Source of the DNA: Paraspadella gotoi
Taxonomy: Eukaryota; Animalia; Chaetognatha
DNA length: 64,000 nt
Direction: 5' to 3'
Assembly: GCA_051294375.1 (NCBI GenBank)
Contig: CM119263.1
Span: 24,161,657 to 24,225,656, forward strand
The translations under genes and the position numbers were made by a program. Positions 1 through 64,000 of the stretch are shown piece after piece (position 1 is the first letter of the stretch; every line of letters starts with the position of its first letter). Below the pieces are notes generated by a model that was not told where the DNA came from, ran no database searches, and saw only the letters and a list, made by a program, of their open reading frames with translations.

Positions 1-2630
1 GCAGCAAAGAAACATCGTCAACAGCGAAAGCGTCATCGAAAATCAAATCAGGAACAACGACATCAACAATAACTACAACAACAACAACAACAACGCCGAA
101 TTCGAAACAGAAAGACGTTCGTAGGAACAAACAAGGAACGAACATCAACAGCAACAACTACAACAACAACAACAACTTCGCCAAAGAGCATCAACGATAT
201 CTCGGGGAAAAATCAAAGAAACACAGACGACTCAACAACAACAACAACTACGATTACAGCAGCATTAGCAGCAGCAGCAACAACTACAACGACTCGCTTC
301 TTCATCGCCTTCGAAAACGGAAGAAGCACCATCGCGTTGTGGCCCCTCAAACAGTTGAAGCTGACCCCCATAACTTTCCGCAGCCAGGACAGCGACATTC
401 GCAACGTCAGCAGCGACAGCAGCTGCAGGAAAATAAAAAGAAAAACAATAAAAAGAAACGAAGAAAAACTCAGCGAGAACCGCTCGAGAAACAAGAGCAA
501 CAAACCAAACAAAAACAAAAGCATCATCAACAGCGTAAACTCGGCAACGCCATCGCGCGGCGCCACCAATCCGCGCCGGGGTTCACTTCCGGCGCCAAAT
601 CTGGTTCCATAGAGGCGCCGTTGCCTCGCTGGCAGCGACGCCGCCTCAAAGACGCAAAAGACTCGACTCTCGGATCAAATTCTCACGCAGCGACGCAGAG
701 AGGCGCCAGTTTAAAATCATCATCATCATTGTCATCGTCATCATCATCATCATCTCCCTCCCCGTCATCCTTTTCGTTTTCTCCCCCCTCATCGTCGTCT
801 TCATTTCGTTCACGTTCATCGTCGACGTCGTCGTCGTCGGCGGCGCGCTCCTCATCCTCCTCATCCTCATCCTCGATCCACCAACTCGTCGGCGCCGGCC
901 GACGAGCTTCGCGTCAAAACTTCCGCGCGGCCACGTTCGCATCTGCCGCCGACGAAGACGACGACAACGACGACGACAACGACGCCCGAAACACGCCCCC
1001 AACGCATTCTGGAGACGGGTTCTATGGCGGACCCCGAACGGCGGAAAGAGAAACACAAGATTTGGATCCAGACTCGAATCAGCGACGACGAACGATCGCG
1101 ACGGCGACGACGACGACGAGGGCGACGAAGGCGTGGCCCTCGACGTCGGCGGCGTCGTCGTCGTCCTCCGTTTCGCCATCTTCCTTCTCCTCGTCGTCCT
1201 TATCATCATCATCATCATCATCACCGTCGAGGCGACGCGACTTCCGCGTCGCCGAGACGAAGATCCCTCTCGCGACGACCGACCGACGCCGGAAGAGGCC
1301 TCGAGACCGACGCCCGGCGGCGGCGATGACGGCGGCGGCGGATTCCTCGCCGCCTTCGTCGCGACGCCGCGCCAACGAGGCGGAGTCGGCGCCAAACTTT
1401 GACGTCACCAACGGCGCCGGCGACGCCAGGACGCCGGTCGACGGGCGCTCCCTTGGAGGCTGGGCGCCCGCGAGGCCTATCACGCCATCTCCGGCCGAAA
1501 AAGGGATCAAAATCGAACGCAACGACGACAGAAAAGACGACGACGACGACGACCAACTGCATCCGTCGGGAGAAAGGCGAAACGAGACGACGACGACGAC
1601 TCGTCGCGACGACGGCGACAACGACGACGACGACGACGTGGACTTTCTGCTTCCTCCGGAGGCAGAGAAATATTACGTCTATTACGAATACGGGGAAAAT
1701 CTCGATCCAAGTAAGTGTTTGTAGCTCCAGGGTTTAATGACGGTCTTAATTCGTTTGTTATCGGTATAGTACTTCTTTTTATAAGTTAAAGATAACTCGA
1801 CTCAACCGATCTCGATTACGATAAAGAGTTAAAAGATTCTCCTGATTAGGTTTTCTTCCCTAAAAATAACATTATGATGTAAGTTTGTTTAAATAAAAAA
1901 TCACAGTCTGTCGTAAGTGTCAAATAGAAAAAAAAACATCACATTCTTCGTATCCGCAACGTTTAATGTTAGTTTTTTTTCATATAGTTTTGTGCGTTAT
2001 CGTTCGGATGTGTGTAATGTTTTAAAACATTCACAAGCTTTTTTTTTTTCATGTTGGCTTCCCCGGGTCGAAAGAGAGAGAGGCTTTCCCTTCACGTTCC
2101 CTTCACGGCCTCACGTTTCTCCCTTTTCAGCTCCCCACGGCGTGAACATCGCCATCGTGGGAGGCCTCATAGCCGGCCTCATCGCTTTTTTCTTGTGTTG
2201 CACGTGCGTTTGCGCCACCTGCTTTTATTGCGGGAAAAACACGGCCCAGGGCACGGGCCTAAGCACGGAGGAGGTGCAGAAGTGGCACACGCAGATGCGC
2301 ATCATCGAGCCGTACTGCTCCACGCGCGAGCCGGAGCTCGATACCATATGGGTGCTGCAGGAGAACGGAACGGGGCCCGACGGGGCCCGCAGCCCCAACG
2401 GCTCCAGCGGGGGCGGCGGCGGCAGGCTTTCGCCGAACCCTTCGCCAGGAAGAAGGTCTTCCCATGAGGACGGCGCCGGCATGGGCGGCGGCATCGGAGG
2501 CGGGATGGGACATGGGCATGGTGACGACGGTGGAATGGGAGGTGGAGGTGGACGACACGGTGGAGGTCAGAACAACAAGAACAAAAAACCTGGACAGAAG
2601 AAGTCGGGATCTAAAGGTTCAAAGAAGTAA
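1..2630 (+). CDS. Single-pass membrane protein, paralogue/cassette 1 (5' partial): long Ser/Thr/Asn/Arg/Asp low-complexity N-terminal region, TM, Cys cluster, RIIEPYCS motif and Gly/Lys-rich tail
   Basis: The frame is open from position 3 through ORF 339-1724. Donor CCAA|GTAAGT after 1710 (phase 1) and acceptor CCCTTTTCAG|CT at 2130/2131 (phase 1) join in frame to PHGVNIAIVGGLIAGLIAFFLCCTCVCATCFYCGK...WHTQMRIIEPYCSTREPELDTI...GSKK* (stop 2630). AATAAA at 3125. Confidence 0.8.
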
Positions 2631-4769
2631 CACACACACACAAAAGAGAACAAATTCAGATTACGGAGAACAAAACAAAATAACGAAATTCAATCACACA
2701 CACAGATTTTCCTTTTTTTTTTTTACTATTCTTTAATCGAATGAAACGATATTCAGAAACCGTAATTCACTGCTCCCATCCAGTCAGTAAAACCAAAATT
2801 TATTGACATTGAAAAAGAAAAATACTTTTCTCACCGGTAGAAAAGATGATGTTTCCGTAGTCATCGTTAATTGTAGTTACAAATCACTCTTCCTAGATTT
2901 TACCAAAAAAAAAAAGAACAGAAACCCATTACTAACTCCAAGCTACCAAAAAAAAAACCTAAAAAATAAACAAAAAAAAACCAGAACCAATTAGTAGTCA
3001 CCGAACCAAATGTTAGAGTAGATAAGAGAAAGAAGAAAAACAAACCATTCCATTAACTTCCCCATCCGTTCATCAGTCTTAGTCTTATTAGTCACACGGC
3101 ATTTATATCTCAATATACCCTCTCAATAAAATGATTCCCTTTCTCTCTCTTTCTATCTCTTCGTCTCTTCATCTCTCTCACTCTCTCTCTCTCCATCGCT
3201 CTCTCGCTCTCTATCTCGCGACCTCGTCTTATTTAGTGAACCCCAGTAGTAGTTCGACCAGTGAATTTCCCCAGCGTCTCTAAATATCTTTGTATCCGTG
3301 TTATCATCGTCGTCAAAAATTAAAAAAAAACAAAATTTTTTTTAAAAAAAATCTCCCAAAAAACTAAAAAGATTTACGGAAAAAAAACGTAAAAAGACTC
3401 CCGTAAACTCAACTCATTTCTTTATTAATCAATGATTAATAATCATCATTGATCAAAGAACCGCGCACTTTGACCGCTTCGGTTATCGAAACGACGGCGC
3501 CGTAAAGCCGTCACACTGAACGCCGAGCGATGCTTTCAAAAAAAAAAAAAAAACTTGTAAAAAAAAAACCAAACAATTGTTACCGCTATCTGCATTCGTG
3601 TGCGATCGTGAATCCAATAGTTTTTTGGTAGTAGATAATTAATTTCGTGGTGAACCTTGTTTTCTCCTTACGTTAAAAAACACCAAAAAAAGTAGACGCA
3701 ATTTAAAGTGACGCAACGTCGCCGATGTATCCGACAATCGTGTCAGACGCGCATGCCGTATCGCGCACACTCAAAGCCGCGCCTCGTCGCGCGCGCTTTA
3801 CGTGTAAACACCGCGTGCTCTCGTTGAGCTACAACACAGCGAGAACATTTATATATATTAAATTTTTAAAAAGCTATGACGTCATCTTCTGTTACTAGAT
3901 TCTCGACTTTGGTTTTTGTTCGAAAAACTCCTCCAAACAAAAAAATATTGTGTTCTAAACAAAATACTTTATGTTTCGACAAAAAAAAAAGAATAATATT
4001 ATATTGAGCGAATGCGTTTCAGAAAGCCGAAATCGCATATATTTTATTTTGTCGCGTTATTTCTTCTCATTTCCAACTAACACTATTAAGTATAATTAAC
4101 GTTATTCCGTCTTATTGACCGACTAAAACCAAAAACAAACTAAAAAAAAACAGATATTTGCGAAGCCTCCACCCTTTAATTCACCTCGTAGTTGTTTTGA
4201 TAAAAAAAAGATAAAATAAGAAGTTTCATATGTACACTTCTATTTTCGCACAAGTTTTCTTTCTCTCTATCTCTGTCTCCGTTTTACAAAAAAAAAAAAA
4301 AGATGCCGAAGAAGAAAAAACGAATGAATCAGTTGTTCATGAATAATTAAGTCCTTCTTTCTGAGCGTCCAGGGGGCGTGCTGAGCCTGTAAAAGGGTCG
4401 TTCCCTGCGGGCCCGAGTCTACGGGTTACGATTTCTTTTTCTTTTCCTTATACTAAGGGGCCATCGCGGGCATTCATTAAAAGGGAGGGCCCCCGAAGAG
4501 GAGCCCTGAAGGAACGAGTCCCCGACCAGATGCTCTTTCGTTTTATTTTTACTCAACGCAGCGAATATCTCGCAGCGCCGCCGTTTGATTTCCGAGGGAG
4601 AACCTAAGAATAATTTTTTTAAAAAAAACAAAAGACAAAAAGATAACGAAAACAATCAGGTTTTTTTTTTACCCACTGGTTTGTTCCCTCGAGTTACGAC
4701 GTTAACAAACGAAGTCTCGACGGTCTTGTCAGTTTTCGGGTTTTTTCCAGGGAAATCCCTTTTGTCTTT

Positions 4770-4885
4770 TTATCCCGGTTATCAAATTTATTTTCGTCAT
4801 TCTATCCGGTTAACAAAGTTTTGTTCTGTCATTCTATCCGGTTAACAAAGTTTTGTTCTGTCATTCTATCCGGTTATCAAGTTTT
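4770..4885. repeat. 32-bp minisatellite, about 3.5 copies
   Basis: Unit TCATTCTATCCGGTTAACAAAGTTTTGTTCTG: two exact copies from 4797, plus partial or degenerate flanking copies. Confidence 0.85.
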
Positions 4886-6368
4886 TTTTCGTATCTTCGT
4901 TCCTCGTATTGACACACGAAAGGCGTTGTTCTCTCAGTTATTAACAATCGTTACGGAAATATAATCCCAAAAAAAAATGGAGGAACTTTTTTCGTCGTTC
5001 GTTATTATTACATTAATAATATACCATTATTAATATTACTGTAAATTTTTTTTGCGAAAGACATTTTTGTTTCCAATCGATCAATACCGAAAATATTTTT
5101 TTTTTTTGCATGTTTCTTTTCTCAATCCTTCTCGCAAAACGATTTTCGTTCCCTTTCTCGTTTCTCCTTATTTGAATAAAAAGAATTGATTTAAATTTTT
5201 GTTCAAATTTTGGAATAATTTACATTCGCTTAAGAAAAATAAACAAAAAAAAATATTCATATGCACGCGTCGCTTTAAAAAAAATGCATGTTGCTGTCTT
5301 CTCGAAATAATCGGACAACAGTTACTATTCTACGTCATATAATCTGTATCAGTGGAATCTGTGCTTTTGGTGCATGATATCGACTCGAATTTAAAAAAAA
5401 AAAAAAAAAAGACAAACAAAACTTTTATTTGTCTACTAATTTCACGTATTTTACCCAACACTAGGACCCGTCTTCGTTTTTCCCAGTCTCTTTACCCGAA
5501 AAGGTGCTATTTTTCCCCCATTTTAGGCGGTTTTTGTCAAAAGGAAGATAATAAGCCTGTAAATATCGCTCTCAGTCAACATCGCTTTGAGTACATCTCT
5601 TAAGTCGGTGCTTTTTCTTTTTTCTTTCGTTCTCTTGCCAAGTCAATTTCTCTACACGTTTTACAGTTTGCATAGAAAAATAGCCAAAACTTTGTTTCTG
5701 TAACCAAGAACAATATTTTTATTATCGAGATTATATTTTTTACGTTTTTTCTCGACTGATTTTGCTCTTTATTCGTTATACAGTAAATAACGTAACAACA
5801 GTATGAAAATTAAAAAAAAAAACTCTTAGATTACCTCAGACATCCTCTCTTCGCCTTGTTTCTTTGTTGGTATTATGGAAAGGGCGTTTCGGCAAAAAAA
5901 CATCTTTAAAAATCTCAGAATTAAACCAAACAAAAATTAATCCGTATTTACATTACAAAAATGTTTTCTCTTCTCTTTTCCGGTTACATTTGGTTCCGCG
6001 CACATAGTATATACAGTACCTGTAAAATATTGTCACTTAATGTTGTTATTGTCATCCTGTTCACTGCATTTATGTGATAAATACTGGTTGAATCATTAAA
6101 ACAATACAGTGCAACAGTGTTCTCTTGAGTCGAGTAAACAATTCTTTGTGTATTCACTGAAAAAAAAATTACACTGAAAACAATCAAATAAGTTTAGAGA
6201 TGAACATTTAGTTCTAAAAAACAAAAACAATTTTCATAGCTAGAAAAATATGGAGAAAAAAAAAACAAATAGAAAATCGGAGAATCTTTTCCTCTTTTTC
6301 GGTACCGAGAAAAGTCCGAGATCGATTCACACTAACCGAAGCCGGTCCCGTATGTGATTAGCAATCCA

Positions 6369-7432
6369 ATGAAGTGGTGTCCTTCTCCGTATGTAATGAC
6401 TTTTTGCTCCGCAGCACACTAACATTTTTTTCTTCAAGCATCGAGGAGGATAAAAGGTGAGTCGTTCAGGCGGGATGGTCTCTTTTTTTTAATTCAGATT
6501 TTAGTCAACATCCGGGTCTTAACTTTCGGCGCTGTCGTCGACTTTCGCAAAGATTGGAAAAGAACCACATGCCATGTTTGTACGACAATGTCCGACATGT
6601 CACTTCGCCCACCCTCCCTGGCCCTTAATTTCCTTAATTTAAAAGCCGTAACCAAAGCCGACTATAAATCGTAGACCTTCCAAAGGCTGCTGAACCCGTA
6701 ATTTAGGATAATTTTTACTCCTTTATTACATTTTTCCTTTTTACGATCTGTATTGCCTCGCATTTTTTTTCGCGCCATAGACGACAGCGGTGACGTCATT
6801 GGCGCTAAACAAACATTAAAAAGCGGTTGTTTTTTGTTTTTTGTTTTTTTTTTTTTAATCTCAGTTTACCTCTGTTTTCCTTTGTTTTCATTTCTGTTTT
6901 TTCCTTTTCCCTTTTTTTCCAACTCGACGCTAAACCCCCCCCGTCCCGCTCTCCCCCCTCCTACTCCCTTCCCCCTCCTATCGCTTTACCCCTCCCCCCC
7001 ACCCACACTTCCACCTCTCCACCCTTTCCACAAATATAATCCACACCAAAAAAAAACAAAAAAAACAAATATTCGCGCCAACTCGAAAAAAAAAAAAAAA
7101 GGAAAGAGGTGGAGAGTTCGACGCTCAATTTCGGCGTTAATATGGCCATAGTCGGCGCCACCATCTTCGGCGTCATCGTGATTTTCCTGTGCTGCACCTG
7201 CATCGGCGCCTGCAGGTGCAAGAGTCCCGAGGAGGTGGAGGACACCATGAATTGGCCGCGAAACCAGAGGATCATCGAACCCTACTGTTCGATGCGAACT
7301 CCCGAGTTGGATAAGATCGAAGGGGAGAACGCTGAAGCGGAGGAGGGGGAAGTGGGCGAGGGAGGAGGAGGAGGAGGAGGAGGAGAAGAGGGGGGAGGAG
7401 AGGGAGACGGAGGGGCAGGGGAGACGAGTTGA
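6369..7432 (+). CDS. Single-pass membrane protein, paralogue/cassette 2 (TM, Cys cluster, RIIEPYCS motif, Glu/Gly-rich tail)
   Basis: Main exon about 7102/7107-7432: NFGVNMAIVGATIFGVIVIFLCCTCIGACRCKSPEEVEDTMNWPRNQRIIEPYCSMRTPELDKI, clearly homologous to cassette 1. Tentative 5' micro-exons 6369-6388 and 6439-6456 give MKWCPSPIEEDKR in consistent phase (lower confidence). Confidence 0.7.
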
Positions 7433-9842
7433 GAGAGGGAGAGGGAAAGAGGCGCCTCTTCGTGCCTCACTATTTTCTCTGTATTTATCATTCATATTTT
7501 ATATATTAGAGAGCATTATTTTTTATGTATATATATATATAAAGGATCACTTAACTTAATCGGTTTAACCGACATATTCTTTTCGTAATCAAATTTTCGA
7601 GATGTCCAACAAAACTTATCCAATCCGATCCAATTCAAACTCGGCGCCTTTTTTTTTTCATCCTCTCGTATCTTAATCGACAATCTCGAATCATAAAAAA
7701 AAAAAAGATTTATAACTTTCTATTTTAATAATTAACGAATTTGCTTCATAACATGGTTGTTCGATACTCTCACCGGCTGTCAGCTTTCAATGTCGTCTTT
7801 ATATTAACTTATTTTATTCGTAAATTCATAATATTACAAAATGTGGAGAAGCCGAGGGAAGGAGAAAGGGAAAAGAGAGAGGAGAAGGCGAAGGTGAGGT
7901 GGAGTTCGAGTGAGATCGAGTGAGATCGAGAGGGAGTGAGATTGAGAGGGAGTCAGAATGAGATGAGACTGGTTTCGCGTCGTCGGGCTTTCCTCGGGGG
8001 TCCAATTCAGATGACCAGCCGTCATCGTTCGTAGCGTTAGTATGTCAAACATTTCATCTGTGTCAATTTCACAACGATTCTTTGACTTTTTCACAATTGT
8101 CACTTTTTTCATAGTAAGATATGTTAGCTTGCTACGATATAATAATCGACCAACGCAAATTTTTTTTTTTTTTTTTTTTATTCCTACCAGCATCAAAAAT
8201 TGAAAGAAAAGGAATATAATGTTTCTTCGAAAATACAATTTTCAATTTGAGATGCTAATGTCAAAAGCGAGGGTGAAGTCTGTACGTAACAAAAGTGTCA
8301 GTTTGTTTGTTTGTTTGTTTGTTATCGTTTTGCACTCGACTTCATCTTCTCTTTTGGTGTCTTGCAATATCTCAATAATCATCCTATTTTTTTATGCTTT
8401 TAATTCGTTTGCTGCTAATTTAGTTTTTTATAACTGTTAAATTTTACATTTTTAAATATTTCAGACGTAAATTTTAGTAGTTATATCTTACTTCTTTTAA
8501 AAAATTCCGTAAACGTTTCATAAACTTTTTAAAACATAAATAATTATTTTTCGTAATTTCACAATTTTAGGCATGATTCGTCACTAAAATACAATGCAGT
8601 CATTTGAGCACAAATATTTTTTACCTACTTCTTAATCACGTTTAATTAAAATAAGAGAAAATAATAATGAGTTAGTCATTTGAGTTTTTCATCATCATAT
8701 TCACTTCCTTATTTTAAAGAAGAGGGACAAAAAAGTCAGTAATCACTAAAAGTATGACATGAGGGTCACAACTCACCTTTTTTAGAGCGAACGGGTTCTA
8801 CCTGCGTTGCCTATTTTTTTATTATTTTTTTTCTCCGCTTGTTTTTCTCATCTGGTTTATCAAATCTTTTATTTCACTACGCTGCTTCATTTATCCGCAA
8901 TTTTGTTCATGAAGGCTTGTAAGAATTGGTTAATTTATTTTCTTTTTAAAAGAAAAATCCGCAGGCTCATATCGTGAAGTAGAACCCGTTTAGAACATAT
9001 ACATCAATATATATCCAATTTATATATCTCATGACCATTATTTTTTGTAATTTCTTCTTTAATTTATCCGCGAATTTGTTCACCAAACTGCGAGTGATTT
9101 TGTTGTAAACGGGTTCAGCAGACCTGGTCGACGGAAAAAAAAAAGTATCCATGAATACCATGAAAAATACTTTTAAAAAAATTAACGATGGCATCAAAAA
9201 AAAATTTTCTAAAAGAGAACGTTCTTCCTCCATCGGAACACCAATTCTTACATGGCGTTCATATATAAATTCGTTTTTTTGTTTTTTTTTGTTTTTTTTT
9301 TAATCCGGGCAAATATACATATATTTTTATTTTGTATGTGTTCGTTTGAATACCCACATGGCTAGGGGCTTTTTAGTAAACGGCTATATCAGCATCAACC
9401 TCGCTCTCCCAACGAAATCAACATCCATAGGCCCCCTTCTTCCCCTTTTCCAATTTGGCTGCTTTGGAAAAAAAAAAACATTTTGGATATGAATCATCTT
9501 CAAGATTATATCAATACTTTATTTTTTTTGCTATAGCTAATCGGTTAACGTTTTTTTTATTGTCGCCAAAATTATAAAAGTAATCGGCGATTTCGAAATC
9601 AGAAATATCATTCGAAAATCATATGATCAACATTTTTTCTCTCTTTCTCCTTCCCCCCCCCTCACGCCCCGCAATCGTTTTACTCTTTCTCCCGCGATTC
9701 TTCTTATTTTTCCTCTTTCCCTATTTCCTCATACCGCCATCTTTCCACTCTTTTCCCGCCAATCCCCTCACCCCATCAACGATATTTCTCCCCCTACGCT
9801 CACACCCCTAAACTGCCCCCACGCCCCCAAATCGCAACCAAG

Positions 9843-12800
9843 ATGGAGAACAGAACAACGCCGGGGTCAACATAGTAAACGTGGGCGGGTTCATCATTTG
9901 CGTTATTGTCACTTTTCTTTTATGCACCTGCCTTTGTGCCTGTTGTAGGAAGAAGAGTCGAGAAGAGGTGAGCAAGGGAGAGACGGCCTTACCTTTTTTT
10001 TAAGTTTTCCTTCCTTCCTTTCCCTGAATCGCTTTCTCTCATTTTCATATTCTCTTTTCCTCTTTCGTTCTTTGCGTTTCCCAAGAGATCCCCTTTCCTT
10101 TTATACTCTTTCCCAACTCTTTTCAGCCTCCTTCCCTTTTTTTTTCTTTCCCTTTCCTTTTTCTACATACCTCCTTATCCCTTCTTCTCCCATTATGTTC
10201 CCACTGCCTTTGGTAAAGCGATAAAAGATGCTCAATTGATCGAGGAGTAAGGGCGCAAGGCGGCCGACGAAGGAATAGAGAAAGTGGAAAGTTATGGGAT
10301 GAGGAGTTGATCAAAAATAGGAAATATTGGTAGCTCAGAGATGCCTCGATTTAACATATTTGACCGCTAATTAGTACTCATAACGTTTTTGGATTTTTTT
10401 TTTCTTTTTTTCCTTTTTTTTTCTCTGTTCCTGCAATACTACGGATTTAACTCTTTTTTTTTTTAATAAATATTCTCATTTCCACATTTTTTACCATCAT
10501 TTACCGTTTTGACTCCGCGCCTCATCCGCCCATCCGTCCGACTACTTCTCCCCTTCCACCCACCACCCACCCACCCCACCACCAAGGTGGAAGACGCCAA
10601 AAATTGGACGAAGAACATGCGGATCATCGAGCCGTACTGCTCGATGCGGACGCCGGAGTTGGAGAAGATCGCGGGGATCGTAAAGAAGGGGGAGGGTGAC
10701 GAGAAAGAGGAGAAGGGGGAGAAGGAGGGAGACGAGGCACGGGGGGTGACGACAAGAAGGCGGGGGCGCCGGGGCCGGCGGCGGCGCTGCCGGCGGTGCC
10801 GCCGGCGTCGGGGCCGGCGGAGCCGGCGGAGTCGGCGCGAACGGCGGCGCCGGCGAAGGAGGTAACCAAGGGAACCAGACGCATCATGGCGCTAACCATC
10901 ATGGAAGTAACCATCATCATCATCATCATGGCAACCATCACGGACATCACGGAGGTAACTTCCTCTCACGAGAAAATGGCCGAAAAAAAAAAATGGGCGG
11001 TGTCTATCTTTTTTTTTTTTTTATGTGTTACTATTTTATTTTCCGCGAAAATATATTTGTATATAGCGAAGCGTATATCTAAACATTTTTTTTCTCTGTA
11101 ATAACTGCACTCGCGCATGACAATATTTTTTTTTAAAACTATAAATTATAATTTTTTTTAAAATATAAAGAAATTCAGCGACCGCCCGCCATGTGAGAGG
11201 AAGGATTTTGTTCAATTGTCAAAATGAAAACAAAAAAACGAAAATTAACTTTTTTTTATTTGTCTTAAAATCGTGAACGACCGAGAGGGAACGCTGGCTC
11301 TTTTCCTCGTTAAATCTCAGTTGAATGAAGAACAAATAAGTAAACAAACAAATATAAATAATAAAGAATTATTGACATAAGTGACCTTTAAAAAATATAA
11401 TCTAGTTTAATTTTAAAACCAAATATTAAATAATTACAAACCCCATTTATTAATGTGGCAGTTAATTAATTCAATATTATTCACACCTAAATTCGAAATA
11501 CATTAAGGGGAAAAATCGGCCGGATTAGAGCGAAGCCTATCGGTCGATGCACGAATTTTGTCACAAAATCGATAATCAATTTTAATCAACGAAGCATGCT
11601 TTTTTATAAAGAGTCACCGAAGAATGGCGGCTTCGTAATTAAGTGGGGTATCGCCTTACACGGGCCGAAGACCCTTGAAGCCGTTACCTGCATGGGACCG
11701 GAAAGATGAAGTGCCACAGAAGAGTAAAAAAAAACATTTTGAAGTTTAAAATTCCATTTGAAACGGGCTAGTTTCAAATTTTACTCAAAAAAATCACTCA
11801 GACGGTAAATCTTAAAATTGCAGGGAAACTAAGAATTGTGTGTTTGTCTTTTGGAAAAGAGACAACTGCATGGAAAACTATTCGACGCTTAAAAGCGTCT
11901 CAAAAAGAATTGCATTATGCAAAAATCGGATCGACGCAGAGTAGAAGAGAAAAGATGCCACATTTTGACTGCCCCTTCATCATCCCAAGAGCAGGAAATT
12001 TAAGGGGTCTTGAAGAGAAAAAAAAACAACTGAACCTGAGAAAATAATCCATTTTATTTCTTAAACTAGGCATTTCATTAAAGTCATTTTATAAAGTATA
12101 TGTATGTCTTTTAAATTCTTTTAAAGTTTTGTCTTACAGTTTTTGTAAATTCTAAATTTACGTGACATCAATAAACTTGCTCTTTTTTTTCTCCGGACTA
12201 AATTTTAAAAAACAATTTTTAGCCAAGATTTAGCAAAGATTTATATTTTAAGTTGACCATCATAAATCTCAGAAAGGAGGTGAGGGAAGTTGCTTTCTCA
12301 AGCTTCTCTGCGTCGGACTGTGCACAAATAGTAGACTTAGTTGATATGCATTTGGACAATAGTAGTTTATCTTTAATCGTTAAGGATGAAAGAATAACCT
12401 GAAAATATCGACAAAGAATAGTCTTATCCACAATGATTCTATACGAATACCCCGGCTCGATTTAGTTTTAGACAATTTTTGCTTCTTTTTGTATTAAGAC
12501 TATTTACAAAACACCGACGTTGTTTAAATCGCTCAAAAAAAATTTCAAAGGGATATTTTGAAAGCATGCATCTAAATAAATGAAACATTTCATTACGAAA
12601 ATTGAACAAAGAGCACCAATAATAACCCCCTTGCCGTCGCAAAGGTGGTCGCTGAATTTCTGACAACAAAATTTTAAAAATTTTTAAGCAAATAAAATAT
12701 AAAATAGCATAATTTAGATTACATAATTTTTTTTTTTGCATGTACACATAAAACCGATAAACGCATGAAATATGCACCAAAGAACAGTGCATCGAACGGC

Positions 12801-13133
12801 ATTTACTGCATTTACGGCATATACTGCATTTCCGTCCTATTATACTCCTTCGTTAGAAGTTCTCTTTCGTTAATCGTTACTAACAAGGCATGAAGTATTT
12901 ATCCTGTGTTCCTCCGCGCCCGGAGGCCGAGCAAAACGTCGACACAAAATCATCAACGACTCAAGATGGGGGGGGGAAAAAGTCATCTTTCTTTGTCCTT
13001 TATAACAGACTAATGTTATATAATCTTTGTAACCGTATTTATAAAACTTTTCGACCTTTTTATCCTCGTTTTCGATTCGCTAATCGAGAACGAGGCTGCC
13101 GTTCAGATTTGACTAATAAATTTCCTTTTATTT

Positions 13134-13182
<49 letters not shown>

Positions 13183-13599
13183 CCAACCCCTGTTGCCTCC
13201 CTTACCCTTTCAACAGATCATGGCGGACACCATGGGGGAGAGCATCATGAAGGCCACCACTATATTGGCTTTCATGGTGTGGGCGCCCATGACTATGGCA
13301 TACACGGATTTCACAGCTTCGAGCCGGAGCATGGCCCTGGTCATCACGGTCTACACGGTCATCACGGGGAACACGGCCATCACGGCCACCACGGCCACCA
13401 TGGCCACCACGGAGAGCACGGCCATCATGGAGATCACCACCATGGGCACGCGCACGCGCATCACGCGCATCATGGACACCACGGGCACCACGGCCATCAC
13501 GGCCACGACCATGGCCATGGGCATGGACATGGAGGTGGACATGACAAGAAGAAGCAAGGCGAACACAAGCATAAGGCGAAGGCTGGAGGCAAGAAATAA
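9843..13599 (+). CDS. Single-pass membrane protein, paralogue/cassette 3, with a Gly/Ala-rich then His/Gly-rich C-terminal tail; 5' exon not identified; two apparent 1-nt frameshifts
   Basis: Exon 9843-9967 (GEQNNAGVNIVNVGGFIICVIVTFLLCTCLCACCRKKSREE|GTGAGC). Exon 10587-10954 (VEDAKNWTKNMRIIEPYCSMRTPELEKI...NHHGHHG, donor G|GTAACT, phase 1). Exon 13217-13599 (CAACAG|AT, phase 1; (GHH)n...KAKAGGKK*). One extra G near 10737 and one near 10760 are needed to reach the Gly/His frame. AATAAA at 13650. Confidence 0.72.
13139..13179. repeat. (CT)n microsatellite just upstream of the His-rich exon acceptor
   Basis: About 20 uninterrupted CT units. Confidence 0.95.
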
Positions 13600-15038
13600 A
13601 ACATACGCTTGAACTAAAGACTCTCGGATAAACAAAACCCTATTCTCTTAATAAAAAGATCCATACCGTAAAACCGGGTAATTAGGGAATGTTTTGAAAT
13701 GTGAAAGAAATGTGGGAAAGAAAAAAACCCATACAATAAGCGTGGTTATCGGCTATAGGACTCCGAATTTTTCTCCGTTTTGTATTTTAAGAAAAGGAAA
13801 AAAAAAAAGGATCCCATTCTCATGTATGTATCTAACGAATTCCTAGAAAAGAAAAGAAAAAAGATCCGACTCGAGTTCGACCGAGGGCCATTTGTTTTCG
13901 GTCGGAACGAGCACGGGCCTCGAATGGAATACGACGCGACATCTTCGTGTCGTCGAACGAATTATCGTTGCGATTCAGTTCGAACTTCCTTGAATTTTCT
14001 ATTCATTTCGATTCCCTTTTTTTTTTGCGCGCGCAAGAAAAAAATTTCAACCGCAATTAATTTAGTCTTCAGGACTTCGGCGTCACTTTGCATTCCAATT
14101 TTGCATTAGCACATCTTGTGTACCTTTTGTTCACGGGAAAAAGTCGCCGATCGGAGCAGCGAGGGGAGCGGGTAGACTTTGTTTTAAACGGGTTGTTAAT
14201 TGTTAATTGATTAGTTAGGATTGCAAGAACTGGATTTTGTTTTATTGTAAAATTGTGAATTAAGGGATAAAATTTGACGTTGGAAGAGTTGAGTTTTCTG
14301 TCGCTTACCATTTCCAAGCTTTGAATTTTCTTTTCCCGCCAAAACTCCTCCTAATCTGATTCGACTTTAAAATCACGATGTATTGAATCTTGAGTTTTTC
14401 TTTTTGTCACCACTGTCCAAAAAAAAAGATACAGATCCTCAATCTCAAATTACCCCGTTTTGCAGTATATACATTCTACGATGAGTTCTTAAAAATTAAT
14501 TCCAACTTTGCCAATTTTTTTTTAATATCTATTTAAGATTAGTTGTCTTAAAATTTTTTTTAAACCAATTTTGAATGTTTAACTCATTGGTTTATTTGTA
14601 AAGTAATACCCATTTCCTACCTTATTACTATTTCAACTAAATTCAATAATGACTTAATTACTTTTTGGCAAAGCTTTTTTCAACGTCATACTCTCTAGTA
14701 GCAAAGTATTTTATTAACGCGATGCTCTCTTCTTTAGCCTCGATTTTCCATCATTTATTACTAATTGTTTTGAAAAGGTTTTGGCTACCACAATGACTTT
14801 AGCGAGGGGTTATCACCAACAAAAACTACAACCAGTACCAATCGCTCGTTTAAACGAACTTCTTTTTTTCGCGCCCCACCGAGGCTTTAATAAAAAGTAA
14901 TAAATGCCATGCAGGTTCAAAACAAATTAGAAAAAGAATTTTTACTCAAAACAAGCAAATGTAAAAAGTTTAAAAAATGTTATAAATAGACCTGGATTAA
15001 CGAGATCACAGCACATGTTCGAAAATGGCCAGTATAGG

Positions 15039-15066
15039 GTAGCTATCCGCCGTCCAAGACGGCGGA
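15039..15066 (-). mobile_element. Possible degenerate Helitron 3' terminus
   Basis: Perfect 9-bp GC-rich stem TCCGCCGTC-CAA-GACGGCGGA, followed on the minus strand by TAGCTAC (one mismatch to a CTRR end). No element body is recognised. Confidence 0.3.
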
Positions 15067-18000
15067 ATGACAAAGGCTCTCTTGCATCATGGAAGTAAAT
15101 GATCTTTGACTAGGATGCCCATAACTTTTAGTCAATTAAAGTCAAAAGCAGCGTGGACACTGACATTAAAAAAACAAAACAAAAACAAAAAAACAAAAGC
15201 GGTAAAAATTGATAGGATATGCTTGCAAATGTTTCAATAACTTATTCCTTTTATGTATTCATTAAGCGACTCAAGATTAATATTAGTATCTGAAATAATG
15301 TTTGCTCGATCTTAGCGTTTATACAGAAACTGGCATGCTTTTTTACTCTTTAGGATTTTAAGCAAATACTCCATAGATTGTCGATTAATTTTTTTTTTTT
15401 TAAGAATAGTTCTCTAATCAAAAAGGGCAACGAGCATTTTTCATTCGAAGGAATCAGTTCTTTCCTAATTCATTGACAAATCTTTGTAACCGTTCTAAGT
15501 ATGTACCGCATACTAAACGGGTCTACAGATAACGGTGAGAGATGTTCGTCTACCCTCCCTTTAACCCAATATTCCTAGTCAGATGCGGCTCGTTAGATTG
15601 TGATATGCTTGAGATCGACCGTACTGAGCTCATTGCTTGTGATTGTGCACTTTTGTTTTCTGTCTCGGGACGAAAATAACTCCTTGTCCCAATTTTCCCC
15701 CTAAGTGTCGCCTTTTCAGGTGGAAGGTAGAAGGACTCGTCGGTAGAGAAGGAAATATTTGCTCTCGAAATAAAACGACTAACTGCAAACTAAAAAACAA
15801 AAACAAAACAAAAAAATACGAAACAGTATTAATGGTGCTTTCTCAATCTAGGATGTAACAAGCTCTCTACCAGTGAAGTGCACAAGTCTTCTTGCCTGAC
15901 GAACTTATACCCTAACTAGGCATAATAAAAACCAAAAAAAAAAATATATGCTGTGATTGACTTATCCTGTAAAAAAAAAAATAGAAAAAAAAACAAATAT
16001 TCGCTCTTACGACTACGCAACTTGTGGCTAAGTTTTGAGTATTCTTGACTCCCCATTGTAAAAAAAAAAGTATGAAAAACCGTGACGATATTTTTCCAGC
16101 TCGGTGCAAAAAAAAAAAAAAAAAGTAAAACCAATTGGTTGAGAACCCGGGTGCTCGTTAACCGCTATCAACCTGGATTCTTCTTTCTCATCTCAGGTCA
16201 TGAAATATTCAAAACGCGAAACGCAAGGTGTGCTATGTCCAGGGCATCCTGCATGTGTAAATCTTTTTAAATGTAACCGATAGACCGTTATTCTCCGATC
16301 GAATTAAGTAGCAACTATGTCTTGGAAATTACAACCAAAAAAAAAAAGAAAACTCTAACCGGCTTTTTATGCATACACGTTAAACGAGAATTTTTATTTA
16401 TATTGTTCTATATTTTTATTTTTAATTACGACTACGCGTACTGACGCAGTACGACTCTGTGGTGAATTACCCCAAGCGATCTCGCCTGTTTTATTAGCTT
16501 TACTCCTAAAACCGAATGCGACCAAAACACAAAAAACGAGTCTGCAACGATGTTTTTTATACTTCGTTAACGAGAAGTAGTCCTATACATATACTTTGTG
16601 TGTATCAGGTTAGTATACAATATACATATCACGCATACGAAGAATATTTCCCAAAAAAAGTCAGGGTGCTAGCACAGTATTTTTTTGTACGAATTTCAAA
16701 TTCCATGTATTATGTAAACAACAAAAAAAAGTATGCATCTTTGTTACGATTAGAAAGACGTATATTCCCGCCCCAATTTTTGCCCCCACCCCCACCCCCC
16801 CCCACGAATCCACTTTCCAGAAGTTCAAGTGTCGGTAAATAAAAATAAAAAAAACATAAGAGACGACGAGACATTTTGACGAATTTCTTCCTTTAGATCT
16901 CCGACGAGATTGCGTTGCCTTTTTGGGAAAATACGTTTCTACTTCTAAGCAAATATATAACAACTAACAATAAAACTAATGAGTTAATTTATTTAGAAGA
17001 AATTAATCAATATATTGTTCAAAGTTTGATCTAATTGCAACGCGGCTTCATCGTAGATGTTTGAGAAAAAAAAAACGTTGAATCAATCGTCCAATCCAAC
17101 AGAAAATGAATTGCCTCAGGCTTTTAATTCAATCATTGTTATTTTGTCTCTTTAGTTTATTTTTAACTTTCTCTCTGCGGCGCCGCGTTACCAAATCGTT
17201 AAACCAAGGTGCCGCATGATGAAGAAAAAAACAAAAAAATAAGCAACCTTGCAACCTTGTTTCGTTTTTTCACTCTCGTGACATCAAATTGCCATGGACG
17301 ATTTCATCACAAGTGCATTTTCATGATTTTTTTGTATAAATCACTCTCACAAAGTACAATTTATCAAAAAAACAAAAACAAACAAACCAGTAAGCCAGTG
17401 TTTAGATAAAAAAAATCTACAAAAAAATGCTTAAAGCCGTTAAAAGTCGTGTTTAAATAGTCATGGAATTGCGCCACTACGCTAGACAGCCAATATGTTG
17501 GTGTGTGAGAACTCTTAAGGTTTCAATTCCTCATATAAATATGTGATGAAACCAGAGACCATTGGCGTTCAAAAATGGTGTCAAAGGCCCCCTAGATTGA
17601 TTCAACGCGTTTTTGTTGACCCTTACAAAACCTCTCTCCTTACCCTACGATCTCCAAATATCTCTTTGTTTCGGCACTTTCCTTTGAAGGTTGGTTTACA
17701 GGGTGAACTTGTCATTTCTTTTGACGCAGTTTGAGAGCGATTAAATTGTGCGATGTAAAAAGATTGTATTTTATGTTAAAAAGTTGATGGGATGCTTGCG
17801 TGTTTCAAGCACCTCCGTTACCATTTACATTGGTCACCATTGGTAAACAGATTTCTGAAAAATAATCTATCACCTCGGAAATAAAAATTAGCGAGTATAA
17901 TTATATAGAGAAAAAAAATGAAGAATGGTGAGAGATGAAAAACGATGTTTTCGGTGTAAGTACATTTTTTATCTTAATACGTAGTATAACTCATGTAGTG

Positions 18001-18644
18001 GGGCTTCCCATCCCCTTAGACGCTAATACTTTTCGCCTAAATTTAGCTACTATTGTTTGAAAGGGTCTTTTTGTTAGTTTTTTTCGCGAATCTTATTTTA
18101 CTAAGAAAATAACATACATTTAAATATGGCGTCATACCATAACGAAAAGACCCTCGATATAGTTCATCCTAAAAAAAAATTAGTATCGTTGCACAATAAA
18201 AAAAAAAAAAAGAAAAAAAATCATTTTAATAAACTGTAACAATGTGATTTTCGTCTTTAATTTGTTTGCGACAATGTTTTTGTCAGGTTGAAAGATTAAA
18301 TGTATAATGAAACAGCGGCGCTGTAATAATAATATCATGTGAATCGAAGTTGTTTTCTTTCGCGTTTCTCGTTAATACCTTCTCTTTCATTTTCAATCAT
18401 TCCTTTTTTTTTAATTCACGCTATTGGCGGCGTTTTTCTTGTGAAACAGAAAAAAAGCCCCTCAGCCGTGAATAAAATATGTCCACCAGTGACTAACTGT
18501 ATTTAAGTAGGTTTCAACTTATTTGTTGATGCGTTGCCCGTACGTTGAGATAAGGTTTTGCTTGCACTTGTTTTGTATATATGAGTCTACATCATCCTTT
18601 GAGCGAGACGGGACAGTCGGCTGGCCCGATTCCGCCACCCTTTC

Positions 18645-18705
<61 letters not shown>

Positions 18706-20115
18706 CCTCCGTCTCTGTTAACTCGGAATTTTCAATTGCCTTGATTCGTTGATTATCCCAAAAAATTTAAGCAAAAACAAAACAATTTTTAAGTATAAAG
18801 AGTTTAAACTGAATACGCCTAATCTCAGAGAATTTGATGTTTATATATACATATCAAAAATTTTAATAGTAATATCAAAATTTTTACTTTTTCTTGTTTT
18901 TTTTTTCTTCAATGGATTGATGCAATCGTAGTGAAAACTTTTTCCGTTCGATTCCGCTTAGGTATTCCTCATTTTGGAAATTTTTAATACTTGTTACATT
19001 GAATCTGAAAAAAAAGAAATGTTTTCTATCACTGCTTTCAACCTCAAAAACAGTTTGCTATTGTGTGATATTTTTTTTATGAAGAAAATTTGTTGTTACT
19101 TTCGTCATGATCATAACAAAATCTTTTCATCCTTTTCTCATCCACTCTTAGTCGTAAATATTCACATCCTTCATATATTTTTTTTTTTTGACAAACCCTT
19201 CCAAAACGCAAGGATTCCTACTTTTTCGTTACAAAAAAGTAAACTGACATTTATTTGATTAAGCGTTCTTATTGTAGTTAGACGATTACAATAGTGCTTT
19301 AAACTCTTACGCTGCATCAAGCATATTTTCAAAAAAGTGAAACTTGGCTTATGTAGTTCGTATAATACGATTTTTGTTTGTATCTTCCCTTTCCCCCCAT
19401 TGCAAAGCAAAACCTATCTATCAAAAAAAAAAAAAAAGAGTAATAACCAGTACGGTTATTTTTTTTCCGAAATCAACTATGAATCATAAATGATATAAAT
19501 GTAGTTGTTTCATAGAATTCCTTCCGTCCCTGATTTCGAGCGGACGAAGAAAAAGTAATTGTCTCACAAATACTAATCACTAATATGACTGTAAACTGTG
19601 CACGTTATTGTGCACACATTAGGCGTTCAGACTAAAGGGATAACACCAGGTTCCCGTTACATCTTTCGAACCTTGTAATTTTTTATCATTATCATTTTAT
19701 CCAAACCTGGAACGAATTAACATCTTTGTCCTCAAAATCTTTTTTTGAAATTGACGCTAAAAGTTCCCGCATCCTGATGTCATGTGTCCGAAGCGCACTC
19801 GCTCCAAAGAGCGATTGCTTCCTGTTAAAAAAAGTGATGGAACGTGATTTGAAAAAAAAAACAAACCCAAAACAAAAAGACAGAAAAGTCTTTAAAAAAA
19901 TGGAGGAAAAAAATATATGAATAATTATGCCAGGACCGAGTCGTATATATATATATATATAAGCAAAGAAAAAAAGGCGTTCCCTTTCAAAAAGGTTACT
20001 TACCGAATTTTTAAAAAAAAACGAAGAACAAAAAAAGAACTTGTACCAACTGTCCACCAAAATGTGTAGAGTGAAAAATTCCCGGATTTTGCCTGACGAT
20101 CGCTGTGGCAACGGC

Positions 20116-20284
20116 GAGTCACTTCCAATCCTCCGGGTTCGGCGTTTATCACTTTTTTTGGCGGTTGACCTTTTTCTTGATGCTTTTTTTTTCTTTTATC
20201 CCGAAAAAAAAAATTATAAAGACTAAATGACAAAGAAAAAAATTTGACGCTGTAATATTGAACCCGGGTATTCGAAGTGACTTC
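20116..20284. repeat. Inverted pair of a short dispersed repeat with a CCGGGTTC core (tRNA B-box-like; SINE or MITE fragment)
   Basis: AGTCACTTCCAATCCTCCGGGTTC near 20117-20140 matches the reverse complement of GAACCCGGGTATTCGAAGTGACT near 20260-20282. Related GAACCCGG cores occur near 16143 and 32592. Confidence 0.4.
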
Positions 20285-21210
20285 TGCATTTGTTCATGGA
20301 GGAAATGAGGTACCGAAACGATTAACTAAAAAAACCCTTACTTTATTTTTTTGGTATTAAAGTTAACCGTTCTCTCTCATTCGTCAGAATCATGTAGACT
20401 TTAAGTATTAAAAAAAAAATTAGATGACTCATTGAATTATTAAACCCGATTAGAATCTCTTTCTAGTCTCTGCTTCATCATGTGTGTACAAAATAACATT
20501 AAATACTTATCAAAAAAGTCATCACCTTTATGTCTGTACTTTTTGTCAGCTCTGTCAAAGTGTCAAGTCTGCCTTTAGAATAGAACAACAGATTAAATCT
20601 ACAAAAACGTAAATAATGACGTCCTGTGCATGTGTCTTTTAAGTAAACATATCAATGATTCCCTATTTGTATACTACTACTTAAAAACAACATTTGTCAA
20701 ATTAATCCACCCCTTGATACTTGAAAAAAGGCTGCATCATTACAACAATGCTGAGACAATTAATTACGTCTACTTTTTTATTTTTTCAAATTGTTTTAGA
20801 TAAGCCAGTGGATTTATTGGCGGAGCTAGAATTTATTTTATTTTTATTTTTCAGTGTATTTTAATTTTGAATTAATATTCTCTGCAATGGTTTTCTGGTT
20901 TCAGAAATTTATTTGTGGCGATAAAGTTTATTATTTACCGGCCTCTTAATGTTGCACTATAGTAAAACTGATTAAATAATAACTCCTTGATCAAAGCAAA
21001 ATTGTTTTATTTGCATTAAGATGAACTGGTGTGCGCGATAAACAATTGCAGAAAAAAGGCTACCTTAGCAAAACTTTTAAACCGACTGAAGCATAAGGCC
21101 AAGATTATTTGTTGAAAAAAGAAATTAAGCTAAACCTTAACTTTTTTTATAAACGAGGGAGAAAAAGAGAAAAAAAGCCTCTTCAAAAAAAATAATTAAT
21201 TAATAACTCT

Positions 21211-24100
21211 TTAATTTTCGATGTTCAATTGTTCATTTTCTTCTCCGGCGTAATTTACATGACGAAAAATGGTGGCATCTGTCGTCGATTGTGGAAACGA
21301 ACTATTCGACCCAAGGCCGCACTGAACAAACAATTGCCGTTCGTTCTGTCTAACGCAAATCTCGATTTCCTTCCTACGGGCGGCGTCCATCGTAGGTTGT
21401 CCATTTTGTTGGTCGTAAATGCTGATTAAGGGTAAAAAAAAATTTTAATTAGCGTCCGTGTTTGAGTCGAAGATATTTTTTCTACACTACATACTTACAA
21501 TATTTTTGTGAAACATTTATAGCAGTCGTCGCCGATTTCCAGCCCGAATCTCAGTCCGCATTGGCCCAAGTGCGATTCTGTCCCGTCGCAGTTGATTTCG
21601 ATGTAGGGATAGAAGACGACGCTGAATTGTGCAATCTGACCAAAGTCAACATCAATATTAGTCTTAATCGATCAATCATTCAATCAATCAATCAATTCTT
21701 GACAAACATCCCGATTTTTACCTTAAAATCCTTCCACCCTTCCTTGTCGTATTCCGTCAGGTTTTCTGCCTTCTGCGCCGCCTCTCGGTTGTAAATGAAA
21801 GCGAACTGATCGAATTCTTTGGCGCCTACTTCGGCAAAGTCGAGACCCACGACGCCGTCGTCGACGAATGCGGCGTCGTTGGCGCCGAGTTGACGACAGA
21901 CGACGGCGGCGACGGCGGCGGCGTCGGAATTCGGGTGGAGGCAGATGGAGGAGAAGTTGGAGCGGCGCCCGAGGGAGACTTGAGCGAAGCCGGCGACGAC
22001 GCCGTCGAAGGACGTGGAGTTGCCGAAGAGGGACGTCGCCGGGGGAGCGAGGCGTACGTCGACGATCACCTGGGAGAAAGTATACGTATATTTTAGATAT
22101 GCATATTTTGAGAATGGTAAACATTTTATAAAACTAACTAAACTTTTTTTTTTATTAATGTTTCATATGTAACAATTTTTCGATTAAAAATACATTCATC
22201 TAAACACTACTTTAAGCGATCCGGTGATCAGTCAATCAGTCAATCAGTCAATCATTCAATTTACGTCCGGATAAAGAGGCTTTGTGTTCACGAGGGCGAG
22301 ACTACAAACGGCGACGAATATTCCGACGACCCCGACGACGCTGATGACGAGGGCGGCGGCCATCTTGGCTCTCATGGCGTCGCAACGCGGCCCGTCCGGC
22401 GTCTCCTCCACCAGGATGTGCGACTTTTCCGAGGGCAACGACGCCAGAATCTCCGCCGGCGTCGTCCCTTCCGTCTCCGACAGCTGCGTGGAGCCGGTGG
22501 CGTCCTTATTGGCGGCCTGTTTGTTGGCGGTTTCCTTGTCGGGCGTTTTGCCCGATTTGAGCGACTTCATTGAGATGTTTTCGCCTTCTTCGGCGCCTTC
22601 CTCGTCGACGGGTTCTTCCACAGCGGGCGCGTCCTCGATCAATTCCACCGGCGCCGCGTCATCGGACAGCGCCCGAAATTCGGCGCCAAGACCCGCGCCA
22701 AGACGGGACGCCGCGGCGACCGGCAACGCAGCCAAACCCCGCGCAGCGGCGCCGCAGAGCCACAGCCACGCGGAGATGAGCGGCTGCGAGAATCCGGCCG
22801 TCCACCTGTTGTCGGTGAAGAAGAGGCAGCTGCCCCAGAAGAGGTTGATCGGAACGAAGATCCAGAGATTGGCGTAAAGAGAATCGTCTGCTCCGTTGAG
22901 CGTCAATTCGGACTCCAATACTTTGGAACTGATCAACTGCTTCTCCAGGATGAAGGCCAAGAACCAGAAGAGACCCTTGACGCCGATGAAGCTGCAGAAG
23001 CGTCTCGTCCAGTCGTGCTCGGGTCGAGAGAAGATCAGCGCCAAGATGCCCGTCATCGCCGTTCCCAGCATGACGGGCACGAGCAGCGTGGAGAGGCAGA
23101 CGCCGCAGAAGCAGGCCATGCGGCAGAAGGCCGACAGCACCGCCAGCTCCGAGAGGCAGAAGAAGAAGACGGAGAAGGCGGAGGAGAGGCTGTGATAATT
23201 CGGCGAAGAGAAGACGTTCATCGTCGCGCAGCCGCGTCGCTCGTAAACGAAGTTGGCCACCGCGGCGCTGATTCCCACGCAGGAGCTCAGCACCGAGAGG
23301 CGCTGCAGCGGCGCCATGTTTTCGTAGCCTTCGTTGAAGGCGTTGGCGGATGCGAAGACGGTCTGCGTCACGATCTGCGGCACCGAGGAAAAGAACGCCG
23401 GTGCCAGTTTGGCCAGCGATGCCACGCGGAAGCTTCTTAAGGCGTCGGCTTCGGACTCGGGCGTGCCCAGGGCCGTAAACCAGAGGGCGTGGCAATAGAG
23501 GAGATTGGGCGCAGAGAAGAAGAGGCCGGTGGCGGCGACGGCGATGCGCCACTCGGGCGCGAGATGGCGCCAACGTAAGGTGGTGACGACGACGACGAGG
23601 ATGACCTGTAGTGATTTGAGATTTTCGGCAGAAATAGACAAGAGTCAAAGAGGCAATGATTATTACAACATAAACCACATTGATGATAACAACTACAACA
23701 TCTGTAACAAAACCTGGGAAAGGACGCCGGCGAGGAGCCAAAACCACGTGACCAGAAAATGGAAGCCGCGAAAATAAGGCGCCGAATCGCCGAACATGGA
23801 GTCGTTGCCGAACCCGAGCCCGTAAGCGATCTGACCGCCCAGCCCGGACGGTTCACCGCCCTGGCGCCGCGGGAATCGATCGTCCTTGTAGGCCAGGCGC
23901 CGCAATGCAGCGCCGAGTACGACATCGACGCCAAAGTCAAGGAGAAAGAAGGAGAAGGAAAAGACGACGACGAGAGTGCGAAGGATCGGCGTCGGTGGGC
24001 GCGGCGTTGGCGGAACCGGCGATGTTGGAACCGTCGCCGTTGGACTTGCAGGAGCCTTCGGACTCGCCTGCGCCGTTGGACTCGCCGGCGCTGTCGTCAT
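21211..24100 (-). CDS. XK-related (Xkr scramblase-like) multi-pass membrane protein fused to a C-terminal SRCR domain, paralogue A (about 807 aa)
   Basis: Exons 24100-23714, 23605-22265, 22069-21722, 21635-21499 and 21421-21211; all GT-AG, phases 0,0,0,2, 2424 nt. XK hallmarks: DFGVD in TM1, KLAPAFFSSVPQIVTQ (ESxPQxxxQ-like), SVLSSCVGIS. SRCR hallmarks: VRL...GFAQV...SIC...AAVVCRQLG...CDGTESHLGQC...LFVQC. Confidence 0.85.
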
Positions 24101-24701
24101 CGTCCTCGAAGATATGACGCCGTCTTGGTTCTGCTACTTTAGAGAATGGCGCTGCAGTCGAACTCTAGCGTCGCCAATCTCCTTGCAAAATGAGATTTAA
24201 TGCAAGAGACCGTCTCGCTCTCTCTTTATCTCAAAATTCCGGACAAAAATAATTTGTTCCTCGTCGATTCCTTTTTGCTTTTTTTTCCGTTTTCGTTTAT
24301 ATCGACTGACGAAGGAGTCGAGGTGCAATTCGCAAAAACGAAAGACACGCAACAAAGACAGGGAGATGCGACCCAACGATCCCGGTCAGGAGATCGGATA
24401 TGGTAGAATTTAAAGAGAGACACGAGATGGGACAATAAGATGGGAAAATCATTCGCGATTTTCAAGTACAAAAATGTAGGAGGACATGGAAGCAGCAGTT
24501 AGTCTATTCTGCGTGATTCTGATTAGATTAATTGAGAAATAATAAGTTTTCTGAAAACTAGTTAATTCGTCTTCAGTTTTATCTGTGTATGCAGAGAAGA
24601 TGAAATATTGGTAAATCCAAGGAAGGTTCTCAAAACTGATCATGCTCCCTCCATTTTTCATCTTTGCCCTCTCTCTCTCTTATTATTCTCTCGGATAGTC
24701 G

Positions 24702-24752
<51 letters not shown>

Positions 24753-26766
24753 TGTCGTGGATTACTGGCTAAAGACTATGACGACGTCTTGGTCGAATTT
24801 ATAGGGAGGTATTGCAATGTAAGCAAGCGCACCTATCTCTTCGATAACGATTCTGTCGCATCAAGCATCAAGCTTGGGCTCAAGCATTTCCCATTTGGAT
24901 TCTATCTTTCTATTTTCTCAGCTTTTAGTATTTCATTTTTTTTTCCCTCAATTATTTTTTGTCCCAATGAATGAACGTCAGAACGTTTTAATATCTTTTA
25001 TATCATTTGCTTTCGCCCAAAGGCTCTTTTCCTCACTCAAAATATCAAAGAAAAGAAGAAGGCGTGTATTTGGAAAATCCAACAATCTTTTATTACGGCA
25101 ACAAAATCTGCGAGATCGATGCTTTGGTCGTATTAGGAATAGGATAAGGATATAACGATGACTTTCGTTATTTTTTTATTAGAAAAGTCGGTTAAGGGTC
25201 TGATCTCGTCATTGAAAAATAGTTTTTTTTTTCTTAAAACGAAAAAAAATCAAAAGCAGATTGTTTAATACTGTCGATATTTGACACAAGTGCAGTATTG
25301 GGGTATTCGATGCAAACTGGTATAAACAAGCCAAGGAAAATTAGAAGTAGTTATTATTTGAATTTTCGGGCCGCGATTTTTTTGCGTGTCGACGGGACGA
25401 AATGAATGCCTCGTTATAGTTCGGACGCTGCCGAGACTCAATGGAACAATTTGCGGTCGTTCGGTCGGTCAAGGACCGATAGCCGAAACTATGGAACCGT
25501 TAATTATTTTTTTTTATATATATTCAATAACACCATGTTCCTTTTCGTTAAACTAGATTCAGTCCGATATTGGCAAGTGAAAAATTAGGTTCAACGCAAT
25601 CGTACATAAAAATTGAGTAAAAGCAACGTAACAATATTCTGGGACAATGAGTGTACCAATGAAAAGAAGCGCTAGAAAAAACAAAAATCATGCAACTGCG
25701 TCCTTAATATTAATACGTATTAAAAAGCCAAAATTAAAAAGGCAGCGACGGCTTCAGAGTAAAAAAGCGAGCTTTATAATTATAAAAAAAATTTTTTTTT
25801 TAATTTAATATACTATTTGACAATTAGCAAAAGAGAAAAGGAGGAGCACGTAAGTCTTTTTTTTTCCTTTAGAATTTTCTTATTCCCTTAATTTCATGCG
25901 TTTTAAAACATTCTGGTTAGAATCTTTTTTTTTTTTTTTGGTAAAATTGAAAAACCGTTAAGGGGCAATATTAGCGGCATTATCATGCAAGAAAAACCCA
26001 CCAATTGAATTTGTTTCAAGTAAATAATAGGAAGCATCACATAGAATACATTTTAGAACATAGTAGTAAAAGCTGGAAATTACACTTAAATCGTAATCCA
26101 CCCCAAACGTTTGATCCAAACATACTGGTGTAAATTTCGGTTTTTTGTTGTTTTTTTTTTTTTTTTTTTTTTTAAGTGAAAGCACCGTATATATATAACA
26201 TCGAAATATATATGGTGAATAATGCTAAGAGAGGCAAGTTCGTTATTATATGTGTTCGGATTGACTCATGCAACTTCGAAGGGTCAACGCGAGACTACGT
26301 CTCATATTTGGACAATTTTTATGACAATAAAAACGATTCCACTCGAAATTAATTATCGATTTCAATTTTTCATGTTCGGAAAAAATCCGAAAACTTGACT
26401 CGTCCACCATTGGAACTTTTGATTTCGACGTCGAACTGTGACTCAGACAATAGAACAACTTAAAAGAACAAGGGAGGGAAAGATCAACATTCTGTGTTTT
26501 TGTTTATTTTTGTTTCCCCAAAACAAAAAAAAACCGCGAAAAAAAAACCGTCGAGAGAAAAACTTGAGCGTACAACTCTTTGATGCGATCCGCAGATTCA
26601 AATCTTTTAAACGAACTTTGTCATTTGTCATTTAATATTACTTGGCTTTTCGTCATTATTTTTAATCGGACGCTGATTGTAACGAAGAACGAGAAAGATT
26701 TTGCCGTCTCTCCTTCCGTCGCTTCGCGGGCGCGCTGTCCTCGCGAACGGACAGCGCCACCTCTCT

Positions 26767-29700
26767 TCAGTTTGGCGTGCAGCGGACGAACAGTTGGCGT
26801 TCGTTCTGCCAGACGCAAATTTTGAGTTCTTGCCGCCGCGCGAAGTCCATGTCAGGCTGCCCGTTCTGCTGGTCGTATATTCTGAAGTTTGGGAAAAAAT
26901 TGGAAGTGAGTACAGTCTACAGATGACTGTGAAGAAGAACTTAGCACAATGAAAGCTTTTTGATTTTTAACGTTTTAAGATTTTTTTTTTAAAATGGATC
27001 GGCGAAGTGTCGTCCACATCAGAACGAATGATTGTTCGCTAATTAGTTTCCCGGAGGCAATTTTATTCATACTTCAGTAAAAAAATTACAAAATTATAAT
27101 TATAATAATTTAACATTAATTAAATATTTATATATAAATATATTGTTGCGACTCACATGGTCTTCTCGAAACACTTGAAGCATTCGTCGCTCGTCTCGAG
27201 TCCCACGCGGAAGCCACACTGGTTCAGCTGAGGCTCGTGTCCGTCACAGATCACTTGGAGATAGGGAGCGATGTTCACCTCAGCTTGGGCAGCCTGGCGT
27301 GAGAGTAAAGAGAACGGCTTTACGGAGAATTTTTTTTAAAAAGTCTTTTTGGTTATTCTGTCGTATGACGACTAATAACTATGTTGGTCATTTTCAGTTA
27401 TTGTCGGGGATATTGTTTAATTAAAAAATAAACTAAGCTTAAAAAATATATTACATAGTCTCTCCATTTTTAAAAGAATGTTGAAACAATTTCATAAAAA
27501 AAATATTATCGATGCTTGTTTTTCATATAAAATAAGGCCCGCTCACTGTCACCTCAAACTTTTTTTCATAAACCGCAACTGGGTGTCTGATTCATTTGTT
27601 ATTCCAATCAAAAAACAATGACGACGTCCTTAATTAGCGTCAAGTCTCAGGAAGAAACTTTCGTGAAGATTCATCATCGGACTTTCATTTATTTTAATAT
27701 TTAATTAATCTATTAATTGGAAATTAAAACATTTTATTACGTGTCTAGATTCATTTATTATTCATTGATGAAAAACAAAGACAACAACAACAACGACGAC
27801 GACGAAAACAATAAAAACAATAAGAACAACCCCTTCCATCCATTCCCTTCACCTTCAACTGTTTCATCTCGGCAATATCAGCTTCCGTCTCGTTCTCGTT
27901 GGCCGGATCGAAGACTCGTCTGTAGTTGAGCTCGTGGATCGCAGAGAGTTCTATTCCCTCCGCGCCGTCGACGGAGGCGTTGTAGTAGGCGTGTCCGACG
28001 GCGGCGTCGTCGACGTCGGGTCGGGCGCCGAGCTGGCGACACACGACGGCGGCGACGCGGTCGGCGTCGGATTTCGGATGGAGGCACAGCGTCGTCCAGT
28101 TGGTCCGCGGCCCGACCGCCACTTGGACGAAACCGGCGCGGGATCCGGCGCCGAAATGAGTCGGCGCCGATTTGTTGTGGTAACCTTGGAAACCGGGGTT
28201 GGGCGGGACGAGGCGCACGCGGATGTCGATCTTGAGAGTTGGGGGGGAAAAGGAGCGGGGAGGGGGATTAGGTGAGTGACGGGTGAGGTTTCAAATGTTA
28301 TAATAAAAAAGTATAATATAAAAATAGTAGCGAAAAGTTTTTTAAAAAGAGTTTATTAAAAATATAAAAGTAATAAATAAAAATTAAAAAAAGTATAATA
28401 AAAAATTCTTACGAGAAAGATGTTGGAGGCTATCAAAGTTTTGTTCTTTATTATTTGTTTACAATTTAAATATCCGGTTTAAACAGTAAATTTTTTACGA
28501 TTTCATGGAAACAAACGAAGGATTTTGAATCGGAAACAAAGAATTGACTCAGGTCCAAATCTTAGTTGTTCTCATTCAAATTACAATGTATTCCTTTAAC
28601 AAAGTTTGGAAATGTTTTCGTCAACGATTTTTTATTAGTATAAGGACATGTTTCGACTCTTCATTTCGAGTCTTCATCAGCATATATATACTAATAAAAA
28701 ATCGTTGACGAAAACATTTCCAAACTTTGTTAAATCTCTATACTCAACGAAGCCGAAAGGATTAACACAATGTATTCCTTGTAATTTTTTTTTCTCCCTT
28801 CCTCCCTTTCTTCCTCCCTTCCTCCCTTTTTCCTCCCATCCCACCTCATCATCTCTTCCCCCCAACCAAACCTCACCTTGGGTATCATAGGGTCGGACGG
28901 TCTCGCCGTCGGCACGGTGATCACGAGGAGGTACAGCGTCAAGAGTCCCACGAACGACGCAGCCAGCGCCGCCGCCATTTGCCGGCGTCGTCCGTCCCAA
29001 ACGCAATCGATGCCGGGCAACATCATCATGAGCTGCGACTGCATGGACGGCGAGGCTGCGATGCCGCGGGGCGATCCCGCTTCCTCGTCCTCGGTGGCGC
29101 CGGGGGAGACTGTCTGCGACGCCGGGGACGCCGGGCTGACGGGACTGGCGCCAGCCACCGGAGATTTCGAACCTTCTTTGGAATCTTGCTTCTCCGGTTT
29201 GGGTTTCGGTTTCTCCGTCTCCTTCTCCTTTGATTCTTTCCTCTCCTTCTTCTCCTTCCCTTCCTTCGCTTCCTTCTCCGCCTTGGCCCCGGCCTGCGCC
29301 TTCTTCTCCTTTTCTTCTCCCGGTTTCTCCGTCGCCTGTTCTCCTTTCGCCTCTTTGTTCTCCTTTCCGTTTTTAGCTTCCTTTCCGTTCTTCCCTTCCT
29401 TACCTTTCTTACCCGGTTTCCCTTCCTTTCCTTCCTTACCTTCTTTTTCTTCCTTGCTTTCCTTTCCTTCCTTTCCTTCCTTTTCTTTCTTTCCTTCCTT
29501 TTCTTTCTTTCCCTCCTTTTCCGTCTTGGTTTCCTTCTCGTCCTTTTCCTTCTCTTCCTTACTCTCCTTACTTTCCTTTCCTTTCTTACCTTCCTTACCC
29601 TCCTGACCTTCTTTCCCCGCCGCCGCCGTCGCCCCCGCCGCCGTCCCCGCCGCCTCCGGTTCAGACGATTTAGCCTTCTTCTTTCCTTTCCCGGTCTTGG

Positions 29701-31908
29701 CAGCGGCGCCGCTGCCGGTGGCGCCACCGCTCTCGGCGCCGGCCCCCGCCGTCTCCTCAGGCATCTTGACTTCCTGGACGGACGGGGCCTTTGAAGGGGC
29801 CTTTGACGGGACTTTCGACCCACCGACGTCTTGAGTCGAGTCGGAGATCTTGACGGATTTGAGGGAAATCTCGATTTCCGTCTCGTAGGTCTTGTCCTCC
29901 AACTTGACGGGGATATCCTCGACGAGCATCTCGATCTCTGCGGCGAAGGCAGCGCCCGCCTTGACCACGGGCCCCACCCTGGACGCTTTCAGCTTATTGG
30001 CGACCAAGTTGAGGAAAGGAAAGAGAACCTTTCGCACGACGGGGTCGCAGTAGGCCGCAGTCCAGCTGTTGTCCGTGAAGAAGAGCAGGCTGCCCCAGGT
30101 GAGGTTGATTGGGACGAGAACCCACAGGTTGTAGTAGAGGATGTCGGCGCTGCCGTTCTGGATGAGCTCGTCTCCTAGGGGAACGTAGGTCATCAGCTGT
30201 TGTTCCAGGATGACCCCGAGGAACCAGTACATGCTTTTGACGGCGATAAATGGGCAAAATCTGTTGGACCAGTCGTGCTCCGGCCGGATGATCAGCAACA
30301 GGCCCAGCATGCCGATCGAGGTGAGGATCATGATCGGCAGCAGCCAGGTGCTGAGGCAGACGCCGCAGAATCCAGCGAAGCGGGCGTAGGCGCCCAACAC
30401 GGCCATCTCGGAGAGCACGAAGATGACGATCGATATCGCCGAAGAGAGGGAGTGGCAGTTGGGGGAGATCATCACTCCGCGCCGCTCGTAGAGATAATTG
30501 GCGATGCCGACGGCGATGGCCCAGGCCGAGCCGATCACCGAGCATCGCGACAGGTGCGAGAGAGAGTCGTAGCCTTCGTTGAAGGCATTGACGCCGCCCA
30601 TCGTCAGCTGCGTGCAGAACTGGGGAAAGCTCTCGATGCCGACTTGGGCGAGTTTGACGAGGGACGCGAATTGCATAGCGCGCGCCACCGTCACCGCCTT
30701 TGAAAGAGAGAGTAGAGGGGGTTGAGAATAGAGATAAATGGGGGTTAGAGTTTATACTTGAGAAAATTACAAAGATAACAATTTAATTTTTAAGTTAAAC
30801 TCTATTCAATGAAAAAAACTTTAGGCTGAGCCGCCCAACCTGATTTTAAAGTCCCTCAACTTACACGAGGCAAAACATTAAACTTTTATAATTTTGTAAA
30901 TAATAATTATAAATAGACATTGTAATTGTCTTTCTTATCGTTCCGTTTGAAATGAGAACGGCAAACAATTTGTTTTTAAGTTTACAAACTCACACACTCT
31001 CACAATTGATATTTCACTACTAATTTTTGCGCTGATGAAGGCTTGCATCAAAATCAAAAACAGGTCTAGTTCTAAAAAATAAAAATAATTGTTTTGACGT
31101 TTTGATAATAATCATTACCAAACTACTCTTGTAGTTTGAAGTGACATTTGTTTCGACTTATCTTCGGAGCCCCACAGTCAGTGATAGTGCCCTCTGTGGG
31201 TAAACTTAGCCCACGCGGTAAATAGAAGCCAGATTTTGGACGCCTCGCTATGAAGTCTCCTTCTACCTTTGTTCCCTCTGGGCTTCCTCTCTCTCTCATT
31301 CATTCCCTCCCTACCTTTCTCTCGGTTTCCATTGCTGCCTCTCACTCCTGATTACATTTATTTAACAACAATCTAGATTCTAGATTATTTAAAGTTACTG
31401 AAACATAACTCGGTCTTGTAATAATTCTTAAATTAAGGTAACTACACATTAAACTTAAACTTGGTCGAACCTTGGCTTCCGTGTCGCCGCAAAGAAAGAC
31501 GAACCATAGGACGTAGCAATAGATCAGATTAGGCCCCAGAAGGAACAGGGACCCAACCATGATGCCCAGACGCCACTCGATGCTCATGTACTCTTGCTTG
31601 GGCAGGACCACGCCCACACAGACGGCCTGTCCCACTCCCGCCACGATGATCCAGAAGAAAGTCCAAAAGAAGTGACGCCCGCGATAAAATGATGCGGAGT
31701 CGCCGAACATGGGATCGTCGTCGAAGGAGAGAGAGTAGCCGACTTGAGAGAAGAATCCCGAGTCCCGGACGTCGGCGCCCGCGCGGCGAGGCCACTGGGA
31801 GTTCGGGAACGCCATCTCGCGGAGTTCCTTGCCCAGGATGAAGTCGAGTCCGACGTCGAAGTGGAAGAAGATCACGGTGACCGCGATCAAACCGATTCTC
31901 ATCAACAT
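26767..31908 (-). CDS. XK-related (Xkr scramblase-like) multi-pass membrane protein fused to a C-terminal SRCR domain, paralogue B (about 962 aa)
   Basis: GCCGCC-ATG at 31908. Exons 31908-31471, 30697-28877, 28230-27853, 27293-27157 and 26881-26767; phases 0,0,0,2, 2889 nt. Motifs: DVGLD, KLAQVGIESFPQFCTQL, long K/E/G linker, TM MAAALAASFVGLLTLYLLVITV, SRCR VRLV...WTTLC...AAVVCRQLG...CDGHEPQLNQC...LFVRC. Colinear with paralogue A, including a 137-nt exon of the same length. Confidence 0.87.
31020..31070 (+). mobile_element. Degenerate copy of the Penelope-like hammerhead-bearing terminal repeat, in intron 1 of paralogue B
   Basis: TTTTTGCGCTGATGAAGGCTTGCATC resembles the arms at 59.0 and 63.0 kb; the GAAAC/GUC half is decayed. 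Confidence 0.4.
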
Positions 31909-34900
31909 GGCGGCCGGTTATGTGTTATTTTTTGGGGGAGAGAAGGAACAAAGGGTACAACAGGACTTGACAGAAAAAACGTTTACGAGAGTGTGAAGGG
32001 TTAATAGTTCGTTTTGTTAAGTTTTTTATTTAAAAAATGGCAAGACGTGGTTCGAGTCATTCGCGTTTTTTGTTCGTTTCGTTTTTTGTTTTTATTTTAT
32101 TCGCGTTTGAAGACGACGACGACGCCTTTTGTCGAAGATTCTTTTCGTCATCGCGTGGAGATTTTTTTTTTTTTATTATTGTCGTTGTTGTTCTTTGTTG
32201 TTGTTCGTAGTTACTCGATTATCGATACTCATTGAGATGAAGAGGAACGTTTATTGCTATAGTTGGCATAAATGCGATTAGCTTCTTTTTTTTTTGTTTC
32301 GGAAGACCTGCGGTGGGAGAATTTAAAAAAAAAGAGTTAATCTGTGTTATTGATATTAATGACTAATGGGAGCGTTTATATCTTGGACACTTAGTATTCG
32401 TAGCGATTATTCTCGGAGTTTATTTAAAAGTATTTAAACTTTATGTTTAATCGGTATTATTTAAAAATAGCACTGTAAATTACATTTTTTAATATCAACT
32501 CGATTGAAAATGATAATTGGACGATCAAGGACTGGAGACTAAAATATCTCTCTTATCGAAGACGACCGTGAAAAAATTTCCCTCGGATATCGAACCCGGA
32601 GATTCGCGGGTCACAGAGCGTGACCACGGGCAATGGACATTAGTCATTGGACATTGGACAATAAAAAGAGAGTCTGTTAATTTTCTCGAGGTACAAATTT
32701 ATAATTCTTAGCTCCAACGTAAAGCGATTGAAAGATTCGAACGTCAAACGTCTCCCGTCGTCTCATCCGCGCCCCCTCATCTCCCCGGACGGAGAGACGG
32801 TTCCAAGATGGCTGCCGGGTCCAGGCTTTCGCCTAGGTGAGGAAGGAGGTGAGGAGGAGGAGGAGGTGAGGGAGGGAGGATGCACGAAAAAACCAGGGCA
32901 AGCGTCACGTGACCTCACCGATGCAATATGCGACGACGACCACGAGGACGACGACGAAGAACGAGCGAGCTTTAAGGATGAAAGAGCGAAAACTGCGCGC
33001 GGGGCGACCCCTTGTTCTTTTGTTCCTCTTTTCTTGCGCATCGTTCACACGCGGGGAGGAGGAGGAGGTGGAGGAGGAAGCTAAGATGAGGAGGAAGACG
33101 AAAAGGAAAGGACGATCAGGAGGAGGAGGAGAAAGAAGAAGAGCGAAGGCGAGTTCTCCTCTGGGCATCACGTGACTCTTCTGTGTCACCGTCACGTCAC
33201 CGTGGCCTCGCCGGTGTCACGGAACGTCGCCTTTTTTTTTCTGGGATTTTCGGCTTTTTTCTTTTTTTCTCAAGAGAATCGAGAAAAAAAAGATCCGAAA
33301 TTTGGGGATTCGAGGCAAGGTTTTTTTATTTTTTTTGAAAGGATTTCCCTTTTTATGATGATGTTTTTAAAATTTTGAATAAAGATTTTCATAAAACCCC
33401 CAAAATTCGCGTGTGAACTTTCTGTTTGGCCTACCAGAATAAAAGAATAATTTACCTTCAGTTTAAATCTCTGATCCTAACCATTTAGCATTCGGGTTTG
33501 TTTTCATAAAATAAACAAAATGAAAAGGGTGAAATGAAATACCTACCTCCTTCAAGCCAGTGATCCCACCCTCTCCTCGTGGCGACAACAACGGAAATCG
33601 ACGCCCCCCCTCGTCGAAAGCGGCATTCTCTCCACACCCCCCCCACTCTCCCCCTCCTTCGCCGCACCCACAATAGCTTTTGACCCGAAAGAAAAAAATC
33701 CTTTCTCCTTAATTATCCTTTTCTTCTCGGAATATTCCTATCCCTTTTATTCTTCTCCTCAATTGTTTTTGCTTTGTTTCGTTTTTTCTTTCCCCCTTGT
33801 TTTGTTGCTTTTGTCGATACTTTGTTTTAACTTTCCAGACGTTCTTTGTATTTTCTCTTTTTTACAACGTCAAGTCTGGAGCCGAAGGGGTCGAAATGGA
33901 AGCCGGATTGGCGCCGGGGCTTTGGGTGGCCCCCAAGTGGCCGAAAAAGGTGACCAAACTTGAATCGAAATCGATGCCTTTTTCTCTTTTCATTCTTCTC
34001 TTTCAGTTTCACGTCTTAGTTTCGTTTCGCCCTTTTATTTTTTTCTCCTTTGTTTTTATTTCGCCGAGAGTGTTTTCTTTTGTGTTTTTTTTCGATTAGA
34101 TGCTAGACAACCTGTAGATTGTAGAATGTCAAAAACTGCTGGAGAGATACTATTTATTACTACTGATTATTCTCCATTTACAGGTACATGTACATTGTAC
34201 ATTGTACAATGTACAAGCAAGAAATTAGCAGAAAATACTATCAATTAACTTTTAGAACTCTTGACGAACAGAAAAAAGCTTCTTTTAGAAGAAAAAAAAA
34301 TCAAATTGTTGTTATTGACATCAATGTCGTTGGCGTCGGCGGCGAAGATGAATTGTAATTTTGTGAAAAGAGTCTGAACCTAAAATCGATTTGCAAATGA
34401 CCATCAGTAGTCACGTGATTCGATCGAGGACCACGTGAGTCGACGAGGCTTGAAGAGAGGGTTCCAGGGCGACAAGAGGACTTATCAAAAAGGGAGGAAA
34501 TTTCTGGAAAAAGGAAGTGTCAAGGTCGGTAACAGGCGATGGCGGAAAAATCTTCGAGAAATTTTATTCATTTTATAATCGTATTAAATTAAATTGTAAT
34601 TGTATTAATTGTATAATTTATTGACATTTTTTCGAGAATTGTCAAGATTTGTGATTTTTTGTCTCGTGAAACCATATTAAAATTATTCTTCTTAAATTGG
34701 CATGTTTCTATTTTTTGAAATAAAATAGAAATCCAGAAGTTTACAACTTATCTCCAAAGAGTAATTACCTTTACCGACACCGTCTGGAAAAGGGCTTTGC
34801 CCGCCCGAGCCGTTTTCTCCTCTCAGCGCGACTTATTATTATTAACCGTCATTAATGAAGGGGGAATTTAAGCGAAGGTCGAAAGTCCCGATAACAAAAG

Positions 34901-35166
34901 ATCAAATGAATTCCCGATTTTGAGGTCGGCAGAAATCGCCGCTAGGGGGTCTTTCGAGAAGGAGGAATGAGACCAAGATTGAAGCCGAGAATGGGCCAGG
35001 ACTTGGCCACGTTGCGGCCGCCCGGGGGGACAAAAGGAAAAGGGCAGAACGAGATAGGGTTGACAAAATTGAGACAAGTGCAAGGCAAAATCATCAGTCG
35101 AAATTTGTTCAATTATATATATTTACGGATTCGTCCAATCATTTTCATGATTTTTTTTGTAATATT

Positions 35167-35171
<5 letters not shown>

Positions 35172-35259
<88 letters not shown>
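35172..35259. repeat. (TAT)n microsatellite
   Basis: About 28 perfect triplets; source of the spurious poly-Ile ORF. Confidence 0.95.
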
Positions 35260-35263
<4 letters not shown>

Positions 35264-35497
35264 TTTTGAGGGGAGCAACTGTTTACTTCTTGAAGTAAAG
35301 AAGTCAGAACTTAGCTAGTGAAGGAAAAATAAATTCGAATCGTTTTTCCTTTCTTTGTACGAAAACATAATTAAGATAGAACTAGTCTAACGACGAATAA
35401 AATATTAACAATTTATTTGACTTTTCTGAATCAATTCTAATTACAAATAAACCCAATACGATACTAGCTGCGTCACCATAGGCGTCCACCCACGATG

Positions 35498-36369
35498 TCA
35501 CGAGTTCTCCTTGATGAATGCAATGAGATCCTGTCGGTCTTTCTCCTTCTTCAGACCCGCGAAAACCATTTTGGTTCCAGGGATGTACTTTTTCGGGTTC
35601 GTCAGATAAATGTCCAAAGTCTCATCGTTCCAGGTGATTCCTTCGCGGGCGGAAAAAGAGAAACACTACAAAAGCAACAAACATCAAAACCGTTGTATCA
35701 ACTGCAATCACAATTACCACAACTGCCACAATGACCAACGACCACAATCACAACGAGGAAAACCACCCCAACGACCACAACTATAACAAACTCCGCAATC
35801 ACAACCGTAAAAACGACTAATCGACCACCACAATCACCACATTGCTCTCACAGACATTGTTCGAATTTGTTAGATTCTGAAAGCCAAATATTTAGAGAAA
35901 GTTGGCGTCGGTGTAGGCGAACCCGGCCGCCTGACCCGTGGGGCGTCCGAAGACGCCGTTCAGATTCGGACCTGAAAGAGAGCGGGCACGTGGAGGGAGG
36001 GTGAAGAAAATGGGACCAAAATTCAGTCGTAGTTTTATTTACTGGATGAATCTTTTACGGAAATGTTCGACCGGTGTAAGGAATGAACATTNNNNNNNNN
36101 NGGGCACGTGGAGGGAGCGTGAAGAAAATGGGACCAAAATTCAGTCGTAGCTTTATTCGCTGGATGAACCTTTTACGGAAATGTTCGACCGGTAAGGAAT
36201 GAACATTGAAAGATAAACCAAAAGCTGAACAAAAGAACAAGGAGAACTAGGAGAACGAGGAGAACAAGGAGAACATTTGGCAAACCTGTTTATGCGGCGC
36301 GCCCTTTTCAATGGTGTGACATTGGGTGCATTTTTGCTTGAAAATCTTGGCTCCCTTCTCTGCCGACAT
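35498..36369 (-). CDS. CYCS: Cytochrome c (3 exons; as assembled it has a 1-nt frameshift and lacks the 3' end of exon 2)
   Basis: Exon 1, 36369-36286: [27 protein letters not shown] (CxxCH heme motif). Exon 2, from 35971: [24 protein letters not shown], breaking at about 35901 with no donor. Exon 3, 35640-35498: [47 protein letters not shown]. Confidence 0.93.
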
Positions 36370-36679
36370 TCCCTCTCACTCGCTCTCACGAGTCGATCGT
36401 CTCTATCTCGGTCGCTCGAAGCGAGTCCAGACCTTGGCGCGAATTAATTGGAACCCGATTAACGGTATGAGCTCTGGATAAAAGCGAAATTCTACGAGGC
36501 TGTGTCGGAAGTGAGTCGATAATCGAGAAAAATTTGAAATTTATTGTTGAAGAGCTGTTATTTCTTGTTTGATAGAAATTGAAAAAAAGAGAGAGAGAGA
36601 CAGACAGAGAGAGAGAGAGTTGTCTTTAATGAAATTGGTATATATACAACAAATTTTTACATTTATTATAATTATTATT

Positions 36680-36710
<31 letters not shown>

Positions 36711-37030
36711 TTAATTTATCTATTCAATATATTTAAAGATTCCTCGCGGTCTATTGAAATTAGGCGTTGGTTGCCATAGAGAACATGACAACGGAGAAGT
36801 GAAACGACATAGGAAATGACCAAATTTGGCAACCGAAAAGATACATACTCTCGGTGAAAATATTTCTATAATTCCATCACAATGCATCAAACATATTTGA
36901 CATCCTTACCAGCAAATCAACTCCCCCCCACCAAACCGTCTCCCTCAACCTCGATCTTGATTCTCTTGATCCACGGATCCCAGTCGCCGGCTCCAGTCTG
37001 TCTGGCTGATCCTCTTCCTTTCCCATCCAA

Positions 37031-37097
<67 letters not shown>

Positions 37098-37332
37098 CAT
37101 AAATCTTCACCCCGACTCTCTTATAATTTTTTCTGTCATATATTCTTTCTCGTCTTCTACTTAAATTTTCTTTTTATGTTCTTCTCGATTTAGATTTTAT
37201 AATACAAATTAGTCTATTTATCAACTGTTTTTCTTGTTTTATTTGTTTTTTTGTTTTTTTGTGTTTTTTTGTTTACCTAATGAATTTAAAATAAATAAAT
37301 CAAATACAAAAATTTGTTTTTACACCTCTCCC

Positions 37333-37372
<40 letters not shown>

Positions 37373-37940
37373 AAATCTTCCTGAAAACAAAAGAAAAAGT
37401 TCAAAGGAAAAACCTTTTTTTTTTTTGCGGTTCGAATCTCCAAATCTGTTAACGAGTCTTTTGTGTCGAGACTCCTCCCTCGAATCGTTCACCTCGGAGT
37501 TGAAGACTCCCTTCTCTCTTCTCCAATCCCAGACTCATCCAACCCCTCGTCCACTTTCCTCCAGACGCACTATTGCTACTCGGAACATCCCTGGGAACTA
37601 ACCCGACCCGCCTTCTCACTCACTTCTCCTTCGACCCACCTTATTACCCAGCTCCTATTTTTCTTTTGACCCGACTTCTTTCATCGCCCCCTGTTTTTCC
37701 CACTTTCCAACCCTCCACCTTCACATCACCCACCTCCATCCCCCGGGCCGCCTCGGGTGCGAAGCTGACGCGAAGTGGGAGGAGCGATGCATACTTTTAT
37801 GGCGCCAACCTCAGTGTCGTCGTCGTTTTCGTCGTCGTCGTCGTCGTCATCTCACGAATCTTTGCATTCGTAGACATTTATTATCAAGAATCGATATTTT
37901 CTTATCATTGATTGGAAAACCGTGAATAGATCGAGAGGGA

Positions 37941-38073
<133 letters not shown>

Positions 38074-38142
38074 GATTTCTTTCGCGGTCGAGTTAAGAGG
38101 CGAGAAACTCGTTTGACGGTTAAATGATTGTAAACACCAAGA

Positions 38143-38215
38143 GGGGGCGAGGGGGCGAGGGGCGAGGGGCGAGGGGCGAGGGGACGAGGGGACGAGGGAC
38201 GAGGGGCGAGGGGGG
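38143..38215 (+). repeat. G-rich 7-8-bp tandem repeat, units GAGGGGC/GAGGGGAC
   Basis: About 10 consecutive G3-G6 runs. Confidence 0.85.
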
Positions 38216-38831
38216 AAGGAGGGGGGAGTTCCCTTGGGGGAGCTGAAGAGTGAATGAGGATCAATTGAGCTGAAGAGGGAGTTTTATTTTATTAATGATC
38301 CTCTTTACTCTTGTATATTAAATTTCGCAACTGTAACTACTAATCTTCGTTTCCGAATTGTTTCTGATTTTCATTTCCTGTTAAACCAGAATTTCACTCA
38401 ACGGGCCAAATAGATTAGAAATCAATGGTGGGTCGCTCGCTACTCGTTTCAACGAGTGGTCTCTCCTTAATTCTTCGATATGATAAAAAGCCATGGGCCA
38501 AAAGAAGACTCGAGATAAAGAGAAGAGATAATCCGCTTCTTAATCTCGTTCGGAGATTTTTAAGGATCGATCGAGTCTTTGTCAATTGTAGAGACTCACG
38601 AAGTATGGATTGATCTCGAGTGGTTATTTGAAAAAAACAACTTTTAAAGTCAGAATGATTTTATTTTTTATTTTATAAAAAAGTTAAGTGATCATGATTA
38701 GCTGAGAAGCAAACGAGAGAGGAGTGAGAGAAAGATAAGAACTAGTGGTGATGAGGAGTGCCGAAGGACGATGATCGGGAGGAGCGATCGGTCAAGAGTG
38801 AAAGTGAGTAGCGTGGTAACATTTGGGCCGG

Positions 38832-38847
38832 CAGACGGTCTGGCGCC
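38832..38847 (-). promoter_or_regulatory. Candidate BMP/Smad composite element GGCGCC-N5-GTCTG
   Basis: Plus-strand CAGACGGTCTGGCGCC is the reverse complement of GGCGCC AGACC GTCTG; about 9.1 kb upstream of the Msx ATG. Confidence 0.45.
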
Positions 38848-40205
38848 AGTAGAGGTAGGGCCCTAAATGGGGTGCTGGGTGATGATTGTAGCGGGTTGAC
38901 CAGTTGGGTGAGCACGAAACAGTGGTCGAAAAGTTGAGTGACTTATCAGTAATCACAGGACGAGGAGAGCAATGTATTAGTTGAATTAATTTAAGTTAAA
39001 TATTAAAAACGACGTTTAACTGTAGCGGTAATGAACAACAATAACAACCACAAATTTAACTTCGGGAATACTTTTAACGCCGTCAATAGATAACACTAAA
39101 TTTCATACGTTAAAACTTATCAAAATTATGGAGAAGCAAATTTTATTTGAATAAGAATTAAGTCGCAATCAATAAATTTTTAATACCGACTTTCGACGCC
39201 GCGAAACAATAATCGCATTAAGCAGACGACTTTCGTTAAATCGAATTGGCTCCGTTTGGATTCCATTTATTAATACTTTTGTATTCCGCTAGGGATTTCT
39301 TCGATGGAATCACGATTGTTGATCCATAACCCAGATCTCCGATACCCGATTCCCGATTCTCGTTCTTACTTATCCGTTTTACTTCATCGAAGCAATCCAG
39401 TTTCCATCACGACCCCAATTGCTTTTTCCGGCGATTTGGAGATTTTCCTTTTCACACCGAGGGTTGTGATTCTGTCCCTACCGTTCGCTTCAGTGATTCC
39501 TTCGACGCCTTCGACCACTTCACTGTTCACTCCGGTGACTTTGGCTCCTCCACAAATCCGGAGATTTCGCTAATCGAGTTTTACAAATCTTCAGATTTTG
39601 CGATGCCTTTTAAGGTCTTTGTCTTTTTAAGAATCTCTCTCCAGATCACCTACCGACGCCTTTTCACCTCTCATCGCTTCTCTAGAACGACAACTTTGAT
39701 ACCCACCTCGGGACTCCCTTTATCTCCCTCTTCTACTTTGCTTTATATTAAACAATAAACATCCTATCCACTTCTAGTTCTATATTCTATATTCTATATT
39801 TGTTCTTCTTCATTCGAATCATTTTTCGCCAATTAATTTCAATTTCAATTTCATACGCACAACCTTAAAAACGTTATCTGAAAAAAATTCGTTTGGAGAA
39901 TTGGGAATTGGGGATATTTAAAATCGTCTTCACTTTCTCGCGGACATTTCCCACTTCGACATTAAATGGGTCAACTCTTCTTCTCTTCCTTTCTCTCCGG
40001 CGCTAAATTTAGACTCAGCTGTGGATCGGGATTACAATTAATGTACGAATCAACGAAGTCAACTGACCAAGACCAAACATGGGGTCTGATCACTCCTCCC
40101 TGCTTACCCATGTCCCCCCTTCCCTCCGCCCCTCCCCCCCCACACTTTGACAACAACTACGACAGCAACCTCGTCACCCCATGTCTTCTCTTCTTGGCGC
40201 CGATC

Positions 40206-40221
40206 GGCGACGCTTCGTCTG
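40206..40221 (+). promoter_or_regulatory. Candidate BMP/Smad composite element GRCGNC-N5-GTCTG
   Basis: GGCGAC GCTTC GTCTG, preceded by GGCGCC at 40196-40201. Confidence 0.35.
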
Positions 40222-41086
40222 TCTCTTTGCGCCAACCCCGTCGCGACAAAGCTCGTCACTCCATCTCTCGTCGAGTTTCGAAACCGTAACTCGGTTACTC
40301 GTCGCGTCAAAAGCTGCCCGTCACGCCATCCCCCTTTTCGTGGGCCTAAAATCCCGTCACGCCTTCAGACGCGACATCTTCCGGCGCCGAAGAAGCGCGA
40401 CGAGGCGAGCGCCCTCCCGTGGCGCGCGGGATGGCGTCAGCTTCGACGATGCCATCCGTCGGCGCCATCTAGTCGTCGCCTAAACTCGTCGCCGTCATCC
40501 GCCCCGCGGGAGACGAGGGTCGCTGACGCCGAATTTCGTCGCCCGATTCGGAGTTGACCGTCCGGAGAAAAGGCGGGGGAAGGGGGGCGGGTATTAGAGG
40601 GTAAGTATGGTGGAGAAGAGGAGGAGGACACAGTGAGGAGGATTTGTAAAATTTGCAAAAAAATGAAAAAGAAAAAAACGTATTTGCCACGACGTAGTAC
40701 ACGGTATGTGGTAAAAAGTATCTATGTCCGCTGAATTGAAAAATGAAAAATGATAGAAACAGAGATATAACGAAATTGAACAAAAATGGTTTCTGCAGCA
40801 CAAACCACCCTGCGACGCTGCCGCCGAGCGGCGCTGCGGCTCGGGCACCGGGGCGTGTCCGCGACCTCGTCGACCCGTCGCCAAAGAGAGGCGACGAAAC
40901 GTCGCGGAGCCAGAGACCGACGCCAGCGACGACGACAACGACGAGGACGACGACAACACGATGACGTCCTCTACAACGAAAGACCATTGAGTTTTTCCGA
41001 TGGATTGATTGGGTCTGGATGATCGGCGAAGCGAAATACAACGCGAGTTGTTTTCGACCCGGCCGATCCAGATCGTTTGCCCAAAT

Positions 41087-41489
41087 CAGGGACGTGTACG
41101 TAGATAAATTGCGGACCCCTTTACAATTATTTTAAAAGCCAAAATGATACTTACATTGGCAAAAATTTTGCTAGTATGTTATTGAATGGATTATACGCGA
41201 TTGTAATGGTTCATATTCTACTTTATGAGGGACTTTTTAAGTATCTTATAAAGGAAAAAGCCCTGTAATATTTTTAAATCCATACTGATCATTATAAAAA
41301 TACTATAAAGAAAACTATATTTTTGTCTCATGTAGGAAAATCCTAATATGCTCAGTTAAAACATAAAATTTATCATTTTATTTATATTTTTTACATAATA
41401 TTTTTCTTAATTTTTTTTCCGGAGACCCCCAGAGGAGCCTGGGCCCCTCTGTGGATGATGTCCTACCCTCTACAGTCTACACGCCCCTG
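41087..41489. mobile_element. hAT-like MITE
   Basis: 12-bp TIRs CAGGGACGTGTA / TACACGCCCCTG (1 mismatch) around an AT-rich core with GGGCCC-type subterminal motifs. No intact TSD. Confidence 0.55.
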
Positions 41490-43229
41490 CGCCGGGTCGC
41501 TCGATCTGTGCCCTCGCTCGAAACTATCGCCTCTCTCTCAGTCCCGAGTTACGACTGTAAAACGAGATTCGAATTAGATTTTGATTAGGCGAAAAACTCG
41601 GGTTTACGATTCGTCGACGGCGTCATGGAAACGTCGGCGGCGCCAACGCGTCGTTGCCAAGGTGACGCTGTCCGTCGAGAGGTCGACTCAAGGGCGTCGG
41701 CACGGAAGGGTAGAAGGGTCCGGGGGGGGGGGGAGGGGGGGGACAGCAGCGGAGGTCTCTTACGGTCAGAGAGGATAGATTCTATATTGGAGTGCCGAGG
41801 GCGTTGATTTTGGAGCGAGGGTCGAGGGTCAAGGGTTACGTCATGTCCCGTGTTTCGCACCCCGTTCGACACTTCCGGGGTCGCCCTACGGGCGGCGACG
41901 ACGACGACGATGGCAGCAGGTCGTAGGAGATGGAGTGATAAGAGAAAACGTGGTACTTTGAGTTTGACAGAGAGAGAGAGAGAGCCAGATAGAGAGAAAA
42001 GGAGAGAGATAGAGTGAGAGAGATATAAAGCGAGTCAAAGATCAGGAGATCACAAATTCGCCAAAGGGTGAAACGCTGAGTTAAAGTCGGAAATGGATCA
42101 ACCGATTTGTTACACTTTTTTTTCCGGCTTTGAAATCTGAGAGTTCGACATTTCAAATCTCCGAGTTTTCCGAATTCGTCTCCCCCTCTCTCCCCCCCCT
42201 TCTCGACTTGACAATCGTTAGTCCACTTAAAAAATAAAAAAAAATTACGACATTTCTCTTTATTTCATCCAGTTTTATTCCTTTCTTAAAATTTACGACC
42301 TTTGATATTTTTTTTTATTTTATGTTTTCGATGATTTTTAGGGATTTTTTTTTTTTTTAATCGTAAAGTCGTTTGGCATCCAACAGTCATCGTCCCATGA
42401 TTTGGCTGGAATCTTTTCTCTCTTCTCGCTACATCGCGGAAAAACTGTCAATCCCTCCTTCGTCATAGATTCATATTTTTTTTGCTTCCTTTTACCATAT
42501 TCCTTTTTTTTTTAGCTCCCAGTCATTTTTTTTGTTTATTTCGAATACATTTTTTTTTATTATTTTCGGTTTAGTTCCTCCCGCTTTTTTTGTGCGAAAA
42601 AAACGTGTTGAGGCTCTTTTGTTTTGTCATTTTCGTTCCTCATTTTTTAAAACTTTTTTGTTCATTCACAATATTCTTTTCTTTGTCAAAGGTTTTTTTT
42701 TTTCTGCTCGGTTTGAGTCGCAGTTTTTGACGACTTTTTGAAGCCGTGAATGGAAGAGGCAATTTACATCTATCACCGATTCAAATGATATTTCTTGGTG
42801 AATAGAAATATGATCGGAATGAATTTGACAGCGCGAAAGCAAAGTGGACTTAATTCGAGGGGACGGATTTCTGTTTGCGAACAAGCAAAGAAGAATAGTG
42901 ATAAGCTTTGAAACTTGAGGAACTCCGACGATTTATATTTTTTCGGAATCAATCTATTAAGTCGCATCACTAAAATGACATCAAATCGATCATTTAATCA
43001 AGAATTTTTTCCATTAAGTCCAATCTATATTCATCCGCTGTCTCAGTCGATTACTCAGTCAACTCATTCATTCACTTAATTAAATACAATAATCACACAA
43101 TATTACAATATATAAAATAATTATTCAGATTCAAATTAACGACGTAATGTTGACGACTTTGATTGGAGGCGACGATTAGGGCGCCAGCCCAATTTTTGTT
43201 CGTCTCCGTTTTTCTTTATTGGTACCGGA

Positions 43230-43316
<87 letters not shown>

Positions 43317-45160
43317 CCTCTTTGTAACGGCTGAGCGCGTCAAGAGAAAAGACCTAGCGGCTCCAAGGAAGTGGAAGGCGAGAGATGAAGTGGCGATGGG
43401 ACTCTTGGTTGGCGTCACGGACGACGGAACCGCAATGGAGTCACGTGACGCGCGAATCACGTGACTTTTCTACGTCGACGCCATTTTGTTTTTTTCGACG
43501 TCCTCGCCGGCCGACGACGACGACGAGGACGGCGTTCGGAAGCGACGTTCGGGACAAAATCTAAATGCGAGATTCACTCGATGCGAAAAGAAAATGAAGC
43601 GATGCCTTTTGTTTTGTTTTTTTATTTTGTGGTTGTTAATTCGAGCGAAGGGGGAAGTAAAGTCTAAGTTTTAACGCGTTTGTAATTTGGTGTTCGGGTG
43701 CGCGGGAGTTAATGGAATATTATTGTTCTTCGTCGGTTCGTATGATCCTATCGTTTTAGGATGCAATTGGCGACTTTGTCAAAATAATGAGTAAGTAACC
43801 GTCGCTAACTAGGAGCTTTTATTTTTATTGTTTCACAAAGAAAGATGTTACTTTATGAATTTTTTTTCAAGCTCGGCGATTTAATAGTAGCAGCCAATGC
43901 TCCGAGTACCTCTGCATCCGATGTAGCCAACAAAATTTATTTTCGAATGTGTCGGTTAACTTTCAGGAAAACATACATTTATTTATGTCCTACTGAAATG
44001 GAAAAATTAGTCGAACAACGAAAGATTCTTAGGGTTTAAGTGTCCCACTTTCTTTTATTCATCGTCTTCTTTGACGAGTTAAAAGTGATTTATTTGGTAC
44101 ATAATGAATTTTCCTGTTAAATTTTGCAAATAAGTAGGTAAAAAATGGTTTTAGACTAATTTTCCTCCACGAATATAGACCATACTTTTCCTTCTGATCC
44201 TTTGTGGCCATCATTTCGAATTTTTTATGGAAATGCCACAAAAAATGTTTTAAATCTAATGAATGGCGTGTTAATAAAGAGCTTCTAGCAATACCCACTC
44301 AATTTAAAATTCTCATGATTTGAAAAGAGTTCATTTTGGCCCCGGGGGATTGACTCGCCAAAAACGGCATAAATCAAGAAGTCAGGGAGGCCGAGTTTCC
44401 GCATCGATGAACGCCCTCGGTTTTTTTTTAATCACGAAAAGACAAATTGTGTGAGAAAAACTATATTTAAACGTTTATAACCTGGAGGTAAAAATTTAAC
44501 ATTCGATTATGATAACTTTATTAAGGTTAACAACTTAGTTTTATAGATATTCAAATTTTACTGTCGGAGTTAACCTAACTGAGCCAAATAGCAGCTGTTG
44601 TGAGCTAAAATTGCTCATTACCGAGGGTATTTGTTTGTTCTTGTTTGGGTTTGTTGGTTTGATAGCTCGTTTGTATGTTGGTTTATCATTGGTTGTCACG
44701 CATCGATGTCACTCTATCCCGTTTTCGTACTGCCTTCTACTTCTCCTTTACCCTCCTGCAGGGGCTGAGGGGCACAGTGAAGGTGCATTCGAAAAAAATA
44801 AGAACTTCTTATTCTAAATTATAATTACTTATGCAACTTTTACGCTAAAATTCTTCTACTGCCTTGATTCAAAAGCAAGGATGTAAGCATGTTCATCGCA
44901 CTTTATTCCAAAAAATAAAGAATATTTTAACTTGGAACTTCGTCCTCACTTCCCGACTCGAATCCACTGTGCGAGGCCGGCAAACGGCGTCACCGATCCC
45001 CTCGCCATCGATATCCACCCATTACCGCCATTACCCCTGACAAACTCGGCCTTTGTGCCAACTCGTTACCCATTCACCGACACAATGCACTTTTATCGCC
45101 CCATTCATCGCCCATTCATTCCTTATTCGTTGACAATCTTTCGAAACAAATAACAACGGG

Positions 45161-45228
<68 letters not shown>

Positions 45229-47305
45229 AGTTCCATCGACTGGCTTTAACCAAAAAAAGGCAACAAAGCCGAAATAAAATCTCTTCGTTTCGCTTCTTTC
45301 TTTTTTCCCCTTCCTTTCTTCTTCCTTCTTTTTCCTTCTTTTTCTTTCTTTTCTCTCCGTCTCTTTCTCCCGTCTGAATTGCATCGATCATCTCGTCCAG
45401 GATTAGCGTCTATCGCAAAGGCGCAGATTCCGGAAGGAGTCGGGGATCTGCCCTCGGCGGAAAATGAGCGGTCCGGTCGTCCGGCCAGGGTGCCCCCGAA
45501 ATCCGGCCGGGGGGTCCGGCGTTTTACGAAACGTTGGCGCCTAATCGATATGTATCAGAGGCGGTAAATTTTCGCGCCCCTTTTTTTCTGGTATTTTTTT
45601 TTTTTTTTTTTTTGGGCGGTGTCCGTAGAGTTTTAGAGGTTTTTTTTTGTTGCAGCGTGAACATTTAACTTAATCCAAAATATCTATCAGTATCACCTAA
45701 CAACTTCAACGATCGGAATTCTAACTTTAAATAGCGATTATTGTTAGGATTACCTAATAGCGTCGTCGTCGTTGTCGTCTACCAAACATCACGTCCGGAT
45801 GCCGATCGCCGATTCTGTTCATTTTGCGAACAAAACAACTAAAAAGGCTCAAAAAACGATAAGCATCTTTCGCCTTTCGAGTTCGAAAAAAACAACTCAG
45901 AGTCTCTAAACAGTCGAAGAAAAATCGCGTCGTTCGATTTTTATCTCAATTTTTTGACAAAAACAAATCGCTTTTTGTAAAAAGGGGGGGGGGATTGTTC
46001 CTGCCGTGGTGGTCACGAAATTCTCTCTGTTCCTTTCCTTGTCTCTCTTCCGATTGCTTGACTTGACAAAGTCAAATGTTTTCTCTGCGACGGTCGCCGA
46101 GCCGTCCGCCGTCGTAGCATCGCTTGCGAAAGCAAATAAGAGCGAGGCGAGGGAGTCTGACTCTAAAAATTAAAAGCAGAAAACTTCGACAGAGAAATCC
46201 AAATCGACTCATAATCGATTTACAATAATGTAAATTATACACTATTGAGGCAGCAACAACACGCGACCTTATCGACCTTACCGGCTCCTTGTAAAGTTAT
46301 TGTTACTGTTTTAGACTTAGCATTTTCTCTTGTTGATTTTTGTATTTGTTGTTGGAGAATAAATTCATTCTCGATCTGAACCTCGTCCCGTTTACTTGCT
46401 ACACTATACAGTTTACAGAGTTTTGCCATGAACTGAGTCGATCAAGCGCAATTGCCGTTATTGTTCTCACTGTTGCGGTGTTTTGTGTTGTTGTTTTTTG
46501 GTTGGTAAATCTAAAGATTAATTCCGATCTGTAAATTTGAAAATATTGAAAGTCCATATGAAATTACGACTCGAAGGAGACGAGATTAATTCACCGCAAA
46601 GAAACGAAAGACAAATCGAAGCCCGCTCATTAACGAGGACTCAGAGAAACGTCCGGTTTGGCCGATGGCATTCACCATTCCACAATCCCATCTCTCGGGA
46701 ACATCAGAATGATATTCAAGATGAAAACAATTATTGCTGCCTCGGCTACAATAAAAAAAGAACTACAACGACTACAAGAACTTAATTGCGGCCTCCTTCC
46801 GAGAAGAGTGAACGAGCGAGAAGCCAAATCTATTTTCCCTTTAATGCAATTAAGTCGAGGACAACCCCCCGTTCTCACCACGGGATGAGATCGAAGAACA
46901 GAGATAGAGAGCAATTCTGAAGAAAAGAGAGAGAGCGAGACGATCTGGTCATCGGTTCATCGCTGGTTTTGGCCGCGACCTCCCTGTGACTTCCGTGAAA
47001 TTCGGTACCGCACTTCGGACCCTATTCCATATTCATCATGCTTTCTTTGGTAGAACATGGTTATTGGTTAATTACAGGGCAAGTTGGTGGAGGTACGGAG
47101 GTAATTTTCCTTTAAATTTTTTTAGTTTTTGATACAATAAATTATTAAATAATTGAACCAGTTTTCCAAATGAAAAACATATTGAGCGATATGAATTCTT
47201 GAATGGTAATACTAACTTTTAACTTAAGACAAACGGGTAAATTGTTATTAAGATTCATACTACATCCTCGAGGTAAGGAAAGGAGGAGGGAAAGGGGGAA
47301 CACAG

Positions 47306-47409
<104 letters not shown>

Positions 47410-47547
47410 CCTTCGGGCGGCAGTTTCTAAAAGCGGTGATTCTTTACGACGGCGGACCCTTCGACTTCGGGAGCGACGGCGATGACGACGAAATCGAGAA
47501 GAACGACGACGATGTCGACGACGACGGCTCGGGCGGCGAAGTCTCTT

Positions 47548-47580
<33 letters not shown>

Positions 47581-47965
47581 GCCGTTTTCGTGGACGATCG
47601 ACTTCGCCTTCGGAAGTTAATCGCGAGTTAATCGTCGCTTCGCCGCCGAAAAAAAAAGGTCCCTCGCCATCGCGATTGCTTCCTTTGCCATTCAGAGTCA
47701 AAAAGGAACCAAATCATTCACAGCCTCACAAGGTCGGAAAACTATCTCGAAGACTCGAAATTAACTTTTTAATTCCCGCGATCCAAAATATTAAGCCCAA
47801 AAATTATTTTTTTATTTTCGACGACCAATTTGATTATAACACAGCTACTTGAAACGTCCAACTTAACGCTAAAGGCGGTGATCAATAATACCCAAAAATA
47901 TTTTGAAATCTGAAGAAAACGTCGTTATTTTTGTGGTTCGTCTTTTTTATTTTCTTCGCTCGACG

Positions 47966-52058
<4,093 letters not shown>

Positions 52059-52143
52059 AAGTATCTTAGACTTAGCCATGTTTTGTTCAAAAAAATGTTT
52101 CCCGTTCGTTACAAATCAAGTCAATAAAATTCAGAAAATTTTT

Positions 52144-52838
52144 TAACTAATACAGAACATTAGAAAATGCTCTCATGTTTTTTTCAAACCGAGAATCGGT
52201 TCCGATCAAATTACTAGGCCGACTTTTATGAAATTTTGCACGCATTAATTTTAGGGCAATAAAAATGGGACTATCGAGAGGATTTTTGAAATTTGACCTA
52301 TGACCCAAGATATGGGGCCCCTCGGATAAGCCCAGGAGGGCAAAAAATGGGAAAAATGTTGTTAATTTTTTTATCCTGATCAGTTTTCAACTTTCTATTT
52401 CAGAAAAGAACAATGAAAAAAACATTTTTGCTCCATTTCCAGGATAATAAACATAGGTTCTTGTCAGCTTTTGAGTGGAGAGCAAAAATGAGATCTAAAT
52501 TAATAGACTGTTTAAAGGAAGAAAAATAAATTTAAATTTATGAAAATTAATTTTAAAATGTTTTTTTCTACAAAGTTAAGACGAATGCAATTGATAAAAA
52601 AAAATTTTTTTAAAGAAATTTTTTTGTGGTCATTTTTGCCCCCGTGGGGGGATTCCCAAGGGCTCTGTATTTTAGCTCAGGGATAAAATATTGAAAATCG
52701 CCTCGAAAGTCCCATTGGTATTGCCATTAGGATACTGTATGCAAATTCATATAAAATTTGGTTTAGTGATTTGGTCAGAACCGATTCTCGGTCAGAAAAT
52801 CGGGACGAGTATTTTCTAATGATTTCTGTACTTAGTTA
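52144..52838. mobile_element. Foldback MITE with about 200-bp imperfect terminal inverted repeats
   Basis: Left arm TAACTAATACAGAACATTAGAAAATGCTC...CCGAGAATCGGTTCCGATCAAATTACTA; right arm TAGTGATTTGGTCAGAACCGATTCTCGG...GAGTATTTTCTAATGATTTCTGTACTTAGTTA. Confidence 0.8.
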
Positions 52839-53299
52839 TTAAATATGCCTGAACTTCCTGAACTCATATCATTCTTGGTAAATCTGTACAGTGGTAGGGG
52901 TAGCCCCACTCAATGGGGTGAGTCAAAAGTTTTGAATGATTACATNNNNNNNNNNAATTAATTTTAAAATGTTTTTTTCTACAAAGTTAAGACGAATGCA
53001 ATTGATAAAAAAAAATTTTTTTAAAGAAATTTTTTTGTGGTCATTTTTGCCCCCGTGGGGGGATTCCCAAGGGCTCTGTATTTTAGCTCAGGGATAAAAT
53101 ATTGAAAATCGCCTCGAAAGTCCCATTGGTATTGCCATTAGGATACTGTATGCAAATTCATATAAAATTTGGTTTAGTGATTTGGTCAGAACCGATTCTC
53201 GGTCAGAAAATCGGGACGAGTATTTTCTAATGATTTCTGTACTTAGTTATTAAATATGCCTGAACTTCCTGAACTCATATCATTCTTGGTAAATCTGTA

Positions 53300-54340
53300 C
53301 AGTGGTAGGGGTAGCCCCACTCAATGGGGTGAGTCAAAAGTTTTGAATGATTACATGCTCAAACGAAAATTTATACATTTTGAAGTAAGCTTTCAATAGG
53401 GGTAGCCGCACTCAATGGGGTGAGTCAAAAATTTTGAGTGAGTACATGCTCAAACGAATATTTAGACATTTTTAAGAATACTTTCAATGGACCAAAAATT
53501 TCTAATATGGCTCTATACCCTAGTAATTATTATTTTAATATTTATTTATAGATAGGAAAGGCCAAAAATTTTTTTTCAAATTTTAAGACCAGATTCAGAT
53601 AGCTCATAAAAAGTTGTCTTCACAAAGTATGATTCTTTTTTAAATATTTTTACGATAAGTATGTCAAAAATAAGAAAAACTGTAAAAAATCATCATCTTT
53701 CGATGATTTTATCAGTTTTTTCACTTAAAAAACGTAAGAATTTTTAAAAGCTAATTATATTTCTTGTTTAACTTTTTATGTTCTATCAGAATCCATCAAA
53801 AAATTTTAAGATTTTAAAAAAATATTTTTTGCTCAATATAGTAATATAATATTTTTAATTAGGCGAGTACCCTCAGAAGAAAGCATTTTTGACAAAAAAT
53901 ATTTTAATACCATAATCTATGGTCATGATAGATTATTTTAATGCTGTATACATTAGCATTTAAATTTCATCGGCTATGGCTACTTTCAATGAACAAAATA
54001 TTTCTTCTGTGGCTCTATACCCAAATAATTTTTTAATATTTATTTATAAATAAAAAGGCCATAATTTCTTTGGATAATTTTTAAATTTTAAGACCAGATT
54101 CAGATAGCTCATAAAAAGTTGTCTGCACAAAGTATAATTCTTTTTTAAATATTTTTATGATAAGCAAGTCAAAAATAAGAAAAACCGTAAAAAAATCAAC
54201 ATCTTTCGATGATTTTTTTTATATTATATAACATAGAAAACGTAAACAAGAAATATAATTACAGCTTTTAAAATTTAACTTTTTATGCTCTATCAGAATC
54301 CATCAAAAAATTTTAAGATTTCAAAAAAAATTTTTTCTAA
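53300..54340. repeat. AT-rich non-autonomous transposon-like block with internal direct duplications
   Basis: A unit of about 90 bp (AGGGGTAGCC(C/G)CACTCAATGGGGTGAGTCAAAA...) occurs twice at 53307-53488; 53480-53830 is repeated imperfectly at 53981-54335. Confidence 0.7.
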
Positions 54341-55138
54341 TATAAAAAGACAAGTAATTTTTAATGTATTAATCAAGACGTATAATGTAATTTTTTTTTG
54401 AAAATGATTGCCTAAATATTTAGTCAAGACAACTAAAAATACTTTGCTAATAGTCAAAATTTTATATTATCTCTGGAGTTGGTCCCTACCAGTGGCTTTT
54501 TAATTTAAAAAAAAAGAACTTGACGTGATTTTTAAATGTAATTCTGTATTTAAAAATCAAATGATCATGAGCGAAAAGTTTAAGAGTGCAAAAAAAAAAA
54601 AAAAATTTTAACAGTGACAATTGTGCGAGGCCGCAAACAAATCTACAGAGTAACTTAACATAATTTATACCTCCTGTTAGTAACAGATAAAACAAAATGG
54701 AGAGCATAAGCTGGCAACATAATGACCAAGTAAAATAACAGCCGAATCAACGGATTGATTCTTATGTAAAATCCATTAACCAGAATTTAAAAATCCGATA
54801 AGTAGACAACAGCTAAATTTTACCCGGCACAGCAAGATAAAATACGCATATTTAGTTACGATAAAAAAATAAACATTTCACAAATTGCGAAATCTTTTTA
54901 TACACGAAAAACTGTACATAAAATACAGTTTAAACACGAAATTATTAAACCCGAAAACGGCGAAGTGTTTTTTTAAAAAGTTTTCTTAACAATTTTTTTT
55001 ATATTCTGCCAACTAAAAGGAAAACTTAAAATGATTGGCAAGAAAAGAGACCCAACTAATAGGATCAACGAAAAAGGACTTTTTACAGATTTTCTTCTTC
55101 GCTTGCCTCCCGAGAAGTCAATAAGGCGAATGACCGTT

Positions 55139-56230
55139 TTACTCTTCCTCGAACATATCGTCATCCTCGTCTTCACCGTCCCCGGTGGCAGAGCCCGATT
55201 CGACAGCGGCGTTGCGCGACATCGCGCGCGCCGTGAAAAAGAGGATGCGCCGCATCTTGGCGTTGTGGAAGAAGTAGTTGAAAGACCAGAGACAACCGTC
55301 CTCGGAGAAGGGGTCTCCGCCGGAGAGGTCGGGGTTGTAGCTATAGATCTCGCAATTCTTGAGGTCGATCTCCTCGTCGATGGCCGACCAAAGTTGATGC
55401 TGCAGATCGACGTGTACTTGGCCTGAGGATGCAAGAAATGTTGGTCGCGGTTGCAAGAAATAAAAGTAGGTAAAGTTTAGAGAAAAAAATACGCGTATAG
55501 GTTTGCTTTTACCTTGGCCGGACGTCTGAAAGAGACAAGAGTCGATATTATTCGTGACCCAATCCAAGCTCGGTTCGCGGGAAAAGTCTTCACCTGAGAA
55601 TACCAAGAAAATAAATTCTAAGGTCTGGACTATAAAGTTTTAGTTAAAATAAGAAGCAATTAAACTTCACCTTTCGTCATGCTAAAGTCGTAGTCCGGAG
55701 CGAAGGCGGCGTTCAATGTCTGAGTCAAATAGAAAAGCGTCTTTCGCGATATCGTGTCACTGAGAAAAAACAGTCATTATCAATAACAAAAAAATATAGG
55801 AGATGAGAAGTATAATAAAATATGCTTCTGACTGGTGACGAATCAGGAAATAATCAGGAAGAAATTTAAACTAACTTCGAAAAAGGATTTTTCTCATCGT
55901 CGATAGACGAGCCGGAATTAAACCGCTTGCGACGGGACGGTGAGCCAGCAAACCAAGACTCGGGTGGGGACAGCGCTTGCAAATCGTCCCGGGTCGAGCC
56001 CGGTTCCATTGAGAGCATAGCGTTCAACATCTTCTTGTCGTTAGCGGTGCTCTTGCACGAATAGGATTCGATCTTTCCCAGCATCAAACAGTCGCCTGAC
56101 GAATGAAATCATTTTTTTTACTTTTTTAATACCATTCTAACAAGGGCGAAACGAAACGAAACTTACCCGACTTCAAGGCGTCAAGCGAGTTGTTGACGGC
56201 TTTAAGCCTTTCCGAGTCCAAAAACTTCAT
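55139..56230 (-). CDS. MAF1: Repressor of RNA polymerase III transcription Maf1, about 245 aa
   Basis: Exons 56230-56167, 56095-55876, 55759-55671, 55593-55513 and 55422-55139 (738 nt, phases consistent). Motifs [89 protein letters not shown], and an acidic tail. Confidence 0.97.
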
Positions 56231-56490
56231 CTTCGTTAAAGGAGTTTCGGTGGTAAAAATGAGCGAGAATCGGACGGGGTGAATGGAACTTTATCACCGA
56301 GATAATTGAGTTTAAAAGTTTGTACTGGCCGTAGAATAAAGAGGGCGGTACGGAGATTCAAGGCCTTGCCGAGGGCCTGATTTAACTCGTTTAATAGAGG
56401 ATTTTTCCCCCCTTTTGGTTTTAAAGACGAATCAGTGAATTTTAATTCGTAGTTTTTGTTCCTGAGTTCTTTGGACGTTGGCGTTTGATC

Positions 56491-56916
56491 TTACTGAGAT
56501 AGTTTCTCCGAAAAAGTTGGTATACTGGGCTGCCAGGATGACCGTGAGATGATCGAAGTAAACGTGATTGAAGATATTTTCGACGGCGGGGGCGGATGTA
56601 AGGAACTCGGTCGAAAGCTTCGCCGGTGTTGTCGCCAAAACTTTAACAACGGGCTTCTTTGCTGCCAGTTCTCAAGTTTTCCTGCGAACAGAGAACGGTA
56701 GTGGTTAAACTTTCTCAACTTTCAATAGGTTTTTGTTGACTCTCATTCGGGCAAAGAAAAGGTAACCCAAAATGTCGCTACCTCTAACCTTAATAAAGGT
56801 CAATAACTAAGTGGTCATTTCGACTTGGCCAGAACATAGAAGCGAAGTGAAAGATCCTTACCGTCAAACTTCATGGCCCATGGCGTGGGATCGTGATCAG
56901 AATACAGCGATGACAT
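56491..56916 (-). CDS. Possible small two-exon ORF (81 aa) between CA and Maf1; could instead be UTR exons
   Basis: CAG|ATG at 56916, donor G|GTAAGG after 56862, acceptor TTCGCAG|GA at 56681; phase 1 matches. Reads MSSLYSDHDPTPWAMKFDGKLENWQQRSPLLKFW...KLSQ*. No recognisable homology. Confidence 0.3.
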
Positions 56917-57182
56917 CTGTTTTTTGTTAAGGTAGGTGAACTGTGAAAAATGTCTTTACGGCCTAATTTGTGAGCCAAGTTCGGCGCCGATCCACTATGT
57001 GACTTAATACTGACGAGAAATCCGAATGATTGGCCGCTACAACTGTTTTAACTAATTTTAAAAGCAAAATACGTAGAACTAATATCACAAGAAAATTGTG
57101 GAATAAATAGCGCATGGCGGAATAAAAAGTCGAAAAACCAAAAAAAATTTCAATTTTTTTCCCGTTGGTATTCACTCTCAAA

Positions 57183-60100
57183 TTAAGAAAATCTTTGTGC
57201 GGAAAAGTTTCTTGAGAGTTTGCGTTTATTGAGCGGACAAATCGGGCGGTAATTGTTGCAGATCTTCGGGCCATCTTCTTCGCCGGTCGCGTTAAGCTGG
57301 CGCAAAATATCCATTTGCTCCTGAAAGAATGGACCCAATATCTCACCAATCGTAAGTTAAATCTTAACATAAAACGACCTTGATTCCAAAACTTATCCGG
57401 CTTATTTTTACATTCGCCGACCGGGATTTTGCGGTCGGTTATGTTTTTTCGCTTCTTATGAGCGACATATAGAAATCTCGCTATTAAAAAATAAAAATAA
57501 GAATACTGGTAAGGGTAGAAAAACTTTTTATTACAAATCCCTAACCACCTCTAACCCTAACCACTAAGGCGGAACAAAGTAAAAACTAAGAGTTCTGTAA
57601 TATAAATAACGTTAGAACATCCCTGTAGGATAACGAAATTTAAAACAAATTTAGGATTTGATGTATAGTTAATAACATAGAAGCATTTAAAGTTTACCCG
57701 AATCCGTTTTTAAAAAATCTGAATTTTGAAAACAAAATACGATAAAATAAAATAAAATAAAATAAAATAAAATAAATACGATAGAGCTTGAAAACATAAA
57801 TAAAAAATATTACTACAAGATTTCAAAATTTTTATGTTTTATTGGTTAAAATTATAAAAAAAACTATAAAAATTATAGTACGATGATGATGATGATGATT
57901 TTATGAGTTTTTCCATCATTTGACCCACTTATCATCGAAATATTGAAAAACGCATTATACTTTGTGTATAAAGAATCCGTTCTTAAAAAAGAAAAATTTA
58001 AAAAAAAAATGTTTTCATNNNNNNNNNNGTAGAAAAACTTTTTAATACAAATCCCTAACCACCTCTAACCCTAACCACTAAGGTGGAACAAAGTAAAAAC
58101 TAAGTTCTGTAATATAAATAACGTTAGAACATCCCTGTGGGAGCTTCAATGTGATACTATGCTTCACTAGTTAAAAAAGTGATAGTATATTCATTAAGTA
58201 TGATGGACAAATGAATTTTAGATAACAGAACTCTTCATGATAAAAAGTGAATATTTAGCCCGCCCTACTACACACCCCTAATCCCTAACCAACCCTAATA
58301 CCTAACCAATAAGGCGTAGTAAAATTTCTAAATTTAACTTTAATTAAAATTCTAAAAGTGAGGAACGAACAACATTATATTAATGAAACATTTATGTAAT
58401 TAAAAAATTTATAATAAACTTTACAATTTACCAGTAGCCATATTATACTAGTACTAAACCAATAAATGTTAAAATTTTAAAAAGGTTTTTTCTAAAGATT
58501 TTTTTGCAGATTTAGATTCGTCATAAAAAGTTGATAAAAGAAATATATAACTCTTTTAAAAAATTCCTTCATTAAGTGGGTCAAAAATTAGAAAATGCTA
58601 TATTTTAAGGCTGAAAATTAACTTTTTACATATTAAATAGTTTTTTTAATTTTTAACCCACTTAATGAAAGAATTTTTAAAAATGATTTATATTTTCTTT
58701 TATTAACTTTTGACGAGGAATTCAAATCTGCAATCAGAATTAAGAAAAGCCTATTTTGAAATTTTTCGATTTTATAAGTTAGTACTATATATAAATATAG
58801 CCTACTGCGAAAATTAAAAAACATAAAAATTAATTTTTTTTACAATTATTGTTTACTGATGGTATGTTGTTCATAATTGACTTTTAGAATTTTCGTATGT
58901 AACTTTCACTACGCCTTCTAACCAACTTAACCCAATTGCTAACCGTTTAAAAAGTATAATATAAAAATTTTGTTTTTCCTTTCCTTTTTTTTCTTTATTT
59001 GTTTACGTACAAGGAGTTTTATTAAGAAACAAATTTCGGACATGTTTCGGCTTCAATGTAAACCTTCATCAGCGAAAACGAATTGATTTGTGAAACAAAT
59101 ATTTTCACAAATATTGAAGTTTGAAGAAAAGGAGAGAGAAAGTGTGTAAAAATATTTGTTTCACAAATCTGTTTTGCACTGATGAAAGCTTACATTGAAG
59201 CTTAAACGTGTCCAAAATTTATGATTCTTTATAAAACTCGTATGTAAACAATTCATTTTCTACCTCAAACATAAAAATAGCAATTAAAATGAATTAAAAA
59301 AAATATTATTTATTATAAAATTATGAAATTTATATTGTTATTTATATTATATACTGAACAAAAAAAATGTATATTATTGCGCAAACTGAGGCTCGACGCT
59401 AGAGGGAAAACAAAATTAAATGGATTATCAAAGCACCGACCGTGGTAGCTTAAGATGGTTGCGGACGTCGAATAGTAAAGTTACCCACTTATTCTTTCCT
59501 TAACTTCCACGAAGGTAAGAGGCAAACCTTACCTGAGAGAAGGCGATCGGCTTAACAAAGTTGATCCATGTCACCGACTCGTGACACGGGGCGTGGTGAG
59601 CGATCCAAAATAAGTGAAGAATTCTGGTGCCGCGCCAGGAATTAACGACGCAGGATTTACACCTCCGATTGAGGTCAAATCCATCCAACTTCCTCTGAGA
59701 CATGACGTAAGTCAAGGTTAGTTATAGTATTGAATAGCATTTGGCCAAGTTGTTGCGAATCCGAAATTCGCCTCCTGGATAGCAGTCAAACCCATTTGGG
59801 ACGAACTAAGTATTCGTTTACCAACCGTGAGTTACGTGTTCGATTCCTCAGGATCAGGCTCGTTAAAGTGTGATGGTACCGGTATAAACACGCCATTGCA
59901 GGTCCAAAAACCTGAGCGTAACCTGTCGAGAGATTTTCTCACACCCTGGGCATCACAGACACCCTCCCCGTTCCTACAAAGCTTTAATTGTCACTTCTAC
60001 TTCTCAGCATCTCTTCGCTCACTTGAGCTTGCATCCCTCGAGCAAAATGTCGAAAAGCGGTTTTAGCCCCTTATGCTCAGCGCGACGTTTATGAAGGCCC

Positions 60101-60791
60101 CAACACGCAGAGACCGTCCGGCTTGTCGAAGGCCTCTCCGATGCTTCCGTAAGCCTCATTAAAGTGAACGAGGTGAACCTCGGCCGGGAAGGCGCGACCC
60201 TCGAGGGTGTGCTCCGACCCGTGCCTGGTGTCGTCGCCCCAATGAAAGTGAAATTGTTCGAGACGGAATCGACCCCGTAAGGGTCCTCCTAAATCATGAG
60301 TAGATGATTAAAGGCTCGGCCACACACGCACCACCAAAAACCACTGATACTGCCCCCGATCTCACCACTAAGCAACGATCTGGCGCCATCGATTTCAACC
60401 CTCAGCTGGCGTCCATCGTTCACGGCTTGCTTCGAATCTTTGGGACATATTTCCACGATAACTTGGCTTCCTCAAGGGCTCTGTACCATGGAACTTTTAT
60501 AGGTCAGAATCCACTCACGTCGCCGGAAATTAATTAGCAACAGAATAATCACAGTGAAAACCACGGGTCTTCGACTGACGAAGAGTGGCTGAGGTCGATA
60601 GGCGACTGGCAATCTCCTAGAGCGCAGGGAAAATGTTTGGGCCACAAGACCGGTCCGTTGTTGTTGTTGTTATAGCCCCAATTTTCGAGAGTCAAAGGTT
60701 CGTTGAGCTGCGCCGCCTTTCCGTGCAAGGCGTTCGAGACGTAGCGAGACACGGAGTTGAGGACACCGGCAAGGAAACCCGTGTGCAGCAT
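57183..60791 (-). CDS. Alpha-carbonic anhydrase (5 exons; four apparent 1-nt deletions in this copy)
   Basis: Exon 60791 (or 60830)-60565: WGY...GPVLWPKHFPCALGDCQSPIDL. Exon 60480-60366: NDGRQL...LSG. Exon 60288-60023: GPL...QFHFHWG...GSEH...EVHLVH...DGLCVLG. Exon 59694-59533: YFGSLTTPPCHESVTW. Exon 57320-57183: EQMDILRQL...NNYRPICPLNKR...*. All three Zn-binding His are present. Confidence 0.93.
57538..58309. repeat. Short degenerate interstitial CCCTAA/CTAACC arrays
   Basis: CCCTAACCACCTCTAACCCTAACCACTAA at about 57538-57567 and 58052-58081; related arrays at 58275-58309 and 62824-62858. Confidence 0.6.
58310..58917. mobile_element. hAT-like foldback MITE with 8-bp target-site duplication
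   Basis: TIRs (T)AAGGCGTAGT...ACTACGCCTT with long imperfect inverted arms. TSD CTAACCAA at 58302-58309 and 58918-58925. The duplicate locus has a single CTAACCAA (62851-62858) and no element. Confidence 0.85.
58999..59251. mobile_element. Inverted duplication of a Penelope-like pseudo-LTR fragment of about 110 bp, with a hammerhead motif in each arm
   Basis: Arm 58999-59109 is the imperfect reverse complement of 59143-59251. A second genomic copy lies at about 62933-63188. Confidence 0.7.
59034..59077 (-). ncRNA. Minimal type I hammerhead ribozyme motif (PLE-type)
   Basis: Minus strand reads UUUCG CUGAUGA A GGUUU ACAUUG AAGCC GAAAC AU GUC CGAAA: intact core, 5-bp stem II, 2-bp stem III with palindromic ACAUGU, and stem I UUUCG/CGAAA. 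Confidence 0.7.
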
Positions 60792-61592
60792 CGTCGACCC
60801 TCCTAATTTAGCGACTCGAGCGGAATGCATGGGACGGAGAAATAAATGTGAATTAAAAATACTCAGTTGGTAATAGTTTTATTTTGGATTAGTTTTTATT
60901 TTAATTTTCCTGGGAAGGGGATGAAGTATTCGTATAATATCATCGCTCGCAAATTTAGAATAACTTGATTTCGTTTTAAAACTAATAGCTGCAAATTATT
61001 GTATGCAGACGGACCGATTAAAAACAATTTAATAATAATAATGCCGGATGAGAGAGTTGAAAACAATAGCATATAAATATCATATACGCGTGATGAAATC
61101 GAACAAATGAAATACAGATAGTAAAAAGTGTGATGGTTCAGGAACATTTTCGACAACGACGTTAATTAACGCTCTGATTTTATTTTAATCAACGGCACAA
61201 CAAACGAACAAACACTATATACATGATTGGTACGACCTCAAAAAGAATTTAAATAGGAATGAGTTTTAATTTATGAGGAATAAGAGTTCGAGGAAAAAGA
61301 GAGGAACCGGGACGTTACGAGTTCCAGACGAAAACGGATGAGATTCAATGACATTTATTACTACCACTTCACTGGAGTTCCCACGAACCTCGTCAAAAAC
61401 CAGAACGTCATTAAACAACACGAGTCAATTTATTTCCTTATTAAGCAAGTTAAAAATGTCGGATAAAACATCGTCAACCAAGCTAAAAATTCTACGCTAT
61501 TTAAAATTGAAATAAAAAGAATTTATCTTCATTGATGATAATAAATGACAACGTCTAGGGGAAGGAGGCCGGGTCGCGACCCGCTTTCGAAA

Positions 61593-61859
61593 TCAAGCTC
61601 TCGATTCGCCGTCCGGCGGTTGCACGTATTTCCTTTTCTTCTTCGGCCTGGTTCCCTTTGCAGGATCGATCGGCGATTCTGAATCGCGGACGAATGAGTG
61701 GAGCCAGTAGTCGGGCAGCAGCTTTTGCACGAGACCGTCGAAAAGCTCCTCGAGCTTCTTGCCCGCCTCCCCGACCTCCGACGAAGGTTTGTTGAATTTG
61801 CGCAGTTGGTGAAGATGAGGCCGACCTCGTGAAGGAAGTCCTCGTCGTATCGTAAGCGC
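61593..61859 (-). CDS. Terminal exon of a protein with a C-terminal bromodomain (partial; two apparent 1-nt deletions)
   Basis: Acceptor ACCCAG| at 61860/61859. Reconstructed AYDTxEDFLHEVGLIFTNCAKFNKPSSEVGEAGKKLEELFDGLVQKLLP...PKKKRK...* matches the bromodomain B/C helices with the conserved Asn, followed by an NLS-like KKKRK. Confidence 0.75.
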   Translation of the reverse strand, partial: ALTIRRGLPSRGRPHLHQLRKFNKPSSEVGEAGKKLEELFDGLVQKLLPDYWLHSFVRDSESPIDPAKGTRPKKKRKYVQPPDGESRA

Positions 61860-62410
61860 CTGGGTTAGGTAGCGGAGCGAGAGATTAATTTTTGATGCTC
61901 ATTTATAATCATTATTATAAAATTCACAAACGTTTCCAAATTTATTTCGTGTTAACAAATCTGTAATCTCTGAATGGAATTATGATTCTTATCTGAAACC
62001 CCCCCCACATTAGCCTTTTGTCTCCCCAAAAGGCGAGACACCGCCGCTGTGACCAGAACAGTGAAACAGAAACAAAAAGTCCAAACGAAAAAAATACGTC
62101 TCCCGGCTCAGCCGCGAGCAGAGTGCTGCAGGCCGAGTCCCGACGCTGCATTCACTCTGTCCGAATTCTGCTGAGGCCGCGGGGCAAGGTCACTAGTCCC
62201 AGAAAACGCCAAACGAAGCGCCCCATGAGACGTCCCTGGCAGTAAAACCGGAAGAAGGTTTGATCTCCGGACGGCTTCCCGGCGCCTGAGAATACGGCCG
62301 AGATCGACGCCTGCGGGCGTAAGTTCCGAGACCGGCCATGGGGCACGAGTAGATCCTGGCGGAGCGTCGCCATTCGCCTCGTTTANNNNNNNNNNNNNNN
62401 NNNNNNNNNN

Positions 62411-64000
62411 TGTTTTCAAAATTCAGATTTTTTAAAAACGGATTCGGGTAGAGCTTGAAAACATAAAAAATATTACTACAAGATTTCAAAATTTTTGTTT
62501 TATTGGTTAAAATTATAAAAAACTATAAAAATTATAGTACGATGATGATGATGATGATGATTTTATGAGTTTTTCCATCATTTGACCCACTTATCATCGA
62601 AATATTGAAAAACGCATTATACTTTGTGTATAAAGAATCCGTTCTTAAAAAAGAAATTTTTTTTAAAAAAATGTTTTCATTGCCTATGCATAAATATTTA
62701 AATGCTTCAATGTGATACTATGCTTCACTAGATTAAAAAAAGTATATGGATGGACAAAACGAATTTTAGATAACAGAACTCTTCATGATAAAAAGTGATC
62801 AATTTTAGCCCGCCTACTAACCACCCCTAATCCCTAACCAACCCTAATACCTAACCAACCTTACCCCAATTGCTAACCGTTTAAAAAGTATAATATAAAA
62901 ATATTGTTTTTCCTTTCCTTTTTTATCTTTATTTGTTTACGTACAAGGAGTTTTATTAAGAAACAAATTTCGGACATGTTTCGGCTTCAATGTAAACCTT
63001 CATCAGCGCAAAAACGAATTGGTTTGTGAAACAAATATTTTCACAAATATTGAAGTTTGAAGAAAAGGAGAGAGAAAGTGTGTAAAAATATTTGTTTCAC
63101 AAATCTGTTTTTGCACTGATGAAAGCTTACATTGAAGCTTAAACGTGTCCAAAATTTATGATTCTTTATAAAACTCGTATGTAAACAATTCATTTTCTAC
63201 CTCAAACATAAAAATAGCAATTAAAATGAATTAAAAAAATTATTATTTATTATAAAATTATGAAATTTATATTGTTATTTATATTATATACTGAACAAAA
63301 AAATGTATATTATTGCGCAAACTGAGGCTCGACGCTAGAGGGAAAACAAAATTAAATGGATTATCAAAGCACCGACCGGTGGTAGCTTAAGATGGTTGCG
63401 GACGTCGAATAGTAAAGTTACCCACTTATTCTTTCCTTAACTTCCACGAAGGTAAGAGGCAAAACCTTACCTGAGAGAAGGCGATCGGCTTAACAAAGTT
63501 GATCCATGTCACCGACTCGTGACACGGGGGCGTGGTGAGCGATCCAAAATAAGTGAAGAATTCTGGTGCCGCGCCAGGAATTAACGACGCAGGATTTACA
63601 CCTCCGATTGAGGTCAAATCCATCCAACTTCCTCTGAGACATGACGTAAGTCAAGGTTAGTATAGTATTGAATAGCATTTGGCCAAGTTGTTGCGAATCC
63701 GAAATTCGCCTCCTGGATAGCAGTCAAACCCATTTGGGACGAACTAAGTATTCGTTTACCAACCGTGAGTTACGTGTTCGATTCTCTCAGGATCAGGCTC
63801 GTTAAAGTGTGATGGTACCGGTATAAACACGCCATTGCAGGTCCAAAAACCTGAGCGTAACCTGTCGAGAGATTTTCTCACACCCTGGGCATCACAGACA
63901 CCCTCCCCGTTCCCACAAAGCTTTAATTGTCACTTCATTCTCAGCATCTCTTCGCTCACTTGAGCTTGCATCCCTCGAGCAAAATGTCGAAAAGCGGTTT
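62411..64000 (-). other. Second, probably allelic, copy of part of the carbonic anhydrase locus
   Basis: Near-identical to about 57780-60060 apart from the MITE, the gap-duplicated segment and small indels. Contains the intact CA exon 63633-63471 and the 3' end of the preceding exon (63960 to beyond 64000). Begins right after an N-gap. Confidence 0.85.

Follow-up and report, generated by a model that had tools for sequence, protein, structure and literature searches.

The window, a stretch of 64,000 nucleotides from Paraspadella gotoi, carries two genes, A and B, both on the minus strand where the earlier note had placed them. Their features, with the evidence for each, are as follows.

31471..31908, minus strand: gene A exon 1, with TM1 (D18, D22), TM2 and IH1/IH2 of an XK-like domain (motifs, translation).
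28877..30697, minus strand: gene A exon 2, one open frame with TM3 (K161, Q164, E168, P171, Q172) to the last core helix, the sequon N327, a Lys/Glu-rich linker and the distal helix.
28910..28975, minus strand: gene A distal (ninth) membrane helix, residues 721-742, with RRRQ ahead of it (hydropathy; probable orientation taken from relatives).
27853..28230, minus strand: gene A exon 3, first half of an SRCR-like domain (C802, C817; PF00530 E 0.0012, below the cut-off).
27157..27293, minus strand: gene A exon 4, C-x-G-x-E-x-x-L-x-x-C (C895, C905), C917 and C920 (both flanking splices seen).
26767..26881, minus strand: gene A exon 5, coding part, with C947, C959 and the stop (splice 26881/27157 seen).
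25084..26766, minus strand: probable long 3' untranslated region of gene A (contig cover; presumed end).
23714..24100, minus strand: gene B exon 1, with a Pro/Thr-rich N-terminus, TM1 (D55, D59) and the start of TM2 (contig cover).
22265..23605, minus strand: gene B exon 2, one open frame with the XK-like helices (K195, S202 replacing Glu, P205, Q206), a shorter linker and the distal helix (22360-22292) (splice to exon 3 seen).
21722..22069, minus strand: gene B exon 3, first half of an SRCR-like domain (C619, C634; PF00530 E 0.075), joined to exon 2.
21499..21635, minus strand: gene B exon 4, with C708, C718, C730 and C733 (splice to exon 5 seen).
21211..21421, minus strand: gene B exon 5, coding part, with C760, C772, a short tail and the stop (splice 21421/21499 seen).

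The two genes had been described as intact five-exon paralogues, and they are: neither has an internal stop, all eight introns are GT..AG, and the products count 962 (A) and 807 (B) residues. The position of intron 1 differs between the two, and that of gene A is common to the fragments P0005-P0007. Every sequon claimed before was recovered (NKS772, NWT797, NAS837 and NET866 in A; NST593, NFS614 and NLT679 in B), and B has an additional one, NSS777. For transcripts, we compared the contigs of one public run, X1 (presumed to be RNA), with positions 20800-28340 of the window, which comprise six complete introns and end short of exons 1-2 of gene A. The contigs are spliced at four of these introns (B2, B4, A3, and A4), while B1 and B3 have no listed joint. 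The B2 joint connects the distal-helix exon of B to its SRCR exon. In A, the match of a contig ends at 28234, the point expected from a splice of exon 2 to exon 3. That the SRCR exons belong to the same transcript as the membrane domain is hence seen directly for B and indicated by this contig end for A. The cover over exon 1 of gene B spans 23870-24140; it is absent from the stretch 24328-25083 that separates the two genes and from parts of exon 2 of B, such contig gaps being uninformative. In the probable 3' untranslated region of A, one contig is unbroken to 26184, other cover continues to about 25084, and AATAAA occurs at 26508, 25180, and 25094. A joint at 23885/27998 was dismissed as a chance match (22 letters, TT..CG).

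The membrane domain appears to be a remote relative of XK, a conclusion supported by several types of comparison. The PF09815 (XK) profile had no match in A and B themselves. Among 55 relatives, found at E values down to 1e-27, it matched 28 and its cut-off was passed by 12, including 4 of the 15 full fusions. When the family profile A7 was compared with 177,635 PDB sequences, only two matches were obtained at E<=10, and these were XKR8 (0.01; range 130-246) and XKR4 (2.7; ranges 112-140 and 302-416). The alignment pairs K/R134, E137, E141, the proline and Q145, as well as the TM1 D-x-G-x-D. The Atlas language-model look-alikes of the domain are XK-related (0.92; 205-211 of 256 features shared), and the averaged hydropathy agrees with the first repeat of XK. 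Sequence searches of the PDB with exon 2 of B and with A2, A5, A10, and A9 found no XKR chain, and their other matches were charged linkers or weak SRCR motifs. The second repeat has four hydrophobic helices and a 9-residue loop at the expected IH3 site; it had no PDB match in the sequence searches with A10 and A9, and no internal repeat was detected between the XK-like halves. The AlphaFold2 models were unreliable, with a mean pLDDT of 43.5 for exon 2 of B alone and of 43.2 for residues 1-424 of P0001, the latter made with a 5-row alignment that predates the deeper family. On these models Foldseek gave nothing at E<=0.001 and VIA-align only generic helical bundles (Z<=7.3), results that speak neither for nor against the XK fold. 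The XK-like domain of the earlier note is thus recovered strongly in the first repeat and weakly in the second, by transitive homology and language-model look-alikes, next to models at pLDDT ~43.

The residues associated with scrambling are largely in place in A. Xkr8 is reported to require D26, D30, K134, E137, and E141 (PMC8500837), and the conserved triad of Xkr4 to be D125/D129/E313 (PMC12334663). The acidic triad (D26/D30/E141 in Xkr8 numbering) is kept in A as D18, D22, and E168, together with K161, P171, and Q172; the E137 position is Gln in A and Ala in XKR4 in the A7 alignment. In B the triad is incomplete, with D55 and D59 kept, Ser202 at E141, and Pro at E137. Hence, the claimed D-x-x-x-D and K...SxPQ motifs were both found, but the motif glutamate is missing from B. 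Among 52 matches of the TM3 motif, near-duplicates counted, the E141 equivalent is present in 51 and the basic residue in 48. A, B, P0001, and those relatives whose sequence includes TM1 retain its aspartates. Since single neutralising changes reportedly lower Xkr4 activity only 1.3-2.5-fold (PMC12334663), B may still scramble. The glutamate that B lost is retained in the B-like fragment P0023, which weakens the idea of a conserved active/inactive A/B pair. A Glu in TM5 and a Lys in the seventh helix, conserved in 18 of 20 rows with joint loss in P0053, stand where XKR8 has its R214-D295 pair; because the R214 cluster of XKR8 is described as taking in both Y270 and D295 (PMC8500837), this pair is indecisive for helix assignment.

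The evidence supports a divergent SRCR-like domain at the C-terminus. PF00530 scored 19.6 bits on exon 3 of A and 13.8 bits on that of B, for a cut-off of 26.1, these values covering only the unspliced first half of the domain. All 11 PDB matches of the exon-3 profile are chains of CD163, CD5L, PIT54, neurotrypsin, or LOXL2, and A and B share with SRCR proteins (CD163, CD5L, LOXL2) the motifs W/F-x-x-[LI]C, VVCRQLG, and C-x-G-x-E-x-x-L-x-x-C. The SRCR domain announced in the earlier note is therefore supported as an SRCR-like domain, in a divergent form that falls under the Pfam cut-off. Eight ectodomain cysteines are common to A and B. With what we take to be the SRCR cysteine numbering, they can be read as the six of group A plus one extra pair, the pairing being presumptive. 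SRCR domains of group A have six conserved cysteines and those of group B have eight (PMC10855680).

The fusion is real and extends beyond one genome. Fifteen relatives, about 20% identical, have the order XK domain, linker, helix, and SRCR-like domain in a single reading frame, and an SRCR-type cysteine motif is present in 15 of 15 relatives of at least 500 residues (67 relatives examined). The ectodomain profile of the relatives aligns with A/B (hhalign 96.8%, E 2e-10) and scores 22.6 and 25.5 bits, compared with shuffle maxima of 6.1 and 5.4. The divergence of the membrane domain correlates with that of the ectodomain (r 0.77-0.88; 0 of 5000 permutations). Whereas A and B have eight cysteines, the relatives have only four, invariant in 17 of 17 rows; the equivalent of C817 was found in none of the 15, so that the SRCR-like domain of these proteins has degenerated and might be unable to bind ligand. 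PF00530 matched 1 of 10 relatives (E 0.15). Most of the 15 add a second, lectin-like ectodomain (the best 44 of 59 PDB matches are similar to C-type lectin folds, E 0.02-0.45), and P0071 ends in an EGF domain. None of the 21 protein clusters that we looked up has an accession or an informative name, and metagenome contigs, scanned twice, yielded no locus. The literature searched likewise held no XK+SRCR fusion, in line with the earlier note, which knew of none. Judging from these sequences, an unannotated family of relatives shares the XK-SRCR layout, and annotation overlooks such candidate receptors because both domains lie under their Pfam cut-offs.

For the topology, we infer nine spans, with the N-terminus and the linker on the cytoplasmic side and the SRCR-like domain outside. 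Around the distal helix, the 15 relatives have 69 Lys/Arg before and 36 after, a bias that is missing in A and B (20 residues: 3 vs 4 and 3 vs 2). A sequon in the last core loop is found in 22 of 24 rows, compared with 24 of 172 other Asn; it corresponds to N327 in A and is absent from B. The conserved N-x-S could also be a helix cap instead of a glycan site. Together with the conserved cysteines, these features would place the C-terminus of A and B outside, unlike the cytoplasmic termini of XK, and the charge bias and the sequon suggest that the second XK repeat was remodelled. The caveat that the distal helix resembles the last XK helix holds in part: it may be a displaced TM8, since the Pfam register sets the last core helix near TM7 of XK. 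The linkers range from 86 to 369 residues and are ill suited to rigid coupling, unless the ninth helix is packed against the core. A caspase-type site (D-x-x-D followed by G, S, A, or N) occurs in 0 of 17 linkers, for an estimated chance expectation of about 2, although non-canonical sites could remain. In the XK family only XKR4, 8, 9, and CED-8 have a caspase site in a cytoplasmic terminus. Since purified Xkr4 and CED-8 are reported to scramble uncleaved (PMC12334663), the missing site need not imply another trigger. A collagen match in the linker of A was dismissed as low complexity.

In its first-repeat helix order the family is like XKR8 (7DCE/8XEJ), XKR4 (9BOJ), XKR9, XK, and CED-8, and it shares with XKR8 and XKR4 the TM1 D-x-x-x-D, the TM3 K/R...E-S/T-x-P-Q, and TM4. 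XKRs are described as having eight spans, three re-entrant helices, and cytosolic ends (PMC12334663), whereas here nine spans are predicted, with a remodelled second repeat, a fused ectodomain, and a linker lacking the caspase-type site. As in the XKR8-basigin and XK-Kell complexes, an XK core is accompanied by one extra helix bearing an ectodomain (glycosylated in those complexes). Here, however, helix and ectodomain are in one chain, packing on the core is hypothetical, and the ectodomain is SRCR-like, with lectin-like or EGF additions in relatives, in place of the Ig of basigin or the M13 peptidase of Kell. Class A scavenger receptors (SR-A1, MARCO) also have an SRCR-type domain C-terminal to a membrane helix, but A and B have no collagen or coiled-coil stalk, contain long insertions, and are attached to a multi-pass XK domain.

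We tentatively propose, giving it somewhat less than an even chance, that these proteins are putative lipid scramblases controlled by their own ectodomain and not by caspase cleavage. The XK-related domain, charged linker, and ninth helix would present the SRCR-like domain at the cell exterior, and scrambling would take place through the first repeat (TM1-TM4), in which A and nearly all relatives keep the acidic residues. A microbial, matrix, or neighbouring-cell ligand might cluster the proteins or shift the ninth helix off the core, which could expose phosphatidylserine locally at the contact. The ligand might differ with the type of ectodomain (SRCR, lectin-like, or EGF), and B might be a weaker or regulatory copy. 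The fuller version, possible but doubtful, is a class of receptor-operated scramblases in which the second repeat was rewired and the C-terminus flipped out, perhaps by the re-entrant helix IH3 becoming a spanning helix, and in which interchangeable SRCR, C-type-lectin-like, and EGF modules would trigger caspase-free phosphatidylserine exposure on ligand binding. If this is true, invertebrate recognition systems would gain a receptor type so far unrecognised, and the XK fold a natural example of changed topology. The role of the C-terminal tail in the XK family is debated (PMC12334663; bioRxiv 10.64898/2026.01.07.698282), and how these scramblases are switched in live cells is unsettled; a tail of the A/B type would allow a direct test of gating by an outside signal or by clustering. 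An XK protein whose tail is linked in this way to a ninth helix and to a recognition domain could also serve as a chassis for a ligand-controlled scramblase.

Two alternatives concern the architecture itself. Separate XK and SRCR genes could have been wrongly joined, given that the splice of exon 2 to exon 3 in A was not directly seen and that P0001, which shares 62% identity with A, stops short of a distal helix or SRCR domain. Yet the corresponding splice of B is present in a contig of run X1, the 15 relatives have both domains in one reading frame, and P0022 stops after the distal helix at the same splice position, so this artefact is largely refuted already and hardly credible. Alternatively, the protein may be an ordinary eight-span XK, with the seventh hydrophobic helix as re-entrant IH3, the distal helix as TM8, the linker outside, and the SRCR-like domain inside. 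In the Pfam alignments of P0017 and P0024, the end of the last core helix falls on profile position 300-304 (of 337), which an estimated offset makes the end of XK TM7, and a terminal His-Pro or Tyr-Pro is common among the distal helices, presumably as in TM8 of XK. With this arrangement, however, the SRCR-, lectin-, and EGF-type domains, with their conserved cysteines and several sequons, would be cytoplasmic, the sequon found in 22 of 24 rows would be on the inside too, and the basic cluster that follows the last core helix would lie just outside. We regard it as highly improbable.

The other alternatives concern the function. The XK domain might not scramble and instead be the scaffold by which a receptor or adhesion protein signals to, or docks, a cytoplasmic partner. 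Both TM3 glutamates are missing in B, no resemblance to solved XKRs can be recognised in the second repeat, and XKR1 is reported to bind VPS13A by a conserved cytosolic pocket (bioRxiv 10.64898/2026.01.07.698282). We still find this unlikely in view of the near-universal E141 equivalent and basic residue in the TM3 matches, the retained TM1 aspartates, and the mild effect reported for single changes in Xkr4, with which even B may scramble. Somewhat unlikely, in our estimate, is a built-in accessory subunit, in which ninth helix and ectodomain replace the single-pass partner of XKR8 (basigin) or XK (Kell) and fold, traffic, or anchor a scramblase switched from the cytosol, for example by linker phosphorylation or a cytoplasmic partner. 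XKR8 is described as requiring basigin, which packs against its second repeat at helix 9 (PMC8500837), and XK as joined by a disulfide to Kell, a glycoprotein of type II with one membrane span and its ectodomain at the C-terminus (PMC11669894), which is the orientation inferred for the distal helix here. The remodelling is concentrated in the second repeat, and tethering fits long variable linkers better than signal transfer does. Against this, one Ig domain of basigin is reported to be unnecessary for chaperoning (PMC8500837), whereas the family retains and elaborates its SRCR-, lectin-, and EGF-type domains, which points to a role of the ectodomain in recognition.

Two neighbouring minus-strand genes, A and B, each encode an XK-like membrane domain, a charged linker, a distal helix and an SRCR-like ectodomain:

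31908-26767, minus strand: gene A, five exons, intact, translation of 962 aa
24100-21211, minus strand: gene B, five exons, intact, translation of 807 aa

These are the two intact five-exon paralogues proposed in the earlier note, and all eight of their introns have GT..AG borders. The positions of introns 2-4 match between the genes, while that of intron 1 differs. The proteins are 47% identical in the membrane domain, 30% in the alignable linker and 53% in the ectodomain, but third bases at identical residues agree in only 35/100 and 24/51 cases. Low third-base agreement with retained protein identity indicates that the duplication is old and that selection holds both domains. The same note had placed XK and SRCR exons in one transcript. 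This was directly observed for B: contigs from one public run (X1, presumably RNA), placed on window positions 20800-28340, bridge four of the six complete introns in this interval (B2, B4, A3 and A4; B1 and B3 are absent from the joints listed), and through the B2 joint the SRCR exon is attached to the exon encoding the XK helices, linker and distal helix. For A the evidence is indirect. An X1 contig departs from the genome at 28234, with 596 more letters upstream, which is the position expected of a splice from exon 3 to exon 2 given four shared letters. In exon 3 of A, X1 shows two T>C differences relative to the window, at 27932 and 27935, which are probably alleles.

Taken singly, A and B did not match the Pfam XK-related model (PF09815), and a PDB sequence search with the window proteins returned no match to an XK-type membrane domain. 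The ESM Atlas look-alikes of B exon 2 and of the close relative P0001 were XK-related clusters at 0.91-0.92 and an unnamed cluster, the recognition value of B (2095) lying under the level where a high score counts as strong evidence. Among 1.84 billion proteins searched, 60 reached E<=0.001 with a profile built from A, B and P0001; when 55 relatives were scanned with PF09815, 28 matched, 12 of them above the cut-off. A 25-row family profile searched against the PDB had just two matches at E<=10, XKR8 (E 0.01) and XKR4 (E 2.7). In its alignment, K161, Q164, E168, P171 and Q172 of A correspond to R134, E137, E141, P144 and Q145 of XKR8, and the TM1 D-x-G-x-D falls on D125/D129 of XKR4. According to PMC8500837, the aligned residues are needed for Xkr8 scrambling in cells; PMC12334663 describes them as the conserved triad of Xkr4, whose activity falls 1.3-2.5-fold on single neutralising changes. 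The glutamate equivalent to E141 is present in 51 of 52 motif matches, a count that includes near-duplicate cluster members; the exception is B, and a B-like fragment (P0023) has it. The residue alignment and the retained glutamate thus argue that the first repeat is XK-like, with a predicted lipid path intact in A. For the second repeat, XK support is confined to two Pfam alignments that extend through it, and profiles over this region retrieved no XKR chain. Hence, the XK-like domain of the earlier note is upheld for the first repeat and weakly supported for the second.

The SRCR assignment was supported, as a divergent SRCR-like domain. Exon 3 weakly matches the first half of Pfam SRCR (PF00530; E 0.0012 in A, 0.075 in B), its profile retrieved 11 PDB sequences, all of them CD163, CD5L, PIT54, neurotrypsin or LOXL2, and the C-x-G-x-E-x-x-L-x-x-C motif is located in exon 4. 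We read the eight ectodomain cysteines common to A and B as the six that define group A, as given in PMC10855680, plus an inserted pair, under a putative pairing.

To this pair we can add 67 relatives from ENA or JGI records (P0002-P0062 and P0070-P0075; P0001 is counted separately). All 15 relatives of at least 500 residues carry the membrane domain, linker, distal helix and SRCR-type cysteine motif in a single reading frame; the motif is absent from the shorter ones (<500 residues). The fused relatives are around 20% identical to A/B and 39-40% among themselves. With hhalign, their membrane domain matches that of the window at 99.9%, from TM2 through the last core helix, and their ectodomain matches that of A/B at 96.8% (E 2e-10), a score reached by 0/329 and 0/303 reported shuffles, of 500 run each. 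The divergences of the two domains are correlated (r 0.88 over 17 rows and 0.77 when A and B are excluded; 0/5000 permutations), which is consistent with one old fusion event. A second domain is present in most fused relatives; of its 59 PDB matches, the best 44 are C-type lectin folds, all individually weak (E 0.02-0.45). P0071 adds an EGF domain. Cysteine-rich C-terminal extensions with no Pfam match follow the lectin-like domain in P0012, P0016, P0033, P0072 and P0074. Several long relatives (P0010, P0012, P0014, P0016, P0068, P0070-P0074) start just before TM2, without the TM1 aspartates, and several of these open in intron-like sequence. A first exon was likely missed, because P0031, P0034 and P0037 carry TM1 plus TM2; natural loss of TM1 is the less probable explanation. 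P0001 (664 aa, 62% identical to A) terminates without the distal helix, and the predicted proteins P0008, P0009, P0044 and P0054 lack the ectodomain. Together with P0051, P0049 and P0062, the last two form a more distant XK-like group that has TM1 and whose predicted proteins lack an ectodomain, possibly an unfused sister family.

Averaged hydropathy peaks at A residues 12, 89, 130, 207, 242, 272, 302 and 342, with a polar TM3 near 160-182. Across 17 rows, the Lys/Arg share is 18% in the TM4-5 loop, 23% in the one that follows TM6 and 15% beyond the last core helix; it is 4% in the TM5-6 loop and 8% in the last core loop. The latter carries N-x-S in 22/24 rows (24/27 when three distant or misaligned rows are included), B being one of the two exceptions, against 24/172 for other asparagines; a helix cap is an alternative explanation of this conservation. 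In 15 relatives, 69 basic residues precede the distal helix and 36 follow it, a bias absent from A or B taken alone. Together with the cysteine-rich domains, loop charge, the last-loop N-x-S and the distal-helix bias favour a predicted topology in which eight core spans are followed by a cytoplasmic linker (86-369 residues) and a ninth helix that brings the C-terminus outside. In the Pfam alignment the last core helix stops at profile position 300-304 of 337, by offset estimate near XK TM7. This position speaks for an assignment in which the distal helix would be a TM8 that was displaced and inverted, and the seventh helix the former re-entrant helix IH3; under the other assignment, IH3 would have been lost and an extra helix added. 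The suggestion that the distal helix resembles the last XK helix therefore survives as one of two assignments. Under either, the second repeat would depart from known XKRs, which have eight spans and three re-entrant helices according to PMC12334663.

We tentatively prefer to see these proteins as scramblases under the control of their own ectodomain, since the lipid-path residues are conserved, caspase-type sites are absent from 17/17 linkers, and variation within the family falls precisely on its recognition-type modules. How the ectodomain would gate scrambling is speculation. The main rival, which we consider rather unlikely, is that the ninth helix and ectodomain serve as an accessory subunit built into the chain, comparable to basigin on XKR8 (as presented in PMC8500837) and type II Kell on XK (as presented in PMC11669894). 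A non-scrambling receptor scaffold ranks after it, as a somewhat more doubtful option.

As the earlier note anticipated, the literature searched, at the level of listings and abstract openings, yielded no fusion of an XK protein with an SRCR or lectin domain. The terms XK-related, SRCR and C-type lectin occur in one paper, as separate items (PMC8396242), and "XK-related" has zero occurrences in the main text of a 29-animal SRCR survey, whose supplementary domain tables could list it (PMC10855680). Overall, the XK-SRCR architecture is real and conserved, and apparently undescribed. From their sequences, the fusion proteins would belong within the XK family, as a variant with a possible scramblase role.

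Elsewhere in the window, a W-x(4)-MRIIEPYCS motif recurs in three related plus-strand exons (2086-2594, 7146-7456 and 10521-10938). In the first two, a cysteine cluster comes after a membrane helix, and the three may represent a small tandem family encoding single-pass proteins. A plus-strand exon at 51411-52020 is a homeobox that we take to be of the Msx/msh class, which points to an animal source. On the minus strand lie exons that we presume to be Maf1-like (55140-56057), like alpha carbonic anhydrase (60050-60818) and like the end of a bromodomain protein (61569-61864). The plus-strand reading frame at 13181-13570 is rich in His/Gly and ends in a basic tail, and its product is possibly metal-binding or structural.
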